Source: an uncultured delta proteobacterium (GTDB lineage Bacteria; Desulfobacterota; Binatia; UBA9968). From it: DNA of 64,000 nucleotides. The position numbers and the translations under genes are program-made. Below, piece after piece: positions 1 to 64,000 of the stretch (positions are counted from its first letter, which is position 1; every line of letters starts with the position of its first letter). The DNA lies in contig CAVWLW010000027.1 of assembly GCA_963755715.1 (NCBI GenBank), positions 192,001-256,000 on the forward strand. The letters are read 5' to 3'. A model generated the notes under the pieces. That model ran no database searches. It saw nothing but the letters and a program-made list of their open reading frames with translations, and was not told the origin of the DNA.

Positions 1-297
1 GAATTCACACTGGCCGCAGCCGGTCAGCGGATAGAGACAGACCGGATCACCGACTTTGACATTCGCGACTTTCGCCCCGACTTCTACGACCACGCCGGCG
101 CCATCCGCACCGAGAATGTGCGGCATCGGCACGACAATGCCGGTTGCGCCCATGCGGTTCCAGATATCGATATGATTGATCGCCGCCGCTTTCAGCTTGA
201 CGATCACGTCATCGGGCTCAATTAATCTTGGCTCGTCCGCCTCTTCGTAGAAGAGTTGCTCCACGCCGCCGTAACCGTGCATGCGAACTGCCTTCAA
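1..297 (-). CDS. Zinc-binding (medium-chain) alcohol dehydrogenase/oxidoreductase, N-terminal part; runs off the window edge
   Basis: Manual translation from TTG at 297: MKAVRMHGYGGVEQLFYEEADEP...VIVKLKAAAINHIDIW...PHILGADGAGVVVEVG...VGDPV...GCGQCEF, an ADH_N GroES-like domain with the start of the structural Zn loop; AGGAG RBS upstream. Not in the ORF track. Confidence 0.9.
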   Translation of the reverse strand, partial: MKAVRMHGYGGVEQLFYEEADEPRLIEPDDVIVKLKAAAINHIDIWNRMGATGIVVPMPHILGADGAGVVVEVGAKVANVKVGDPVCLYPLTGCGQCEF

Positions 298-454
298 GAA
301 ATTTCTCCTGCTTCGACAGACAACTCGGTAACAAGAGAAATTTTTGAAGTCAAACCGGCGTGCACGGCAAAGGAGTCTCTTCACACCGAACGGCGCTTGA
401 ATTCGAACTACAGAACGCGCGGCTCTGTTTCGAAAATAAATGTAAGTTTAGCTT

Positions 455-575
455 TAGGGTAGGGTGTCCCCTTAGCGGGGACACCCCGGGGTGATAGCGT
501 CAAACATGAACCGAGGAGGGGAGTCCATGCTCACGCTCGGGAACTTGTTTTGCCGGTGCAATCCGGCAAGTCGAA
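455..575 (-). ncRNA. Candidate 3'-UTR-derived small RNA with an anti-Shine-Dalgarno loop (UCCCCUCCUCG)
   Basis: On the minus strand AGCGU-GAGCAUGGAC[UCCCCUCCUCG]GUUCAUGUUU-G-ACGCU (537-496) forms a ~15-bp stem whose G-U pairs work only in this orientation; flanked by hairpins at 550-569 and 462-486. Confidence 0.5.
462..486 (-). terminator. Strong GC-rich hairpin, probable 3' end of the zinc-finger/sRNA transcript
   Basis: Perfect 10-bp inverted repeat GGGTGTCCCC-ttagc-GGGGACACCC; no immediate U-tract, so terminator function is uncertain. Confidence 0.5.
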
Positions 576-583
576 AAAAACAT

Positions 584-784
584 TTACCTCATTCGATTCA
601 TAGCGAACTGAAGCTTCTTAAGCTCACTCTGCAGAAACAGATCCTTTAACTCATGACGATCCATATGCGCTTCGAGCAACTCTGTGGGAAACATTCTCGC
701 ACCACAGCGATTGCAGACCGCCGCGCGAAAGGTTTCCTTTTCAAACTGGATGTCGTGCGAATCGGTGCTGTTTAATGATTCCAT
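584..784 (-). CDS. 66-aa small protein with a C2H2-type zinc-finger motif
   Basis: C-NR-C-GARMFPTELLEA-H-MDR-H = C-x2-C-x12-H-x3-H; purine-rich RBS (AAAGAGGGA) upstream of ATG; dedicated sigma54 promoter. Confidence 0.8.
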   Translation of the reverse strand: MESLNSTDSHDIQFEKETFRAAVCNRCGARMFPTELLEAHMDRHELKDLFLQSELKKLQFAMNRMR

Positions 785-826
785 TTGTCCCTCTTTATTC
801 GATTACTTGCAGACGATGCAGGCTAG

Positions 827-843
827 AGCAATTGATATGCCAG
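827..843 (-). promoter_or_regulatory. Sigma54 (RpoN) -24/-12 promoter
   Basis: Minus strand CTGGCAT-ATCAA-TTGCT matches YTGGCAC-N5-TTGCW with exact spacing; predicted +1 near 816, about 30 nt before the ATG at 784. Confidence 0.8.
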
Positions 844-868
844 TTCGGAAGGCGCTGAAAGGATCGGC

Positions 869-881
869 CAACATATTGATA
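869..881 (-). promoter_or_regulatory. IHF binding site
   Basis: Minus strand TATCAA-TATG-TTG is a perfect WATCAA-N4-TTR, lying between the sigma54 promoter and the upstream palindrome. Confidence 0.7.
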
Positions 882-950
882 TCTCGTAGAATCGGCTTGA
901 CAATGGCAAGTGGACAAACAAGTTTCCGCACAAAGTCCGATCGTGGCGGT

Positions 951-965
951 TGTCAATCGTTGACA
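951..965. promoter_or_regulatory. Palindromic upstream activator sequence (probable enhancer-binding-protein site)
   Basis: TGTCAA-TCG-TTGACA perfect dyad about 140 bp upstream of the predicted sigma54 start site. Confidence 0.55.
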
Positions 966-1287
966 TTTTTGTGCTCCGATCGATCAGGATCTACCCATGA
1001 CGGCTTCAAGGCTTGACTCGATCGCGGGTGCCAATTTTTTGGCGGACAAAGCATTGGAGTCGCATATAGGGCCTATCCGCAGATCGGCAAAGTAAGATCG
1101 TACTCGACCGTGGCAATGCGGTGGCGGCGCGCGACCGTGAGATCACTAAAGAGACGCGCGAAAGGACGCGCTGGCAACGGCATCGGCTTTAGTCCGAGGC
1201 GCAAGGCGCGCCCTTACACGGACAAGAAATCACCGCCCGGAAAATGCAGCAGCGTATTAGGAGCTGCGTGAAAGCGCTGTAAAAAAT

Positions 1288-3003
1288 TCAAACTTGGCGC
1301 AAGATCGCCATGCCGTGACCGGCGAGAGAGATGCGAACCGCGCGACGATTGCCGCAAGTTTCCACGCTAAGCCGCGTTTTGGGGTCGAGTAAGTTGGTCA
1401 GCTTGGCGCCATCTTTATTGAGATTGGCGTCCACCGTCACGTAGTCGGTTCGAGGAACCGCTTCGAGATTGAGCGCGATCAGCACTTCGGTATCGTCGAG
1501 GATTCTCGAGTATGCCAGGGTGCATCGACCATCGAGCGGAAAGCCGAAGTCGATGCCATTGCCGGAAATCTCTCGAAAATATTGGCGACCGTAGCGTAGC
1601 GCCGGTTCGTTTCGGCGCACCGCGGCGATTTGCGCGATGCTTTTATAGATCGGATTTCCCGGTTTGAAAAAGTGGCGCTGCCGACTGTCGAAAGCGCCCC
1701 ACTCGCCGCCGAACATGCACTCCCGCACATAGCTGTCATTATCGCCGCCGCCGTCGAACCCCTGCTCCGTGCCGTAATAGATGCACGGCACTCCCTGGCT
1801 CGTCAGCAAATAACCGATCGTCTGCGCCGCTTGTGGTGGAAACGGATTGGCGTGCATGAACCGCCTATAGGGGCGCGCCATCTGGTCGTGGTTATCGACG
1901 AACGTAACGAAATATTGGCCGGCTTCGCCGTGGTCGGCGTACTCGGTCTTAAAGCGCTCGTAACGCGCGCGCAACTCCGCCGGATTCAAAAAACCTTTGA
2001 GGGTTTCCTCTAAAATAAAATACAGGGGAAAATCCAGCGCAGCGTCGAGCGAGGGAAAACGTTCGTTGGTCCCTTCGATTCGGCTGTTGCGGCCGAGGTA
2101 ATGCTGCAGCGTTTGATCGTCGGCGACGATCTCGCCAAAAATAAAAAAATTGTGCTTGCCGATGCGCCGGGCGTACTCGCGAACTGCGTTGCAAAAGATC
2201 GCCGTCGCACTCGATTCCATATGCTTGACCGTATCCAAACGAAAGCCGTCGATGTCGGCGGCAGCGATCCAGTACTTGTAGACCTTGATCAGCCCGTCCA
2301 ACACGTCGGCGCGCCGGATATCGAGCTCTTTCAAGCTCAAAAAATCGCCGTTGATCGCCTCTTCGGGATCGCTCCAGTTGCGGATCTGGCCGCGCCGCTT
2401 GTAACTCTCCGGCCGCTGCAGCTCGATCGGCCAAACCGCGTCGTCTTCTTGCAGGTTCGGTGCTGCCTCGTTTTCGCGCCAGAAACCGAAATCGAAGGGA
2501 GCGCTTGATTGATTAGAATAGAAGTATGGAAAATCGCCGGGATAGGCCCAATTGTCGCCGGTGTGGTTCAAGATGATATCGAGGATCACATACATGTCGC
2601 GCGCGTGGGCTTCGCTGACGAGTTTCTGTAAATCTTCTTTGGTGCCGAAGCGCGGATCGACTTCAAGAAAGTTTTGGATGCCGTAGCCGTGGTAGCTGTC
2701 GGCTTTTTCCCGGCGATTTTTCAATATCGGGCTGAGCCAGATCGCGTTGGCGCCCAATCCTTTAATATAATTTAGCCGGCGCATGATTCCTTTGAGATTA
2801 CCGCCTTGAAAGATTTTTCCTTGCGCCGGATCTCGGCCTTGCGGCCCCGATGCGACATAGGGCCGCAGACCCTTGCTGTTATTATCAAAGCGGTCCACGA
2901 GTAAAAAATAAACAAATACATCGCGCCAATCGGCTGGAGACGAAAAGACATCATCTTGCGGAGTAAAATCCAACTGCTGAACGGATCGAAGCGGCTCGGC
3001 CAT
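1288..3003 (-). CDS. Alpha-amylase family (GH13) glycoside hydrolase, cytoplasmic
   Basis: GH13 conserved regions DIILNH, DGFRLDTVKH, GE, FVDNHD, GVPCIYYGTEQ; no signal peptide. Confidence 0.92.
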   Translation of the reverse strand: MAEPLRSVQQLDFTPQDDVFSSPADWRDVFVYFLLVDRFDNNSKGLRPYVASGPQGRDPAQGKIFQGGNLKGIMRRLNYIKGLGANAIWLSPILKNRREKADSYHGYGIQNFLEVDPRFGTKEDLQKLVSEAHARDMYVILDIILNHTGDNWAYPGDFPYFYSNQSSAPFDFGFWRENEAAPNLQEDDAVWPIELQRPESYKRRGQIRNWSDPEEAINGDFLSLKELDIRRADVLDGLIKVYKYWIAAADIDGFRLDTVKHMESSATAIFCNAVREYARRIGKHNFFIFGEIVADDQTLQHYLGRNSRIEGTNERFPSLDAALDFPLYFILEETLKGFLNPAELRARYERFKTEYADHGEAGQYFVTFVDNHDQMARPYRRFMHANPFPPQAAQTIGYLLTSQGVPCIYYGTEQGFDGGGDNDSYVRECMFGGEWGAFDSRQRHFFKPGNPIYKSIAQIAAVRRNEPALRYGRQYFREISGNGIDFGFPLDGRCTLAYSRILDDTEVLIALNLEAVPRTDYVTVDANLNKDGAKLTNLLDPKTRLSVETCGNRRAVRISLAGHGMAILRQV

Positions 3004-3173
3004 TGCTCCTCCCGAGACATTTTTTTTCTAATGATACAACCTGAACTTCGCGAAACAACTCCGCAGCGCATCGAATATTTCGATCGCGCGCAGATTTTTC
3101 GCGCTAGATCGTCAGATAGAAATGGAGATTGGCTGGAAGCGAATATCGCAGCGTTGGCTGGCGTGAACCGCCG

Positions 3174-4292
3174 TTAAGAACGGCCCGCGAGACGCCGCAA
3201 TTTTTCTTTGTCGACTTCGATGCCGTGTCCTGCGGTCATCGGCGGATAGGCTGTGCCGCGCGTTACTGTGATGGGACTGAAAATATCTTGCTCGCCGAGC
3301 CGCATGAAGCCGGTCATCTCACCGCCGGGTTGAGCATTTTTTAACGCACAGTGAAGTTGCATCTCCGCGGCGGAAAGGATCGTCGTGCACGCGCTTCCCT
3401 GGCCGATGACAACGGGGAGCCCTTTCGCGCCGACCACCGCCGCGACTTCACGCGCGCTTTCAAATCCGCCGATGTGCGTGAGCTTGATCTTCAAAAGATC
3501 GGCCGCCTGCTCCTCGAGCACCGCCAGCGCATCCTCCGGCGAGCTCACGCTTTCCTGTGCCGCGATCGGGATGCCGACGGCGCGGCGTAATTCGGCGAGG
3601 CTGCGCAAATCGGAGCGGGTCAACGGCTGCTCGGCGTCGGTGATGTGAAAGCGGCTGAGCTCGTGCAAGACAACGCGCGCGTCGGCGAAAGAATAAGCAG
3701 CGTTGCCGTCGACGCGGATCGAAGCGTCGTCACCGACGGCCTGGCGTACAGCGCGCACCCGCTCGATATCTTTTGCATGATCCGGTTGGCCGATCTTGAT
3801 TTTAAATGTGCGAAAGCCCTCTTGTTGGAGCAAGCGAGCGCGCGCGCCGATCACTTCCGGCCCTAAATCCATCCCCAATCCGCCGACGAGGTTTATCTCG
3901 CGGCGATGAGGCCCGCCAAAAAAGCGGCAGAGCGGCACGCGATAAGCTTTTCCCAAAGCGTCGAAGATCGCTATTTCTATGGCCGCTTTGGTAATCGGAT
4001 GGCCATAGCGAACGCGATGAAGCTTGCTGATGACAACACCCGTCTCTTCGAGATCCAGACCAAGGAGCGCCGGCGCAAAATATTTTTGCGCCATGATCTC
4101 CATCGTTTCCAGAGTCTCGTAGGTATTGCCCGGCCGCCCCTGGGTGGCCTCGCCCCAGCCTTCGATGCCATTCTCCGTCTCGACCCGGACGATCAGCGAG
4201 CGGCAATCTTCGAGGAAACCCGCGGCACCGCCATAGACTTCTTTAATCGGGAGCACCAGTGAATACGTATCGAGCTCGACGATTTTCATCAT
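3174..4292 (-). CDS. Mandelate racemase/muconate lactonizing enzyme family (enolase superfamily) protein
   Basis: EGWGEA N-terminal motif, AAIEIAIFDALGK, KIK, RVDGN, EQP, KIKLTHIGG. Confidence 0.88.
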   Translation of the reverse strand: MMKIVELDTYSLVLPIKEVYGGAAGFLEDCRSLIVRVETENGIEGWGEATQGRPGNTYETLETMEIMAQKYFAPALLGLDLEETGVVISKLHRVRYGHPITKAAIEIAIFDALGKAYRVPLCRFFGGPHRREINLVGGLGMDLGPEVIGARARLLQQEGFRTFKIKIGQPDHAKDIERVRAVRQAVGDDASIRVDGNAAYSFADARVVLHELSRFHITDAEQPLTRSDLRSLAELRRAVGIPIAAQESVSSPEDALAVLEEQAADLLKIKLTHIGGFESAREVAAVVGAKGLPVVIGQGSACTTILSAAEMQLHCALKNAQPGGEMTGFMRLGEQDIFSPITVTRGTAYPPMTAGHGIEVDKEKLRRLAGRS

Positions 4293-5660
4293 GGGCCTCG
4301 CAACAAATCACCGATGGACGAAACGTCATCGAGCTTTTCTAGATCTTTGACCGCCGCGACCAGCCGCTCGAGCTGCCCTTCGGACAAGATCGAGCGCGTC
4401 AGCTTGCGCGCCTTGTCCTCAACTTCGAGTTGGGTTAACGGATTTCGCGGCGTGCCTTTGAAATGGATAATGAGCTTGGACGGACGTTGCTTGTTAGCGA
4501 GACTGACGGTCACGCGGGCGGCGCGGTCCCAGCCTTTTTGTTCGATTTCACGATCGACTTTGAGCCGGACCTTGCGCATCATGGCGAGGATTTTTTTGTC
4601 CTTGAGCTTTTTCTCGTCAAAAGATTCGGGATCGGTCGGATCGTCATACAGACTCAACGCGACGCAGAAAGGAATGCTGTACTGCGCCATCATCAAGTCT
4701 TTGGGTTGATAGATGGCATGATGCGTCACCAACTTCTCGATGCCGCCGACGGTGATTTCACGCACATCTTCCGGCTTGAATCCCGTTTCGGCTTGAAGCG
4801 CTTGCAGCGCTTCGATCGGCGCGTGGGCGTTGATGTGGCAGGCGCAGCGCTTGATGCCGATATTCATGCTCTCGAACTCGCGCCCCAGGCGGTGCGTAAG
4901 ATAAGAAAGCTTTGGTGAATCGGAATACGTCTGGCAAAAACCGAACTTCCCTTCGAGGATGCTTTCCGGCCCGGCGAAACCTCTGCTCGCGAGCAGCGCC
5001 GCGGTCACTCCTCCTTCCCCTGCTTTGCCGAGGTGGAGCCGCTTGATCATCGCGCCTTCCTGGCAGCGGGAAAATTCGATCAGCCCGCCGGAGTACGACG
5101 CCGCGATGCCGAGAGCATTGACCATCTTCGTATCATTCAATCCCAAGAGCCGGCCTGCCGCCACGGCAGCGCCGAAAGTACCGGTCAATCCGGGCGCGTG
5201 AAAACCTCTTCGCTCGAGCGAGTTTCCTGCGGCAACGCCGATGCGCGACATCACTTCGCAGCGCGGCGACAAAGGCGGTGAGCAACGCTTTGCCATCGGC
5301 TTTCGTTTCTTCCGCCATCGCAAAGGCCGGGAAGAAAAGCGGTCGCGCCCGGATGGACGCCCGCGCCCGGCTGGCGCACGTTGTCGAGCTCGAAGGCGTG
5401 GGCCATGACGCCGTTGGCGAGCGTCGCTTGCGCCGGCTGCGCCGCAGAAATTTTCGCCCAATCACGGTGGAACGGCCGCGCAGACGCGGAGTCGCGAACG
5501 AATCCGCTGACGGTGCGGCTCCACGGCTTCGTCGAGCCGTACAAGCGAGACCGCCAGGGTATCTAGAATACAGGCCTTGGCCCGCTCGATCACTTCGCCG
5601 GGAATACTGCTTGTAATTGAGTTCAAGGGCAAAGTGCGCCAGACGCTGCGTGGCGTTCAT
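4289..5660 (-). CDS. MmgE/PrpD family protein (several frameshifts)
   Basis: Fragments in three frames: MNATQRLAHFA..., ATLANGVMAHAFELDN...VHPG, RGFHAPG...KRLHLG...GFAGPESILEG...KGTPRNPL. Confidence 0.85.
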
Positions 5661-5669
5661 AGAATAAAA

Positions 5670-6656
5670 TTAGCGCACAACTTTGGCGCCGGCTTCTTTG
5701 AGCACGTCGCGCATCTGCACGGTCAGATCGTCGAAGAATTTGCTCAGCGCCGGGTCCTTTGAGATAGCCGTCTTCGAACTGATTTTGCTCCACGTACTGC
5801 TTCCACTCGCAGTTTTCTGCGAAGCGGTCGAAAACTCCTTCCCAGTATTGCACCACTTCACGCGGCGCTGCCCGGCGGCGCGACGACTCCGCGCGCTTGC
5901 GGAATCAGCGGGACGTCGATGCCTTGCTCCTTGATCGTCGGCACATTGGCCAGCGACGCCAACCGCTTCTCCGTCAGCGCAGCGATGACGCGCAAATTTC
6001 CCGCGCGAATCTGCTCGCCGGCTTCTTGCGGCTCGATCACCATCATTTGCACATGGCCGCCGAGCAGATTGGACAGCCGTTCGCCGCCGCTCGGGAAGGA
6101 AATAAAAGTTCCACTGCGCGCCGGTGGCCTTTTGCAGCAACAGGCGCATGAGATTGTCCCGCGAAGTAATCGTGCCGCCGGACTGCGCGAGCTGTTTAGG
6201 GTTTTTCTTCGCCGCCTCGATGAAGTCTTGCATATTCTTGTACGGCGAGTCCGCTTTAACCGCGATCACCGCGGGCTCCAAAACCAGACGGACGATCGGC
6301 GTCAAATCTTTTACGGTGACGTTCGCTTCGGCGGTGGTCAGAGGATTGGTCACCCACACGCCGGTAAAAAAACCGATGGTGTGCGTCTCGCCTTTTTTCT
6401 CCGCGAGGTAGGACATGGCGACGGCCGGGCCGCCGCCGGGTTTGTTGACGACCTGCATGCGCTGGGAGATGAGCTTTTCTTTTTGCAGCAGTTCGGCGAT
6501 CGCGCGCGCCAACAAATCCGAGCCGCCGCCAGGACCGGTATGAACCACGGCTTCGATTTGTTTGCTGGGCTTGAACTCCTGGCTCCAAGCACGACTCAAC
6601 GATAGAGCCATGATCGTAGCGATGGTGATCGGTAATAGAATCGCTCTATGTTTCAT
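5670..6656 (-). CDS. tctC: Tripartite tricarboxylate transporter substrate-binding protein (frameshifted)
   Basis: Signal peptide, GPGGGSDLLAR, VNKPGGG, LANVPTIKEQG; adjacent to tctA and tctB. Confidence 0.85.
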   Translation of the reverse strand: MKHRAILLPITIATIMALSLSRAWSQEFKPSKQIEAVVHTGPGGGSDLLARAIAELLQKEKLISQRMQVVNKPGGGPAVAMSYLAEKKGETHTIGFFTGVWVTNPLTTAEANVTVKDLTPIVRLVLEPAVIAVKADSPYKNMQDFIEAAKKNPKQLAQSGGTITSRDNLMRLLLQKATGAQWNFYFLPERRRTAVQSARRPCANDGDRAARSRRADSRGKFARHRCADGEAVGVAGQCADDQGARHRRPADSASARSRRAAGQRRVKWCNTGKEFSTASQKTASGSSTWSKISSKTAISKDPALSKFFDDLTVQMRDVLKEAGAKVVR

Positions 6657-6712
6657 CTTCCACGCCTCCCGTAAGATTTTGGCCGCTAATGTCTCAGCCG
6701 CAACTATCATCT

Positions 6713-8230
6713 TCAGCTCTCCCGCTCAATAGCTTCGACCCGCCAGGAGCGCACTTTGCGAACCGCCGGCAGACATAAAATCACGGCAGCGATGAACAGC
6801 AAGGTTGCCGGAAATGGGCCGGTTCGCGAGGATCGTGAGGTCGCCCTGCGACATCATCAGCGATTGGCGCAGCGCCCGCTCGAGCGCGTCGCCGAGCACC
6901 ATTCCCAAAATCAGCGCCGCCGCGGGAAAATCGAGCTTGCGCATCAGATAGCCGAGCAAACCGAAGAGGCCCATCATCCAAACATCGAACAGACTGTTGT
7001 TGACGCTGTAAACGCCGACGATGGAGATGCCGACGATGAGCGGATAGAGAACGTAATACGGCAAACGCAAAATCTGCGCGAACAGCGGCACCAGCGGCAG
7101 ATTCAAAACCAGCAGCAAGACGTTGCCGATGTACATGCTCGCGACCAGCCCCCAAAAAAGCTCCGGGATGTTCCTGGATCAGCAGCGGACCCGGCTTGAT
7201 AGCCCCAGAGAATCAGGCCGCCCAACAGGATCGCGGTGGTATTGCCGCCGGGAATGCCGAGCGTCAGCAACGGCACCAGCGCGCCGCCGGCATCGGCGTT
7301 GTTGGCGCCCTCCGGCGCGGCCACGCCTTCGATCACGCCGGTGCCGAATTTTTCCGGATGGCGCGAGACCGCCTTTTCGAGACCGTAGGATAAGAACGAG
7401 GCGACCGTCGCGCCCGCGCCGGGCAAGCGCGCCGACGAAAAAGCCGATCATCGAGCCATTCAAGAAAGCAAAGCGGCAATCCTTGAGATCTTGCAGCGTC
7501 GGCAAAAGATTTCTGAGCCCTTTCGCAAGCTTGAAAATCTCTGCGCCGCCCTGTGGATTCCAGGTTCACCAGGACTTCGCCGATCGCAAAAACCCCGACA
7601 GTCGCAGCGATAAAGTCGACGCCGCCGAGCAGCTTCACCTGGCCGAAGGTAAATCTCGATTCAGCGGTGAAAAGATCCGTGCCGATCGTCGCGATCCAAA
7701 GACCGACAAGCATCGCTAGCAGGGCTTTGACCATCGACTCGCCGGCCAAGAAAACCACCATGGCCAGCCCCAAAACCATCAAGGCGAAATACTCGGGCGG
7801 AGCAAAGCGCAACGCGAAGCGCGCCAGAGGCGGCGCGATCAGCATCAAACCCGAGCACGCCTACGGTCCCCGCGACGAACGAAGCGATGGCGGAAATTCC
7901 CAGCGCAGCCCCCGCTCTTCCTTGACGCGCCATCTGATAGCCGTCGAGACAGGTCACGACCGAAGAGGACTCTCCAGGTATGTTCAAAAGGATCGATGTA
8001 GTTGAGCCGCCGTAGCGCGCGCCGTAAAAAATACCCGCAAGCGCGATGATGGCCGTCGTGTGGTCCATTTTGAGGGTGAGCGGCAGCAACATCGCGATGG
8101 TCGCCGCCGGCCCCAAACCCGGCAACACGCCGACCATGGTGCCCAGGATCACGCCGACCAAACACCAGAATAAATTTACCGGCGTCAGCGCGACCGAAAA
8201 CCCAAGCAGGAGATTACCGAGGTCCTCCAT
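6713..8230 (-). CDS. tctA: Tripartite tricarboxylate transporter large permease (several frameshifts)
   Basis: [57 protein letters not shown] motifs across frames. Confidence 0.9.
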
Positions 8231-8252
8231 GATTCAACGATCTAACCCGGAG

Positions 8253-8714
8253 TCAGAATCCCCAAAATGCCTTCGGTAAAGACACATCGAGAGCTACGAC
8301 AAAAATCAAATGGAATGACACCGCGAGGCCGATGCCGACGCCGACCGCAAGCAAAGTGGGGCGTCGATCCAAAGCGACGATGAGGAACATCGTGAGAACT
8401 ATAAAGCTCACGGCAAATCCGATGCTGCCCAGAAGAGCGATGGCGACCATCAGCGCCAACCATGCGGCCAGGGCGCGACCGGCAGCTTTCCATGATTTGG
8501 ATTCGCCTTTAGCCTTGCTTCGGGAGATCGACAAGGATGCGAGCATCAATCCAGACGCAAATAGCACCAGGCCGATGCCGAGCCAGAGCGGAAAAAATCC
8601 CGGTCCCGGCCCGACCTCGGACACGTAGTCCAGTCTGGCAGCCACCGAAATCACGTAGATCCCGAAAGCGGCGAGACAAGCCGCAGAAATGAAATTACCT
8701 TTGTCGCGTATCAT
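8253..8714 (-). CDS. tctB: Tripartite tricarboxylate transporter small permease
   Basis: 153 aa, 4-5 TM segments, GPGFFP motif, C-terminal LDVSLP; immediately upstream of tctA. Confidence 0.88.
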   Translation of the reverse strand: MIRDKGNFISAACLAAFGIYVISVAARLDYVSEVGPGPGFFPLWLGIGLVLFASGLMLASLSISRSKAKGESKSWKAAGRALAAWLALMVAIALLGSIGFAVSFIVLTMFLIVALDRRPTLLAVGVGIGLAVSFHLIFVVALDVSLPKAFWGF

Positions 8715-8910
8715 AAGAAGTTTTACACGTGAGCGCTGTGAATAGCGTTTATTAACGATTCGCGCAAGAGCATGGAGACTGAGGCGGGAGAGTATTGCGC
8801 ACGTTCATGAAGATTCTAGCGCGAGTAGACACGGCCGTCCTGGCGTCGCTGACATGGTGACAAAACGAAACCTGTGAGAAAAACATCGAGAGCGCGCGAG
8901 CAACCGCCGG

Positions 8911-9378
8911 CTAACCAAAAATCTTGCGCTCCACGCTTTGCCAGTCGTAGGGCACAAAGTTATTTTCGCTCGGCGTCCGCATCTGCGGACTTTCAGCTTC
9001 ATCGAATAGACCGATCGACGTTTGCTGCAGTTTGCCGGCGACCAGCGCGGGAGCGTGAGCCTCGACCACGACTGCATCGGCGTCGGAACGGTTCCACGCC
9101 CAATGAATCTTGTGGGACGGGATACGATGGAAATCTCCGGCTTTGCAAAGAAAGCCGCGCTCCTCGACAAAGAACCAGATTTCGCCTTCGAGCACGTAAT
9201 TGATCTGCTCCGCCTCATGCGCGTGCGGCGTCGTGTGATAGCCGGGCGCTCGGGTGGCGTACATCAGGCTGCACTCGTTGCCGTAACCTCTTCGCACCAC
9301 CATCGCGCCCTCGCCTTCGACGCCGGTGCGTACTACCTTTCGCTCAGGCACATCTTTAGCTTTAACGTGCAGCGACAT
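8911..9378 (-). CDS. Cupin domain protein
   Basis: PGYHTTPHAHEAEQINYVLEG and GDFHRIPSHKIH cupin motifs; start reassigned to ATG 9378 (GGAG RBS). Confidence 0.85.
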   Translation of the reverse strand: MSLHVKAKDVPERKVVRTGVEGEGAMVVRRGYGNECSLMYATRAPGYHTTPHAHEAEQINYVLEGEIWFFVEERGFLCKAGDFHRIPSHKIHWAWNRSDADAVVVEAHAPALVAGKLQQTSIGLFDEAESPQMRTPSENNFVPYDWQSVERKIFG

Positions 9379-9410
9379 GAGGAATCTCCTGGGAGGAAGA
9401 TTGCACCACT

Positions 9411-9480
9411 GGAATGTTGGAGTGACGGAGTGTAATGCTCTGGAACCAACACTCCAGTACTCCAATACTCCATCACTCCA
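9411..9480. repeat. Inverted pair of short octamer tandem arrays (xxxACTCC / GGAGTxxx)
   Basis: ggaatgtt-ggagtgac-ggagtgta ... aacactcc-agtactcc-aatactcc-atcactcc. Confidence 0.75.
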
Positions 9481-9865
9481 GCTCTTTCGGTTTCTTGTAC
9501 CGCGCCTTCGGCACGATCTCGGCCACCGTACCGCCGGGAGCGCGAAACTTGATCGGAATCACTCCGGGATCGCTGATGATCTCGCAGCCGAATTTTTGCA
9601 ATTGAGCGGCCGAATCCTTCATGTCGTCGACCTCGATGGCAAAGTGATGGATGCAGGGGCCCAATCCCGACGCGCGCGCTTCGGCCGAATCCTCGCTGTC
9701 ATACTTGATCAGCGCCAGATCGATCGTGCCGTCGGTCAGATGGCGCGAGGTGTGATCTCTCACCTGGCCGGTTTCCATCTCCACGAAGCCAAAACCCTTT
9801 TCGTAAAACTCGGTGGCTTTTTCCAGATCATCGACCTTGAGCGCGATGTGAACGATTCGGGCCAT
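9473..9865 (-). CDS. VOC/glyoxalase family protein
   Basis: IVHIALKVDDLEKATEFY, IHHFAIEVDD, FRAPGGTVAEI. Confidence 0.9.
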   Translation of the reverse strand: MARIVHIALKVDDLEKATEFYEKGFGFVEMETGQVRDHTSRHLTDGTIDLALIKYDSEDSAEARASGLGPCIHHFAIEVDDMKDSAAQLQKFGCEIISDPGVIPIKFRAPGGTVAEIVPKARYKKPKELE

Positions 9866-9966
9866 GGTCCCTCCTTGCTTCGCTTGAGGTCTAACACAGT
9901 GAAGAGAAGCGATTCAACCCACCGCTATCGAGGACGACTCCCGGAGGCAAAGTTCTGCCTCGGACG

Positions 9967-11133
9967 TTAATATTTACCCAGCCTGGCTAATCTTTCAGAC
10001 GCAGCCGCGAGGGTTTCGTCCTTTTTGCAGACCGCGAATCGCGCGAAGTGTTGGCCCAGATGCTTGTCCGATTCCTGATAAAACGGACTGGCCGGAACGC
10101 AGGCGACACCGACTTCGCGAATCAACCAATGCGCGAATTGAAAGTCATCCGTCACGCGCGCCGGCGCGACGCCGCGCCAGTCGACCATGACGAAGTAACT
10201 CCCTCGCGGCTGAAAAACTTTGAAACCTGCGTTTTGAAGCGCATGGAGCACCCGGTTTCGCCGCGCTTGATAACTCGCTCGCAGATTGTCGAAAAATTGA
10301 GTCGGCAAGCAGAGTGCTGTGGCGGCGGCTGCCTGCAGCGGCGAAGCGACGGCGTAGGTAATGAATTGGTGCGCCTGATTCACTGAGTTGACCAAAGCCG
10401 CTGGTCCAACGGCCCAACCGATTTTCCAGCCCGTGACGCTGAAAGTTTTCCCCAAGCTACTGATCGTAACGGTGCGGTCTTCCATACCGGGCAGCGTCGC
10501 GAGTCGTGTATGAACCGCGTCGTCGTAAAGAATGTGCTCGTACACTTCGTCGGTGATCGCGATCACGTCGTGTTTCTGACACAGATCGGCAATCACCCGA
10601 AGCTCCTCGCGCGCATAGACTTTGCCGGTCGGGTTATGCGGCGTGTTGACGATGATCGCTCGCGTATGCGCGTTGAAAGCCCTCGCCAGCTCATCCGGAT
10701 CGAAAGTCCAATTTTCCCCGCGCAACGGAACGTAGCGCGGCGTTACGCCGGCCATGACCATGTTCGGCACATAGGTGTCATAAACCGGCTCGAACACAAT
10801 CACTTCATCGCCCGGATCAGTGAGACCGAGGACCGCCGCAAATACACCTTCGGTCGCGCCGCTGGTTACCAGAACATCGGTTTCGGCGTTGAGCTTTTGG
10901 CCGTAGAAGCGTTCGGCATGCTGCGCAATCGCTTCGCGCACAGTGGCCATGCCGATGCCGGGGGCGTATTGATTCAGCGCGCTGTTTACGGCCTTGACCG
11001 CGGCGGCGAGAACTTCCGGCGGACCATCGAAGTCCGGCGCGCCTTGGCCGAGATTTACCGCGTTGTGTTGTCGCGCCAAATCATTGATCTCGACAAAAAC
11101 CGTCGTGCCAAATCCGGCGACGCGCTGGGACAT
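9967..11133 (-). CDS. PLP-dependent class I/II aminotransferase (YbdL/kynurenine aminotransferase-like)
   Basis: NLGQGAPDF, NTPHNPTGKV, DEVYEH, SSLGKTFSVTGWKIG, RFAVCK. Confidence 0.92.
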   Translation of the reverse strand: MSQRVAGFGTTVFVEINDLARQHNAVNLGQGAPDFDGPPEVLAAAVKAVNSALNQYAPGIGMATVREAIAQHAERFYGQKLNAETDVLVTSGATEGVFAAVLGLTDPGDEVIVFEPVYDTYVPNMVMAGVTPRYVPLRGENWTFDPDELARAFNAHTRAIIVNTPHNPTGKVYAREELRVIADLCQKHDVIAITDEVYEHILYDDAVHTRLATLPGMEDRTVTISSLGKTFSVTGWKIGWAVGPAALVNSVNQAHQFITYAVASPLQAAAATALCLPTQFFDNLRASYQARRNRVLHALQNAGFKVFQPRGSYFVMVDWRGVAPARVTDDFQFAHWLIREVGVACVPASPFYQESDKHLGQHFARFAVCKKDETLAAASERLARLGKY

Positions 11134-11326
11134 CAATGAAATCTCCGGGTCATCTCCATTAAAGCTTCTTCATCGGAATAATCATGATCGCGCCTGTGTT
11201 TCAACAGTTCATTGTATGGTGTTTCGTGAGGGGTGCCCATGACTCACGCCTCGCTCATCCCTGGACATTTTCGCCAGGTTTCAATATCAAAGACAGTAAC
11301 AGACCATCCCTGAAGGAGTAATTCTC

Positions 11327-12824
11327 ATGGCTCAAACAAATGCATTTAATGTTGTCGAAGCAACCATCGAAGACATACACACCGGTTATAAATCCGGCAA
11401 GCTCACCTGTCATCAGCTCGTGCAAATGTATCTCGACCGCATCGAAGCCTTCGACAAGAAAGGCCCGAACATCAACGCACTCATCACGATCAATGCCGAC
11501 GCGCTCAAAGAAGCCGACCGCCTCGACGCGGCATATAAGGCATCCGGCCCCATTGGTCCGCTGCACGGCATTCCGGTGATCGTGAAAGATCAGGCCGATG
11601 TCAAAGGCATGCCGACGACCTTGGGCTCGCTGTTATTCAAAGATTACTTTCCCGATCGTGACTCCTTCGTCGCGGAAAAGTTGCGCAAGGCCGGCGCAGT
11701 GATTCTCGGCAAAGCCACGCTCGGCGAATTGGGCGGCGGCGACACGCATGGCTCGCTTTTCGGCTCGACAAGAAATCCTTACGACATCGAGCGTACCGTC
11801 GGCGGATCCTCGGGTGGCTCCGCGGCATCGGTGTCGGCGAATTTCTCGACGGTCGCCGTCGGCCAGGAAGGTTTGGCATCGATCCGCCGACCGTCGACGT
11901 GGAACGGCATTGCCGGCATGCGTCCTTCCGCCGGTTTGGTCAGCCGCGGCGGCGTGTACGGCTGCTGGCCGGAGATCTTCGGCTCCCTCGGCCCGATGGC
12001 GCGAAGCGTCACAGATTTGGCCAAACTTCTCGACGTCATGGCCGGCTACGATCCGGAAGATCCCATTACGGCGCGTAGCGTCGGCCATATTCCGGAAACG
12101 TTTACAAAATTTCTCGATAAGAACGGCCTCAAAGGCGCGCGCCTGGGCATTTTGCGCGAATCGATCGGCCTCAACGCCGAACCAGAATCGGCAGACTTCA
12201 AAAAGGTAAGTGAAGTTTTTGACAAAGCCATCAGCGAGTTGAAAGCCGCGGGCGCTGAGCATCGTCGATCCCATCGTCATTCCGAAGATCAAAGAGCTGC
12301 TCGCCAAACGCTCCGGCGGTCCGGGAGACACGGACGAGTCGTTTAAAAACTACTACGGCCGCAGCGCCAATCCGCCGTTCAAGACGCCGCAGGAAGTCAT
12401 CGCCGCGCCTGACTTCGCCAAAGTCGTCAAACGATCGCAAGACCGTTTCAAAAGGCAGCCCGACGCAGCGAAACACTACGAAAGTCTTAAAGCGCAAGAC
12501 GAGCTGATGACGAATTTGTTAAAAGTGATGGCCGATCACAAGCTCGACGCCATCGTGCACAAGGCCGTCGAGCACCAACCAACCTTGATCAAGGACGGCA
12601 TCGCGCCGCCCTTCACCGACCAAAAAGGCGCGCCGCATCTGAATACGTTTTTAGTCTATACGCCGACGATCGTGGTTCCCGCGGGCTTCACGCGCGACAA
12701 TCTACCGGCAGGCGTCTGCTTTATCGGCCGTCCCTACGACGACGGCAATCTGATCAAGTTCGCCTACGCTTACGAACAGGCGACCCATCATCGCAAGCCG
12801 CCGGCGAGCACGACGGGACTGTGA
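11327..12824 (+). CDS. Amidase signature family protein (frameshift near 12260)
   Basis: GPLHGIPVIVKD, GGSSGGSA, ASIRRP; C-terminus VPAGF..LPAGVCFIG...AYAYEQ in ORF 12507-12824. Confidence 0.9.
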
Positions 12825-12858
12825 TCTGTCCGTCGTTCGCTTGGTGAAAAACTTTTCT

Positions 12859-12934
12859 TCAGGGCGGGACGTAACCCGCCCTGAGAGCATCAGTTCCCAT
12901 TCGTTGGCGCTGAGCTGCGCGGCCGGCTCAGCGC
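12859..12934. terminator. Two hairpins between the convergent amidase and SBP genes
   Basis: TCAGGGCGGG-acgtaa-CCCGCCCTGA and GCGCTGAGCTG...CGGCTCAGCGC. Confidence 0.5.
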
Positions 12935-12953
12935 TCAGAAACACATTGATTTC

Positions 12954-13916
12954 TTACTTGCCGAGCGTTTTTAGAAACCCTTCCCGATCCAGCTCTTCGA
13001 GCAGGGAATTTTCGTAAAAATCCTCGATCTTGCGGTTGGTCGGCTTGTCGGTCGGTAGTCCTGCCTGGATCGTCGCCGCGTCGGACAGCGGCATGACGGG
13101 ACTGTTTTTGACAAAGTAATTATAGGATTGCGCCAGCACGTCGGCGTTGGCGAGCTTGGAATACTTTTGCAATACCTGAATGGCAAAATTTTTATTTTGC
13201 CGGTGAACGTTCAGCCCGTCGATGAGCGCCATGAGAAACCGCTTGGCTATCGGTCTGTTTTGAGTCAGGGAGGTGCGCCGCGATGCGATCACCGAGGTGG
13301 GATACGTGATCTTCAACGCGCCGAGATCGGCCAGCAAATTGAGACCGCGCCCGGTCGCGGCAAAGAGTCCCGGCGGCGCCAGCATCGTTGCTTGCGCCGA
13401 GCCGGATTCCAGCGCGGCGATGCGCACGGGGTCCGGCCCCGCCTGCAAAAAAGATACGTTGCGCGCGCCGACACCCAGTCGATCGAGCGCGATTCGAGCA
13501 GCGGTCTCCTCGATGCCGCCGAGGCGCGCGACCACGAATATCTTACCTTTGAGATCCGCCGGCGCATGAATGTTCTTGCCCGACACCATGCCATAGGGCA
13601 TCAGCCCGTACGCCGTGGCCAAAATCACGATATCGGCGCCCTGCACGGTCGCTTGGAGTGGCGATGCGCCGCCGAGATAGGTAAATCCGATCTCGTTTGC
13701 CATCACCGACTGAATGTTGGTCAGGCCGCCTGAGATCAGCAGCATTTCAGCCGACAAACCGTATTTTTTATAGAGCCCGGCCTCGTAAGTAATCCAGAAC
13801 GGCAAGTTTTGACCTGATAGTCCCGAATAACTGACGCGCACCGCTTGAGCATAGCTCAACGACGGAAAGTAAGAGAGCGCAGCTAGAAAAATAAAAATAA
13901 CCCACCGTAGAAACAC
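12954..13916 (-). CDS. ABC transporter substrate-binding protein, NitT/TauT (SsuA/NMT1) family
   Basis: Signal peptide ending SYA-Q, GLYKKYGL, DLKGK, C-terminal 'LLEELDREGFL'. Confidence 0.85.
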   Translation of the reverse strand: MFLRWVIFIFLAALSYFPSLSYAQAVRVSYSGLSGQNLPFWITYEAGLYKKYGLSAEMLLISGGLTNIQSVMANEIGFTYLGGASPLQATVQGADIVILATAYGLMPYGMVSGKNIHAPADLKGKIFVVARLGGIEETAARIALDRLGVGARNVSFLQAGPDPVRIAALESGSAQATMLAPPGLFAATGRGLNLLADLGALKITYPTSVIASRRTSLTQNRPIAKRFLMALIDGLNVHRQNKNFAIQVLQKYSKLANADVLAQSYNYFVKNSPVMPLSDAATIQAGLPTDKPTNRKIEDFYENSLLEELDREGFLKTLGK

Positions 13917-13950
13917 CGATCCTCCTTTTTGCGCGCCCGTAGAATGGCGC

Positions 13951-14999
13951 TTATTGTAATTTAAAGATATTTTGAAAAAGTTTTTCGTAATGCTCCCAGC
14001 GCTCGCCCAGCGATTCGTCGACGGAAATCATTTGCACTTTGGCGTTCCTGATCTTTGCCATGAACGCGGATTTCACATCGGTACGCCCCGAAGGTTTGAC
14101 GAATTGTTCTTCGAGCAAGGTCTCCTGCACGTCTCTCGATAATACGTGGTTCAAATAAAGCTTGGCGGCGTTGGGATGGGGCGCGTTCGCCGCAATGCCA
14201 ATCGTGACGACGTCGACGACCGTCGGATCGAGAGCAACCCATTCGATCGGCGCGCCGCGCCGCTTGGTGAGCTCCACGCGCGGACCGTTCAGCGAAACCG
14301 CGCCTGCGTGTTCGCCGGCGGCGACCAGTTGAGTGATTAAAGTATTGCCGTTGAGTATTTTCAGGTTTTGCCCGGCCAGACGGCGCATGAAGGCGAGGCC
14401 TTTGTCTTCGCCCCAGTGGCGCAGCAGCGTCGCGAACCACTCGATGGCGGTTTGCTCGAACGCGAGCTGTCCGTTCCAGCGCGGCTCCAAAAGATCGCCG
14501 TAGGCCTTGGGCGCGGCGGTCGAGGCAATCAGCCGGGTATTATATGCGGTCACTTCTGGATTGACGTAGAACGCGGTCCAAAAGCCGTTGCGGTCTTTGA
14601 ACGCTGGATCGAAGCGGGCTCTTTCCGGTGATTCGTAATTCATGATCAGGCTGCGCTGGATGAGCGCCGTCATATTGAGCCGGCTGATACCGATCACGTC
14701 GACCAAAGGCCGTCCGGCGCGCGCTTCGGTCATCACTCTTGCGGTGATCCGCTCGCTGGCGCCGGGACGAGTCAGCGACACTTCGACAAATGGGTATTTT
14801 TCTCGAAAATGATTGACGATGCGCGAGTGATCCGGCACGGCTAGGAGCGAATAAATAACCAGCCGCCCTTCCTTGCGCGCGCCTTCGACGAGCGCCGACG
14901 ACTCCGCCGCGCAAGCAAGGGAACTGTGATTGATCGCGCAGAGCACAACCAGCAGCGAAATAAGGCCGCCGGCGCGGCGCGCTCGATTTTTGTTTGCAT
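13951..14999 (-). CDS. ABC transporter substrate-binding protein, Fe3+/thiamine/polyamine-like; start uncertain
   Basis: GARKEGRLVIY, AYNT, PKAYGDLLEPRW, APHPNAAKLY; probable ATG at 14999 with a frameshift in the signal peptide. Confidence 0.82.
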
Positions 15000-15052
15000 C
15001 ACGGTTTGCGTCAATCGCTCTTTGAACGTGAAAGAATTCGCCGGCTACGCGA

Positions 15053-16517
15053 TTATTCCGTTCTTTGGACGGTGAGAGAGAAGTCGCCCTTGCGGATATG
15101 GACGTGCCCCAGTTTCTTTTTGCCAAGCTCTTCGACCAGACGCACAAGCGGCTTGCGCGCGAGATATTCCTTCCTCGGCGGCGCGCCTTTTAGAGCATCG
15201 ACAAACTCGGGACCCGCGTAGAAGCGTAGCAGCAATTCTTCGTCCGACAAATGTGGTCCGCCGTATTGTTTGCGCACTTCTTCGAGCGCCGGCTCCGGGT
15301 ACTCGATTTTTTCAATCTCTCGGGCGCGCGGACGATCGAGAATTTTCGCCTTAACGGCTGAATCCATATGATCGCTGCCTTCTTTGCCCCAGAGACCGAG
15401 CGCATATTGAATCACTGGATCCGTGACTTCTTTATATCGCTCGCCCAGAATTACGTTGATCGCCGCTTGGCTGCCGACAAACTGCGCGAACGGCGTCACC
15501 ATGATCGGATAGCCGAGCTCGGCGCGCACCTGCGCGGTTTCTTCCAGCACTTCTTGCAACTTTTCCTCTTTGCCCATCAGCTTGAGCTGATGGCGCAGGT
15601 TCGAAATCATACCGCCCGGCACCTGATGGCCGTACCAGGCTTGATCGAATTCGCGCGGGGCGCCCACCGGCAAGCCCTCGCGCTTGGCAATCCACGAGAA
15701 GTGCTCGCGCACCGGCGGCAGCGCGTCGAGATTCACCAATGGCTTATATCCTAACGCGCGCAGGTTGCCGACGACATTGAACACGGAAGGTTGCGACGAG
15801 CCGTTGGCGAGCGGCGGTATCGCGGTATGAACGATGCGCACGCCTTCTTTCACCGCTTCGAGCAGATTGAAAGGCGCCAAGCCCATTGTTGCAGTGGGCA
15901 TGGAACTCAAGCGGCGTGTCGCCGATATTTTGTTTGATGAGTCTTACCAAATCGCGCGTGCGGTCCGGCGTTAACATGCCGCCGACGTCTTTGAAGCACA
16001 GCCGATACGGCTTCAGTGCCGCCGCGTCGCGCGCTTTTTGCGCGTAATACTCGTCGGTGTGGCGCGGCGAGATCGAGTAGATCAGGTTCATCACCGTTTC
16101 CATGCCGAGCTTTTTAAGTTCTTTCGCTTCTTTTCCCAAAGCTTCGAAGTCATTCCAAGCGTTGGAAGTGCGGGTCAGATCGATGCCGTACTTGGCAACG
16201 GTTTGAATCACCAACCGGCGGATGCACTCCGGAATGAACTCAAAGCCGCTGTGCAACCCGCCGTGATAGCGCAGGCGAGTTTTTTTGATCTCTTTGGTTC
16301 CAAGCCGCAGCCAATCCCACGGATCTTCTTTGTGCTCGCGAACGAATTTTTTGAAACGCAAGCTCAAGAAAAACTCCATGGAATCGAAGCCCGCCTCGTC
16401 CATGTGGCGCAACGCCGGCAGCATCATGCCGGTGGTCATGCCATAGGCCCAAAGGCTGATATCGCCATCGCGCAGAGTCGTATCGACGATTCGGATTTCG
16501 TCCACGGCTTGATTCAC
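15053..16517 (-). CDS. Carboxyltransferase of the pyruvate carboxylase B/oxaloacetate decarboxylase alpha family, no biotinyl domain (frameshift near 15890)
   Basis: DTTLRDG, EDPWDWL, KDVGG, HAH, HQVPGGMISNL, GYPIMVTPFAQFVGSQA. Confidence 0.87.
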
Positions 16518-16538
16518 CTCGACGTCTTCATCTGACGT

Positions 16539-17901
16539 TCACAACGCAGGTTGAATGTCGACCAGATTCATGAGCGCACCGATGTGCTGAGCATCTTTTA
16601 CGCGCCACCAACTTTCCAGCGCAGTGCGGCTGCGATCTTTGCCCAGTGCCGGTTCCGCCAACGCCATAAATTTTTCTTCGATGTGGTGGTCTTGCATCGG
16701 ATTGTCGGGATGGCCCAATGGATTTTCCACTTCGACGAAATGCCGGGCGCCGTCCTGCGTCGTCGCAACCACTCGAATCAAGACTTTTGCCGGCAGCAGA
16801 GCTTCGATGGCATCGTCCGGAATCACTTTGATCTTTTGCATCAACGGCCGCAGCGCCGGATCTCGAACGGCTTCGTCGTTGAATGAAGAAACGCGAATCG
16901 GTCCGTCGACGAGCGCTCGGGCAAAAATATACGGCAAGCTGTGATCCGCCGTTTCGCGCGTCTTGGGATCCCATTTTTCCGGCTCACTGCCGATTTCGAA
17001 CCAGGTAAACTTCGAGGTAAAGACTTCGATCTCTCTTAACTCGTCTGCTTTGGTTTTCGCACGCAGCTCCAGCGCCGCCCACACCGCAGCTTGACCATTA
17101 GTTTCGATGGGCCAGTATTTGAGTTGAACCCGCGGCGTCAGATAGACGCCACCTTCGTCAGGGAAACGGCGCCAAATCGAACGGGCCGGTGACCTTTTCC
17201 CAAAGTCCATTGCGGCCCTCAAACGCGCTGCCGGGCCCGCTCATGCCTTCGGCCGCGAGCAATGCGGCAAAAAGTCCATTGCGCGCGGCGTATGCCGTCG
17301 CGACATTTTTCCACGGCGTAAGCTCGCCCGAGCGCGTAACCCGCAACGGCAGATTGGAAGTTGCGGCGATGCCAACCGCGTGCGCGGTCACATCGGCGGA
17401 AAGTTTCAGCAGGTTACAAACTCCCGCCGCGGTCGCGATGCCGATGGCGTAGCCTTGATCCCAACCGCGCCGGCTGAGCGTCGTGGCATCACTCAGACGC
17501 GCAAAAATCTCGTAAACCACGATCATGCTGGCGAGCAAACTTTTCCCGTCCACTTGCATGCTGCCCGCCAACGCGAGCAGTGCGCCCAGGCAATCGCTCG
17601 GATGCCCTCCCGGATAACGATCGTTGAAATCAAAATTGCGAATCATCGCGGTGTTAATGAACGCCGCGGACTCCGCAGGTAAATTATCGCCGAAGCAAAG
17701 CACGCGACCTGCATATTTGCCGGGAGCCTGCCCGCTTGCCAGCCTCCGACCGATCTGCGCGGGCTCGCAGTCGAAGGCTCCGAGCGCACAGCCGATCGAA
17801 TCTATCAGCCGCTGGGTCGCGGCGTGCGCCGCTTCCGCGGTTAAATGGTCGAACCTCGTAGAAGCGGCGTAATTGGCGATCTTGTCAGTGACTGCATCCA
17901 T
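16539..17901 (-). CDS. MmgE/PrpD family protein (2-methylcitrate dehydratase-like; frameshift near 17170)
   Basis: IRNFDFND, GHPSD, WK, FEGRNG, ETADHSLPY, PLGHPDNPM. Confidence 0.9.
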
Positions 17902-17958
17902 GAATTAAACCCAAGGCCGCTGCCGATAACTTGAAACTCCCGAGCTCAACGACTGTGC

Positions 17959-19026
17959 TTACAGTGGCGGCGCCTTGACGACCGTCGATGCATCGATGCT
18001 GGCGACAGTCGGCCGGCCGCATTTGGCCATGGTAATTTCGATTTCCTCGCGCAGAATATCGAAAACACGGATAACGCCTTTTTCGCCGTCGACGGCGAGT
18101 CCCCAAAAAAGTGGCCGGCCGATGAAGACGGCTTTGGCCCCCAAGGCGATTGCCTTGACGACATCGGCGCCGCGCCGCACACCGCCATCGAGGTAGATTT
18201 CCAGCTTACCCTTGGCCGCCGCCACAGCCTCGGCAAGCACTTCGATGGTCGCCAAGGTGTTGTCCAAATGGCGCCCGCCGTGATTGGAAACTATGACGCC
18301 ATCAGCGCCGACTTCGGCGCAAAGCTCGACGTCCTCGCCGGTCAATACGCCCTTGGCGATAACGGGAAGTTCCGTGGCGGACTTGATCCAGGCTAAATCG
18401 TTCCAGGTCGCGGCGGGGTCGGATCCTTCTCCGGCCCTGCCTGCGGGTCTCGGCGTCTCCGCATTCGTCTTTGGATAGTTAACACCGCGCGTCCTGCGAT
18501 AATTATTGCGGATGTTGCGCTCGCGCTTGGGCGGCCATTGCGAATCCAAGGTGACGATGATCGCCTCATATCCCGCTTCCTTGGCACGGTCGAGCCACTC
18601 CTGAGTCATTTCCTTATCGCGGAAGGGATACATCTGGACCCATAAGTGTCCGCGCGCGGCTTTTGCCAGTTCTTCAAAAGACGTATTCGAATTGGCGCTG
18701 ACGGCCATGATACTGCCGCACGCCGCTGCGGCGCGATAGGTGGCGAGCTCGCCGTCGGGATGGGCGCGCTTGTGTCCACCGCAAGGCGCGATCAAAACCG
18801 GCAAGCTCACTTTGGTGCCAAGCACCGTGGTCGACAGATCCAATGCGCTCACGTCGCGCAGCACGCGCGGGCGCAGCGCCCAAGAGGCAAACGCGCGGTG
18901 ATTCCGATCGACGCTGATCTCGTCCGTGGCGCCGCCGGCGATGTAGTCATATTCTTCTTTCGGCAAACGCTCTTTGGCGAATTGCTCGAATTCAAAAAGA
19001 TTGATCGGTTGTGGTAGCGCGGTCAT
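17959..19026 (-). CDS. FMN-dependent alpha-hydroxy-acid oxidase/dehydrogenase
   Basis: YIAGGA, LRPRVLRDVS, VSNHGGRHLD, DGGVRRGADVVKAIALGA, GRP. Confidence 0.93.
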   Translation of the reverse strand: MTALPQPINLFEFEQFAKERLPKEEYDYIAGGATDEISVDRNHRAFASWALRPRVLRDVSALDLSTTVLGTKVSLPVLIAPCGGHKRAHPDGELATYRAAAACGSIMAVSANSNTSFEELAKAARGHLWVQMYPFRDKEMTQEWLDRAKEAGYEAIIVTLDSQWPPKRERNIRNNYRRTRGVNYPKTNAETPRPAGRAGEGSDPAATWNDLAWIKSATELPVIAKGVLTGEDVELCAEVGADGVIVSNHGGRHLDNTLATIEVLAEAVAAAKGKLEIYLDGGVRRGADVVKAIALGAKAVFIGRPLFWGLAVDGEKGVIRVFDILREEIEITMAKCGRPTVASIDASTVVKAPPL

Positions 19027-19264
19027 TCTTCCTCCGTAAATTGAGTCGATCTGAAGAAATCGAGGCGAGATAAATCCATGCAGATAAATTTCGCCCTCGA
19101 TCCAAATACCGGCCTCGTCATGTCATATCTTTTCTTGCGCCGAGCGTCCACATCTGTCAAACGTACGGCGGTATTTTGACTCAGAAATCGAGAGCTAGTT
19201 TTTTTACTCGATGCTGGAATCCGCAGTCGATTTAGGATCGGGAGATGTCACTGATGGTCTTTAA

Positions 19265-19303
19265 ACGACAAAGCCCAGCGAGGAGCAATCCCTCGCTGGG
19301 CTT
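19265..19303 (-). terminator. Rho-independent terminator of the CsgG-like gene
   Basis: 13-bp stem AAGCCCAGCGAGG/CCTCGCTGGGCTT followed by a T-rich tail on the minus strand. Confidence 0.7.
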
Positions 19304-19333
19304 GAGTCGATGCCGTTAGATTCTTATTTAAGT

Positions 19334-20263
19334 CTAATAGGGCGGTTTAGTCGGCGCAGGTTTTGCCGCGGGCTTAGGTGCCGGTTTTGCTGCCGGCTTG
19401 GCTGCTGGCGCCGCCGCCGCGGCCGGCGTCAAAGCCTGCGATGCAGGCGTCGTTCCACCCTGGACGCCTAAGCCGCCGCCGGTGCCGAGACCACCCTTGA
19501 CCTCTTGAGCTTTGTAATTTCGCACGGACTGAACCAGCCGGTTATAAGCATCTGCAAACGCGCCGGCAAGGACCTTGCCTTCCGGAGTGTTAGTGTATCC
19601 TCCGAGTCCTCCCCCGCCCCCCGAACCGAAGCCGGCGCTGAAGAGATTGAAATCGGTATTCGACGCAGCTCCTTCGGCAGAAGCCAGTTGCACGCCCGAT
19701 CGATTATCCACCAAGGTAAGCGTGGTGGATGCTTCGCTGGTTCTAAGACCGCCCGCGAGTGCACCGAACGCTCCGGCGTAGGGAATTCCACCTAATGCGC
19801 CTCCCAGACCTTTGGTATCCCGTTGGCTGAACGTGATCATCGGATTGAGCGAATAATCCGCAGCCACGACCTGCCCTTGCCCGAAATTACTTCCCTCGCG
19901 TAGCTCGCCGCTTTGTTGGAGGGCCCGCTCGCCCTGCATCTGACCGAAGGCTCGGCCGCGCTCGACGACAACGAAGCAGTTGGACTGCTGCACCAGCAAG
20001 CGAATGAGCGGAACCGTCGAGGTGAGCTTGTACTCCCGAGTGAGTCGATAGTACCAGGGCGACGTCTGGTCTTCGATGACAGCCAAAGTTCCAAGCGATT
20101 GATCGCAGCGCTCCAGCTTGGCATTGGCGTTTTGTGAGGTTGCGCCGCCCGCCGATCCCGTCACTGGCGTTCTGGCGGAGTCGTCACCCATCTGGACGCC
20201 GCAACCTGTCAGCAAGGCCAAAACAAGCATGCCGTACAATGATTTAATGATGGCCGATTTCAT
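19334..20263 (-). CDS. CsgG/HfaB family outer-membrane lipoprotein
   Basis: Lipobox LLTG-C; QQSNCFVVVERG, LVDNRSGVQLASAEG, YTNTPEGK; Ala/Lys/Pro-rich tail. Confidence 0.82.
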   Translation of the reverse strand: MKSAIIKSLYGMLVLALLTGCGVQMGDDSARTPVTGSAGGATSQNANAKLERCDQSLGTLAVIEDQTSPWYYRLTREYKLTSTVPLIRLLVQQSNCFVVVERGRAFGQMQGERALQQSGELREGSNFGQGQVVAADYSLNPMITFSQRDTKGLGGALGGIPYAGAFGALAGGLRTSEASTTLTLVDNRSGVQLASAEGAASNTDFNLFSAGFGSGGGGGLGGYTNTPEGKVLAGAFADAYNRLVQSVRNYKAQEVKGGLGTGGGLGVQGGTTPASQALTPAAAAAPAAKPAAKPAPKPAAKPAPTKPPY

Positions 20264-20400
20264 TATTTCCTCCCCGTTGCTGATCTATGTAGTGTTTGGG
20301 ATGCATAATCGGGGGAGGTTTTACCTTTTTTTACGCTATCACGTCAATACCCTCACAAAACGATCAATTTTTACCAGCCAGCTTACCTAAAAAGGGGTCT

Positions 20401-21333
20401 TTATTGATAGAGTTTTCGGATATAGCCGCTGTCATCGATCTCCTTGACGTAGTGCAAATCCCACAGCGCCAGCGGGTTGAATTCCTTGATCTCCGGATCG
20501 CGCTTCACGCCGAGCGCGAAGACGTTTTGAATAGCCTCGATGGACGGATACGGAGCTTTCTCCAGCGAGTCGGCTTGGTTTTCGTAGAAACAATCCCACT
20601 CCTGGTCATCGTGCATTTTGAGCAGCTGGGAGCAATGTTTTTTAATAATAGCGATGGTGTCGGCTTTCTTGGTTTTGAAAAAATGAGTGCCGTCGATCAG
20701 CGCCATAATCAGGGATCGGCACTCGTCTTCGTGTTTACTCACATACGTGGTCGTCGTCGTCAGCGTCACGCCTTCGATCATCGCCATCGGCGGCACTTCG
20801 ACGATCTTGGCGTTGAATTTGAGCGCGCGCAGGCGATCCACGGCGCGAATAAAAGTGGCGTCGTATTTGCCTTCAGTAACGGCCTTGGCCCGTTCTGCGC
20901 CTTTGACTGGGTCCGTGACCAGTTCGACGTCGCGCCCTTCTTCCAAGCCATGTTGTTTAAGATACAGCCAGACGTTTAAGCCGGTATGGCCGTCATAATC
21001 GTCCATGGCGACGCGCTTGCCTTTTAGATCCTTGAGGCCCTCAATGCCTTTACCGCAAACAAGATAATTTTCCCGCCAGGCATTGTTGCTCTGCGCGATG
21101 TGCACGTAGGGATCGCCGTAGAGCGCCTTGCGCACGTACAAATTGTGATGATTGCCCGAGACGACATCGAGGTCACCCGCCTTCAACCCGTCCGCCGCGC
21201 GTTTGCGCTGCCCTTCGAGCGAGCCCATCTCCATTTCCAATCCGTGCTTCTCCAGAAACCCGCCTTCCTCCATCACTTTCCACAGCGGTACGTGACTCGG
21301 CGCCCGATAATGAATTTTGATTTTCTTAGCCAT
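20401..21333 (-). CDS. NitT/TauT (NMT1/THI5-like) periplasmic-binding-fold protein lacking a signal peptide
   Basis: GFLEKHGLE, LKDLKGKRVA, C-terminal EIDDSGYIRKLY; N-terminus MAKKIKIHYRAPSH has no hydrophobic h-region. Confidence 0.78.
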   Translation of the reverse strand: MAKKIKIHYRAPSHVPLWKVMEEGGFLEKHGLEMEMGSLEGQRKRAADGLKAGDLDVVSGNHHNLYVRKALYGDPYVHIAQSNNAWRENYLVCGKGIEGLKDLKGKRVAMDDYDGHTGLNVWLYLKQHGLEEGRDVELVTDPVKGAERAKAVTEGKYDATFIRAVDRLRALKFNAKIVEVPPMAMIEGVTLTTTTTYVSKHEDECRSLIMALIDGTHFFKTKKADTIAIIKKHCSQLLKMHDDQEWDCFYENQADSLEKAPYPSIEAIQNVFALGVKRDPEIKEFNPLALWDLHYVKEIDDSGYIRKLYQ

Positions 21334-21361
21334 CACTCTTCCACCTTTCCTGGTTTTTCAC

Positions 21362-21405
21362 TAAACGATTTGAACGGCTGAACCCTTTGAACGTTTTGAA
21401 CGACT
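21362..21405. repeat. Short tandem nonamer repeat (TTGAACG core)
   Basis: taaacgatt-tgaacggc-tgaaccctt-tgaacgttt-tgaacgact. Confidence 0.75.
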
Positions 21406-22495
21406 ATTTTCCTTTTAGCACTTGCCATACTTTCTCACGATTCTCCTGGCGGCCGGTGACGATCCAATTCCAATCGGTATCGTCGAAATATTTAACGCCC
21501 TTCTTCGGTAAATTGCCGGGATTCAGATTCGCTTCGTCGATATCCGTGCGCAGGCTAACGGAGCCGAAGCCGCGCGCATAAGTGCCGAGCCCCTCTTTGG
21601 ATAGAATCCAGTTGGCGAAAAGTTGCGCTGCTTTCGGATTGGGCGCCTTGTTCGCGAGAGTCAACATCCACGGCGAACCGTTGACCGACCCGGGCATATC
21701 GGCGAGCGAAAATATTTCGAGAATCTTGAAGCCGTCTTTTATCAATGGCCGGACGTCGTCCTCGCGGCAACTGAGACAGATCGGCTGCGTGCCGCGCGCC
21801 AACCAGTCGCTCATCTGCCTGCGATCACGCGTGCGCACGGCCTTTTGCTCGATATAAAGTTTGCGGACGAAATCTTCGCCGAAGTCATGATAAAACCTGG
21901 CCGCGGCGTTGGCGCCCGAGCCGGTGGTCGTCGGGTCTTCGGTGGAAATCTTGCCGCGCCATTTGGCATTGAGCAGATCTTTGGCCGCGCGCATCTCTTC
22001 CGGCTTCACCTGATCGGTGTTGATGAACAACAAGGTCGCCACGCTGCTGAAAGCGCGCGCGACGAAACGCTCTTCGGGATCGGCGAACCAGATTTTGCCC
22101 TGTTTCCATTTCGTGGCGTCGGTAACTTCCGGCATGATCAGAAGCGGTTTGAGAGGATCGATCAACTTTTCGCCGTAGAGCGTCGTGGCCGTGGTATCGG
22201 GCCCGGCGAGAAAAACATCGACACTGTAAATACCCGAGCCGCGCTCGGTTTTGATCCGCGCCGTGATTTCACTCGAGCGGCCGGCGATAAACTCGATGGG
22301 AATGCCGTAGCGTTCTTTGAATTTCGGTATCACGTCGTTGCGCATGACCGGATCGGGAGAGCCGGCGACAACGACTTTGCCTTCTTTTTTCGCCGCCTCG
22401 ACGACGGCATTCCATTCTTTGTCGCTCGCCTTGGTTTGCGCAAATCCAGGCGCGCTCCATCCGAGCATTGCGATGATTAGGATAAGCCAAGCCAT
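21404..22495 (-). CDS. ABC transporter substrate-binding protein, Fe3+-like family
   Basis: Own signal peptide MAWLILIIAMLGWSAPGFA-Q with GGGG RBS; AAKKEGKVVV, APNPKAAQLFANWILS. Confidence 0.85.
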   Translation of the reverse strand: MAWLILIIAMLGWSAPGFAQTKASDKEWNAVVEAAKKEGKVVVAGSPDPVMRNDVIPKFKERYGIPIEFIAGRSSEITARIKTERGSGIYSVDVFLAGPDTTATTLYGEKLIDPLKPLLIMPEVTDATKWKQGKIWFADPEERFVARAFSSVATLLFINTDQVKPEEMRAAKDLLNAKWRGKISTEDPTTTGSGANAAARFYHDFGEDFVRKLYIEQKAVRTRDRRQMSDWLARGTQPICLSCREDDVRPLIKDGFKILEIFSLADMPGSVNGSPWMLTLANKAPNPKAAQLFANWILSKEGLGTYARGFGSVSLRTDIDEANLNPGNLPKKGVKYFDDTDWNWIVTGRQENREKVWQVLKGK

Positions 22496-22515
22496 AATGC
22501 CCCCACGGTCATGTA

Positions 22516-24247
22516 TCATTGCAGCCCCGATAACTGAAGACCCAAACGCCGGCCGATCAGCATCATGGCGCAGATCATCGCCGTGATCAGCAGGCCGAGA
22601 GCGGCGCCCCGTTCTAACTCGCCGGTCACGCTGTATTCGAGCAGCAAAATCGCCAGGGGCCTCGACTGGTGGCTGTAGAGCAGCACCGGCGTGCTGATGC
22701 TGGTCAAGGCGCCGCCAAAATTCATCAAGCCGACTGCGCCGGCGATCGGCGCCAAGAGCGGCAGCAGAATTTTTCGGTAGGTATACCACCACGACGCGCC
22801 GGTTACGCGCGCCGCTTCTTCGAGGTCCGCGACCGAGCTGCAAATATCCCGCTCTGAATGCTTGAGTGGTCACCGGACTGTCGCTCACCATGAGCGCCAG
22901 GGCGATGCCCCAAACCGTGCCGTAGAATAGAAAGCGCAGCGGTGTGGCGAGAAACAACCACAGAATCCCGAGCCCAAGGAGTATGCCCGGCAGAATATGC
23001 GGCAACCAGCAAAGCCCTTCCAGCAGCGGCGCCGCAACCGCGCGGCGCGATACCAGTAAGTAAGCGACCGTGGAGTAGAGCACGATGCCGCCTACCGCCG
23101 TGATCGAGGCGATGATCAAACTATTTTTCAACGACAAGAGAAAAATCGGATCGCTGAGAAGATCGCGCCAATGCGCCAGAGTAAACGGCGAGTTGATATT
23201 GAAGAAACCGTAGCGGCGCATGAACGAGCCGATGATGAGAAATATCAAAGGCAGCACGGTCATGACCGCAATATAAAAAAGGCAACCCGCCAGCGCGACC
23301 CAGCGCCACTTGCCGAGCTTAACGCGCAAGGTCGAATAACCTTGGCCCGTGACCACGGTAAATTGCCGCTTGCCGCGAAGAAAGCGCCAGTAGAGAAACA
23401 GCAGCGCGCCGAGAGTGAGGATGAAGACGGAACCGAGCGCCGTCGCTTCGCCGTACGAAGAGGGCTCGCGGTGGATGTAGTCATAAATCCGCGTCGAGTA
23501 AACGTAGATCCCCGCGGGGGTGCCGAGCAGAAGCTCGGTGTTGAACGATTGCAGACCGCGAATGAAACTCAACACCGAGACCGCCAAAATCATCGGCGAT
23601 AGCAATGGAATCGTTATGCGCCAAAGCATCGTCGCCGTGTTGGCGCCGGCGACTCGCGCCGCTTCTTCCAGCGCCGCGCCGAGACGGCGAAACACCGGCG
23701 TCAAGAGAATCACCTTAAACCAGATACCGCCCGCCGAAGTGTGCACCCAGACGATGCCCCAGAAGCTGTACGGATTGAACAGCGGCCCGTCGACGAACGG
23801 CAGATGACGCGCCAATGTGTTGAGGAAGCCGTAATTAGGATCGAGAAGCAAAATCCACGCAAGCGTCAGCGGGAAATCCGGAATAAAGTACGCAACCCAG
23901 CAAAAAAACTCGATGGCGTTGCCACCCGGCATGTCGGTGCGCGCGATCAACCACGCGAACATCACGCCAATCATGATCGCGGGAATCAGACGCGCCACGG
24001 CAAGAAGGAAACTCATCCAAAGCGCGCTGATCGTCGTCGGATCGTTGAACGCGCGGAGCCAATTATCAAATCCATACGCGGCCGCTCGCCCTGGCTGCGC
24101 TAAATTGAAGCTGCCGGTAAGCAGAAACAGAAGCGGCAGTCCCGTCACCACCGCGAAGAGCAAGAGCATTGAGAATTCCGCCACACGAATCGGGCGCAGG
24201 CGAAATCTCGGCCGCGGTAGCTCTAGAGTCGAAGCCGGGATGCTCAT
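22516..24247 (-). CDS. ABC transporter permease, FbpB/ThiP type with two EAA loops (frameshift near 22830)
   Basis: RTDMPG, LEEAARVAGA, TVVTGQG; true C-terminus is in ORF 22516-22755. Confidence 0.87.
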
Positions 24248-24254
24248 CAAAGCC

Positions 24255-25343
24255 TCAGCGCGGATGAATAGTCACGGCGCTCGGATCGAAGCTCAGTCGG
24301 ACTTTGGCGCCGATTGGGTAACGGTCTCGCTTGGGAGCGGACAGAACTAAAACTGCGCCCGCCGCCCGCACATAGTACTCGAAGCGGTCGCCGAGATAAT
24401 CCACTTGTTCGACGGTCGCGTCGATCTGATTCGATGCAGGTTCCGCCGGCGGAAGAATTTCGATATCCTCCGGCCGCGCGATCAGCCGCACTGGCGCGCC
24501 ATCGCGCAACGAGTCGGTTGAATATGCGCTAACCGCAAGGCGCCCGCCGCCAGTCAATTCAATCCATTGGCCGCCAACTGGTTTCCTCAGCGCTCCGTCG
24601 AGCGTAACCGTCCGGCCGAGAAACTCGCCCGCAAACGTGGTCGCCGGTTTCTCGTAAACCTCCTCAGGCGATCCCACTTGTTCAAAGCGGCCCCGATTGA
24701 CCACCGCGATGCGATCCGACAGCGTCATCGCTTCGGTCTGGTCATGGGTCACATAGAGAATCGTCAGCGTCAGTTTCCTCTGCAGCGCGCGCAGCTCGAA
24801 ACGCATCTGCTCGCGCAGCTTGGCGTCGAGATTCGACAGCGGTTCATCGAGCAGCAATACGGCGGGCTCGTACACCAGCGCCCGCGCTAACGCGACCCGC
24901 TGCTGTTGCCCACCGGAAAGTTGCGTCGCGCCGCGATCAGCAAAGCCATCGAGACCAACACTCTCCAGCGCATGATCGACCCGTTGTCGAATTAAGTCGG
25001 CGGATTCACGTCGCACCCGAAGCGGAAATGCAACGTTTTCGAATACCGTGAGGTGCGGCCAGATTGCGTAGGATTGAAAGACCATTCCAAGTTGGCGCTT
25101 TTCCGGCGGCAGAAACAGTCCCCGTTGCGGCGCCGCGACGATCTTGCCGTCGATGTAAATCTCCCCGTCGTCCGGCTCTTCCAGTCCGGCCACCAAGCGC
25201 AGCGTGGTCGTCTTGCCGCAGCCGGACGGACCGAGCAGAGTAAAAATCTCACCACGCTGAACGGCAAAATTCACACCGTCTACCGCGTTGACGGTCCCGA
25301 AGCGTTTGATGACGGCACGAAATTCGAGAACCGGCGGAGCCAT
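24255..25343 (-). CDS. ABC transporter ATP-binding protein (FbpC/PotA type, TOBE domain)
   Basis: GPSGCGKTT, LSGGQQQRVALARAL, LLLDEPLSNLD, VTHDQ. Confidence 0.95.
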   Translation of the reverse strand: MAPPVLEFRAVIKRFGTVNAVDGVNFAVQRGEIFTLLGPSGCGKTTTLRLVAGLEEPDDGEIYIDGKIVAAPQRGLFLPPEKRQLGMVFQSYAIWPHLTVFENVAFPLRVRRESADLIRQRVDHALESVGLDGFADRGATQLSGGQQQRVALARALVYEPAVLLLDEPLSNLDAKLREQMRFELRALQRKLTLTILYVTHDQTEAMTLSDRIAVVNRGRFEQVGSPEEVYEKPATTFAGEFLGRTVTLDGALRKPVGGQWIELTGGGRLAVSAYSTDSLRDGAPVRLIARPEDIEILPPAEPASNQIDATVEQVDYLGDRFEYYVRAAGAVLVLSAPKRDRYPIGAKVRLSFDPSAVTIHPR

Positions 25344-25391
25344 AACAATCGATCAAAGCGTTACTCTTGGACCCTGCTATTCGCTTTCCGA

Positions 25392-25436
25392 CGATTTGAA
25401 CGACTTGAACGTTTTGAACGATTGGAACGCGTTGGA
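25392..25436. repeat. Short tandem nonamer repeat (same family as 21362-21405)
   Basis: cgatttgaa-cgacttgaa-cgttttgaa-cgattggaa-cgcgttgga. Confidence 0.78.
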
Positions 25437-25439
25437 GAC

Positions 25440-26168
25440 TTATTCCTCATCGAGCAGCTTACAGTAATAGCGCCAGTTGGAATTGGCATGCACCCCTTTG
25501 CTGTCACTGCGCGACTTGCCGACGAGAATTTCAATGTCTTCCTGTGGAATCGGTTGCGGCGTGCCAAGCAGCGAAGCTTGGTAGTTGATCACCGCTGCGT
25601 CATTGAGTTTGATCGCCGTAAGCGTCGCGTCTTCGATACTCGGCCCCGCGCTGGTGATCCCATGGCCGCGCATGAGGCAGGCTTGCTTCTTGCCCATCGC
25701 GTTTGCGAATTCTTCGCCGAGCTTTTCACTGGATACAGTAATGCTTCTGGGGTAAGTCGCCAGTCCTTCCACCAGCAGGCGGAGACCAGACGGATCGTAC
25801 GCGCCGAAGAGAGGTTGCAAAGGCTTGCCGCAAATCGTGAACAGCACAACGGTCAACGGATGCACATGCACGACGCATTCAACATCCGGCCGCGTCTTAT
25901 AGAGCCAAGTGTGGATGAAGACTTCCTGAGGCACATCCAGGCCGTCGTCGCCCGCCAGTTTCTTGCCGTTGAAATCGACGGTGATGATATCGCGCGCGCT
26001 CACGAAACGCAGACCCGATTCCTCGGGCCCGCGCGCTTTGATGAGAACTTTGTCCTCGCCCGGCACGCGCGCGCTGACGTGGCCGCTGGGCTCTTTTGTA
26101 AGGTTAAGTTTGCCGAGGACACGGCAAGACTGGGCAACCAACTCGCGCAACTTTGTTTGATCTGCCAT
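25440..26168 (-). CDS. Class II aldolase/adducin family protein
   Basis: SGHVSAR, PQEVFIH, HVHP, LMRGHG (all three metal His retained). Confidence 0.9.
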   Translation of the reverse strand: MADQTKLRELVAQSCRVLGKLNLTKEPSGHVSARVPGEDKVLIKARGPEESGLRFVSARDIITVDFNGKKLAGDDGLDVPQEVFIHTWLYKTRPDVECVVHVHPLTVVLFTICGKPLQPLFGAYDPSGLRLLVEGLATYPRSITVSSEKLGEEFANAMGKKQACLMRGHGITSAGPSIEDATLTAIKLNDAAVINYQASLLGTPQPIPQEDIEILVGKSRSDSKGVHANSNWRYYCKLLDEE

Positions 26169-26349
26169 AAAATTTATTCTCCGCTATTCTTGAATTTGAT
26201 CGTCACGGAAAGCGACTGGATCATAGCCTCGGTCAAATGCCAAGGCAAGCTAAGAGTTGGATCGGGCGCGCGGGAAACCGGGCGGATGATCGCGATTGAA
26301 TTCGGCGTTCGTTGAGAAAATCCCGAGTAGCAGACTCTGGACTCGAAGC

Positions 26350-26393
26350 AAAAACAACCGAGCCCCTCGGAGGGGGATCGAGGAGCTCGGTTG
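26350..26393 (-). terminator. Rho-independent terminator after the Rieske oxygenase
   Basis: Minus strand CAACCGAGCTCCTCG-ATCCCCCTC-CGAGGGGCTCGGTTG-TTTTT. Confidence 0.8.
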
Positions 26394-26398
26394 GAGCG

Positions 26399-27565
26399 TT
26401 ACTGATTGACGGCGCGCGGCGCGCGATCGTCGCCGATTTGCGCGATGGACTCCAGCAAATGGGTGTCGATGAATGGATTGTTCGCCGCATCGCGAACGAT
26501 GCCCAGAGGATCTTGACCCTGCCTCACCTTTTTCAATTCACGGAACATCACTTCGCGCAGCAGGATGACGCCACGATCCGAGCTGGTCAGCCGTTCGGTT
26601 GTGCGGTCCGCGATCGGCCCCTGAGTTTCCCAGGCCATATGGTCTTGGGCCTGCACCATATCCATGCGGAATTTCGTGTAGGGATGGAGCGCGTCGGGAG
26701 GATTCTTGTACGGCTTGATATATTCCACGGGCGGCTCGTCGTTCTCCACAATCTCGCCGTTTTCAGCCGGGAAAAAGCGCACGAAGTAAACTTTTGTGTG
26801 TGTATCATCCATCGGTACGCGAATTTGACCGACGTTTCCCTGGCGCAATATATTCGGGAAGATCACCGGATGCTCGTCGATCATGCCGTTTTTGTACGTC
26901 CGACGTTTCATGAGTCCATAAGAGACCTCGTAAAAGTCGAATTCCTGAACGTCATCCGTGAGTCCGCGCGTGCTGTCTTGAATCGGCCGGCCGCGATTGG
27001 CCGTATCCTGATGGAGAATCTGCAGATGCGCCGGGTCCATGGAATTCTCCATCGCTTGAAACCAATTGCAGTCGAGTTGCGGTTGAATGAAGATTTTTCG
27101 GTGACCATCCTTACGATACCAAACATCGAAGTTTGGGATCAGCGGCAGCGGCTGTGGCCCCAGGTAGGCCCAGTAAAGACCGACTAATTTTTGCACTGGA
27201 TAGGATTTTTGTTTTACGGTCAGGTGAAATTTGCTTTCGGCGGGTTCAGCGGGCGTCTCCAGACAGTTTCCCTTGGTGTCGTACAGCCAGCCATGGTAAG
27301 GGCAAGCGATGCCTCGTTCCTCGACGCGTCCATAACAAAGTGACGCGCCGCGGTGCGAGCAGCGATCGTTTAACAGACCGACGTTGCCTTTCTTGTCGCG
27401 AAACAGCACCAGCGTCTCGCCGAGAATCCGCACGATTTGCGTGGGGCTTTCAGCGGTAAGCTCGCTCGCGACACCGACGGGAAACCAATAGCGCCGCAAC
27501 AGTTCTCCGGCGGGGGTCCCCGGTCCCACACGGGTGATCATCTCATTTTCTTCTCTAGTAAGCAT
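26399..27565 (-). CDS. Rieske non-heme iron oxygenase, phthalate 4,5-dioxygenase/LigXa-like
   Basis: REENE..TRVGPGTPAGELLRRYW; Rieske CSH...CPYH; mononuclear Fe site ENSMDPAHLQILH; QDHMAWETQG. Confidence 0.92.
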   Translation of the reverse strand: MLTREENEMITRVGPGTPAGELLRRYWFPVGVASELTAESPTQIVRILGETLVLFRDKKGNVGLLNDRCSHRGASLCYGRVEERGIACPYHGWLYDTKGNCLETPAEPAESKFHLTVKQKSYPVQKLVGLYWAYLGPQPLPLIPNFDVWYRKDGHRKIFIQPQLDCNWFQAMENSMDPAHLQILHQDTANRGRPIQDSTRGLTDDVQEFDFYEVSYGLMKRRTYKNGMIDEHPVIFPNILRQGNVGQIRVPMDDTHTKVYFVRFFPAENGEIVENDEPPVEYIKPYKNPPDALHPYTKFRMDMVQAQDHMAWETQGPIADRTTERLTSSDRGVILLREVMFRELKKVRQGQDPLGIVRDAANNPFIDTHLLESIAQIGDDRAPRAVNQ

Positions 27566-27650
27566 AACCAAATCCTCCGACTTCGATGTCGAGCGCTATT
27601 TTTCTCCCGCTTAGCTAAAGCCTCATCGCTCCCAAATCATAATCGAATTG

Positions 27651-27704
27651 GAACTCTTTAGGCAAGAGTTCTATGCGAAAAAACCAAGAAAAATCAATAA
27701 CTTA
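27651..27704. promoter_or_regulatory. Operator-like palindrome plus IHF site upstream of the Rieske oxygenase
   Basis: GAACTCTT-taggc-AAGAGTTC (27651-27671) and AATCAA-TAAC-TTA (27692-27704). Confidence 0.5.
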
Positions 27705-27855
27705 TGTTAGGTATGGAATTTTTAGACGTTAACGATCGGAGGATCGACGATTGTCCGGGTGGCGGCGTCAATACTGAACTGCAAACCCATCTGCGGGGAA
27801 AATTTAGTGATCTGAAATGGCCGGAACGGAGAGCCAAAGAAAGGTCGTCGAGAAT

Positions 27856-29040
27856 TCAGCGCGCGGCACGGCTCAGCGTCGCTCTTGTGTCCGACGCGGC
27901 GAAGAGGCCGATTCGCTCGTTGATCACACCGAGATCAATCAGCTGGTTTCTTTCGGGGTCGCGGATAATCCCAAGAGGTTCGAGCCCTTGCTGGACGCGC
28001 TCGATTTGCTCGCGCAGAAGTTTTCTGAGCTCGATCACTCCCTCGTCGCCGACACCGAGGTGTTCTCGGGCGCGGTTGGCGAGTAACCCTTGAGTTTCCC
28101 AGGCCATCGAGTCCTGCGCCGACACCATGTTCATCTTGTACTCTCGCGGTCCGGTCTTGAGCGGCGTGAAACGAAACGGCACCGGCGCGTCCGCGGGCGA
28201 GCGTTCGGTCTCTGACGGAACGAAATTTACGCGAAAAACCTGCGTGTGAAAGTCGTCCACTGGCACGCGGATCTGTAAGTTGTGACGATGTCCATTGCCC
28301 TCATTGAACGGCGCCACATGGCGCAGCACCGAGGGAAATAGCAGCGGATGTTCATCGACAGCGGGCTCCGCGCCGGTCGCCAGCGGCAGAGTCGTGCGCC
28401 GTTTTTTGATGCCGTATTCGAAGCGAATGAATTCATGCTTCTCGGCGTATTTTTTTACGCGCGGCGCGAGATGCGCCGTGTCGCCGTGCAGCCAATAGAG
28501 ATGCGACGGGTCGACGGAGTTTTCCATCGGCTGCAGCCAGTTGCACTCGATGATCGATTCCTTGACGATCCAACGTTTGCCATGCTCCCACACCAACACA
28601 TCCCAGCGCGGCAAGAGCGGCACCGGCGCCGGACCCAAATACGCGTAAATCAGCCCGCCGAGGTACTCGACCGGATAAGCAACATGTTTGATGCGGTCTT
28701 TGAACGTGCTGTCCGCCGGCTCCGCCGGCTGTTCGAGACATTTGCCCGTGCAATCGAACTTCCAACCGTGGTACGGGCAACGAATTCCCTCGTCATCGAC
28801 GCGGCCGTAGGCAAGTGAAGCCGAGCGATGCGGACAATGCTCGCCGACTAAACCGTAGTTGCCTTTCTTGTCGCGATAGACAACCAATTCCTCGCCGAGA
28901 ATTTTCACAGGGCGAATGGGTTTTTCTTCCGTGAATTCTCCCGCCGCCGCCACCGGGTGCCAATAACGGCGCAGCAGTTCGCCGCACGGCGTGCCGCGGC
29001 TGACTTGAGTTAGAAATTCGTTTTCTTCACGTGTGAGCAT
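27856..29040 (-). CDS. Rieske non-heme iron oxygenase, phthalate 4,5-dioxygenase/LigXa-like (paralog)
   Basis: GTPCGELLRRYW; CPH...CPYH; ENSVDPSHLYWLH; QDSMAWETQG. Confidence 0.92.
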   Translation of the reverse strand: MLTREENEFLTQVSRGTPCGELLRRYWHPVAAAGEFTEEKPIRPVKILGEELVVYRDKKGNYGLVGEHCPHRSASLAYGRVDDEGIRCPYHGWKFDCTGKCLEQPAEPADSTFKDRIKHVAYPVEYLGGLIYAYLGPAPVPLLPRWDVLVWEHGKRWIVKESIIECNWLQPMENSVDPSHLYWLHGDTAHLAPRVKKYAEKHEFIRFEYGIKKRRTTLPLATGAEPAVDEHPLLFPSVLRHVAPFNEGNGHRHNLQIRVPVDDFHTQVFRVNFVPSETERSPADAPVPFRFTPLKTGPREYKMNMVSAQDSMAWETQGLLANRAREHLGVGDEGVIELRKLLREQIERVQQGLEPLGIIRDPERNQLIDLGVINERIGLFAASDTRATLSRAAR

Positions 29041-29088
29041 GGTTCTTTCTCTTACTCTTAAATGCAAAGTTACAACAATGCAAAACCG

Positions 29089-30861
29089 TCAGCTTTGCTG
29101 CACGCCATAGCGTCGCGCGATGACATAATAAACCACCGCGATCGAAACCAAGATCACCGACCAAATGACGCCGAACGCGGCCAGCTCGCCCACCTGGGCG
29201 TTTTCCCAAAGCTCAAAGATCGCGACGGAAACCACCGGCGTCTGCGGGCTCACGAGCAAAACCGACATGGACAATTCTTTGGCGGACAATAGAAAAATAA
29301 ATACCCAGCCGCCGAGAAACGACGGCGTGATCAGCGGCACGACGATGCGGCGCATGGAGTTGAACCAAGACGCGCCGGACACGTAAGAAGCCTCTTCGAG
29401 TTCCTTGTGCAACTGCAGCAAGGCCGAATGAGTATAGCGAATGCCGTAAGGGATGTAGCGGGTGACGAAAGCGATCAAGAGAATCCACAGCGTGCCGTAC
29501 ACGGGAATCGGCACGAACAGATAAAAGCGCAGGATCGCCAACCCCATGACGATGCCGGGGAACAACAGCGGCAGCGTCGTCAGCAAGTCGAGCAGCCACC
29601 GTCCGCGCATTTTGGTCCGCACCAGAAGCCAAGAGGCAAACAAGGTGAGTAACATCACCGCGCTGGCGCTGCCGAGCCCGAGCAGGATGCTGTTTTTGAT
29701 CGCGTCGGTGACTTTCGGGAAATGAAGCGCCGTGATGTAATTTTTCACTGTGAATTTGGCCATCGCTTCGATGGACGGCTGCATGTAATACGGCAACAAA
29801 GACGCCCAGAGAATAATGAGAAAAGGCAGCACGAGCAGCACGACGGAATAAAATACTAACGCCGACGCTGTGAGATAACGCCAGCGGCCGAGGTTAATCA
29901 GTTTGGGCCGGTAACCTTTACCCGTCACCGTGTGAAAACGATCGCCCTCGCGAGTGATGCGGAAATAGAAATAGAGCGTCGCCGCCACCACCAGCATCAA
30001 CAGCACCGAGAACGCGCCGGCGCTGCCATACTTCGGCGGCAGCTTCTGCGCGTCGAGGTAGATCGACGTGGTCAGCACGCGGATGTCGCCGGGAAGTCCG
30101 ACCAGTGCGGGAATCTCGAAGGACTCGAAGGATCGGATGAAGATCAACAACATCACGGAAAAGAACGCCGGCAGCATCAGCCGGAGCGATATTCGCCGCA
30201 TGGTCTGCCAAACCCGTGCGCCGCAAACCGATGAAGCTTCTTCCAGCGAAGGATCCATGGAGCGGAACGTGGCCGCCAACATGAGAAAGACAAAAGGCGA
30301 CCACAGCAACGACTCGATGAAAATCATGCCGAACAGCGAATAAATGTTGACCACCGGGCCCGGCTGATCCAGCACGGTTTTAAGCCAGTAATTGACCGGC
30401 CCTGCCCTGCCCAGCAACAATAACCAGCCGATGGTGTAAAGAATAAAGGGAGTGCCGAAGGAAGCGAACGCGGTAAAATAACCCAAGCCGCGCAGCGGAC
30501 TGTCCGTGCGCGTGACGATCCAAGCGATTGAGCCGCCAAGCAGGGTCGCCAGAAGCGCGCTGCCCAAAGAAAAATAGAATGTGTTCAGAAACGGGCCAAT
30601 GACCTGCAGCTCGCGCAGCAGATCTTGATAATAGCGGAGCGTGAACTCATCGATCTCACCGGTGAGCTTGGTCGTGAACAGACTGGTTTGGATGACGGAA
30701 TAGAGCGGCGGCAAAACAAGATAAGCGGTGACGACCGATACGATGATCATCACGATCGTCGCAACATCAAAATTGGAAGTCGTTCCCAGCGACCAAAGTC
30801 CACCCGAGGTGCGGGTTTTCAGCGGCACGCCGATGGTCTTGGTCGATTGTTGCTTGGCCAC
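29089..30861 (-). CDS. ABC transporter permease, FbpB/ThiP type
   Basis: RTDSPLR, DPSLEEASSVCGA, TVTGKGYRP, ELEEASYVSGA. Confidence 0.92.
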   Translation of the reverse strand: MAKQQSTKTIGVPLKTRTSGGLWSLGTTSNFDVATIVMIIVSVVTAYLVLPPLYSVIQTSLFTTKLTGEIDEFTLRYYQDLLRELQVIGPFLNTFYFSLGSALLATLLGGSIAWIVTRTDSPLRGLGYFTAFASFGTPFILYTIGWLLLLGRAGPVNYWLKTVLDQPGPVVNIYSLFGMIFIESLLWSPFVFLMLAATFRSMDPSLEEASSVCGARVWQTMRRISLRLMLPAFFSVMLLIFIRSFESFEIPALVGLPGDIRVLTTSIYLDAQKLPPKYGSAGAFSVLLMLVVAATLYFYFRITREGDRFHTVTGKGYRPKLINLGRWRYLTASALVFYSVVLLVLPFLIILWASLLPYYMQPSIEAMAKFTVKNYITALHFPKVTDAIKNSILLGLGSASAVMLLTLFASWLLVRTKMRGRWLLDLLTTLPLLFPGIVMGLAILRFYLFVPIPVYGTLWILLIAFVTRYIPYGIRYTHSALLQLHKELEEASYVSGASWFNSMRRIVVPLITPSFLGGWVFIFLLSAKELSMSVLLVSPQTPVVSVAIFELWENAQVGELAAFGVIWSVILVSIAVVYYVIARRYGVQQS

Positions 30862-30870
30862 GATGCGCCG

Positions 30871-31962
30871 CTACTTCACAAATATGTTGTTAAAGTAATC
30901 CACCCAGTCATTGCCTTTGTCGTACTGCGCATCTGGGTTGATATAGTAGGCACGCTTGAACCGTCCATTGCCGGGTTTCAAATCGACCTGCTTCGCCGGA
31001 ACTTTCGGGTGCGAAGGTAAGTAGTTCGATTGCTGAAAAACCTTTTGACCCCTCTCCGACATCGCGAAATCGAGGAGGAGCATCGCGGCGTGCGGGTGCG
31101 CTGAGTTTTTTGCGAGGGCAATCGTTTGAATGGTTGCGGTCACCGGTTCATGCGGCTGCCAATCCACCGGCGCCCCCGCCGATTTGCTGATAAAAGCGTG
31201 ATGATTGAATATTTGCAGCGCCAAGGGATATTCGCCGGCGATCGTCAAATCCAAAACTTGGCGATTGCTCGCAGTGGTCTTGGCAATGTTTTGCGCCTTC
31301 AATTTTTGTAAGTAAGTTTTACCGGCTTCCGCTCCCATGGTGCCCAGAATCGTGCCGATGAAGATCGGCGCACCGGAGCCGCGGCTCGTCGACCACATCA
31401 TCTGACCTTTCCAGCGCGGGTTGAGTAAGTCTTCGTAGGTTTTCGGAACTTCATTCGGCTTGACCATGCGCGTGTTGTAGCCGGTCGCGAAAAAATAAAG
31501 ATTGGTCGTTCCCCAAAACCCTTGGGCGTCTTTCAAATCGGCCGGATATTCCGCCAGCATCGGCGAATAGAATCGCTGTAATAAATTCGCTCGCCGCACC
31601 ATTGTCGGCGACACCGTGCCGTCGATAATGTCGACGTCGTATCTCTTGGCTTGATACTCAGCGAGCATCTTTTGCACCAGGCGTTCGGCGTTGCCGCGGA
31701 AGAATTCTACCTGCAGAAATGGGTACTCTTTCTCGAAAGCGTCTTTCACAGGCCGCACCACCTGATCGACGATCAGCGTCGTGTACCAGGAAACCTTTCC
31801 CTCTTTCTTTGCTCCCTCGACGAGAACCTTTTGCCGGTCGGCACGGTTCATCAGTGCGATCTCTTCCACCGTCGCGGCCATGACTCGGTGCGTTATCGCT
31901 ACGTCGGCGAGTCCAGCCACGATTGCGATAACGACGATCCATGACCGCTGGATTTTGGCCAT
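30871..31962 (-). CDS. ABC substrate-binding protein, Fe3+-like family (tandem paralog 1)
   Basis: Signal peptide; GAKKEGKVSWYT, GYNTRMVKP, HPHAAMLLLDF. Confidence 0.88.
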   Translation of the reverse strand: MAKIQRSWIVVIAIVAGLADVAITHRVMAATVEEIALMNRADRQKVLVEGAKKEGKVSWYTTLIVDQVVRPVKDAFEKEYPFLQVEFFRGNAERLVQKMLAEYQAKRYDVDIIDGTVSPTMVRRANLLQRFYSPMLAEYPADLKDAQGFWGTTNLYFFATGYNTRMVKPNEVPKTYEDLLNPRWKGQMMWSTSRGSGAPIFIGTILGTMGAEAGKTYLQKLKAQNIAKTTASNRQVLDLTIAGEYPLALQIFNHHAFISKSAGAPVDWQPHEPVTATIQTIALAKNSAHPHAAMLLLDFAMSERGQKVFQQSNYLPSHPKVPAKQVDLKPGNGRFKRAYYINPDAQYDKGNDWVDYFNNIFVK

Positions 31963-32080
31963 CTCTCAGTCCCCTTCTAAAATCAAGGCGGTGATTTCTG
32001 CTGCGAAGCTAGTCTGAGAACCCTTCCTTGTCAAGGTAATCGGCCCTCGAAAAAGCGACTGTCATCTCGGACGAAATGGA

Positions 32081-33229
32081 TCACTGAACAAAGTTTTTCT
32101 GAAAATACTCCACCCACTCGTTACCCTTGTCGAACTGTACTTCGGGATTCATATAATTGACGCGTTTGAACCGGCCACCGCCCGGTTTCAGATCCGCTTG
32201 AAGCGCGGGCATTTCGGGATGTGACGGCAGATAATTTGATAGTTGGAAAATCTTCTGCCCTCGTTTTGAAATGACGAAATCCAGAAACAGCAAAGCCGCG
32301 TGCGGATGCGGCGCAAATTTCGGCAAGCCAATCGTGCTGATCGTCGCCGCAACCGGCTCCAAAGGCAGCCATTCGGACGGCGCACCCGCCGTCTTGCTGA
32401 TATAGGCATGATGATTGAAGATGACGAGAACGAGCGGATATTCCCCGGCGATAACGAGATCGAGGACTTGACGTGCGCTCGCGGTGCTCTTGGCAATATT
32501 TTGTGCTCTGAGTTTTTGCAGGTAGACCTTCCCAGCAGTTTCACCCATCGTTTGGAACAGGTTGCCTACGAAGAGCGGCCCGCCACCGCCGCGTCCCGTG
32601 GACCAAATCATCTGCCCTTTCCATCGTGGATTTAATAGCTCCTCGTACGTTCGAGGAACTTCGTTCGGCTTCACCATGCGGGTGTTGTACCCCAGGGTAT
32701 GGAAATAGACGTTACTCACACCCCAATAGCCCTGCGGATCTTTTAGCTCCGCGGGATATTCGGCGAGATGCGGCGAGAAAAATTTTTGCAGGTAGCCGGC
32801 GCGCTGAACCATCGTCGTCGTCGAACTGCCGTCGACCACGTCCACGGCATAGCGCTTGGCTTGGTATTCGGCGAAAAGTCTTTGCGTGATGCGATCGGAG
32901 TTGCCGCGGAAAAATTCGACTTGGATGAAGGGATACTCCTTCTCGAAGGCGTCCTTGAGCGGCCGCACTACCTGCTCAACAATCAACGTCGTGTAGAAAG
33001 AAAGCTTGCCTTCCTTCTTCGCGCCTTCGACGAGAATTTTTTGCCGGTCAGCGGATTTCAATAGCGCGACATCTTCAACCGACGCGCCGTTCAGTGATTG
33101 AAGGTGAAAAAACGCGGCCAGCGTCATCGCGAGAACGAACTCCGCGATGCTCCACTTTGAACTTTGCCGTTTGTTAATGATTCCTGCGCTACGTCGACCA
33201 TCGAAAATGTGAGGGTCGTTTTTGCGCAT
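32081..33229 (-). CDS. ABC substrate-binding protein, Fe3+-like family (tandem paralog 2); start uncertain
   Basis: Closely similar to its neighbours: GAKKEGKLSFYT, FNHHAYISK, DLKPGGGRFKR. Confidence 0.88.
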   Translation of the reverse strand: MRKNDPHIFDGRRSAGIINKRQSSKWSIAEFVLAMTLAAFFHLQSLNGASVEDVALLKSADRQKILVEGAKKEGKLSFYTTLIVEQVVRPLKDAFEKEYPFIQVEFFRGNSDRITQRLFAEYQAKRYAVDVVDGSSTTTMVQRAGYLQKFFSPHLAEYPAELKDPQGYWGVSNVYFHTLGYNTRMVKPNEVPRTYEELLNPRWKGQMIWSTGRGGGGPLFVGNLFQTMGETAGKVYLQKLRAQNIAKSTASARQVLDLVIAGEYPLVLVIFNHHAYISKTAGAPSEWLPLEPVAATISTIGLPKFAPHPHAALLFLDFVISKRGQKIFQLSNYLPSHPEMPALQADLKPGGGRFKRVNYMNPEVQFDKGNEWVEYFQKNFVQ

Positions 33230-33262
33230 CGACCTTAGATCAACTTACGATGGCTCGCCCGA

Positions 33263-34346
33263 CTATTTCAAGAAATTCTTCTCGAAGTAATCGACCCATG
33301 CATTGCCTTCGTTCAATTGCGAATCCGGCGTAAAGTAGAGCACTCTCTTGAAGCGCCCGCCTCCCGGTTTCAGATCGGGCTGTTTCGCCGGAACCTTCGG
33401 ATGGGACGGCAGATAGTTAACGGCTTGAATAACTTTCTGTCCCTCCTCCGACAGGATAAAGTCAAGGAAGAGCATAGTCGCATGCGGGTGCGGCGAGCGC
33501 GTCACCGGAGAGATCGTGTTGATGGTCGCCGACGCCGGTTCCAGCGCGTACCAATCGACCGGCGCGCCGGCGGTCTTACTGATATGGGCGTGGTGATGAA
33601 AGATATGCAGCGCCGATCGGATACTCACCTGCGATCACCAGGTCTAGCAGCTGTCGATTGCTCGCCGTCGTCTTCGCTACGTTCTGCGTTTTTAGTTTCT
33701 GCAAATACGCCTTGCCCGCTTCCGGTCCCATCGTCTGCAAAACGTTTCCGATAAACATCGGCGCGCCCGAGCCGCGGCTCGTCGACCACATCATTTGCCC
33801 TTTCCAGCGCGGGTTGAGCAGGTCTTCGTAGGTCTTGGGCACTTCATTGGGCTTCACCATGCGCGTGTTGTAGCCGAGAGCGAAATAATAGACGTTGCTC
33901 ACGCCCCAATAGCCCTGCGGATCTTTCAGCTCCGCGGGATATTCGGCGAGATGGGGCGAATAGAAGCGCTGCAAATAACCGCCATTTTTTACCATCGGCG
34001 CCGTGACCGTACCGTCGACGATATCGACTTCATAACGTTTCCCCTGATACTCCGCGAACATTTTTTGCACGAGCCGTTCCGAGTTGCCGCGGAAGTACTC
34101 GACTTGCAGGAATGGATACTTTTTTTCAAAGGCCTCCTTTACCGGACGCACGACTTGATCGACGATCAACGACGTGTACCACGAGATCTTGCCTTCCTTG
34201 CGCGCGCCGTCGACGAGAATTTTTTGCCGGTCCGGCTTATTGTAAAGAGTGATCTCATCGACCGTGGCTGCGCCGCAAATCGTAATTGACGCTGACGCGA
34301 TCAGAGAATAAACGAGGCCGCTCAAAAGTATCGGGGCAAATTTCAT
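33263..34346 (-). CDS. ABC substrate-binding protein, Fe3+-like family (tandem paralog 3; frameshift near 33620)
   Basis: ORFs 33576-34361 and 33263-33628 join into a full paralog. Confidence 0.87.
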
Positions 34347-34459
34347 GCAGCACCTCCGCAAACTATCCTGTGCCTTGAGACCCCTCGTCGAATAATTCGT
34401 CGATCATGGCGTTTTTCCGCTCCGCTGAAAACCGCGGCGTGCGGTCAAACCCCTTGGGG

Positions 34460-35581
34460 TTAGTGCAGTATCGTCTCGGCAAATCTCCCTGCAGGGATTC
34501 TCACGTTGGTGTATTTATCTTCGAGATGGTTTCGCACTCGGTTGTACTCCTGCACGGTGAGCGCGTCCTTTGCCGCCGAGATGCCCAAGTCTTTCAACCA
34601 TTGCGTGTTAACATCGAGTCGCCGCGTGCCGTTCTGCATGATTTTGCCGTACCAGTCTTGACCCTCACGACTCAGAAACCAGTTGATAAAAACCTTGGTG
34701 GCGTTGGGGTGGGGCGGATCTTTGATGATGCCGAGAACGCCGAAGCTGTTGCTTGCAGGCAGTCCCTCTTTCGTCGCGGGCGCAGGTTTGATCGGCAGTC
34801 CCGCCTTGATGAACGGTTCGGTTTGACTTCGACCTAGGCCAAACGCCAAAGCCACTTTGCCTTTCGCCAAGGCGTCGGCGAGCTGGCGCAGATCGCGGGT
34901 CAAGAATAAATCCTGCTGAACCAATTTCTTGAGAAATTCCTCGCCGCGCAGTTCCCACATGAATGACCAGATCGACTGGCCGGAGCTCGGCACGCGCGGA
35001 TCGCTGAAGCCGATCCGTCCCTTCCATTTCGGATTTAAGTAATCCTCGAAGGAACGCAGCTCCTGCGGCTTCGCCAGGCTGGTGTTATACCAGGTGCTGT
35101 GCGTGCTCACGTCGGCAAGAAACGAATAAAGAAACTTGCTCGTGCTTACGTTGTCTTCCCAAATATGGCCGCCCCACCACTGCTTCGGATCTTTCACTTC
35201 GGTAAGAATCCAAAAAGACTCCATCGGTTCAAGCATGCCGTCGTGCGTCAATCCCGCCGCAGTGCCGGTGCCGCAAATAATCGCGTCAAAGTAACTTACG
35301 CCGGCCTTTTTTTCCGCCGTGATCCGGCTTGCGTTTTTTGGACCGGGTGCAGAGACCAACTCGGCTTCCAGGCCGAACTTTTGCTTTAAAAGCGGCTCTA
35401 GAGCGGTGCGTAGCTCTGTGGCCGGAGGAATCGCAAGGACAATCTTGCCTTCCTTCTTGGCCTCTTCGAGAGTTTTGTCCCATTCCGCTAGGCGTCTCGT
35501 TTCGGCCGCAAAGATGGGCGGCTGCAAAGCTAGCGTGACGACAAATAATGCCGCAATGAATTCGACAGATCTATGGAACAT
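34460..35581 (-). CDS. ABC substrate-binding protein, Fe3+-like family
   Basis: Signal peptide; EAKKEGKIVL, PHPNATKVFINWFLSREGQ; same subgroup as 21404-22495. Confidence 0.87.
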   Translation of the reverse strand: MFHRSVEFIAALFVVTLALQPPIFAAETRRLAEWDKTLEEAKKEGKIVLAIPPATELRTALEPLLKQKFGLEAELVSAPGPKNASRITAEKKAGVSYFDAIICGTGTAAGLTHDGMLEPMESFWILTEVKDPKQWWGGHIWEDNVSTSKFLYSFLADVSTHSTWYNTSLAKPQELRSFEDYLNPKWKGRIGFSDPRVPSSGQSIWSFMWELRGEEFLKKLVQQDLFLTRDLRQLADALAKGKVALAFGLGRSQTEPFIKAGLPIKPAPATKEGLPASNSFGVLGIIKDPPHPNATKVFINWFLSREGQDWYGKIMQNGTRRLDVNTQWLKDLGISAAKDALTVQEYNRVRNHLEDKYTNVRIPAGRFAETILH

Positions 35582-35788
35582 ACCGGCCTCCCACCTGGCG
35601 CGAGCTTGACCAGGGTCCGCGTGATTGCTCTCTTAACAATTTGCCGATAGCGAAGCAAACATTTGTTGACGGCTATCGACAAAGAAAAGACAGTCGAGGT
35701 CTGTGGTTGACGGCTGGAATCATCAGATGATAATCGAATGAATACATCACTATGAGCGATAGGTGAAACGTACCCGCAAGGAGGGTTT

Positions 35789-36202
35789 ATGATTACCACC
35801 AAAGGCGTTTACCATATGGGTATTCCGGTCAATGATGTGGAGCGCGCCGTAAAGTTTTACACCGAGATTCTCGGCATGACGATTGCCAAGCTCAACCGCG
35901 ATGATATGGGCGATCACCTGAATCGCGCCGATCTTCGCTCGGGAGATTCCATGGTGGTGCTTTTCCAGCGGCCAAAGGCGCTGGAAAAAGACGCCGTAAA
36001 AGAGGACGGCGCAACCCATCAAGCTTTCATGGTCTCGCCGGAGGATTTCGAGCTCGCGGCAAAGAAGATGAAAGATTGGGGCGTAAAAGTTTATGACATC
36101 CCGACCGTCGAGCGCCCTACCGGAAGAGGTTTTTACTTCTTCGACCCCGATGGCAATCTGCTGCAATTGTACGCGCCGCCGAAAATGCAACCGGCATCGT
36201 GA
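35789..36202 (+). CDS. VOC/glyoxalase family protein
   Basis: HMGIPVNDVERAVKFY, HQAF, FYFFDPDGNLLQL; AGGAGG RBS. Confidence 0.9.
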   Translation: MITTKGVYHMGIPVNDVERAVKFYTEILGMTIAKLNRDDMGDHLNRADLRSGDSMVVLFQRPKALEKDAVKEDGATHQAFMVSPEDFELAAKKMKDWGVKVYDIPTVERPTGRGFYFFDPDGNLLQLYAPPKMQPAS

Positions 36203-38477
36203 AAAATTTCAAAGTCGTCGGCAAGCCGCTGCCGCGGCTCGATGGTCCCGACAGCGTCACCGGCCGCGCCATCTACACCGTGGATGTCGCCTTGCCGGAA
36301 ATGCTCCACGTCAAGTTATTTCGCAGCGACCTACCCCACGCGAAGATTCGTCGCCTCGATGTGAGCCGCGCGCGAGCGCTGAATGGCGTCGCCGCGGTTC
36401 TCACCGCCGACGACGTGCCGGCGAAGCGCTTCGGTTTCGGCGTCCAGGACGAACAGCTTCTCGCCGGCGACAAGGTGCGCTACGTCGGTGACGTGATCGC
36501 CGCGGTTGCGGCCGTCGACGAAACGACCGCGGAGCAGGCGCTCGATCTCATCGAATGCGATTACGCAGAGCTGCCCGCCGCGCTCACTTTGGCTGAGGCG
36601 CTGAGCGAGAACGCACCTTTGGTTCACGAACAGTTAAGCTCCTATCGGCTCAATACCGTGCTGGCGCGCGACTGGCATCCGGTATTCGGCACCAACATTG
36701 CCCATCAAACATCCTTCGCAAAAGGCGATATCGATAAAGGCTTTGCTGATGCTGACGAGATCTTCGACGACACCTTTCGCTCGCAGCAAGTGCAGCACTG
36801 CTCGCTCGAGCCACACGCCGTGGTTGCTGAGTGGAACGGCGATCGTCTGACCGTCTGGACCAGCACGCAGAAAGTTTTTCTGGTGCGCTCCGGCTTGGCG
36901 GACCTGTTCGATCTACCGGAAGATAAGATTCGCGTCATCGGCAGCAAAGTCGGCGCCGGTTTCGGCGGCAAGAACGCCATGCGCTTGGAACCCTATGCCG
37001 CGGCGCTCGCGCTCAAGACCGGCAAACCGGTGCGTCTCGTCAACAGCCGTGCCGAAGAGTTCTTTGCCGCCGCCGGTTCCGTGCCGGCGAACGGTGCGCA
37101 TCAAGAACCGGGGTTAAAAAAGACGGCACGATCACGGCGCGCGCTATGGAATTTACCTGGGACACCGGCGCCTACGCCGAGGGGCTGGCCGGCAGCAACC
37201 GCGCCCTCAAAGACGGCGTCGGGCCGTATAAAATTCCTAATATTCGCGTCAGCTCGACCTTAGTCTATACCAACAAACTGCGCGGCTGCCCTTTTCGCGG
37301 CCTCGGCATACCGGAAGCGGTATGGGCCGGCGAATCGCAGATGGATATCATTGCGCAAAAGCTCGGTATCGATCCGGTCGCGCTTCGGTTGAAAAATTGT
37401 CTCGATACCGGCGACGTAACTCCGGCCGGCGATCGCGCCAACCATATCGCGCTGCGCGAGTGTTTGGTGAAGGTCGGTGACGAGCTCAAGCGCTGGAAGA
37501 AACGCGCGCCGGCGCATCATGGATTCGGCGTCGCGCTGCTGCATAAGTCGCCGACCACTTCGGCGTCTTCTTCCAACGCGCGCGTGCGCATCGACGCCGA
37601 TGGCAAGGTCGAACTGTTTATCGGCGCCACCGACGTCGGCGGCGGCACCGGCACGAGCCTCGGACAAATCGTCGCGGAAGAATTAGGCATACCCCTCGGC
37701 ACAGTTCGCGTAATCATCGCCGATACCGAGTTGACGCCGTTCGACCACGGTACCTACTCGAGCCGCGTGACGCCCTACGTCGGCGCCGCGGTCAAGCTCG
37801 CCGCGGCTGACGCGCGCCGGCAGATCATGGAAACCGCCGCTCGATTATGGAATTTGCCCGCCGAAGCCGTCCGATTTGTTACCGGGAAAGTCAGTGCTAA
37901 AGGCCGGCGGGCGTTAAGTTTGGCCGAAGTCTTGGAGCAATCGCGTGCAGAAGAGATCGTTGGAGTCGGCGCGAGTCAGAGCAAACGGCTCTGGGCCGAA
38001 GATGCGTCGCAACAAGCAAAAGAGTCCAGCGCGCCGGGTTGGCCCTTCGGCGCTCAGGCGGTCGAAGTCGCGGTGGATCGCGAAACCGGCGTGATCAAGC
38101 TCATTCGAGTCGCGTCCGCGCACGACGTCGGCAGGGCGATCAATCCTCTCGCGGTCACGGGCCAAATCGAGGGCGGCATCATGATGGGACTCGGTTACGC
38201 GCTCTCGGAGAGTTTGCTGTTCGACGAGGGCAAGATCACCAACGCCAGCTTCGCCGATTATAAAATCCCAACTGTGCGCGATATCCCGGCGGCGACGCCG
38301 ATTATCGTCGAAAAAAATTATGACTCGGAGCCCTATGGCGCCAAAGGCGTGGGCGAGATGTCGGTGTTCGGCATCGCTCCCGCCGTCGCCAATGCGATCG
38401 CGCGCGTGACCGGCGTGCGCATCAAGGATTTGCCGATGTCGGCGGAGAAGGTGCTCGAACAGCTCAACAAATCATAG
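36199..38477 (+). CDS. Xanthine dehydrogenase family molybdopterin-binding large subunit (frameshifts near 37100)
   Basis: VTGRAIYTVD, LEPH, GAGFGGK, PFRGLG, GQIEGG, GAKGVGE. Confidence 0.92.
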
Positions 38478-38482
38478 CGGAG

Positions 38483-39517
38483 ATGCCGATGCACAAGCGA
38501 AAAAGAACTGGCGTTTCTCCCCTTATTTTTGTCTTTGAACTCGGTGTCCTTTGCGCTGCCTTTGTCCACGCCTTCGCCCAATCGGAGGAGGAACTGATAC
38601 GTGGCGCGAAAAAAGAAGGCCAGGTCGTGTTCTGGAGTTCCATGCGCGTTGAAGATTCAAAAGCGTTGGCCACCGGATTCGAAGCCAAGTATCCCTTCCT
38701 CAAGGTCGAAATCGTCCGCGCGGGAGGCGAGCAGATCGTCAATCGCGCCATTACGGAACATATGGCGGGAAAGACCACCTACGACGTGCTCAATGCATTT
38801 GCGCTCAAAGTTTTGCAAAACCGCGGTTTGCTCCAGCCCTATGCCGCGCCTGAGGCAAATCATTATCTCGCCGGCTTTAAAGACGCACAGAATTTCTGGG
38901 TATCGCTCTACAGCGGCTACAACGTGATCGGCTATAACACGAAGCTCGTCCCCAAAGGCGAAGCGCCCAAGAACTGGGAAGATCTCTTGAATCCCCGGTG
39001 GAAAGGCAAGTTGGGAATGGACGATGAAGAATATTTTTGGTACGCCGGCATGCTCAAATATTGGGGCGAAGACAAAGGCCGCAAGTATATGGAAGCGTTG
39101 AACCGGCAGGGATTACAATTCCGTAACGGCCATGCCTTGCTCGCCGATCTCATGTCGGTAGGAGAATTTCCCGTTGCCGTGGTCGTTTATCCGGATCAGA
39201 TCGAGCAGATGAAGCTCAAAGGCCAACCTGTCGAGTGGGTCAAGACCACCGATCCGATTCTGGTTAACCTCGCGCCGGTTGCCGTTGCGGCAAAGGCGCC
39301 GCATCCAAACGCGGCTAAGCTGCTTATGAACTACAGCATTTCGAAGGAAGGCCAGGAGATCTTGCAAAAGGCCCGGCGCGCTTCAGCTCGGCACGATGTC
39401 CCGCCGCTCGTTCCTGAGATGGATCCGAGGAAACTTAAGCTCGTGCCCCTCGACCCCGAGATCCCAACCAACGCAGAGCACATTAAGGATTTTCGCAGAG
39501 CGTTTGGTTTGAACTAG
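38483..39517 (+). CDS. ABC substrate-binding protein, Fe3+-like family
   Basis: Signal peptide; GAKKEGQVVFW, GYNTKLV, APHPNAAKL. Confidence 0.88.
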   Translation: MPMHKRKRTGVSPLIFVFELGVLCAAFVHAFAQSEEELIRGAKKEGQVVFWSSMRVEDSKALATGFEAKYPFLKVEIVRAGGEQIVNRAITEHMAGKTTYDVLNAFALKVLQNRGLLQPYAAPEANHYLAGFKDAQNFWVSLYSGYNVIGYNTKLVPKGEAPKNWEDLLNPRWKGKLGMDDEEYFWYAGMLKYWGEDKGRKYMEALNRQGLQFRNGHALLADLMSVGEFPVAVVVYPDQIEQMKLKGQPVEWVKTTDPILVNLAPVAVAAKAPHPNAAKLLMNYSISKEGQEILQKARRASARHDVPPLVPEMDPRKLKLVPLDPEIPTNAEHIKDFRRAFGLN

Positions 39518-39652
39518 ATCTGACTCGAAAACCTCATTCACAAATCGTGTTGCCGCGTCTAATTTTTTTCTCGTCCTCTCCCGCGAACGGGCGGGCAAAC
39601 ATCGCCGCTGTCACTTAATCGAGCGAAACAGCAGCAGACGAAAGGAAACTAA

Positions 39653-41135
39653 ATGACAAGCTCTCAGGTGCCTGAACCCATTGACGAAAGAAATCTGCCG
39701 CGGTCTTATGATGACGTCAGGCAGTGGCTCGATCTCGTCGAATCGATGGGCGAGCTCAAGCGCATCGACGGCGCGGATTGGGATCTGGAGATCGGCACCA
39801 TGGCGGAGCTGATCTACCGCGAGCGCACGGGCACGATCCCGGCGCTGCTGTTCGATCAGATCAAAGGTTATCCCGGAAGGATTTCGCATTCTCTTTGGCC
39901 AGCAAACTTCCTATCGCCGTCTGGCGCTCATGGCCGGCTTGCCGATGGACAGCGTGGGACTGAAGCTCGTCAGCCGATTCAAAGAAAAGCTCAACAAGCT
40001 TCAACCGATTCCGCCGCAAATTGTGAAGACAGGACCGGTCTTTGAAAACACCATGGCCGGCGACGCCATCGACATATTGAAATTTCCCGTGCCGAAAGTT
40101 CATGAGCTCGATGGCGGCCGATTTATCGGCACGGCGTGCATCGCTATCACGCGCGATCCCGAAGAAGGCTGGCTCAATCTCGGCACCTATCGCGCCATGG
40201 TGCATGACGAAAAATCTGTGGGGCTTTTCATGTCGTCCGCCGGCAAGCACGGGCGCATGCACATGGAAAAATATTTCAAGCAGGGCAAACCCTGTCCCGT
40301 TGTCTTGTGCGTCGGCCAAGACCCGCTACTGCTCCTGGCGGCAGGCAATCCCATCGAGCTTGGTTATTCGGAGTACGACTACTGCGGCGGCATCAGAGGC
40401 AGACCTTATGATCTCGTCGAGGGTCAAGTCACCGGCTTGCCTTTTCCGGCCCATGCCGAAATCGCCCTCGAAGGATTTCTCCATCCCGGCGACATCAAAC
40501 CCGACGGACCCTTCGGCGAATGGCTCGGCTACTACGGCACGCGCATGGAAGACACGCCGGTGCTGCGCATCGAGCGCGTCTATTATCGCAACGATCCGAT
40601 CCTCTGCGTCGCGCGGCCGGGCCGCCCGCCGACGGACTACTCGCTCTCCAAAGGAATGATTCGCGCCGCTCAGCTTTGGGATCGCGTTGAGAAAGCCGGC
40701 TTGCCCAACGTCAAAGGCGTGTGGTCGCTCGAATCCGGCATCGGCAGTCTGTTCAACGTGATTTCGATCAAACAAGCCTATCCCGGCCATTCGCGCCAAG
40801 CGCTTTTCCTCGCCTCACAGTCCCTCGGCGGCGCTTACAACGGACGCTTCGTCGTGGTGGTGGACGAAGACATCGACCCGACGAGCGAGTTCGACGTGCT
40901 GTGGGCGATGGCGACGAGATGCGATCCGGATCAAGCCGTGGAAATCATCAGCCGCGCGGCAAGCGGTTCGCTCGACGTGTGCATTCCGCCCGAGAACAAA
41001 GGACATAGCTCGCGCTGCCTGATCGACGCCTGCATGCCGTATGAGCGGCGCCACCAGTTCCCACCGATCGCCGAATCGAGCGAGGAGCTCAAAAACCAAG
41101 TCCGAGCAAAATGGCGCGAGACCATCTATGGATAA
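39653..41135 (+). CDS. UbiD family (prFMN-dependent) decarboxylase (frameshift near 39877)
   Basis: GELKRI..LEIG, PALLFDQIKGYP, DGGRFIGT, NLGTYR, DGPFGEWLGYY, VVVVDEDIDP, WAMATRCDP. Confidence 0.92.
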
Positions 41136-41169
41136 CCAACTTGTTGCTACCAACTCGCCGCAGCAAAAT

Positions 41170-41273
41170 TTCCCCCTTTGGAAAAGGGGGATCAAGGGGG
41201 ATTTTCTTCATGCAGCAAAGTCGCTCGGCAATTCTGAAAATCTCCCCTAGCCCCTCTTTTTCAAAGAGGGGAA
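41170..41273. repeat. Pair of inverted REP-like palindromes
   Basis: TCCCCCTTTggAAAAGGGGGAtcaAGGGGGATTTT ... AAAATCTCCCCTAGCCCCTCTTTttcAAAGAGGGG. Confidence 0.8.
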
Positions 41274-42271
41274 CTTCGGAGGCTGTCGCTCGCCGTCGTT
41301 CAAGAAGTGCAATCAGCAATCTTCTACTGCTAGTGTTGCTGCTCTTCTCTCCGAAATTGCTCCTCGCCCAAGAACCGCTGCGCGCCGGCACCATCTTCAG
41401 CGCCACGCAGGCGCCCCTCTGGGCGGCAAAAGAAGGACGCTACTTCGAGAAATATGGCATCAAGAATCTCGAAGTCATCCAATTCTCCGGCGGCCAACCC
41501 GTCACGCGCGCCTTGATCGGCGGCGACATTCAGATCAGCACCACCGGCGGCGCCGCGGTCGTCAACGCCCGGCTCAAGGGCGCGGACACGGTCATCATCG
41601 CCAGAACCGTCGGCGTGTTTCCCTATACGCTCTATGTCGGCAAAGATATTCGCGATGCCGGTGAATTGAAGGGTAAGAAACTCGCGGTGAGCACGATCGG
41701 CGGCTCAGGTTACGTGGCGATGCAATACGCGCTTAGAAAAATCGGCTTGGATCCGGACAAAGATGTCACCATGTTGCAGATCGGCGACTTTGGCGCGCGC
41801 TTGGCATCGCTCGCCGCCGGAACGGTTCAAGGAACACTGCTGCTTCCGCCGTTCACTTTGCGGGCGCGCGAGCTCGGACTTCGCCCGCTCTACGATTTGG
41901 TCGGCAGCGGCATTCAATATCCGATCAACCAGATCACCGCGCGTCAGTCCTTCATCAAGTCACAGCGCGAAACCGTGAAGAATTTCATGAGGGGATTTGT
42001 CGCCGGTCTGGCTCGCTTTCGCACGGATCGAGAGTTCGGCGCCAGAGTGTTGGGTAAAAATCTGCGGGAAACCGATCCCAAGATTCTTCAGGAGACTTAC
42101 GATTTTTGGCTGAAAGTATTTCCCAGAGTTCCCAACCCAGGCCCCGAAGATGCAACGGTCTTTCTGGAATTCATGCAGATCAAAGAACAGCATGATTGGC
42201 GTGAATTTGTCGACACGAGCGTGATGGACGAATTGGCGCGGGAAGGATTTCTGAGCAGCGTCTATAAATAG
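41210..42271 (+). CDS. ABC substrate-binding protein, NitT/TauT family; start uncertain
   Basis: Hydrophobic signal LLLLVLLLFSPKLLLA-Q; YFEKYGI, ELKGKKLAVS, MDELAREGFL. Confidence 0.83.
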   Translation: MQQSRSAILKISPSPSFSKRGTSEAVARRRSRSAISNLLLLVLLLFSPKLLLAQEPLRAGTIFSATQAPLWAAKEGRYFEKYGIKNLEVIQFSGGQPVTRALIGGDIQISTTGGAAVVNARLKGADTVIIARTVGVFPYTLYVGKDIRDAGELKGKKLAVSTIGGSGYVAMQYALRKIGLDPDKDVTMLQIGDFGARLASLAAGTVQGTLLLPPFTLRARELGLRPLYDLVGSGIQYPINQITARQSFIKSQRETVKNFMRGFVAGLARFRTDREFGARVLGKNLRETDPKILQETYDFWLKVFPRVPNPGPEDATVFLEFMQIKEQHDWREFVDTSVMDELAREGFLSSVYK

Positions 42272-42284
42272 CGAAAGAGGTTTT

Positions 42285-43277
42285 ATGAAGCCCGTCGCAA
42301 GCATCCTGGTAGCCTTGAGCATTCCGCTATTTTTCGGTGCCGGCCGCGCCCAAGACCTCGCCAAAGCCAAGCAAGAAGGACGGATCGTCTTTTACACCTC
42401 GTGGGGACCGAGCGATGCCGACTACGTCGTCAAAGCCTTCGAGAAAAAATATGCGCCGCTCAGAGTCGAAACCGTGCGCGCCAGCAGCGAGCGAACTCTG
42501 ACTCGTCTCTTGAGTGAGCACCGCGCCAATACGTTTCTTGGCGATGTCGTCGCCGTCAGCGGTATTCAGTCAGGAATTCTAAAAGAGAAAGGCTCGCTCG
42601 ACCGTTATCAATCTCCGGAAGCGGCGAATTTTCCCGCCGATTGGCGCGACTCGGATGGATACGGCGTCGGCCTGCACCAAACGATTTATGTCATCGGCTA
42701 CAACTCTCGGCTGGTTTCAGCCGACGCCGTCCCGAGAAGCTACGAAGACCTGCTGCAGCCTCGCTGGAAAGGCCAACTCGGCTGGGACACCGAAGAGTTT
42801 TATCTGTTCGGCGCGCTGATGAAAGTACGCGGCAAAGAAAAAGGCTTGGAGTACTGGCGCCGGCTCGCCGAGCAACAGATCAATTTTCGCAAAGGCTACA
42901 CCCTGATCAGCGAGCTGGTGTCGGCCGGCGAGTTTCCCGCCGCGGTGTCGCTGTATCAGCATCGCGTCGATGAATACATCGAGAAGGGCGCGCCGCTTCA
43001 GTGGGTTGCGCCGAATCCTTTGGTCGGCGGAGATCCCAATAAAATATCGCTGTTAAAGAATGCGCCGCGACCGAACGCGGCCAAACTGTTTATCGACTTC
43101 ATGCTGTCGATGGAAGGCCAAAAGCTGCTGCAGGACAAAGGCCGAAGTCCGGGGAGGATCGGCATGGGCGCGAAAAATCCTCGTCTCAAGGGAGCGAAGG
43201 TTTTCACGTTGCACGTAAATTCCGATGAATACGAACAGCTCGGCAAAGATTTCAACCGGGTTTTCAAACTGCAATAA
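42285..43277 (+). CDS. ABC substrate-binding protein, Fe3+-like family
   Basis: Signal peptide; AKQEGRIVFYTS, GYNSRLV, APRPNAAKLFIDF. Confidence 0.88.
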   Translation: MKPVASILVALSIPLFFGAGRAQDLAKAKQEGRIVFYTSWGPSDADYVVKAFEKKYAPLRVETVRASSERTLTRLLSEHRANTFLGDVVAVSGIQSGILKEKGSLDRYQSPEAANFPADWRDSDGYGVGLHQTIYVIGYNSRLVSADAVPRSYEDLLQPRWKGQLGWDTEEFYLFGALMKVRGKEKGLEYWRRLAEQQINFRKGYTLISELVSAGEFPAAVSLYQHRVDEYIEKGAPLQWVAPNPLVGGDPNKISLLKNAPRPNAAKLFIDFMLSMEGQKLLQDKGRSPGRIGMGAKNPRLKGAKVFTLHVNSDEYEQLGKDFNRVFKLQ

Positions 43278-43278
43278 C

Positions 43279-44233
43279 ATGGCGTTGAAATTGTCCATGA
43301 CCTGCGGTCCTTACGACCGCGCCCGCGCACTGATCGACGGCACGGTGAAACCGCCAGGCATCGATCTCGAGGTTCGCGTCAACAAAAGTCCGGGCCGGCA
43401 TACCAAGATCGACGGCAAGGAATTCGATGCCGCCGAGTTCTATACCGCTACGTACATCGCCGACCTGCACTATAAAACGCTTGGCTACACGGCGATTCCC
43501 ATTTTCGTCAAACGGATGTTTCGCCACTCGTATATCTATATCAACAAGCGCGCGGATATCCGTTCGCCTGGCGATTTGAACGGCAAGCGCATCGGCGTGC
43601 AGAACTGGCTGACGACCACCGCCGTTTGGGCCAGAGGACTGCTCGAAGACGAATACGGCCTCGATCCAAAGTCGGTGACCTGGATAGCCGATCGCGTATC
43701 CGGCGTCGGCGATTGGAAGCCGCCCGCCTGGTTGAAAATAGAGATTGTTCCGAAAGAGCAAAAACAATTTAACTTGCTGGCGAACGGCGTTATCGACGCG
43801 GCGATCACCACGGGAACCTGGGCGCCGAACGTTCACCCCGAAATCGACTTCCTTTTTCCCAACTACGCCGCGCTGGAACGCGATTATTTCAAGCGCACCG
43901 GTTTTTTCCCGATCATGCACACCCTATTGATAAAAACCTCCGTGCTGGAAAAAGATCCGTGGGTCGCTATGAGCATGTACGATGCCTGGCAAGAGTCCAA
44001 AAGAAAATGCTACGAATGGCTTGAATGGCAGCGCGTTCATCAGACGGGACTGTGGTACCGCGCGTTGTGGGAAGAAGAGCAGGCGACCGCGGGTCAGGAT
44101 CCGTACCTCTGGGGATTTCAGGAGCACGCAGCCCGAAGTGGACAAGCTGCTGGAATACTGCCACCGCCAGGGCCTTACGACGCGCAAGTTCGAGCCGGAA
44201 GAAATGTTTCATCCGAGTACTCTGGAGACGTAG
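43279..44233 (+). CDS. 4,5-dihydroxyphthalate decarboxylase-like protein (Pht5 family, periplasmic-binding fold; frameshift near 44120)
   Basis: LKLSMTCGPYDRARALIDGTVKP.GIDL, AIPIF..RMFRHS, DLNGKRIG, TTAVWARG, FPIMH. Confidence 0.8.
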
Positions 44234-44243
44234 CTGAAAAGAC

Positions 44244-44354
44244 AAATCTACCCTAGCCCCTCTTTTTCAAAGAGGGGCATGCTATTGAGCTATCGTCGTC
44301 AAAGGAGCGCATTAAACATCCCCCTTTGGCTAAAGGGGGAAAGAGGGGGATTTT
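44244..44354. repeat. Second pair of inverted REP-like palindromes
   Basis: AAATCTACCCTAGCCCCTCTTTttcAAAGAGGGG ... TCCCCCTTTggctAAAGGGGGAaagAGGGGGATTTT; near-identical units to 41170-41273 in the opposite arrangement. Confidence 0.8.
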
Positions 44355-44386
44355 AGATTTTGTAAAAAGCTGAATCACGAGGAGCT

Positions 44387-45331
44387 ATGCCATTAATCAA
44401 AATTATCTCCACCGGTGGCACCATCGCCAATACTGGCCACGGCCTGATCGGTATCGATGAAGTGCTCAAAGACATCCCGCAAGCGCGGGCTATGGCGGAT
44501 TTCGAAATCATCGAGGCGACGCGCGTAAGAAGTGGTCAAATGCGGCTGGCTCAATGGTTCGACGTCGCCCGTGCCGCTAGCGCCGCGGCGGAAGACCCGC
44601 GCGTCGACGGCATCATCGTCACGCATGGAACCTTTACCACGGAAGAAACCGCTTACTTTCTTCACTTGGTTGTGCGTACCGAGAAGCCGATCGTGGTCGT
44701 CGCATCGCAGCGCAAGCACGACGAAGTCGGCAACGACGGCGATCGCAATATGCTCGACGCGATTCGCTTGGCGCTCTCGCCGGAAGCGCGCGGCAAAGGC
44801 GTTTTGGTCACGCTGCACGAAGAAATTCATTCGGCGCGCGAAGTCGTTAAGACGAACCAGCGTCCAGGCGGATTTCATTCTTTAGGACGCGGCATCCTCG
44901 GCCATATCGAAGATGATCAAGTCAGTTTTTATTACGCGCCGATCCGCCGCCATACATTTCGCTCCGAGTTCGATATCCGCGAGATCCGCGAGTTGCCGCG
45001 CGTCGACGTGATCGCGGCTTATGTCGGCGGCGACGACACCGCGGCGCAGGCCTGTGTGGCCGCCGGAGCCCAAGGACTCGTGATCAGCGGCTATGCCTAC
45101 AACGGCCGTCCCTCCGCTGACCAGCTCGCAGGAATAGAGAAAATCGCTGCATCGGGGGTTCCAGTCGTCTTGTCCAATCGCGGCGGCCAAGGACGGATTC
45201 CTGTGAATTGGGAAGATCCATTCATCCAGGGAGATAGTTTGGTGCCGCACAAAGCGCGCATCCTGCTGATGCTCGGCCTAACGAAAACCAAAGACCCGCG
45301 CGAACTGCAGCGGATGTTCAATGAATATTGA
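44387..45331 (+). CDS. Asparaginase/glutaminase family amidohydrolase (atypical active site)
   Basis: STGGTIA, THGTFTTEETAYFL, KARILLML, LQRMFNEY. Confidence 0.88.
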   Translation: MPLIKIISTGGTIANTGHGLIGIDEVLKDIPQARAMADFEIIEATRVRSGQMRLAQWFDVARAASAAAEDPRVDGIIVTHGTFTTEETAYFLHLVVRTEKPIVVVASQRKHDEVGNDGDRNMLDAIRLALSPEARGKGVLVTLHEEIHSAREVVKTNQRPGGFHSLGRGILGHIEDDQVSFYYAPIRRHTFRSEFDIREIRELPRVDVIAAYVGGDDTAAQACVAAGAQGLVISGYAYNGRPSADQLAGIEKIAASGVPVVLSNRGGQGRIPVNWEDPFIQGDSLVPHKARILLMLGLTKTKDPRELQRMFNEY

Positions 45332-45359
45332 CAGCAGCAGCATGGCCACGATTCCACTA

Positions 45360-45392
45360 TTTTTTAATTTTCAATTTTCCATTTTCCATTAA
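45360..45392. repeat. AT-rich heptamer tandem repeat
   Basis: ttttaat-tttcaat-tttccat-tttccat; related array at 50495-50530. Confidence 0.55.
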
Positions 45393-45397
45393 AATTT

Positions 45398-47381
45398 ATG
45401 ATCACCCGTCTCGTTGTTCAAAGAAGAGAGCCGTTTGCCGACGGCCACGAATTTCCCATCACCGGAGCCTACGAAAAACTCGTCGGCAAAGTTTACGGCG
45501 AGGTCGATCCGAGAAACCGGCTCAATAGAATCATCGTCAATCTCGATAGGGCGCCGCGCAATCGTCGCGGACGAGTCGAGTACCGCAGTGACTTTTTTAT
45601 TTTGAAACCAGCGGACATGGCGCGCGGCAATGGAAAAATATTTCTCGATGCGCCCAACCGCGGCAGCAAACGTCTGCTTAGCTTTCTCAACGATGCGCCG
45701 GCGACGAACGATCCGAGTGCCGTCGCCGATGCCGGTAACGGCTTTCTTATGCGCCAGGGTTACACGATCGTCTGGTGCGGCTGGCAAGGCGATCTAATGC
45801 CGATCAAGAACTGGCTCGTGCTCGACGTTCCGGTCGCGACGAACCGTGGCAAACCGATCGTGAGCAAAGTCCGCACTGAAATCGTGGTCGATGAAAAAAA
45901 TGTCAAATCACAGCCGCTCAGCGCCGACGAGCGGGTGAAAAGCTATGAAGCCGCTTCACGCGGATAAGTCACAAGCAACGCTCACCGTGCGCGAGAAATC
46001 CTACGGCAAAAGAATCCCCGTGCCGGAGACAAACTGGGAATTCGCCGCTTCGTCAAAAGACCCAAGCACCGGTAAAGAAACCATCAAACCAAGCTCCAAA
46101 GATCTTTACCTGCACGAGGGATTCAAACCCGGCCACATCTATGAATTCATCTACCCGGCGAAAAATCCTCTTGTGCTGGGCTTGGGCTTCGCCGTCACGC
46201 GCGATCTGATTTCTTTCCTACGCTACGAATCGAAAGATGCCATCGGCAAACCTAATCCTTTAGCGTCAAGCAAGAAGTCGACCGGCATCGATCACGCTTA
46301 CGCTTGGGGACGCTCGCAGAGTGGGCGTTATCTTCGAGACTTCGTCTATCACGGCTTCAACGAGGACGAATCGCACCGAAAAGTTTTCGACGCCATCGCG
46401 CCCCATGTCGCGGGCGGCGGCCGCCTGTATTTGAACTACGAGTTCGCCCGCCCGGTTACCTCTTCGCAGCAGCACACCAATCAGCTCGATCCCGAGCTCT
46501 TTCCGCACGCTTACAACGTCATCAAAGATGCTCAGACGGGCCGGCGCGATGGAATTCTTAAACGGCCGAGAACCGATCCGCTGGTTTTCCACACGCAAAC
46601 TTCGACGGAGTACTGGCAGAAGCGTGGCTGTCTCGCGCACACCGACGGCAAAGGAAACGATCTGCGCATTCCCAACAACGTGCGCATCTACGTGATCGCC
46701 AGCGCGCAGCACAACAGCCCATTCGGCTCGGAGCCAGTGAAGGACGGCACCCAGCAGCGAATCAATCCGTTGCCGGCGGGCGATGTGCTGCGGGCGTTGA
46801 TGGTTGCGATGGATCTTTGGGTGACTAAGGGCATTTCACCGCCGCCGAGCCGCTACCCGACCGCACGGGATCGCACGCTCGTCTCGCCGAAGCGCAACAA
46901 TTTTCCTAAAATTCCCGACGTGCGCTTCGCGGCGCTGCACAACCGTCAGCTTTTTCTCGACTACGGCCCGCACATTCGCCACGGCAAAATGAAGATCCAT
47001 CCGCCGCAATCGGTCAATAAAGGCGAGTATCATATTCTCGTGCCGAAGGTTGATGAGGACGGGAACGACGTCGCCGGCATTCGCCTGCCGGCTGTCCAAG
47101 TGCCGGTCGGGACGTTTACCGGGTGGAATCTCCGGCCGCGCGGCCTGGCCGAAGGCGAATTGGCGGGCTTGCTTGGGTCCTTTATCCCTTTTGCAAAAAC
47201 AAAGGCGCAACGGCGACGCACCCGCGATCCACGGCCATCCATCCAAGAACGCTACAAAAACCGCGACGACTACGTTCGGCAATTCAGCCGCGCCGCGCGG
47301 CGGCTCGTCGAGCAACGCTACCTATTGGCGGAAGACGCAGAGCGAATGATTGCGGAAGCAAAAAAACGCCGTGTACCGTAA
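45398..47381 (+). CDS. Large alpha/beta-hydrolase-domain protein of unknown function, no signal peptide (frameshift near 45955)
   Basis: NRG, GYTIVWCGWQGD, GLGFAVTRDLISFLR, nucleophile elbow GRSQSGR, VPKVDEDGNDVAGI, DPRPSIQERY. Confidence 0.82.
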
Positions 47382-47411
47382 CCGTAACCGGAAACACGAA
47401 TTGGAGGTTGT

Positions 47412-49428
47412 ATGCTATTCGTCTTCTTGGTCGTAGTCGTCCTACTCCCCATGCCTTCCTTCGCCGAGATTACCAAGATCGTTATCGACAAACGCGAGCC
47501 GTTCGCTGCCGGCCATGAATTCGGCGTCACCGGCGCCTACGAGAAACTCATCGGTAAAGCCTACGGCGAAGTCGATCCCAAAAAACACCACAACAAGAAC
47601 ATCATCAATCTGAAAAACGCGCCACTCAATAACCGAGGTCGAGTCGAATATTCCATGGACATGTTGATCCTCAAACCAATCGACATGCAACGCGGCAATC
47701 AGACAATTTTCTACGACGTCGTGAATCGCGGCAATCAAGCCTTGCGCGTGAACTTCGGCGCCGAGCGCAGCAATAATCCGACAACCCTCGCGCACGCCGG
47801 CGACGGTTTCATGATGCGTCAAGGCTATACCCTGGTGTGGAGCGGTTGGCAGGGCGACGTTCTTCCTGTTGGAGGTCGTCTCACGACAAGCTTTCCAGTG
47901 GCGAAGAATCCGGATGGCAGCCCGATCAAACGCACGATTACCACCGAGTTTGTTTTTCAGAAACCAAGCTTTTCGGTGCCGCTCAGTTTCGACCGGGAAT
48001 CGCTGGACGTGAAGCCCTATCCGGCCGTAGAAGAAAGCATGTCGAAAGCGCGACTTTACCGCCGCGCTGGAACTCACGCGCAGCGCGAGCTCGTCTCCGC
48101 CGATGAGTGGTCGTTCGCGCGTTGCCCGGACGGCAAGACAAAGACCGCAAGCAATGCCGATATTTGCCTGGCGGCCGGCTTTTCGCCGAATTTCATTTAC
48201 GAATTGACCTACGAAGCGCGTGATCCGATAGTCATGGGCTTGGGCTTTGCCGCCACGCGCGATCTGATTTCTTTTCTGCGCTACAACGCGAGCGACGCCA
48301 ATCCTTTGGTCGACAAAGAAATGAAAACGCCCCGTTGGGTCATCGGTTTCGGCTCATCCCAGAGCGGGCGCTTCCTCAAGGATCTTATCTATCAAGGTTT
48401 CAATCAGGACGAAGCCGGCAGGATCGTCTTCGACGGCGCGATTCCGCACATCTCGGCGTCACGCCGGACGTTTACCAATTATGAGTTCGCCATGCCCGGC
48501 CGCTTTTCAACCGGATTGGAAGGTCACTTCATTCCCGGAGATGAGTTTCCCATTTACCTATGAAACCCTCACCGATCCGATCAGCAAGAAAACCGACGGT
48601 TGGCTGATGCGTTGTCGGCAACAGAAAGCTTGTCCCAAGATCATGCATTGGGATTCCGGCACGGAATCTTGGCAAGGGCGAAACTCGCTGGTCGTCGGCG
48701 ATCCGCTGGCAAAAAAAGACGTGCCGATACCGGACAACGTGCGGCTCTATTATTTCTCAAGCACGCAGCACGGTCCGACGGACAAACCCGACCGCGGCAT
48801 GTGTCAGCAACTGACCAATCCGCTTTCTTACATGGAAACTCAGCGCGCCTTGATCGTTGCCTTGCACGCATGGGTCAGCAAAGACGTTCCGCCGCCGCCC
48901 ACGCGCTATCCACGAATTTCCGACGGAACGCTGGTATCGCCGCAGCAGACTGTCCAAGGCTTTCCCAATGTTCCGGGAGTGCGCTATCTTGGCCGACCCA
49001 ACGATCTGTCGATCAATGATGGCACCATTCAGCCGGCCAACCATGTCAAAGGCAAGGAATATCCGCTGCTCGTTCCCAAAGTCGACAAAGACGGCAACGA
49101 GATCGCCGGCGTCCGCGCGGTCGCTCTGCAAGTGCCGCTTGCGACCCATGCCGGATGGAACCTGCGTGCCAAAGGATTTATCGAAGACGAACTTTGCTAT
49201 TTGAACGGCCAGTATATCCCCTTTGCGAAAACCAAGGAGGAACGAGAGAAGACCGGCGACCCGCGCTTGTCCATCGAAGAACGCTACAAAGATCAAGCCG
49301 ACTATGTAGAGCGCATCAGCCACGCCGCGCGTGCGTTGGTAGAGGAAAGATTTTTACTTCAGGAAGACGCGGAGCGGTTAATTGCCGATGCCGCAAAGAA
49401 TAAAATCTTCGCGGAGAAAAATCCTTAG
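47412..49428 (+). CDS. Large alpha/beta-hydrolase-domain protein, secreted paralog (frameshift near 48550)
   Basis: Signal peptide MLFVFLVVVVLLPMPSFA-E; GSSQSGR; collinear with 45398-47381. Confidence 0.82.
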
Positions 49429-49486
49429 CTGTAACGACAGGCGTGAGCGGCGGTAATTGTTTGCGGCGTGGGCCTAGCGCCCACGT

Positions 49487-50527
49487 CTATTTCTGCTCAT
49501 AAAGTTTCTTGATAAAACCGTTTTTGTCCAGCTCGGCGATAAAGCTCGGATCGACAAACTCTTCGGGCTTATGCGCGCGGATGTCCGGCCGGGTTTGCGC
49601 GACATAATCGTAGGTCGGTTCCAGTCCTTTGGTGATCGGATAGGGCGCAGCGATAAAATCCTGCTTGAAAATATTGTACGAGCCTTCCAGAAACTCCGGG
49701 TCGGTGGTTCTTACGTACTTGGTCAGGACTTTCAACGCGAACTCTTTATTTTGTTTGTGAAACGCGATGCCTTCGACGTGGGAACGCACGAACCGCATCA
49801 CGGTATCGCGATCCTCACGAATGGTTTTGCGCCGAGTGACGACCGACGTGGTCGGAAAGGTGATTTCTTTTCTGGCGTCGATCAGCACACGGTAGCCCTT
49901 GCGCTCCGCCTGCACGTCGGCCGGATAGGTAACGTCGGCGCCGTCGATGGCGCCGGTGAGCAACGCCTGGAGTCGCTCGGCGTTGGTGCCGATGGAAAGC
50001 CAGGTAATCTCGCGGTCCGGATTGACGCCGTATTTGCGCAGCGCGTAGCGGAACAAAAAATCGCCGAGCGAGCCGATGCTCGAAGTCGCAATCTTCTTGC
50101 CGCGCAGATCTTCCGGCTTCTTGATCTCCGGCCTTACCAGCAATTTGCTGCTCGCCATCGCTATCGTGTGGGCGACATTGACCAAGTCAGCGCCGTTTAG
50201 ATCCGCGAGCATGACTTGCGGCAGCGCCACCGGCGCCGCGAAGAGGCTGCCGCCGAGCAGCGCCTGCGAACTTTGGCCCGATCCGCGCAGCAAAACGATT
50301 TCGACATCGAGCCCGTTTTTCTCGTAAATCTTCGCATCCTTGGCGATCCAAGGAATCCACATGGCCGCCGACAGCGCAGTCATCCCCCAGTTAATTTTCT
50401 TCAGCGGCCGATCCTGGGCGCGATTCACTGCCGGCAGCAGAAGCAAAGCGATAAATGCGAGCAAAATACATCGCTGTGTCCGGTGCAGAATCATCAAATT
50501 ATCAATTGTCAATTTTCCATTATTCAT
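49487..50527 (-). CDS. ABC substrate-binding protein, NitT/TauT family (true start probably near 50494)
   Basis: Signal peptide; KIYEKNGLDV, EDLRGKKIA, VDPSFIAELDKNGFIKKLY. Confidence 0.87.
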   Translation of the reverse strand: MNNGKLTIDNLMILHRTQRCILLAFIALLLLPAVNRAQDRPLKKINWGMTALSAAMWIPWIAKDAKIYEKNGLDVEIVLLRGSGQSSQALLGGSLFAAPVALPQVMLADLNGADLVNVAHTIAMASSKLLVRPEIKKPEDLRGKKIATSSIGSLGDFLFRYALRKYGVNPDREITWLSIGTNAERLQALLTGAIDGADVTYPADVQAERKGYRVLIDARKEITFPTTSVVTRRKTIREDRDTVMRFVRSHVEGIAFHKQNKEFALKVLTKYVRTTDPEFLEGSYNIFKQDFIAAPYPITKGLEPTYDYVAQTRPDIRAHKPEEFVDPSFIAELDKNGFIKKLYEQK

Positions 50528-51528
50528 TTCGATTCGTAGAGCTTCTTGATAAACCCACTCTTCTCCAACTCTGCGATGAAACTCGGGTCGACAAACTCTT
50601 CGGGTTTACGATTGCGGATTTCCGGCCTGCGTTTGCGCGACGTAGTCGTAAGTCGCTTCCAGGCCTTTCGTGATCGGGTACGGCACGGAGATGAAATCCT
50701 GCCTGTAGGTCTCATAAGAGTTTTCCAGGTTTCCCGGTCAGTGATCTTCAATTGCTTGCTCAGAACTTGAATACTGAACTCCTTATTGTTCTTAAAGTAA
50801 GCGATGCCTTCCACGTGCGCTTTGACCATTCGCATCACCGTGTCGCGGTCTTCGACGATGTTTTTTCTCCGCGTCACTATCGACATCGACGGGTAGATCA
50901 CTTCCTTCCTGGCGTCGAATAGAACTCGGAAGCCTTTGCGCTCCCCTTGCAGATCGAAGGGATAAGACGCCTCGGTCGCGTCCACCACGCCGGAAATCAA
51001 GGCTTGCAAGCGTTCCGGCGGAGTGCCGATGGAAAGCCAAGTGATTTCCCGGTTCGGGTCCACGCCGTTTTTGCGCAAGATATATTTGAACAGAAAATCC
51101 CCCAGGGATCCCAGGCTTGATGTCGCGATCCGCTTGCCGCGGAGATCTTCCGCTCTCTTGATCTCTGGCTTGACCAGCATCTTGGTTTGCACGCCGGGTA
51201 CGGTGTGCGCCACGTTGATCAGATCGGCGCCGCTCAGGTCCGCCATCATCATCGTCGGCAGCGCCACCGGCGAAGCGAAAATACTACCGCCCAGAAGCGC
51301 CGCTGAAGTTTGCCCTGAGCCGCGCAAAAGAATCAGCTCGACGTCGAGTCCGTGTTTTTCGTAGATCTTGGCTTCCTTCGCGATCCAGGGGATCCAATTT
51401 CCGCCAGAGAGCGAAGTTACGCCCCAATTGATCTTTTTGAGAGGTCGATCCTGTGCGGCGCTCGTCGAATGAATTGAAAGGAGGAAGAGTGATAATGCAG
51501 CGACCCGGAAGCGCGGGAGTAATCTCAT
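50524..51528 (-). CDS. ABC substrate-binding protein, NitT/TauT family (compensating frameshifts around 50650-50725)
   Basis: Close paralog of 49487-50527. Confidence 0.86.
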   Translation of the reverse strand: MRLLPRFRVAALSLFLLSIHSTSAAQDRPLKKINWGVTSLSGGNWIPWIAKEAKIYEKHGLDVELILLRGSGQTSAALLGGSIFASPVALPTMMMADLSGADLINVAHTVPGVQTKMLVKPEIKRAEDLRGKRIATSSLGSLGDFLFKYILRKNGVDPNREITWLSIGTPPERLQALISGVVDATEASYPFDLQGERKGFRVLFDARKEVIYPSMSIVTRRKNIVEDRDTVMRMVKAHVEGIAYFKNNKEFSIQVLSKQLKITDRETWKTLMRPTGRISSPCRTRSRKAWKRLTTTSRKRRPEIRNRKPEEFVDPSFIAELEKSGFIKKLYESK

Positions 51529-51585
51529 GACGAGTGTCCTCCGCCGGTTTTTCTGATGCCTGTTGCCACTGCTGATGCCTTCTTA

Positions 51586-52601
51586 TTACTTTTGCCCGTA
51601 AAGCTTCTTGATAAAGCCGCCTTTGTCCAGCTCTGAGATAAAGCTTGGATCGACGAATTCTTCGGCTTTATGCTGGTAGATTTCCGGGCGGCGCTGCGCG
51701 ACGTACTCGTAGGTTGTTTGCAGTCCCTGGGTGATCGGATAGGGCGTACGGCGATGAAGTCTTCTTTATAAATTTCGTAAGAACCTTCCAGGAGCTCTTT
51801 ATCATTGGTGCGCAGATATTTCGCGAGTATCTTCAGGCTGGCTTCCTTCTGCGTCTTTAGAAAATGGATGCCCTCCACGTGCGCGCGCATCATCCGCATC
51901 ACCGTGTCGTGGTCCTCCTGAATGGTCTTTTTGCGCGTCACCACCGACATGGAAGGATACGGCACTTCGATGCGCGCATCCCACAGTACCCGGTAGCCTT
52001 TTTTCTCGGCTTGAACATCGAATGGATAAGAAAGGTCTGCCGCATCGACGAGCTTGGCCTCCAGCGCCTGTACCCGATCGGGCGGCGCTCCGATGGTAAG
52101 CCAAGTTACGTCACGCTCCGGATTGAGACCGTACCTTTTCATCACCACGCGGTGAAGAAAATCACCCAACGAACCCAGACCCGAGCTAGCCAATCTTTTA
52201 CCCTTGATGTCTTCCGGTCTCTTGAGCTCAGGTCGCGCCATGACTTTGCTCTGAACCGCTTTGACAGTGTGAGCGATGGTGGTGAGGTCCGCGCCGGCGA
52301 GGTTCGCCGTCATGACCGTTGCCGTCGTCACCGGCGCGGCAAAAATGCTCCCCGCGACGAGCGCTTTTGAAGTGTCCCCCGAACCGCCGCGCAGGTAAAC
52401 AATGTCAACATCAAGGCCGTATTTCTCATAGAGCTTCGCATCTTTGGCGATCCAAGGAATCCATTGAGACGAGGATATCGATGTCTGCCCCCAGATAATT
52501 TTCTTGAGTCCCTTGTCTTGCGCCTGAACCAACGTCGCGAACGCCGCAATCGAAATCAGGAACGCCGGATAGAATGATTTTCGCTTGAATGCCGAACTCA
52601 T
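51586..52601 (-). CDS. ABC substrate-binding protein, NitT/TauT family (frameshift near 51745)
   Basis: Close paralog; the corrected C-terminus ...ELDKGGFIKKLYGQK stops at 51586. Confidence 0.85.
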
Positions 52602-52653
52602 GATTTAACTTCTCCCGTTCCACATGCCTTATCTCTGTTGCCGCGCGCGGTTT

Positions 52654-53697
52654 TCACCGCCGAATCGCAAACTGTTTGGTGAAACCGCTGTCCTCAATTT
52701 TCTTTAAATAACTGTGATCGTAGAACTCTTCAGGATTCGCCGTTGCGGCCTTGGGCTGGCCAGGGGCCAAAAACTGCAAGACCGTCTTAACACCGGCGAC
52801 GCTGGCGTAAGGCATCACCGGCATAAGCTCGACGTAATAATCATATCCTTCTTCGGCCCGCGCCCGATCGTTCATCTTCATGAACTTCATGATGCCCGCG
52901 ACGGTTTTTTCCTTTTGCGTGCGAAAGAAATGGAGCGACTCGATATAGCCCTTGAGAAAGTTCTCGACCAGCAACGAGTGACTTTTGATATATCCCGCCA
53001 TCCCTGCTATCGACGAGCCGGCGTACTCGATATCGGATTTCCGCAGGTCGATCAGCTCGCGAAAGCCTAATTGCTTCGCGATTCCGCTGAACGGCGGCGT
53101 CAGAGCGGTCGCGACGACCGAGCCGCGCTGTAGCGCGTTCATGCGCCCCTGCTGGCTCTCTCCGACGGAAATGAAGATAACATCCTTGCCCGGTTCCAAT
53201 CCCCATTTGCGCAGAATTAAACGCAATGCGCTGTCGGCCGACGCGCCGGGCCGCGTCCCGGTTACAATTTTTCCCTTCAAGTCTTGCGGAGTTTTGATAT
53301 CGGGAGACGTCATAATGCTGTACTCAAGCTTGCTCGACTGCACGGTAAGCATCGTAATATCCATCCCGCCGAGCCGCGCGCTGATCGTCGCCGTTGACCC
53401 GGCGGAAAGAAATTGCACGGAATTGGAAGTTACCGCCGCCAGCGAGTTCATCCCGCCGCCCATGTAAATCGGTTCGAGATCGACCCCGTACTTGGCGAAA
53501 ATTCCAAACTGATGTCCGATCGGAATCACGCTGGTATTGACCGATATCGATCCCAACGCGACGCGGATTTTCTCCCGCGTCTGCGCCGCACCTATCTGAG
53601 CCAGAAGTAAAAAAAAGATTGTCAGTGAGAGCCTAAACCGAATCACAATTTGGATCCTTCCTATCTTAAACTGTTGCCTGATGCCTATGCGGGTCAT
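52654..53697 (-). CDS. ABC substrate-binding protein, NitT/TauT family
   Basis: [27 protein letters not shown]. Confidence 0.85.
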
Positions 53698-55637
53698 TCT
53701 TCATATTGCTCTTTGAGCTTGGCCACCACCGCCGGATCGGCCAGCGTTGTGGTATCGCCCAGCGCGCGGCCGTCGGCGATATCGCGCAGCAAGCGGCGCA
53801 TTATTTTGCCGCTGCGGGTCTTGGGCAACTCCGCCGTGAAAAGAATCTCGTCGGGCCGGGCGATCGGACCGATTTTTTTCGCCACATGCGCTTTAAGCTC
53901 GTCGATCAGGGAACTGCTGCCGTCGACGCCGGACTTGATCGAGACGAAAGCGCAGATCGCCTGGCCTTTGATTTCGTGCTCCTTGCCGATGACCGCGGCT
54001 TCGGCCACTTTTTGATGATCGACCAGCGCGCTCTCGACTTCCATCGTGCTGATGCGATGACCGGCGACGTTCATCACGTCGTCGACCCGGCCGAGCAGCC
54101 AATAGTAACCGTCTTTATCGCGCTTGCAGCCGTCGCCGGCAAAATACTTTCCCGGGAAACGGCTCCAATAGGTTTGCACGAACCGGTCCGGGTCGCCGTA
54201 AATCGTCCGCATCATCGCCGGCCAGGGTTTGGTCAGCACCAGATAGCCGCCACCGCCTTTGGGAACGGACTTGCCGCTCTCATCGACGACGTCCGCTTCG
54301 ATACCGGGCAACGGCATCGTCGCCGACCCCGGTTTTAGTTTGGTAATGCCGGGGAGAGGCGAAATGAGAGGGTGCCCTGTCTCCGTTTGCCACCAGGTGT
54401 CCATCACGGGGCAACGCCCGCCGCCGATATATTTGTGGTACCACACCCAAGCCTCGGGATTGATCGGCTCGCCGACGCTGCCAAGCAGCCGCAAGCTTTT
54501 CAAGTCATGCTTGCCGGGAAATTCCGTGCCCCAGCGCATGAAGGTTCGGATCGCCGTCGGCGCGGTGTGAAAAATCGTCACGCCGTATTTTTCCACGATG
54601 CGCCAGAGACGGTCTTTGTCTGGCCAATCCGGCGTGCCTTCATACATCACCTGAGTGACGCCATTGGCCATCGGGCCGTACACAATGTGTGTATGGCCGG
54701 TCACCCAGCCGATATCCGCCGCGCACCAGAAGACATCGTCATCCTTCATGTCGAAGATCCACTTATTCGCGAGCGTGACACCGGTAAGATAGCCGCCGGT
54801 GGTGTGAACGATGCCTTTGGGTTTACCGGTAGTGCCGCTGGTGTAGAGGATGTAGAGCATGTCTTCGCTGTCCATCTGCTCGGGCTCACACCATAGCGGC
54901 GCCTCGGCCATCGCATCATCCCACCACAAATCGCGGCCTTCTTTCATCTGCGCGCCGGAGTCCGCGCCGATCCTTTTTACCACGACAACATGCTCGATCG
55001 ACGGCGCGTCGGTAAGCGCTTCGTCGGCATTTTTTTTAAGCGGCACCACCGCGCCGCGCCGGTAGCCGCCGTCGGCGGTGACCAGCACTTTGGCTTGAGC
55101 GTCGTTGATGCGGCCACGCAAGGCTTCGGCGCTGAATCCGCCGAATACCACACTGTGCGGCGCGCCGATGCGGTTACAGGCGTGCATGGCGATCACGAGC
55201 TCGGGAATCATGCCCATATAAAGGCAGACCCGGTCGCCTTTTTTGACGCCGAGTTTTTTGAGCACGTTGGCGAATTTGTTTACCTCGCGCCACACGTCGC
55301 GGTAGGTCAAGACGCGCTCGTCACCGGGCTCGCCTTCCCAGATGATCGCCGCTTTGTTCTTGCGCCCACCTTGCACATGGCGATCGAGGCAATTGTAGGA
55401 AGCGTTGAGCTTGCCGCCGATGAACCACTTTGCCCACGGCGAGTTCCACTCCAGGACTTTTTTCCACGGCTTGAACCAGTGCAGGTCTTTGGCCGCTTTG
55501 GCCCAGAAGGCTTGCGGATTTTTGCGCGCGGTGTTGAACACGCCTGCGCTTTTGATGTTAGCCGATTTCTTGAATTCTTTAGGCGGTGGAAAGTTTCTTT
55601 TTTCGTTTAACAAAACCTCGATCGCTTTATCTGCCAT
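53694..55637 (-). CDS. acs: Acetyl-CoA synthetase (AMP-forming)
   Basis: [45 protein letters not shown]. Confidence 0.97.
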
Positions 55638-55857
55638 AGTGCAGCCTCCTTCAAAAAAGTTTGCCGCAGATCAAGAAAACGTTCGGATTCTATTGAAGCC
55701 TTATCGGCTTGGCAAGAGGGAAATCCAGAATGATCTCTAGTTTCGAGTCCCCAGGTTTCGGTTGAACTCGGAACGCGAAAACTGCGCATCGCCCTTGACG
55801 CTCATTCAAGAGTTACGATAGGGCTCAAACAGTTAAGCTATTAAGAGGAAGACACAG

Positions 55858-56599
55858 ATGAGCAAAATCGCCGTCGTAACGGGAGGAGCCGGAGGGATCG
55901 GCCAAGCCGTAGCCGAGCGCTTCGGCAGAGGACGAATACAAGTTAGTTTTGATCGATCTGGACGATCAAGCCGGGCAACAGCTTGCCGGCGCATGGCGCA
56001 GGCGCGGTGCCGAGCTATCGTTTTTTCCAGCCGACCTGACCGAAGAAGCCGCGGTCAATGCGACCTTTGAAAAAATCATCACCGCGCACGGCCGCGTCGA
56101 CGCCCTGGTCAACGTCGCAGGCGGCAGCCTGCATCGCCACCAACTGGAAGACTTCCCCCTGGCGCACTGGCAAGCCGTCATCGACGCAAACCTCACCTCC
56201 ACGTTTCTTTGCTGCCGTGCAGTGGTCGGGCTCATGAAAAAGCAAAAAAGCGGCGCCATCGTGAACATCTCATCAGATATCGGCTTCAGCGGCGACGCCG
56301 GGCGCTCCGCCTACGCCGCGGCTAAAGCCGGCATTCTCGGTCTGACCCGATCGCTAGCGCTCGAATTGGCGACCTGCGGCGTGCGCGTCAACGCCGTCGC
56401 GCCGGGGCGGATCGCCACGCCGCGGGTCCGAGCAAGTTACACCGACATCGAATGGGAAGCCGCGGCGAAGAGAATTCCGGTCGGCCATGCCGGCGCGCCG
56501 GAAGATGTCGCCGAAGCCGTCGCCTTTCTCGCCAGCGACGCAGCCAAACACATGACGGGACAAACGATCCATGTGAACGGCGGCAGGATCATGACGTAA
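55858..56599 (+). CDS. Short-chain dehydrogenase/reductase (FabG-like; frameshift near 55925)
   Basis: TGGAGGIG, NVAG, YAAAK, VNAVAPG, TGQTIHVNGG. Confidence 0.92.
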
Positions 56600-56636
56600 C
56601 CGATCTTTCGTAGGTAAGTAAAAAACACTGCGCCAC

Positions 56637-56675
56637 AAAAAAGCCGGAAGTGCGAGTGACACTTCCGGCTTCTTC
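56637..56675. terminator. Bidirectional terminator between convergent SDR and reductase genes
   Basis: AAAAAAGCCGGAAGTG-cgagtga-CACTTCCGGCTTCTT. Confidence 0.8.
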
Positions 56676-56710
56676 TAGGTATTGAAGCGAAACTCTTTTA
56701 GTTGCGCGCC

Positions 56711-58054
56711 CTATCTCGCCGCCTTGCGCGCCGCAATGACTTCGAGCATCTTGTCGTCGCTGATGTATTTGAAGTCCCAGGTTTTGCGCGCGCGGGCTTC
56801 CTCTTGTTCGGCGCTTTCGAGCAGCTCGATGTCTTCTTTGGTCACTACTGAAGCGCCTTTTTTGTGCAGCAGCTCGATCAGCGCTTCGATTTTCGCTTCC
56901 ATGTCGCCGCTCGAAAGGCCCTCTTTGCTTGCGAGGTACTGGTTTACGACCTTCATGCCGCGCTCGGCGTCTTGCTTGGCGACGCCGACCAGACCGACGC
57001 TCGCGTTACGCGACCAGCCGGCGACAAAAATGCCGTCGAGCGCTTTCTTGGTTTCCGGATCGTACGGCTGATAGGCCGCGGGATTGGGATCGCCGGGAAG
57101 CTTTTCCGGGTTGGTCACGAACGCCCCCCGTGAAAACGGCAAACCGAGCGCCGCATCGACCTGATCGCCGATCGCGTAGATCACGCAATCGACTTCGATC
57201 CGGCGCGTCTTGCCGGTGCCCTTGGCCACCGTCCGGCCGTCCTGAAGAATCATTTCGTTTTCTTCGGCCTCGAGCGCAGCGACACGGCCTTGGTCGTTGG
57301 CGATGACCTTCGTCGGCGAGCAGAGATAGCGAAACGTCAGCCGGCGGCCTTCGGCGGGCTCGCCTTGCTTGACGAATTTTTTCATGATTTCGTCGACGTT
57401 TTGTCCGACGGCCGCGAGGTGCGGCGCGATCCGTTCGATCTCTTGTTTCATGTCGGCATTGTCGAGGTACGGTTCGATATATTCGAACTCGTTGTCGTCA
57501 TAGGCCTTTTCGAGTGGTCCACGGCGCGCCACGACGACAACCTGATCGATCTTTTTGAGATTGAGCAGCCAATTGGCGATATCGACCATGACGTTGCCCA
57601 TGCCGATAATCGCGACCCGCCGGCCGATCTCGAAAGTCCTCTGGCTAAACGGCGGTAGAGAATTATAGTAATAGACGACGTCCTTCGCATGGTACACGCC
57701 TAGCGTATCTTCGCCTTCGATGCCTAATTTCTTTGTGCCCTGCGCGCCGGCGGTTACGACGATGACGCCGAAACCGATCGTTCTTAGATCGTTCAACGTC
57801 AACGCCTGGTCTTGTCCGATGGTCACGTGGCCGAGATAAAAAACCTTCGGATCCGCGAGAATTTTCTTAAACTGCTTGCGCAGTCCTGTTTTCATCTTCT
57901 CTTTTTCTACATAAATGCCGTATTCGGCCAAGCCACCGGGTTTGATATCGCGATTGAGCAGAACGACGCGATGGCCCGCCTCAGCGAGTTTCCGCGCCCC
58001 GTAAATCCCTGCGGGTCCCGCGCCCACGACAGCGACCAAATGTTGCTCCGGCAT
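56711..58054 (-). CDS. Ferredoxin-NADP+ reductase (adrenodoxin reductase/FprA-like FAD oxidoreductase)
   Basis: GAGPAG, PGGLAEYGI, IIGMGNVMVD, ARRGP, AGWSR; start reassigned to ATG 58054 (GAGG RBS). Confidence 0.82.
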   Translation of the reverse strand: MPEQHLVAVVGAGPAGIYGARKLAEAGHRVVLLNRDIKPGGLAEYGIYVEKEKMKTGLRKQFKKILADPKVFYLGHVTIGQDQALTLNDLRTIGFGVIVVTAGAQGTKKLGIEGEDTLGVYHAKDVVYYYNSLPPFSQRTFEIGRRVAIIGMGNVMVDIANWLLNLKKIDQVVVVARRGPLEKAYDDNEFEYIEPYLDNADMKQEIERIAPHLAAVGQNVDEIMKKFVKQGEPAEGRRLTFRYLCSPTKVIANDQGRVAALEAEENEMILQDGRTVAKGTGKTRRIEVDCVIYAIGDQVDAALGLPFSRGAFVTNPEKLPGDPNPAAYQPYDPETKKALDGIFVAGWSRNASVGLVGVAKQDAERGMKVVNQYLASKEGLSSGDMEAKIEALIELLHKKGASVVTKEDIELLESAEQEEARARKTWDFKYISDDKMLEVIAARKAAR

Positions 58055-58147
58055 CCGCGTTACCTCAACGCCAAAAATACCAATTGGCTCTCGACTTTGA
58101 GAGGATTCTCGACCAAAACAGAACGACAAGGAAAGATGGAAGGTGTT

Positions 58148-58417
58148 TTACTGCAGCTCCCTTTTGCCTTCGTATTCCAACTCTGTGCCCCGGGAGTCCT
58201 TGTGCGTAAATGAAACCAAGTCCCAAGAACCGTCTTCCAAGGGACCCTTCAGGATGTAGGAGTTTTCGTCGCTCCCGAGCACGCGAAAATAACATGCCTG
58301 CTCGCCGTGCCAGCGATCCACGCACGCTTCGACTTGAATGATTCGCGTTCCGAGCGTAAAGCGGGTGGGGCTTTCTTGTCCCTTAGAGTCGGATTGAGAT
58401 TCAACCTTCACCTTCAT
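58148..58417 (-). CDS. Conserved hypothetical small beta-rich protein
   Basis: 89 aa with a plausible globular pattern E.P.RF.LG...V....DRW....YFRV. Confidence 0.6.
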   Translation of the reverse strand: MKVKVESQSDSKGQESPTRFTLGTRIIQVEACVDRWHGEQACYFRVLGSDENSYILKGPLEDGSWDLVSFTHKDSRGTELEYEGKRELQ

Positions 58418-58498
58418 GAGCGACTCACTTTTACTTTAAAATAAAACCGGACGAACGTAATATAGCGTAAAAATTGCCAATTTCAAAGGAGGAGTGCC

Positions 58499-59183
58499 AT
58501 GGACACGCTCAAGCTCTTAAAACAGGACGTCGTCAGCGCTTGTCGAATCCTCTCGCAGCAAAAACTGGTCGAGGGCTTTGGCCACGTCAGCGCGCGCCTG
58601 CCGGATACAGATCTCTTCCTCATGACACCGCGCATCAGTCTCGCCCTGCTCGCAGGAAACCGACCTTCTCACCTTGAATCTGCGCGGTGAAATTGTCGAA
58701 GGCATCCATCCAGCGCCCTTCGAAGCTTGGCTGCATACGGCGATCATGAAAGCGAAGCCGCGCGTGCATGCGATTACGCGCATCCACGCGCGTATGGCGA
58801 ATATCTTCTCGGTGACCGACCGCAAACTCGAACCGGTGCACAATCACGGCAGCTTTTTCGCCGGAGGCGTGCCTGTGTTCAAAACACCGGATCTGATATC
58901 GACGGCCAAACTCGGCGACGAAGTGGCGCAGGCCCTCGCCGACAAACCGGCTATCCTTCTGCGCGGCAACGGTCAAGTAACCGTCGGCAGAACGATCCCC
59001 GAAGCGGTCATGATGGCGATCTACCTGGAGGAAGCGGCGGCGATGCTTCACGGCGCGCTGCAAATCGGCACACCGATTCCTCTGGCACTCGATGAAGCGA
59101 AGCAGCGGCAAGTCGAAGCGCTACCGCCGGTGGATTTGGAGCGGGCGTGGAATTTTTTTAAAAATCGGGTGGAGAACAGATAG
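58499..59183 (+). CDS. Class II aldolase/adducin family protein with altered metal ligands (frameshift near 58650)
   Basis: GFGHVSAR, PFEAWLH, RIH, LLRGNG; AGGAGG RBS. Confidence 0.85.
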
Positions 59184-59236
59184 ACTGTGCTGACGCGGCT
59201 CTCTATCACACAGCAGAGCCGTGCGGCTGCCTAACT

Positions 59237-59274
59237 AAAAAAAGCGCGGCGCCCAAAACCGAGCGCCGCGCTTT
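59237..59274 (-). terminator. Rho-independent terminator of the cytochrome operon
   Basis: AAAGCGCGGCGC/GCGCCGCGCTTT stem with a T7 run on the minus strand. Confidence 0.8.
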
Positions 59275-59291
59275 AGACGAATAAACCGCGA

Positions 59292-60005
59292 TTATTTGCC
59301 GGCGATTTCGAAGTTGACCTTTGCCTCTTCCTTCGCCTTGACAGTTACCTTTTGGCTGCTCTTGCCAAGCTTCTCCTGCCAAACTTCCACATTGTAGGTT
59401 CCCGCCGGCACGTCGGTGAGCTTGAAACTACCGGAGTTATCGGTCACGGCAAAGTATGGATTCTCGGTCGCGACCAGCCAGCCGTGCATCCAGCCGTGCA
59501 CGTCACACTTGATCTCGATCACTTCCGGTTTGTCGATTTTTACTTCCAAGGTCTTTTTAAACTTCGGTTGGGCTTGGTTAAACGGGCTGTTGACCTTGCT
59601 GTAAGAATGGACGTTATGGAGAATGCCGTCCGGGTTCAAAATTTCAAGTGTAGAACCCGCAGGGAACGCCAACACGTGGGGGTGATATTGGCACTCCTTC
59701 TGGTCCAATGTCACTTTTTTAACTTCGATTTTCTTGCCTTTTTGAATATCGGTGATCGTGATCACGGCATTCGCGAGATTACCATTGCTGACCACCAAGG
59801 TCTGATCCTCTTTGGGCGTTTTTCCGCAAACCTCTTTGTCCTTGCTCACATCCAGCTTCTTCGGCGCCGGAGCGGTGCCTTTGAATTTCACCGTGCCGGA
59901 AATCGTCCCGCCGTCTTTTACATCGCCGCCCTGATAGGCCGCCATGCCGCTGACCGGCAAACTCAAAAGAGCCATCGATAAGATCACTGAGCCCAATTTT
60001 TTCAT
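59292..60005 (-). CDS. Periplasmic cupredoxin-like protein with carboxypeptidase-regulatory-like domain
   Basis: Signal peptide; HNVH ... KCDVHGWM (H..C-x2-H-x2-M type-1 copper ligand set); F.LTDVPAGTY.VEVW beta-sandwich. Confidence 0.78.
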   Translation of the reverse strand: MKKLGSVILSMALLSLPVSGMAAYQGGDVKDGGTISGTVKFKGTAPAPKKLDVSKDKEVCGKTPKEDQTLVVSNGNLANAVITITDIQKGKKIEVKKVTLDQKECQYHPHVLAFPAGSTLEILNPDGILHNVHSYSKVNSPFNQAQPKFKKTLEVKIDKPEVIEIKCDVHGWMHGWLVATENPYFAVTDNSGSFKLTDVPAGTYNVEVWQEKLGKSSQKVTVKAKEEAKVNFEIAGK

Positions 60006-60067
60006 ACCTTCCTCCTTCAGTTTAAACCTGACTATTCCTTTGACGAACTTCGAGGTTCAGCTATTCA

Positions 60068-62766
60068 CTATTTTCCCGGCTTCGCCTTTGCGACTGAAGC
60101 TGGAGCCGCCGGCGCGGGAGCAGCAGCGCCGCGACCGATGCTCATCAGATAATCGCGCAGCGCCTCGATCTGTAAATCTTCCTTGCCACCGAGAATATTA
60201 TCCGGTCCGCCGGGATAGAAAGACGGCATTTTGGTCCCAGGTTGCAACTTTTTGCGGGTCTTTCAACCACTTCAGAATCCAGTTTGGATTGAGCCGTTGG
60301 CGGGCCAAAGTCAGATCCGGCGCCCAGCCGTCAACCGGACCTTCGGGCTTCTTGTCGCCCTGTTGGTGACAGCTGAAACAATTGAAGTAGTCTTTAGAAA
60401 CGAGCTGCTTTGCGGCGTCGATATAATCGGGTGGGATCGTCTTATCATCGAAGTACGTATAGGGGATTTCGACTTTGGCAAGCCCGTTGAAAAAATTGAT
60501 CAATTGATTCGCGTGTTCATCCGAGAAACCGAACGTCGGCATGCGCACTTCAAGCCAAGGACGAATCGGCACCGGTGCTTTCAGGAAGCTGAAAAACCAA
60601 TTCGATTGAACCTTCTCGCCTTCACCGTTGAGAACCGGCGGCGCCAGAGTTGGATTCTCTTGATAATACTTCCTAATGTATCCGCCGCGCTTTTCGATCT
60701 CATGACAGCCTACACAATTGTACTGTTGCATCAAGCGGCGTCCTTCGACGACCTGCTGGACGCGTAATCCTTGATCCGCCTGATAGCGTTGACCGACTCG
60801 GCGCTCGCGGAATCCGGCCAGCAAAATGCGTAACGCCTTGATATCCTCGTCGGCGAGATCAAATTGGGGCATCACTTGCTCGATCCGCTCGGTCGCGTAA
60901 ATTCGCGGCGTCTTGAGCTTATTGTAAGTCCAGTCGTCCCAAGTTTCTTTAATATCGGTGCGATTGCCAAAAAACAGCTCTTCTTTCGCCTTGGAGCCAA
61001 AGGTCGTGAGCTCGGCGCCGATCCGGGACTCTTTTTCCATGCCCTTGATCTCGTGACAGCCGAAGCAACCCCACTTGCGCACGAGCGATTCGCCTTTTTT
61101 GATATTCGCGGCATCCGCAAATTTTTGCTCGAATGCCGGGCATCGGATCGCCTTTGCGTTCCGAGCGTTGTCAAATAGGCGGTGATCGCGAAGGCTTCAT
61201 CATCGGAGAGACGCAGACTCGGCATCCGCGTTTCGGGCGAAAAGCCGCGCGGATTTTTGATCCAGTTATAGATCCACTGGGCGTCCGACTTTGGCCGAAA
61301 TGTCCTTCAAGTTCGGCACTAGGTCCTTGGATTTGCCGAGCGGCGTGGTGAATTCGCCGTCGGCAAAACCGTGGCAGCCCCGACACCCGATGCTGTCGAC
61401 GAGCTTTTTCCCCTTCGCAGCCGTATTGGCATCCCGTCGCGCCTAAGCCCGCGGGCGCCGGATGCGCCTGGGTCCATTTGTCGCCTTCTTCTTTGGATTG
61501 CGACCACAGGTAGGAAGCGATCGCGATGGCGTCGTCCTCTTTGAAGTCGAAATTCGGCATGCGCGTGCGCGGACGAAATTTATGGGGATTCTCGATCCAG
61601 CGCACCATCCAGCTCGGATCGACCTTGGCGCTGATCTTCAACAGGCTGGGCGCGATTTTTGGAATATTCTCGTAGCCTTTGACTAAATGACAACCGGTGC
61701 AACCGACCTGCTCGAAGAGCCTCTGACCTTCGACCAGCAGCGGCGCATCGTCTGCGAATTTCTGCACATCCAGATGACATGAAGTGCAGCTCGATTGCGC
61801 CTTAGCGCCGCGCAGCAGCGGAAATTCCCACAGATGAACTTCACCGTGGGCTTGATTGACGCTATTGACGGCCACGCCCTGGCCATCGTGGCAACTGGTG
61901 CAACCAAACTTATCCGGCGGATGAGCATTATCAGCCAATAGCACTTCGCGCCGCGGGTGGCTCTTAAAAGGGTGGGCTTCCTTTTCGAAACCGGGTCGAT
62001 TGATCGCCATGTGGCAAGTTTGGCAGCGATCGACGCGCGCCACCGGCTGATCGAAACGGTTACGGTCAAACTCATCGAGAGACACCTGTTGAATCTTGGG
62101 AATCTTGTAGGGCCGCAGCGGGCCGAGCTTGAACGTGTCGTTTTCCATCACCCGGACCCATTTGTCCCGTTCGATGCTCATTTTGGTGAGTTCGTCTTCG
62201 ATCTCCTTTGAGCCCAACTGGATCTTTTTTATTTCTTCTTTTAGCTGGTTGCGTCGGTCGCGCGCGGGTTCCAGCTCCTTATCCAGTTGCGCTTTGCTTT
62301 TTTCGAGCTCGCCGATAAGGTCCAGGTAAGGTTTGGGATCGCGTTTTTGTTGGACCGCGTGATCGTGCTCATACCAGGCTTCTTCGAGCTCGCTTTTGAC
62401 GTTCTTAACTTTTTGATCGGCTTCTTGGAACTTGACTGTCGCTCGGCCCTCCTCGCTTTCCAGCGCCTTCAGTTTCTTGCCGAGCTCGCCGCCAGCCAGA
62501 CTCGCCTGATACGCCGCGAGCTTTTTCGAGAGCTCTTGATACTTGGCGTCCTCCTTAAGCTTCTTGTCCTCTTCATCGTAAGCCGCTTGAGCCTTGCTGT
62601 AATCGAGACGGTAGAAGTATGCCTGAACGCTCTTCCACGGACGACGGGTAAAGTTGTCATCCCAATACGCCCATAAAGACAACGCCACCAAAAGAGCGAT
62701 GCCGATTACAAAGACGCTGCCATAGGATTTTTTCTCTTCTTTTGGGTCGACCCCTCGCTCCGCCAT
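60068..62766 (-). CDS. Membrane-anchored octaheme cytochrome c of the cytochrome bc-type complex (frameshifts near 61440, 61280, 61140 and 60240)
   Basis: N-terminal TM helix, long coiled coil, CQTCH, CTSCH, CTSCH, CTGCH, CRGCH (shifted frame, about 61371-61385), CFGCH, CVGCH, CFSCH; corrected C-terminus ...PGTKMPSFYPGG...AKAKPGK stops at 60068. Confidence 0.87.
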
Positions 62767-62776
62767 CCCGACTCCC

Positions 62777-62944
62777 TTATGCTACCTTGCGTTCGAGCAC
62801 GCGTCCCAAGGAAAACACCCCGAGACCGATTAACGACAGCACGATTTCTTCAGCCATTGAAGAATTTCTCATGACTCCGACGAACAGGGCATAGCCCATA
62901 TCCGCGAGGCCCAAAGCCTGGAGAATCTTCGCCACGTAAAACAT
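62777..62944 (-). CDS. 55-aa two-TM membrane microprotein within the cytochrome operon
   Basis: MFYVAKILQALGLADMGYALFVGVMRNSSMAEEIVLSLIGLGVFSLGRVLERKVA; ATG abuts the upstream stop and exactly fills the gap; below the ORF-track cut-off. Confidence 0.75.
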   Translation of the reverse strand: MFYVAKILQALGLADMGYALFVGVMRNSSMAEEIVLSLIGLGVFSLGRVLERKVA

Positions 62945-63712
62945 TTAGATATTGATCCAGGGCGTGACTAACACATATTTAACGTTGAACAGCAGCCGCA
63001 AGGCCATCTTCGCGGGGAGCGAAAGCATGATGGCAATGAGCGCCGCGGTGATCGAAAAACGCACCATGCCCCAGCGCTCGATAAAATCTTTGCCTTTGAC
63101 CTTCAAAACAAAAAGGTAGAACAGAGCGATCGTTACGACGAAATAGCCGCCGATCATGACGAGGCTGAACACCGCCGACCACCAATAATCTCGAAAGCCG
63201 ACCAGATACGGCAGATCGACATTGGTCAGAGCGACGACTTTGTGCAGATCCCATTTCTGCCACGGCCAAAAAAGATTCCAGCCCGGGCCGCGGAAAAAAG
63301 TTCCGATCATGATCATGGTAATCCACAAGATGTGAAAGCCGAAAAAAAACGTCAGGATCTCCCACTTTCGATCTTTGAAACAGTAGTAGCCGTTGCCCTT
63401 CGGATTGATGTCGATATAGGGAATGACCATCAAGCCGACGATAATCAGGCTCGGTAATACGACGCCGGCATTCCACGGATCGAAGTAAACCAACATCTCC
63501 TGGAGTCCAAGAAAGTACCACGGAGCTTTGGACGGATTGGGCGTGCGCGTGGGGTTCGCCGCCTCTTCTAGCGGCGCATCGACCGTCAAGGCCCATAGCG
63601 TCAACGCCCCGAGGATAAATAGCGCAACGAGAAACTCCATGCGCACCAAGTGCGGCCAGGTATGCACCTTATCATCAACGGGAAGCTTTCTTTCGCGGGT
63701 AGCCTCTGCCAT
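62945..63712 (-). CDS. Cytochrome b subunit IV (PetD/QcrC-like C-terminal half of split cytochrome b)
   Basis: TWPHL, APLEEAANP..TPNPSKAPWYF (PEWY-equivalent), further TM helices. Confidence 0.87.
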   Translation of the reverse strand: MAEATRERKLPVDDKVHTWPHLVRMEFLVALFILGALTLWALTVDAPLEEAANPTRTPNPSKAPWYFLGLQEMLVYFDPWNAGVVLPSLIIVGLMVIPYIDINPKGNGYYCFKDRKWEILTFFFGFHILWITMIMIGTFFRGPGWNLFWPWQKWDLHKVVALTNVDLPYLVGFRDYWWSAVFSLVMIGGYFVVTIALFYLFVLKVKGKDFIERWGMVRFSITAALIAIMLSLPAKMALRLLFNVKYVLVTPWINI

Positions 63713-63736
63713 TTGCGTGCCTCGATTCTGAAATTC

Positions 63737-64000
63737 TTATAGAGACGGACCGGAGAAGCCGTCACGGCGAATACGCCAGAAGTGCACGGCCATCAGGATA
63801 CTGGCGACCATCGGAATGAAGATACAGTGCAAAATGTAGAATCGCAGCAGCGTGTGCGGGCCGATCTCGCCGCCGCCGAATAAAAAGGCGCGAGCGTCGT
63901 AGATCGGGTTGGCGCCGACAAAATCCGCGAATGGCCCCTCGTAACCCAAGAGCGGCGTCGCGCGCGCCATATTGGAGCCGACGGTCACGGCCCAGATAGC
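63737..64000 (-). CDS. Cytochrome b6-type (split cytochrome b, N-terminal subunit), C-terminal part only
   Basis: WAVTVGSNM, LLRFYILHC...MAVHFWRIRRDGFSGP (two heme His; b6-like ending). Confidence 0.9.
   Translation of the reverse strand, partial: AIWAVTVGSNMARATPLLGYEGPFADFVGANPIYDARAFLFGGGEIGPHTLLRFYILHCIFIPMVASILMAVHFWRIRRDGFSGPSL

Follow-up and report, generated by a model that had tools for sequence, protein, structure and literature searches.

A predicted sigma-54 switch in Binatia precedes a 66-residue zinc-finger protein gene with a structured, C-rich RNA tail

A compact locus in a lineage of uncultured soil bacteria of the Binatia group raises the question whether one enhancer-dependent transcript can deliver both a microprotein and a regulatory RNA. 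The locus lies in a 64-kb window (the whole stretch of DNA that was analysed), and an initial annotation had read it as a sigma-54-controlled module. According to the comparative analysis described here, the cassette consists of a predicted sigma-54 switch, a gene for a zinc-finger protein of 66 residues and an RNA tail that is structured and rich in C and through which other genes are probably silenced. No described family includes either the protein or the RNA tail. Judged from the comparison with related genomes, the features collected in Table 1 are functional; the motif statistics of this single window are modest and are raised above chance because the features are conserved in relatives.

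Table 1. Positions of the cassette features and of the flanking gene remnant in the window.
Feature	Position	Strand	Remarks
Gene remnant (32 codons) of a divergent enoyl-CoA hydratase (ECH_2) gene	997..1095	+	flanking context, outside the module
Upstream activator-type site (UAS)	951..972	-	ACAAAAATGT-CAACGATTG-ACA; contains the dyad TGTCAA-N3-TTGACA (965..951)
IHF-like site	881..869	-	TATCAATATGTTG, perfect fit to WATCAANNNNTTR; starts 39 nt upstream of TGGCA
Predicted sigma-54 promoter	842..827	-	TGGCAT-ATCAA-TTGCT (TGGCATATCAATTGCT); GG 841-840, GC 829-828
5′ UTR, predicted 5′ limit	785..816	-	near-invariant ribosome-binding region GACAGAGAGGGACAA; GAGGGA at 793..788
Gene for 66-aa single C2H2 zinc-finger microprotein	784..584	-	ORF preceded by GAGGGA (793..788)
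Hairpin 1	550..569	-	UUGCCGG-loop-CCGGCAA; helix 1 86.2% paired; 3 of 6 pairs changed on both sides
Conserved unpaired linker	538..549	-	(G)UGUUCCCGAG; alignment A1; first C-rich single-stranded stretch
Hairpin 2	496..537	-	long stem, loop CCCCUCCUC at 521..513; 96.0% paired; 6 of 13 pairs changed on both sides
Hairpin 3	461..487	-	GGGGUGUCCCC-loop-GGGGACACCCC; 99.3% paired; 4 of 10 pairs never vary; sequence almost invariant
Pyrimidine-rich tail, probable 3′ end region	432..460	-	UUCCCCC-A-run in most relatives; from the alignment

The GG and GC elements of the promoter are exactly 10 nt apart and fit the TGGCAC-N5-TTGCW pattern. It was the sole TGGCAY-N5-TTGCW match in the window, where 0.10 were expected and at least one match occurred in 10 of 100 shuffles. 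At homologous loci the promoter was kept in 56 out of 56 cases by a relaxed pattern and in 44 by the strict one, across three paralogue groups (group 1: 22 of 28 loci strict and 28 of 28 relaxed; group 2: 17 of 19 strict and 19 of 19 relaxed; distant group 1: 4 of 8 strict and 8 of 8 relaxed; group 3: 1 of 1). The initial annotation had placed a sigma54 promoter at 827-843 on the minus strand and had proposed its co-conservation in relatives as a check; the promoter was present there and at all 56 homologous loci counted. Transcription is predicted to start near 816, and each of the 28 loci carries AGGGACA downstream of the promoter, at 48-54 nt from TGGCA. The genome contains rpoN (Sigma54_DBD, 213.3 bits, on contig C34) and 36 Sigma54_activat matches, of which 31 were strong (E ≤ 1.3e-59). 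No activator gene was linked to the locus, as Sigma54_activat was absent from the window and the nearest match on the contig lies at a distance of over 100 kb.

Sigma-54 promoters have an activator site about 100-200 nt upstream, often with an IHF bend between the two. Here, the UAS starts 130 nt upstream of the promoter TGGCA, and its dyad TGTCAA-CGA-TTGACA was the sole match in the window even when one mismatch was allowed (0.07 expected; at least one match in 7 of 100 shuffles of the window). The UAS motif ACAAAWHTGT-N9/10-RCA was conserved at -126 to -132 from TGGCA in 19 of the 28 orthologous loci; its variants are of the ACAAAAATGT type or of the TTGTACAA type, the latter in L030-L033. 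The UAS would be expected to bind an activator. While the bacterium's own 7.4-Mb genome holds 59 strict promoter matches and nine UAS-motif matches, both occur together at this locus only; the search by promoter and UAS motif gave no further members of the putative activator's regulon in this genome and no clue to the signal. The IHF-like site is unremarkable when taken alone: WATCAANNNNTTR was matched four times in the window (1.52 expected), a number reached or exceeded in 6 of 100 shuffles. Its position is conserved; of the 28 loci, 12 have WATYAA-N4-TTR at -39/-40, and 18 have the core TYAA-N4-TTR there. Three HU/IHF-family genes are present in the genome, the best of which reached 102.6 bits, under the himA cut-off of 120.25. 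Both the dyad (951-965) and the perfect IHF site (869-881) of the initial annotation were recovered on the minus strand, the former inside a motif that keeps its offset across loci.

The ORF downstream evolves as a coding gene, judging by the differences among its homologues, which are dominated by the third codon position (3503/2141/10759) and comprise 8061 synonymous against 4685 nonsynonymous codon differences. The 66-aa C2H2 protein that had been proposed at 584-784 therefore stands as a minus-strand gene by its codon-position differences. One search returned 50 homologues and another 48 representative clusters among 1.84 billion representatives; in a profile search of genome contigs with a narrower alignment, the matches came from the same lineage only. 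The protein has a variable N-terminus, a finger at residues 24-44 with the putative ligands C24-x2-C27-x12-H40-x3-H44 and the hydrophobic core positions M31 and L37, and a long helix at residues 35-65. Among 32 aligned members C27 and H40 were invariant, and C24 and H44 were at least 90% conserved. An AlphaFold2 model (pLDDT 75.5) placed short strands within residues 11-31 and then the helix 35-65.

The finger shares with classical eukaryote-type C2H2/UBZ fingers the C-x2-C-x12-H-x3-H spacing and the hydrophobic core, and its weak best matches were C2H2/UBZ models; it differs from them in that the protein of 66 aa has just one finger, to which a helix of 31 residues is joined, and in that no model was matched above cut-off. 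The window protein matched no Pfam or NCBIfam model above cut-off, and nothing in NCBIfam came near it; Pfam zf_UBZ reached 13.7 bits (E = 0.049), short of its cut-off of 25.6. For the 32 members, zf_UBZ matched nine (best E 0.0012) and zf-C2H2 five (best E 0.0054), all below cut-off. The model superposed locally at 0.8 Å on the fingers of WRNIP1 UBZ, ZBTB7A, ZBTB20 and Fzf1, all with Foldseek E values of at least 2.2, and Foldseek found nothing in the PDB at E ≤ 0.001; among PDB sequences, the best match of a profile search was HKR3 C2H2 (E = 0.015). The bacterial Ros/MucR finger has a different spacing and sits in a larger protein, and ROS_MUCR was absent from the Pfam hits of the window protein at E up to 1. 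The names "ribosomal protein S27AE/L34E" carried by some homologues look spurious, with no model match above cut-off.

Downstream of the stop codon, about 140 nt fold into three hairpins, backed by covariation and strand-specific G-U pairs. The 139-nt stretch 586..448 folded at -54.8 kcal/mol, compared to a shuffle mean of -36.2 (sd 3.62; z = -5.14), and none of 200 shuffles folded as well. When 28 sequences were compared at 29 pairs, 95.2% of cells were paired, and double changes were seen in 11 pairs, compared to 5.2 ± 1.0 in shuffles (0 of 500 reached 11) and 3-9 in slid controls. In hairpin 2 the G of numerous G-U pairs sits on the 5′ arm, which fixes the RNA strand as the coding strand. 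Covariation of the downstream hairpins had been suggested as a check in the initial annotation, and two of its structures were found again: the stem-loop 496-537 is present at 537..496 on the minus strand with a covarying helix, and the closing hairpin 462-486 was located at 487..461, within one base. The name "anti-SD" given to the former describes the type of its loop sequence, and an activity of this kind is putative. Hairpin 1 (569..550) is a third hairpin that had been missed.

In relatives, the consensus of the hairpin 2 loop is CUCCUCCUC, and the unpaired C-rich stretches include a CCUCCUC loop. Hairpin 3 occurs once in the bacterium's own genome. Rfam gave no match at E up to 10 in window positions 1-1600. 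A covariance model of the RNA (R1) detected the full-length RNA in 38 of 90 family genomes, in a single copy every time; each copy abuts a zinc-finger stop codon and none stands alone, a strict linkage of RNA and gene. The R1 structure was missing in 8 of 46 assessable group-1 orthologues (genera g8, g10, g11, and g13), which carry other hairpins instead, with a C-rich loop only in L102 among those read. Homologous genes lacking the stem-loop or the promoter had been named beforehand as evidence against the module; genes without the R1 RNA thus do exist, while the promoter was kept in all eight. In L031-L033 the hairpin 2 loop is devoid of CCUCC and the hairpin 3 loops are C-rich instead. Paralogue group 2 has its own sigma-54 promoter and a different, two-hairpin RNA, in which 8 of 17 pairs showed double changes and the C-rich parts left unpaired comprise CUCCUCCCC, a loop of CCCCC and the tail UCCCCUCCC. 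By this comparison, group 2 is an independent repeat of the gene-plus-C-rich-RNA theme.

The cassette is apparently expressed. Soil RNA libraries contained one contig in each of four libraries (four studies), all wholly within 435-801, and the four contigs bridge the stop codon, hairpin 1 and hairpin 2, so that ORF and tail stand together on RNA-library contigs; being assembled, they give no strand, ends or abundance. At the 3′ side the contigs reached 452 (X4) and 435 (X7), and for two contigs the other limit is 801, some 15 nt downstream of the predicted start. The stretches 200-434 and 802-1300 were left uncovered by the four contigs; such holes are no evidence for transcript ends. The minus-strand transcript looked for in the initial annotation thus has a counterpart in soil RNA that covers the ORF and the 3′ structure, in contigs that carry no strand information.

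Hfq was found in none of the 90 family genomes, and RNase E/G is present in the genome. The result for Hfq fits GC-rich seeds that may not need this protein, a property that we assume by analogy with RoxS/RsaE. An ECH-like ORF of 377-402 aa occurs in 17 of 28 loci, and the L009 copy scored 370.2 bits to ECH_2. From the UAS to the 3′ end the cassette measures about 520 bp, a size at which it could be transferred whole into a laboratory host.

On balance, we slightly favor the reading that a single enhancer-dependent transcript is both the mRNA of the microprotein and an anti-Shine-Dalgarno base-pairing RNA, acting whole or after processing; as a part of this reading, and held with the same guarded preference, the cassette would be a convergent analogue of the CcaF1-CcsR system in a lineage in which Hfq was not found. 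Activation by an enhancer-binding protein, action of the RNA in trans on its targets, processing of the transcript, zinc binding and the role of the protein are what we infer from the locus. An activator encoded elsewhere in the genome would bind the site centered about 120 nt upstream of the -24 element, and the IHF-like bend at about -39 from TGGCA would bring it to the sigma-54 RNA polymerase on TGGCAT-N5-TTGCT. Transcription would begin near 816 and yield a transcript of about 370-385 nt with two products. The first would be the 66-aa protein with its single classical C2H2 zinc finger and long C-terminal helix, perhaps (this is a guess) a partner or modulator of the same response. The second would be the three-hairpin 3′ region of about 140 nt, active while still attached to the mRNA or once RNase E/G has cut the transcript, whose unpaired C-rich stretches (the UUCCC linker, the CCUCCUC loop, the CCCC before hairpin 3 and the UUCCCCC tail) may pair with the G-rich Shine-Dalgarno regions of other mRNAs and thereby repress them.

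Several observations weigh against this base-pairing reading. The anti-Shine-Dalgarno seed is too generic for naming targets, the sequence of hairpin 3 is conserved far beyond pairing needs, which the model leaves unexplained, and no activator gene is linked to the locus. The eight orthologues with other hairpins in place of R1, and L031-L033 with no CCUCC in the hairpin 2 loop, do not fit it either. GAGGAGG-type complements are too common for an informative target prediction unless genomes are compared with each other.

The RNA was never seen away from its gene, and a purely cis-acting 3′ element would give the same pattern. It is somewhat unlikely, in our judgment, that the 3′ region acts in cis only, with hairpin 3 as terminator, hairpins 1 and 2 guarding against 3′ exonucleases or tuning the translation of their own mRNA, and C-rich loops that are incidental or pair with the ribosome-binding site of the same transcript. 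Apart from the attachment to the gene in one copy per genome, such a role is favored by the tail after hairpin 3, which is a plain U-run in L010 and L035, by the ordinary hairpin-plus-U terminators that the distant orthologues L101 and L102 have instead, and by UGUCCC in the 5′ arm of hairpin 3, which complements GGGACA of the near-invariant ribosome-binding region. In a crude duplex test (RNA.duplexfold, 28 loci, 100 UTR shuffles each), however, the 5′ UTR paired with the 3′ region no better than shuffled UTRs did (mean z +0.16 over 28 loci), and self-sequestration of the ribosome-binding site by the 3′ region is unsupported by this value. Moreover, a terminator or stabilizer needs no loop sequence conserved across genera, and action in cis leaves unexplained that the unrelated group-2 RNA again exposes three C-rich stretches.

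A dedicated partnership, in which the zinc-finger microprotein serves the co-transcribed C-rich RNA in a lineage where Hfq was not detected, we regard as unlikely. The protein would then recognize the invariant hairpin 3, or the GGGACA common to hairpin 3 and the ribosome-binding region, and would control maturation, stability or pairing of the RNA. Quite improbable is a 3′ RNA that mainly binds protein and does not base-pair, be it as ligand of the zinc-finger protein encoded upstream (in an RNP or an autoregulatory loop) or as decoy for another RNA-binding protein. The stem of hairpin 3 is near-invariant across 28 species with protein identities of 50-90%, whereas the stems of hairpin 2 covary freely, and in two paralogue groups the protein is inherited together with its RNA; both observations would suit an RNA that is bound by protein. 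The charge of the protein core points in two directions, as it is strongly basic in group 2 (mean net charge +6.4, with an RHRRRQRW stretch) and near neutral in group 1 (+1.2), the latter arguing against RNA binding. So do the finger's nucleic-acid-contact helix positions, which we take to be P, E, L, and A by our own reading against the Zif268 numbering. The known analogue CcaF1 is reported to bind RNA (PMC8034643). A reading of all motifs as coincidences, with an ORF that is no gene, has practically no probability, since conservation across 56 loci extends to the promoter, the spacing, the ORF and the RNA structure, and RNA-library contigs cover the region, even though the IHF-like match is unremarkable in the window and the promoter match arose in some of the shuffles.

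Our literature searches gave no description of RNA regulators in Binatia (Binatota). With the cassette, this phylum, known only from metagenomes, gains a concrete example of a regulatory module, small in size and apparently expressed, with two uncatalogued families, a C2H2 microprotein (the 48 clusters given above) and an RNA that has no Rfam match. If the RNA acts in trans, it would represent a second independent origin of a small protein and an anti-Shine-Dalgarno sRNA on one transcript, under the tight on/off control of an enhancer-binding protein and in bacteria lacking detectable Hfq. If the microprotein is the partner of the RNA, bacteria would have co-opted a classical C2H2 finger, the hallmark nucleic-acid reader of eukaryotes, as a private chaperone for an sRNA, and the pairing of a small protein with an anti-Shine-Dalgarno sRNA would have arisen at least twice independently, as DUF1127-CcsR in Alphaproteobacteria and as the present module, in two paralogous versions, in Binatia.

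The closest comparison is the ccaF1-CcsR1-4 locus of Rhodobacter sphaeroides, which comprises a DUF1127 small protein of 71 aa and "cuckoo" sRNAs and for which binding of RNA by the protein and processing by RNase E, both putative in Binatia, have been demonstrated (PMC8034643). Both loci have a small protein gene (66 aa here) followed on the same transcript by hairpins with CCUCCUCCC-type anti-Shine-Dalgarno loops, both are driven by an alternative sigma factor (by prediction in Binatia), and each arrangement is kept within a single lineage. The loop of this type downstream of the Binatia ORF is CCCCUCCUC (consensus CUCCUCCUC), a functional resemblance and not family membership. The two loci differ in that the window protein contains a C2H2 finger and no DUF1127 (Pfam, E up to 1), and in that the window RNA has no cuckoo/ar14-type or other Rfam match (E up to 10). 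Predicted dependence on sigma-54 with an enhancer stands here against RpoHI/HII there, and one composite three-hairpin RNA against four repeated two-hairpin units; the Binatia lineage, moreover, has no detectable Hfq. The CcsR analogy drawn in the initial annotation is apt in architecture, with no homology found in Pfam or Rfam.

RoxS/RsaE of Firmicutes is a short multi-hairpin sRNA whose unpaired C-rich stretches are thought to pair with G-rich ribosome-binding sites. The Binatia RNAs likewise have several unpaired C-rich stretches, and especially the group-2 RNA (linker, loop, tail) shares this layout. They are not members of that family, as no Rfam RsaE match was found here, and RoxS/RsaE is a free-standing gene while the present RNA forms the 3′ end of a protein-coding mRNA; promoter type and phylum differ as well.

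Sigma-54-dependent mRNAs that give rise to 3′UTR sRNAs are known from GlnZ, which derives from glnA mRNA (PMC9731577), and from an RpoN-dependent flagellar transcript of Campylobacter jejuni (PMC11187230). In these cases, an enhancer-dependent promoter likewise yields a protein and a 3′-end regulatory RNA, putative in Binatia, from the same transcript. The parents there are large known enzymes or flagellar proteins, whereas in Binatia the parent is a microprotein of no known family, and the RNA carries anti-Shine-Dalgarno-like seeds.

All six minus-strand features proposed in the initial annotation were found within 455-972, and one further hairpin (hairpin 1) was recognized. The promoter pattern occurs once in the window against 0.10 expected, with a match in 10 of 100 shuffles; the dyad occurs once (0.07 expected) and the IHF pattern four times (1.52 expected). 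Motif statistics from the window alone are modest. The 139-nt 3' stretch folds with -54.8 kcal/mol (z = -5.14), and none of 200 shuffles folded equally well.

Features of the cassette, flanking genes and further zinc-finger copies in the window's own genome (G000)
Feature	Position	Strand	Basis
Dyad TGTCAA-CGA-TTGACA	965..951	minus	sequence read
IHF-like site TATCAATATGTTG, perfect fit to WATCAANNNNTTR	881..869	minus	sequence read
Sigma-54-type promoter TGGCAT-ATCAA-TTGCT	842..827	minus	sequence read
GAGGGA ahead of ORF	793..788	minus	sequence read
66-codon zinc-finger ORF	784..584	minus	ORF reading
Hairpin 1	569..550	minus	fold
Hairpin 2 (long), loop CCCCUCCUC	537..496	minus	fold
Hairpin 3 (GC-rich)	487..461	minus	fold
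GH13 alpha-amylase-family gene, flanking	3003..1288		
Zinc-type alcohol dehydrogenase/quinone oxidoreductase-like gene, flanking	start 282		
L003, second zinc-finger copy, upstream TGGCAT-GTCAC-TTGCT	G000:C32:57486-57662		
L004, third zinc-finger copy, own TGGCAT-N5-TTGCT	G000:C9:40944-41045		

A search of 5.8 billion proteins returned 50 homologues of the microprotein, and one among 1.84 billion representatives only 48 clusters (E ≤ 0.001); named records and the protein atlas assign them to 'Candidatus Binatia/Binatota' and to MAGs labelled deltaproteobacteria. Within the window's taxonomic order the gene was matched in 60 of 123 genomes, all of one family (58/121 without the unpublished genomes G074 and G055); by family, matches were found in 59/89 (f1), 0/5 (f2) and 0/28 (f3) genomes, mostly with two to three paralogues each. 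Codon differences among 28 orthologues number 3503, 2141 and 10759 at positions 1, 2 and 3, and 8061 are synonymous versus 4685 nonsynonymous, so the ORF is under purifying selection as a protein. It is a real gene of a narrow family. The conserved parts are the finger C-x2-C-x12-H-x3-H, a proline at residue 33 and a C-terminal ELKKLQ..M.RMR. The AlphaFold2 model (32 sequences, pLDDT 75.5) predicts short strands followed by a single helix (35-65). Local superposition of its finger on fingers of the UBZ and classical C2H2 types gives 0.8 A. Foldseek gave no significant match to the model, and no Pfam or NCBIfam model was reached by the family; below the cut-off, zf_UBZ appeared in 9/32 members and zf-C2H2 in 5/32. 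The finger also matches (E = 2.2e-5) a 378-aa multi-finger protein, P0084, with five tandem C-x2-C-x12-H-x3-H repeats (CEQCGT.FTSEELLQAHLDTH); as far as similarity goes, this match shows a bacterial finger close to the classical repeated type.

Co-conservation of the -24/-12 box with the gene was a check named in the initial annotation, and a relaxed pattern finds the box at every homologous locus counted, between 60 and 200 nt ahead of the codon for the first Cys (two unpublished loci left out). Relaxed and strict matches were 28/28 and 22/28 in group 1 (the window gene and its orthologues), 8/8 and 4/8 in distant group 1, 19/19 and 17/19 in paralogue group 2, and 1/1 and 1/1 in paralogue group 3, where one locus was read. 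The putative upstream activator-type site (UAS), ACAAAAATGT-N9-ACA, contains the dyad and starts 126-132 nt upstream of TGGCA at 19/28 loci. For the start of the IHF-like site the offset from TGGCA is -39/-40 (strict 12/28, core 18/28), and the ribosome-binding region GACAGAGAGGGACAA is near-invariant among relatives. The own genome encodes sigma-54, three HU/IHF-family genes, all below the himA cut-off, and 31 strong enhancer-binding-protein genes, none of them near the locus; within this genome, UAS motif and strict promoter occur together only at the window locus. Upstream repeats of group 2 are of the TGTCAC/TGACA type. At the more distant orthologues L030-L033 paired TTGTACAA-type palindromes replace or join the UAS and an IHF-like site was not recognizable, with the -24/-12 element and ribosome-binding region unchanged. 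Since these repeats differ, different activators may serve the paralogues.

The 28 orthologous 3' regions can be aligned over ~136 positions. Three helices (29 pairs) show standard pairs in 95.2% of cells, and both sides changed in 11 pairs, compared to 5.2 ± 1.0 in shuffles (11 reached in 0/500) and 3-9 in slid controls; on the covariation check named in the initial annotation, the downstream hairpins thus covary. Among the pairs of helix 2 are many G-U pairs whose G sits on the 5' arm; on the opposite strand they would be A-C mismatches, and the RNA therefore reads in ORF direction. Judged by these pairings, a structured RNA of the coding strand makes up the 3' region. Conservation extends to four unpaired stretches, namely UGUUCCCGAG, the CUCCUCCUC loop of helix 2, a CCCC ahead of helix 3 and a UUCCCCC tail with an A-run behind it. 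The sequence of helix 3 hardly varies among relatives, and hairpin 3 occurs once in the 7.4-Mb genome. Rfam gave no match to the RNA at E up to 10. With a covariance model, 38 of 90 family genomes (37/88 without unpublished ones) yielded a full-length copy, a single one in each; by coordinates it always lies directly 3' of a group-1 zinc-finger stop codon, and no free-standing copy was found in the 90. The proposed co-conservation of stem-loop and gene held in part: 8 of 47 group-1 genomes (gene E ≤ 1e-16; one of the 47 ends at a contig edge), from genera g8, g10, g11 and g13, lack the window-type RNA. The promoter is kept at their loci, where the hairpins are different ones and in some cases simple terminators.

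Ten RNA-labelled soil runs contain part of this stretch. Four were examined, one per study from four studies, and each gave one short contig (452-789, 491-787, 435-801 and 488-801) inside the predicted transcript. All four run across the stop codon and hairpins 1 and 2, and two contigs end at 801, ~15 nt inside the predicted transcript start. These data show that ORF and tail occur together in RNA libraries; being assembled contigs, they carry no information on strand, ends, abundance or processing.

L003 and 13 orthologues carry a different 3' RNA of two hairpins, with both-side changes in 8/17 pairs; this group-2 RNA is unpaired in its linker (CUCCUCCCC), in a CCCCC loop and in its tail (UCCCCUCCC). 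A structured C-rich tail is thus kept by both paralogous genes, although the two architectures are unrelated. No other finding speaks as strongly for selection on the exposed C-rich stretches themselves, beyond a terminator role. L004 retains its promoter; its product is shorter (49-54 aa), without the long helix, and the gene is followed by a 54-codon ORF.

At 17/28 relatives a divergent, intact ECH_2 enoyl-CoA hydratase gene (370 bits, 377-402 aa) starts ~40-60 nt beyond the UAS, and at 15/28 loci the dehydrogenase-like gene comes after the cassette on the same strand. These neighbours hint at a possible link to acyl-CoA or redox metabolism. In the window, a 32-codon ORF at 997..1095 (+), MTASRLDSIAGANFLADKA..., is the decayed start of the ECH_2 gene, the rest of which is gone; the alpha-amylase-family gene lies beyond it. 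The dehydrogenase-like gene is preceded, in the window (~322-352, minus) and in many relatives, by a conserved element, TTGACTTCAAA..TTTC.CCTTGTTA(A/C)C, which may serve it as a promoter or operator. TTG, behind a GGAG-type site, is apparently the start codon of many of these dehydrogenase-like genes.

On balance, we lean towards a sigma-54 cassette in which microprotein and regulatory RNA are made together. An activator on the UAS, aided by the IHF-like bend, would open the promoter; the short transcript would be translated into the microprotein and would carry the C-rich RNA, or release it through RNase E/G, which the own genome encodes, and this RNA would pair with target mRNAs at their G-rich ribosome-binding sites. 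Among 90 family f1 genomes, of which 31 reach a completeness of 90% or more, none had a match to Hfq (PF17209); this agrees with seeds that are GC-rich and would allow for a protein partner of the RNA's own. That the 3' region acts in cis only would agree with the RNA never being separated from the gene, but seems rather unlikely to us given the parallel C-rich RNA in group 2 and a crude duplex test (mean z +0.16). The near-invariant ribosome-binding region AGAGGGACAA (788-793) and the 3' arm, GGGGACACC, of the near-invariant hairpin 3 (461-487) have GGGACA in common, so that UGUCCC in the 5' arm can pair with the ribosome-binding region. Coincidence, a switch in cis or an element recognized by one protein at both places could account for this, and the duplex test did not single out the pairing. 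That the RNA is a protein ligand rather than a base-pairing regulator is improbable, although it would fit the near-constant sequence of helix 3 and the basic character of the group-2 protein (core net charge +6.4 versus +1.2 in group 1).

The literature covered held no description of the protein, the RNA or any Binatia riboregulator; subscription journals and supplements lay outside its scope, and a prior mention is possible. The system closest to the favored pairing cassette in mode of working is ccaF1-CcsR (PMC8034643), which is unrelated in origin (no Rfam match, no shared protein family). The 'analogous but unrelated' likeness in the initial annotation accordingly stands for architecture and origin. 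Sigma-54-dependent mRNAs shedding 3'UTR sRNAs are reported for GlnZ (PMC9731577) and a Campylobacter case (PMC11187230), and C-rich multi-seed sRNAs for RoxS/RsaE. We therefore regard the cassette as a variation on a known kind of design, built from two uncatalogued families.

Follow-up and report, generated by a model that had tools for sequence, protein, structure and literature searches.

A conserved anti-Shine-Dalgarno hairpin in the 3'UTR of a zinc-finger microprotein gene of Binatia: a candidate regulator of translation

What is the role of a stem-loop that displays an anti-Shine-Dalgarno (SD) sequence between two protein-coding genes of an uncultured member of the Binatia? The locus lies in a 64,000-nt stretch of contig CAVWLW010000027.1 (assembly GCA_963755715.1), analysed as a whole and referred to here as the window. 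AbcR1 and AbcR2 are alphaproteobacterial sRNAs that repress mRNAs encoding ABC-transporter substrate-binding proteins (SBPs), and sRNAs of the AbcR type are Hfq-dependent products of independent genes that have a promoter and a terminator of their own. An earlier note on the window had read positions 496-537 of the minus strand as an anti-SD regulatory RNA, had pointed to AbcR and cuckoo RNAs as its likes, and had proposed SBP mRNAs as a natural target set. The kind of element proposed there stands, by structure, loop and conservation; a stand-alone sRNA and AbcR or cuckoo membership do not, and the SBP link is unsupported.

On the minus strand, the intergenic hairpin has the 66-aa gene A (784..584) upstream and an alcohol-dehydrogenase-like gene downstream, the latter starting near 296 and preceded, near 345, by a TTGACT-like promoter box that belongs to it. 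The reported stem-loop, HP2, is the middle one of three hairpins (HP1, HP2 and HP3) in the ~130-nt 3'UTR of gene A. In the direction of transcription, the features are as follows.

802..831, minus: promoter-like block upstream of gene A, TTGC.. about 19-20 nt before a TAAAT/TAAT-like box (19-locus alignment)
785..800, minus: short 5'UTR with the invariant purine motif ..AGAGGGACAA; SD-like AGAGGGAC at 787-794, before ATG 784 (alignment)
584..784, minus: gene A, 66-aa protein with C-x2-C-x12-H-x3-H and a long C-terminal helix; stop TAA 584-586 (ORF, orthologues)
570..583, minus: U-rich single-stranded linker after the stop codon (sequence and composition)
550..569, minus: HP1, GC-rich hairpin UUGCCGG / CCGGCAA (alignments)
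538..549, minus: conserved single-stranded spacer with GUUCCC (..GTGTTCCCGA in most rows of alignment A4, below) (alignments)
496..537, minus: HP2, the reported stem-loop (fold, RNAalifold, covariation)
513..519, minus: CCUCCUC anti-SD core in the HP2 loop (alignments, folds, 16S comparison)
488..495, minus: C-rich spacer AUCACCCC after HP2 (sequence, A4)
461..487, minus: HP3, 11-pair hairpin GGGGUGUCCCC / GGGGACACCCU, no U-tract after it (fold, A4)
452..460, minus: C-rich 3' tail, ACCCUAAAG here and (U)UCCCC(C)AAAA in most relatives (alignments)

HP2 is a conserved, strand-specific RNA structure

On the minus strand, positions 496-537 form a single 16-pair hairpin of -17.3 kcal/mol (z = -3.32; 2/200 shuffles as good), its dot-bracket structure comprising three G-U pairs, one U-G pair, one bulged G and the 9-nt loop CCCCUCCUC. 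The plus strand, by comparison, reaches -8.9 kcal/mol (z = 0.00), a value equalled or bettered by 87/200 shuffles, and only the minus strand beats its shuffles. Within the 91-nt context of 455-545, the minus strand folds at -42.8 kcal/mol (z = -4.96; 0/200 shuffles) and the plus strand at -35.8 kcal/mol (z = -1.48).

Relatives were sought by DNA and protein searches, both tallies of which include the unpublished genomes G005 and G079. Among 41 genomes, namely the window's own (G000) and 40 relatives, DNA matches were found in 21, the window's own included, and in 19 of the 24 other same-genus genomes. These matches cover window positions 794-453, the ORF with its three hairpins, and end ~10 nt past HP3. 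The gene A protein occurs in 59/89 genomes of the family and in 0/33 of two sister families searched. An alignment of 21 same-genus sequences (A1) was the source of a covariance model, R1; 96.5% of its cells are paired, against 43-50% in slid controls, double changes occur at 6 pairs, and 0/500 shuffles match either the paired percentage or the covariation score. A larger alignment of 37 sequences from several genera (A4), which was fitted to the model and is therefore biased towards the structure, has 96.4% of cells paired and double changes in 11/28 pairs, and 0/500 shuffles reach any of five measures. For HP2 itself, 96.1% of A4 cells are paired and compensatory double changes are found at 5/12 pairs, as in one pair with GC:11 UA:8 AU:3 GU:3 UG:3 CG:2 and another with UA:22 CG:12. 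HP1 is 96.0% paired in A1, with double changes at 3/5 pairs in A4. In HP3, 6/11 pairs never vary in A4, 97.3% of cells are paired, and loop length ranges from 3 to 10 nt.

R1 matched directly 3' of the orthologous ORF in 37/45 loci at E <= 1e-8, a count that omits the two unpublished genomes, and by this model the element is absent from the other eight (L114, L115, L118, L119 and L121-L124). In the window's own genome, R1 finds this locus alone at E <= 0.01, three other matches having E >= 0.5; HP3 is matched on both strands because it is palindromic. BLAST for extra copies in that genome returned chance-level short matches only, and a scan of its intergenic regions for hairpins with CCUCCUC in the loop turned up 12 sites, which form no recognisable family. 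Gene A and its 3'UTR are a conserved unit within one family of Binatia metagenome-assembled genomes.

G-U pairs are common at several positions of the HP2 stem (AU:22 / GU:15 and GU:19 / AU:17 in A4). Such alternation of A-U and G-U fits a minus-strand RNA, and the G-U pairs would be A-C mismatches on the other strand or in duplex DNA, which argues against a plus-strand or DNA feature. That GAGGAGGGG is instead the ribosome-binding site of a plus-strand peptide starting at ATG 527, the scenario that the earlier note had named as its own refutation, or part of a protein-bound DNA palindrome, is scarcely credible. The window genome does have a plus-strand ORF of 40 aa from ATG 527, or 52 aa from GTG 491, but an ATG lies 3-12 nt after GAGGAGG in only 3/19 orthologous loci and the ORFs range from 14 to 83 aa. 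The stem keeps its G-U pairs while the plus-strand fold does no better than shuffles, and the varying loop lengths are unlike a spaced operator. For HP3, too, a DNA operator is disfavoured by variable spacing and U-G pairs; a loop of 3-10 nt over a constrained stem is better explained by an RNA hairpin. The strand-specific stem-loop described by the earlier note is therefore borne out by folds, shuffles and the alignments of relatives, and HP2 is confirmed as a real RNA structure.

The loop sequence is equally well kept. CCUCCUC is invariant in 21/21 rows of A1 and lies within the HP2 loop in 33/37 rows of A4, that is, of element-bearing loci; loss of the loop in homologs, which would have spoken against the proposal, was not what the alignments gave. 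The four exceptions are L081-L083, from one genus (g9), and L110, and in L081-L083 the HP3 loop carries a CU-rich motif, UCCCCUCA or UCCUCA, in place of the HP2 loop. The 16S rRNA of the window's own genome ends in ..GGAUCACCUCCUUUCU and has CCUCCU in common with the HP2 loop, so that the loop closely repeats the anti-SD core of the ribosome, in support of its description as an anti-SD sequence. Loops of more distant genera, (C)ACCUCCUC or CACCUCCUC, come nearer still to the 16S tail GAUCACCUCCUUUCU. Partition-function folds of full-length mRNAs predict CCUCCUC to be unpaired (P >= 0.8) in 14/17 cases.

A zinc-finger microprotein gene and its transcript

Orthologues of gene A show a protein-like conservation pattern, with C24, C27, H40 and H44 invariant in 18 sequences at classical C2H2 spacing. 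Classical fingers of this kind combine C-x2-4-C-x12-H-x3-5-H with a beta-beta-alpha fold. An AlphaFold2 model (mean pLDDT 82.5) predicts short strands followed by a helix at 36-65 that holds both histidines. The best PDB profile matches are eukaryotic classical C2H2 fingers, albeit weak (E 0.0075-1); a Pfam scan yielded no family at E <= 0.001, zf-C2H2 not being reached, and Foldseek against the PDB gave weak C2H2/UBZ finger matches only, none at E <= 0.001. Judged by its spacing and modelled fold, the gene A product is a classical C2H2-type zinc-finger microprotein. To our knowledge, the classical C2H2 finger is rarely reported in bacteria. Among 50 homologues, eight bear the database name "ribosomal protein S27AE" and one "L34E"; we rejected these assignments as the profile aligns to C2H2 fingers, and the S27AE name probably reflects an artefact of the zinc motif.

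A paralogue, gene B (G000:C32:57486-57662), has 33-36% identity to the gene A protein. In many genomes the gene B 3'UTR likewise has hairpins and CU-rich patches. Two 9-nt matches link the genes in the window genome, one between the HP2 loop and the gene B SD region, the other between the gene B 3' tail and the gene A SD region. Cross-regulation of the two genes was considered and rejected: elsewhere the gene B SD is a canonical GGAGG (16/21 loci) and its tail usually matches only GUCCC. The 9-nt matches are chance or unproven.

Public RNA-labelled soil libraries, which may contain DNA, were a source of transcript evidence. In ten such runs, between one third and one half of the words sampled from window 440-1000 are present. 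Four runs from four studies each gave one contig, at 452-789, 491-787, 435-801 and 488-801, the last followed by 15 further letters resembling an HP3 variant. The region is therefore present in RNA, as far as these library labels go. All four contigs join the ORF to the hairpin, although contigs cannot give RNA ends, strand or level. Over window 200-1300, no RNA contigs were found beyond the block of gene A and its 3'UTR, gaps that we do not read as silence. That four contigs, obtained independently, share the extent of the conserved block is a fair indication that gene A and the hairpin lie on one monocistronic transcript of ~345 nt. The free-standing sRNA gene envisaged earlier gives way to a hairpin inside a conserved ORF-plus-3'UTR unit, both parts of which are joined in the RNA contigs.

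The boundaries of this unit show several conserved signals. Upstream, TTGCT and T(A/G)TAA(A/T) blocks are conserved across 19 aligned loci; a promoter consensus scan did not have the block at 802..831 among the sites given, and by its sequence the TTGC...TAAAT-like block at ~802-831 may be the promoter of the gene A transcript. The 5'UTR motif GACAGAGAGGGACAA is found wherever the 3' element is found; the element-lacking loci L115, L118, L119 and L121 carry ordinary SDs of the AGGAG type in its place. Downstream of the stop codon, the linker at 570..583 is AU-rich in most relatives and, from its composition, could be cut by an enzyme of the RNase E type; the genome does encode an RNase E/G homologue. 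The spacer AUCACCCC is only loosely conserved in A4. The tail at 452..460 is the end of both the conserved block and the best RNA contig (452). No U-tract follows any of the three hairpins, HP2 being followed by AUCACCCC and HP3 by ACCCUAAAG. An intrinsic (Rho-independent) terminator was accordingly rejected, a scan of window 1-20000 having given no terminator-like site in 452-583; U-tail terminators over the whole of 1-20000 (31) were not above chance (26.3 +/- 5.4 in shuffles). HP3 is a likely 3'-end or protective hairpin.

Predicted targets and known anti-SD RNAs

The genome is very rich in SBP genes, as the earlier note had supposed from the window. Within the window, 14 of 35 scanned proteins, picked mostly by size from 64 predicted genes, match SBP-type families, one of them below curated cut-offs only. 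Genome-wide there are at least 150 PF09084 and at least 136 PF13343 matches, and phmmer on gene calls gave 458 NMT1-like, 178 SBP_bac_6-like and 26 TctC-like proteins, or 662/7160. Target tests used these 7160 genes with start sites from a crude purpose-made gene finder. Duplex energies of the loop with initiation regions are better for SBP genes than for others (median -10.6 versus -9.8; p = 5e-10), but so is the generic SD energy (p = 2e-17), and the SBP difference is gone once SD strength is regressed out (p = 0.12). The top 50, 100, 200 and 400 predicted targets include 6, 11, 24 and 43 SBP genes, against 4.6, 9.2, 18.5 and 37 expected. Given this residual p value and the lack of enrichment among top targets, the idea of an SBP regulon is unsupported by the in-silico test.

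More generally, the stronger the generic SD, the better the loop pairing energy (r = 0.61). Of the 7160 predicted initiation regions, 17.7% contain GGAGG, and at the level of sequence, potential targets exist. CC before GAGGAGG in initiation regions was seen in 8/129 occurrences, which is no enrichment. The initiation region of gene A itself ranks 2236/7160 as a loop target, which favours action in trans over action in cis. A search of the genome, at 93.6% completeness, yielded no Hfq (PF17209).

Comparison with known RNAs places the element outside the Rfam families. Rfam cmscan of window 1-3000 on both strands gave 0 matches at E <= 10, AbcR and cuckoo-type models included, so that membership of either family, as earlier suggested, is not upheld. 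The element resembles AbcR in its C/U-rich single-stranded anti-SD seed and in the SBP-rich genome around it. Unlike AbcR, it is no independent sRNA gene, has no Rfam match and is accompanied by no Hfq that we could find, and its predicted targets lack SBP enrichment beyond SD strength.

The closest design appears to be ccaF1-CcsR1-4 (CIN1) of the Alphaproteobacteria. There, stable hairpins with CCUCCUC(CC) loops come after a small ORF on one transcript, the four tandem CcsR RNAs lie within the 3'UTR of a small-protein mRNA, each RNA has two hairpins with CCUCCUCCC in each loop, ar14 is the Rfam family named, and the adjacent ORF, which has a DUF1127 domain, is co-transcribed with the RNAs, these being released by RNase E (PMC8034643). 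The Binatia element is likewise an anti-SD hairpin in the 3'UTR of a small-protein mRNA, in a genome that also encodes an RNase E-type enzyme. Unlike CcsR, it has one anti-SD hairpin per locus (HP2, with a CU-rich HP3 loop added in few loci), its motif CCUCCUC is 7 of the 9 letters, its ORF encodes a C2H2 zinc finger of no Pfam family rather than DUF1127, and it is a single-copy element of a Binatia host with no Rfam match.

A second parallel is icaR mRNA of Staphylococcus aureus, in which a C-rich anti-SD motif in a long 3'UTR pairs with the mRNA's own SD (PMC3868564). Interactions of this type also involve cutting of the duplex by RNase III and a change in protein level. The Binatia 3'UTR is similarly predicted to be able to pair with its own 5'UTR. 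Unlike in icaR, complementarity to the own SD amounts to 5-6 pairs and is not outstanding (duplexes of -6.3 to -13.0 kcal/mol), and the hairpin loop that carries the motif is kept from genus to genus. RsaE-type sRNAs of Firmicutes use C-rich unpaired motifs for G-rich SD regions (PMC6158497); several C-rich unpaired motifs also occur in the Binatia 3'UTR but, unlike those described for RsaE, they are inside an mRNA 3'UTR.

How the element may act

HP2 probably regulates translation. We tentatively favour, at somewhat less than even confidence, a 3'UTR-borne anti-SD regulatory module by analogy with ccaF1-CcsR ("cuckoo") or the icaR 3'UTR. HP2 is the central element of a conserved, structured 3'UTR, on what is in this reading a short monocistronic mRNA for a C2H2 microprotein in one Binatia family. 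The single-stranded HP2 loop, a perfect generic anti-SD held on a stable stem, would pair with GGAGG-type SDs and block 30S binding, most likely on other mRNAs in trans. Either the entire mRNA would be the regulator, as a dual-function RNA, or cleavage at the U-rich linker would free a 3' fragment with that role. Further seed sites may be provided by GUUCCC, AUCACCCC and the tail, which are also C-rich and single-stranded, and HP3 probably sets the 3' end and shields it. Divided roughly by route, action in trans is a leaning that falls short of even confidence, while cis action and a structural or protein-binding role are each unlikely, to about the same degree.

Autoregulation of the icaR type would have the HP2 loop or the tail pair with the SD of gene A itself, which would reduce translation and might lead to the duplex being cleaved. 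A precedent is the icaR 3'UTR motif UCCCCUG, which pairs with its own SD (PMC3868564). Full-length folds of 17 orthologues predict that the own SD, GAGGGA, is mostly paired (P unpaired 0.02-0.33), with the C-rich tail at 452..460 as its most frequent partner and its main one in most orthologues; long-range pairs in 350-nt MFE folds are, however, unreliable. Compared with random 3' windows, the pairing of 5'UTR and tail (-6.3 to -11.8 kcal/mol) ranks in the best 2-17% and that of 5'UTR and loop (-7.9 to -13.0 kcal/mol) in the best 0.5-13%, yet the pairing involves 5-6 contiguous pairs only, and the own initiation region holds the middling rank as a loop target given above. The unusual motif GACAGAGAGGGACAA and the 3' element co-occur across genera, as cis pairing would have it, but this co-occurrence is confounded because of shared ancestry. 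Moreover, the 5' motif is unaltered where the HP2 loop has lost CCUCCUC (L081-083 and L110) and also in L017, L085 and L080, whose tail is not C-rich, so the two ends change without co-variation. We consider autoregulation unlikely. A somewhat unlikely alternative is that the 3'UTR is a 3'-end or stability element, a protein platform or both, its C-rich patches being rut-like Rho sites or protein sites and its anti-SD likeness incidental. The absence of U-tracts after the hairpins, together with U-tail terminators no more frequent than in shuffles, agrees with such a role, as does the presence of Rho in the genome. Loop (C7 G0) and spacer (C5 G0) are unpaired stretches rich in C and poor in G, but the 3'UTR taken whole (C 42 and G 32 of 132 nt) is highly structured and has no shortage of G, which counts against this role. 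The near-invariant HP3 stem suggests sequence-specific recognition and would suit a protein platform, to which the hairpins and CU-rich patches of the gene B 3'UTR also lend some weight. The binder could possibly be the encoded zinc-finger protein, by analogy with CcaF1, which binds its own ccaF1-CcsR transcript (PMC8034643). Set against all of these variants is the loop itself: a 7-nt motif fixed over covarying stems in nearly all element-bearing loci exceeds the constraint usual for rut sites or protective hairpins.

Resemblance of the loop to 16S rRNA allows a further reading, in which an abundant RNA with (C)ACCUCCUC mimics the 16S 3' tail and decoys SDs or 16S-3'-end factors, tuning global translation. 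This we hold to be very improbable, and we know of no precedent for a 16S-tail-mimic RNA. The distant-genus loops CACCUCCUC and ACCUCCUC do compare well with the tail GAUCACCUCCUUUCU, and the spacer AUCACCCC after HP2 recalls its AUCACC, although that spacer is kept loosely. Small soil RNA libraries from four studies yielded the transcript on assembly, but contig depth cannot rank expression. A bolder combination, doubtful but less so, would be a short dual-function mRNA of soil Binatia that encodes the single-finger C2H2 microprotein and carries a structural 16S anti-SD mimic competing with ribosomes for SD-led mRNAs or decoying 16S-3'-end factors; the microprotein would bind its own RNA via the invariant HP3 and the GGGACA-containing 5' motif and so control maturation, a pair like CcaF1 and CcsR having been invented independently in a different phylum and with an unrelated fold.

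Between these possibilities we return to the anti-SD module acting in trans as the preferred reading. A full-text literature search found no paper pairing "Binatota" with "small RNA", and among the matches listed for Binatota or Binatia, none was on RNA regulation. If the reading is true, the element would be the first candidate regulatory RNA for the Binatia lineage, with covariation, RNA-library evidence and a testable seed. Since the host is uncultured, the practical value lies in a compact ~345-nt module that is testable in a heterologous host. The design of a small-protein gene with an anti-SD hairpin in its 3'UTR would then have arisen outside the Alphaproteobacteria, with an unrelated protein, and would suggest a recurrent arrangement in which a microprotein is coupled to translational control.

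Names, paralogue and neighbours of the small zinc-finger gene

Among 50 homologues of the small protein encoded by gene A, whose 3'UTR is the conserved element, eight are named "ribosomal protein S27AE" by their source and one "L34E"; P0006, P0008 and P0009 are among those with ribosomal names. Because the small-protein profile aligns to C2H2 fingers, these names seem to be annotation artefacts caused by the zinc motif. The window's own genome also encodes a paralogue, gene B, whose 69-aa product shares 33-36% identity with the gene A protein. Loci flanking or related to gene A are as follows.

G000:C32:57486-57662, minus strand: gene B (locus L087:575-784)
Window 1-384, minus strand: alcohol-dehydrogenase-like gene, downstream of the element
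Window 1288-3003: alpha-amylase gene, upstream of the element

The gene B 3'UTR is CU-rich with a structure of its own, comprising two hairpins, one formed by CUUCCC/GGGAAG and another whose loop is C-rich, and a GUCCCUCCCUCU tail, and such features recur in 13-15 of 21 paralogue loci of other genomes. Within the window's genome, the SD region of gene B matches the anti-SD loop of hairpin HP2 over 9 nt, a match for which conservation in other genomes was sought and not found. Across 31 loci checked in relatives, the alcohol-dehydrogenase-like gene was syntenic with the element in 14, one from another genus, and the alpha-amylase gene was not syntenic.

RNA machinery and solute-binding proteins of the genome

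A search of the genome (93.6% complete) for Hfq (PF17209) found none; Rho is present, as is an RNase E/G homologue. Within window positions 1-20000, sites resembling U-tail terminators did not rise above the level in shuffles (31 versus 26.3 ± 5.4). The 16S rRNA gene, which is full-length, ends 3' in ..GGAUCACCUCCUUUCU.

G000:C75:35710-37267, minus strand: 16S rRNA gene

Solute-binding-protein genes are extremely expanded genome-wide. By phmmer, on our own gene calls, 458 NMT1-like, 178 SBP_bac_6-like and 26 TctC-like proteins were counted; together they make up about 9% of the 7160 genes predicted. Matches in Pfam searches numbered at least 150 for PF09084, which had 566 first-look candidates, and 136 for PF13343.

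Window 30871-35581 and 38483-44256: solute-binding-protein gene examples
Window 49487-53697: four consecutive NMT1-type genes

A hexamer shared by the gene A 5'UTR and hairpin HP3

Two invariant minus-strand sequences at gene A have GGGACA in common.

Window 785-800, minus strand: gene A 5'UTR motif, ..AGAGGGACAA
Window 461-471, minus strand: 3' arm of the HP3 stem, GGGGACACCC

As a lone 6-mer match, this sharing may be due to chance. The 5'UTR motif and the 3' element are found together across genera, and the shared hexamer could reflect either alternative pairing or one binding factor for both.
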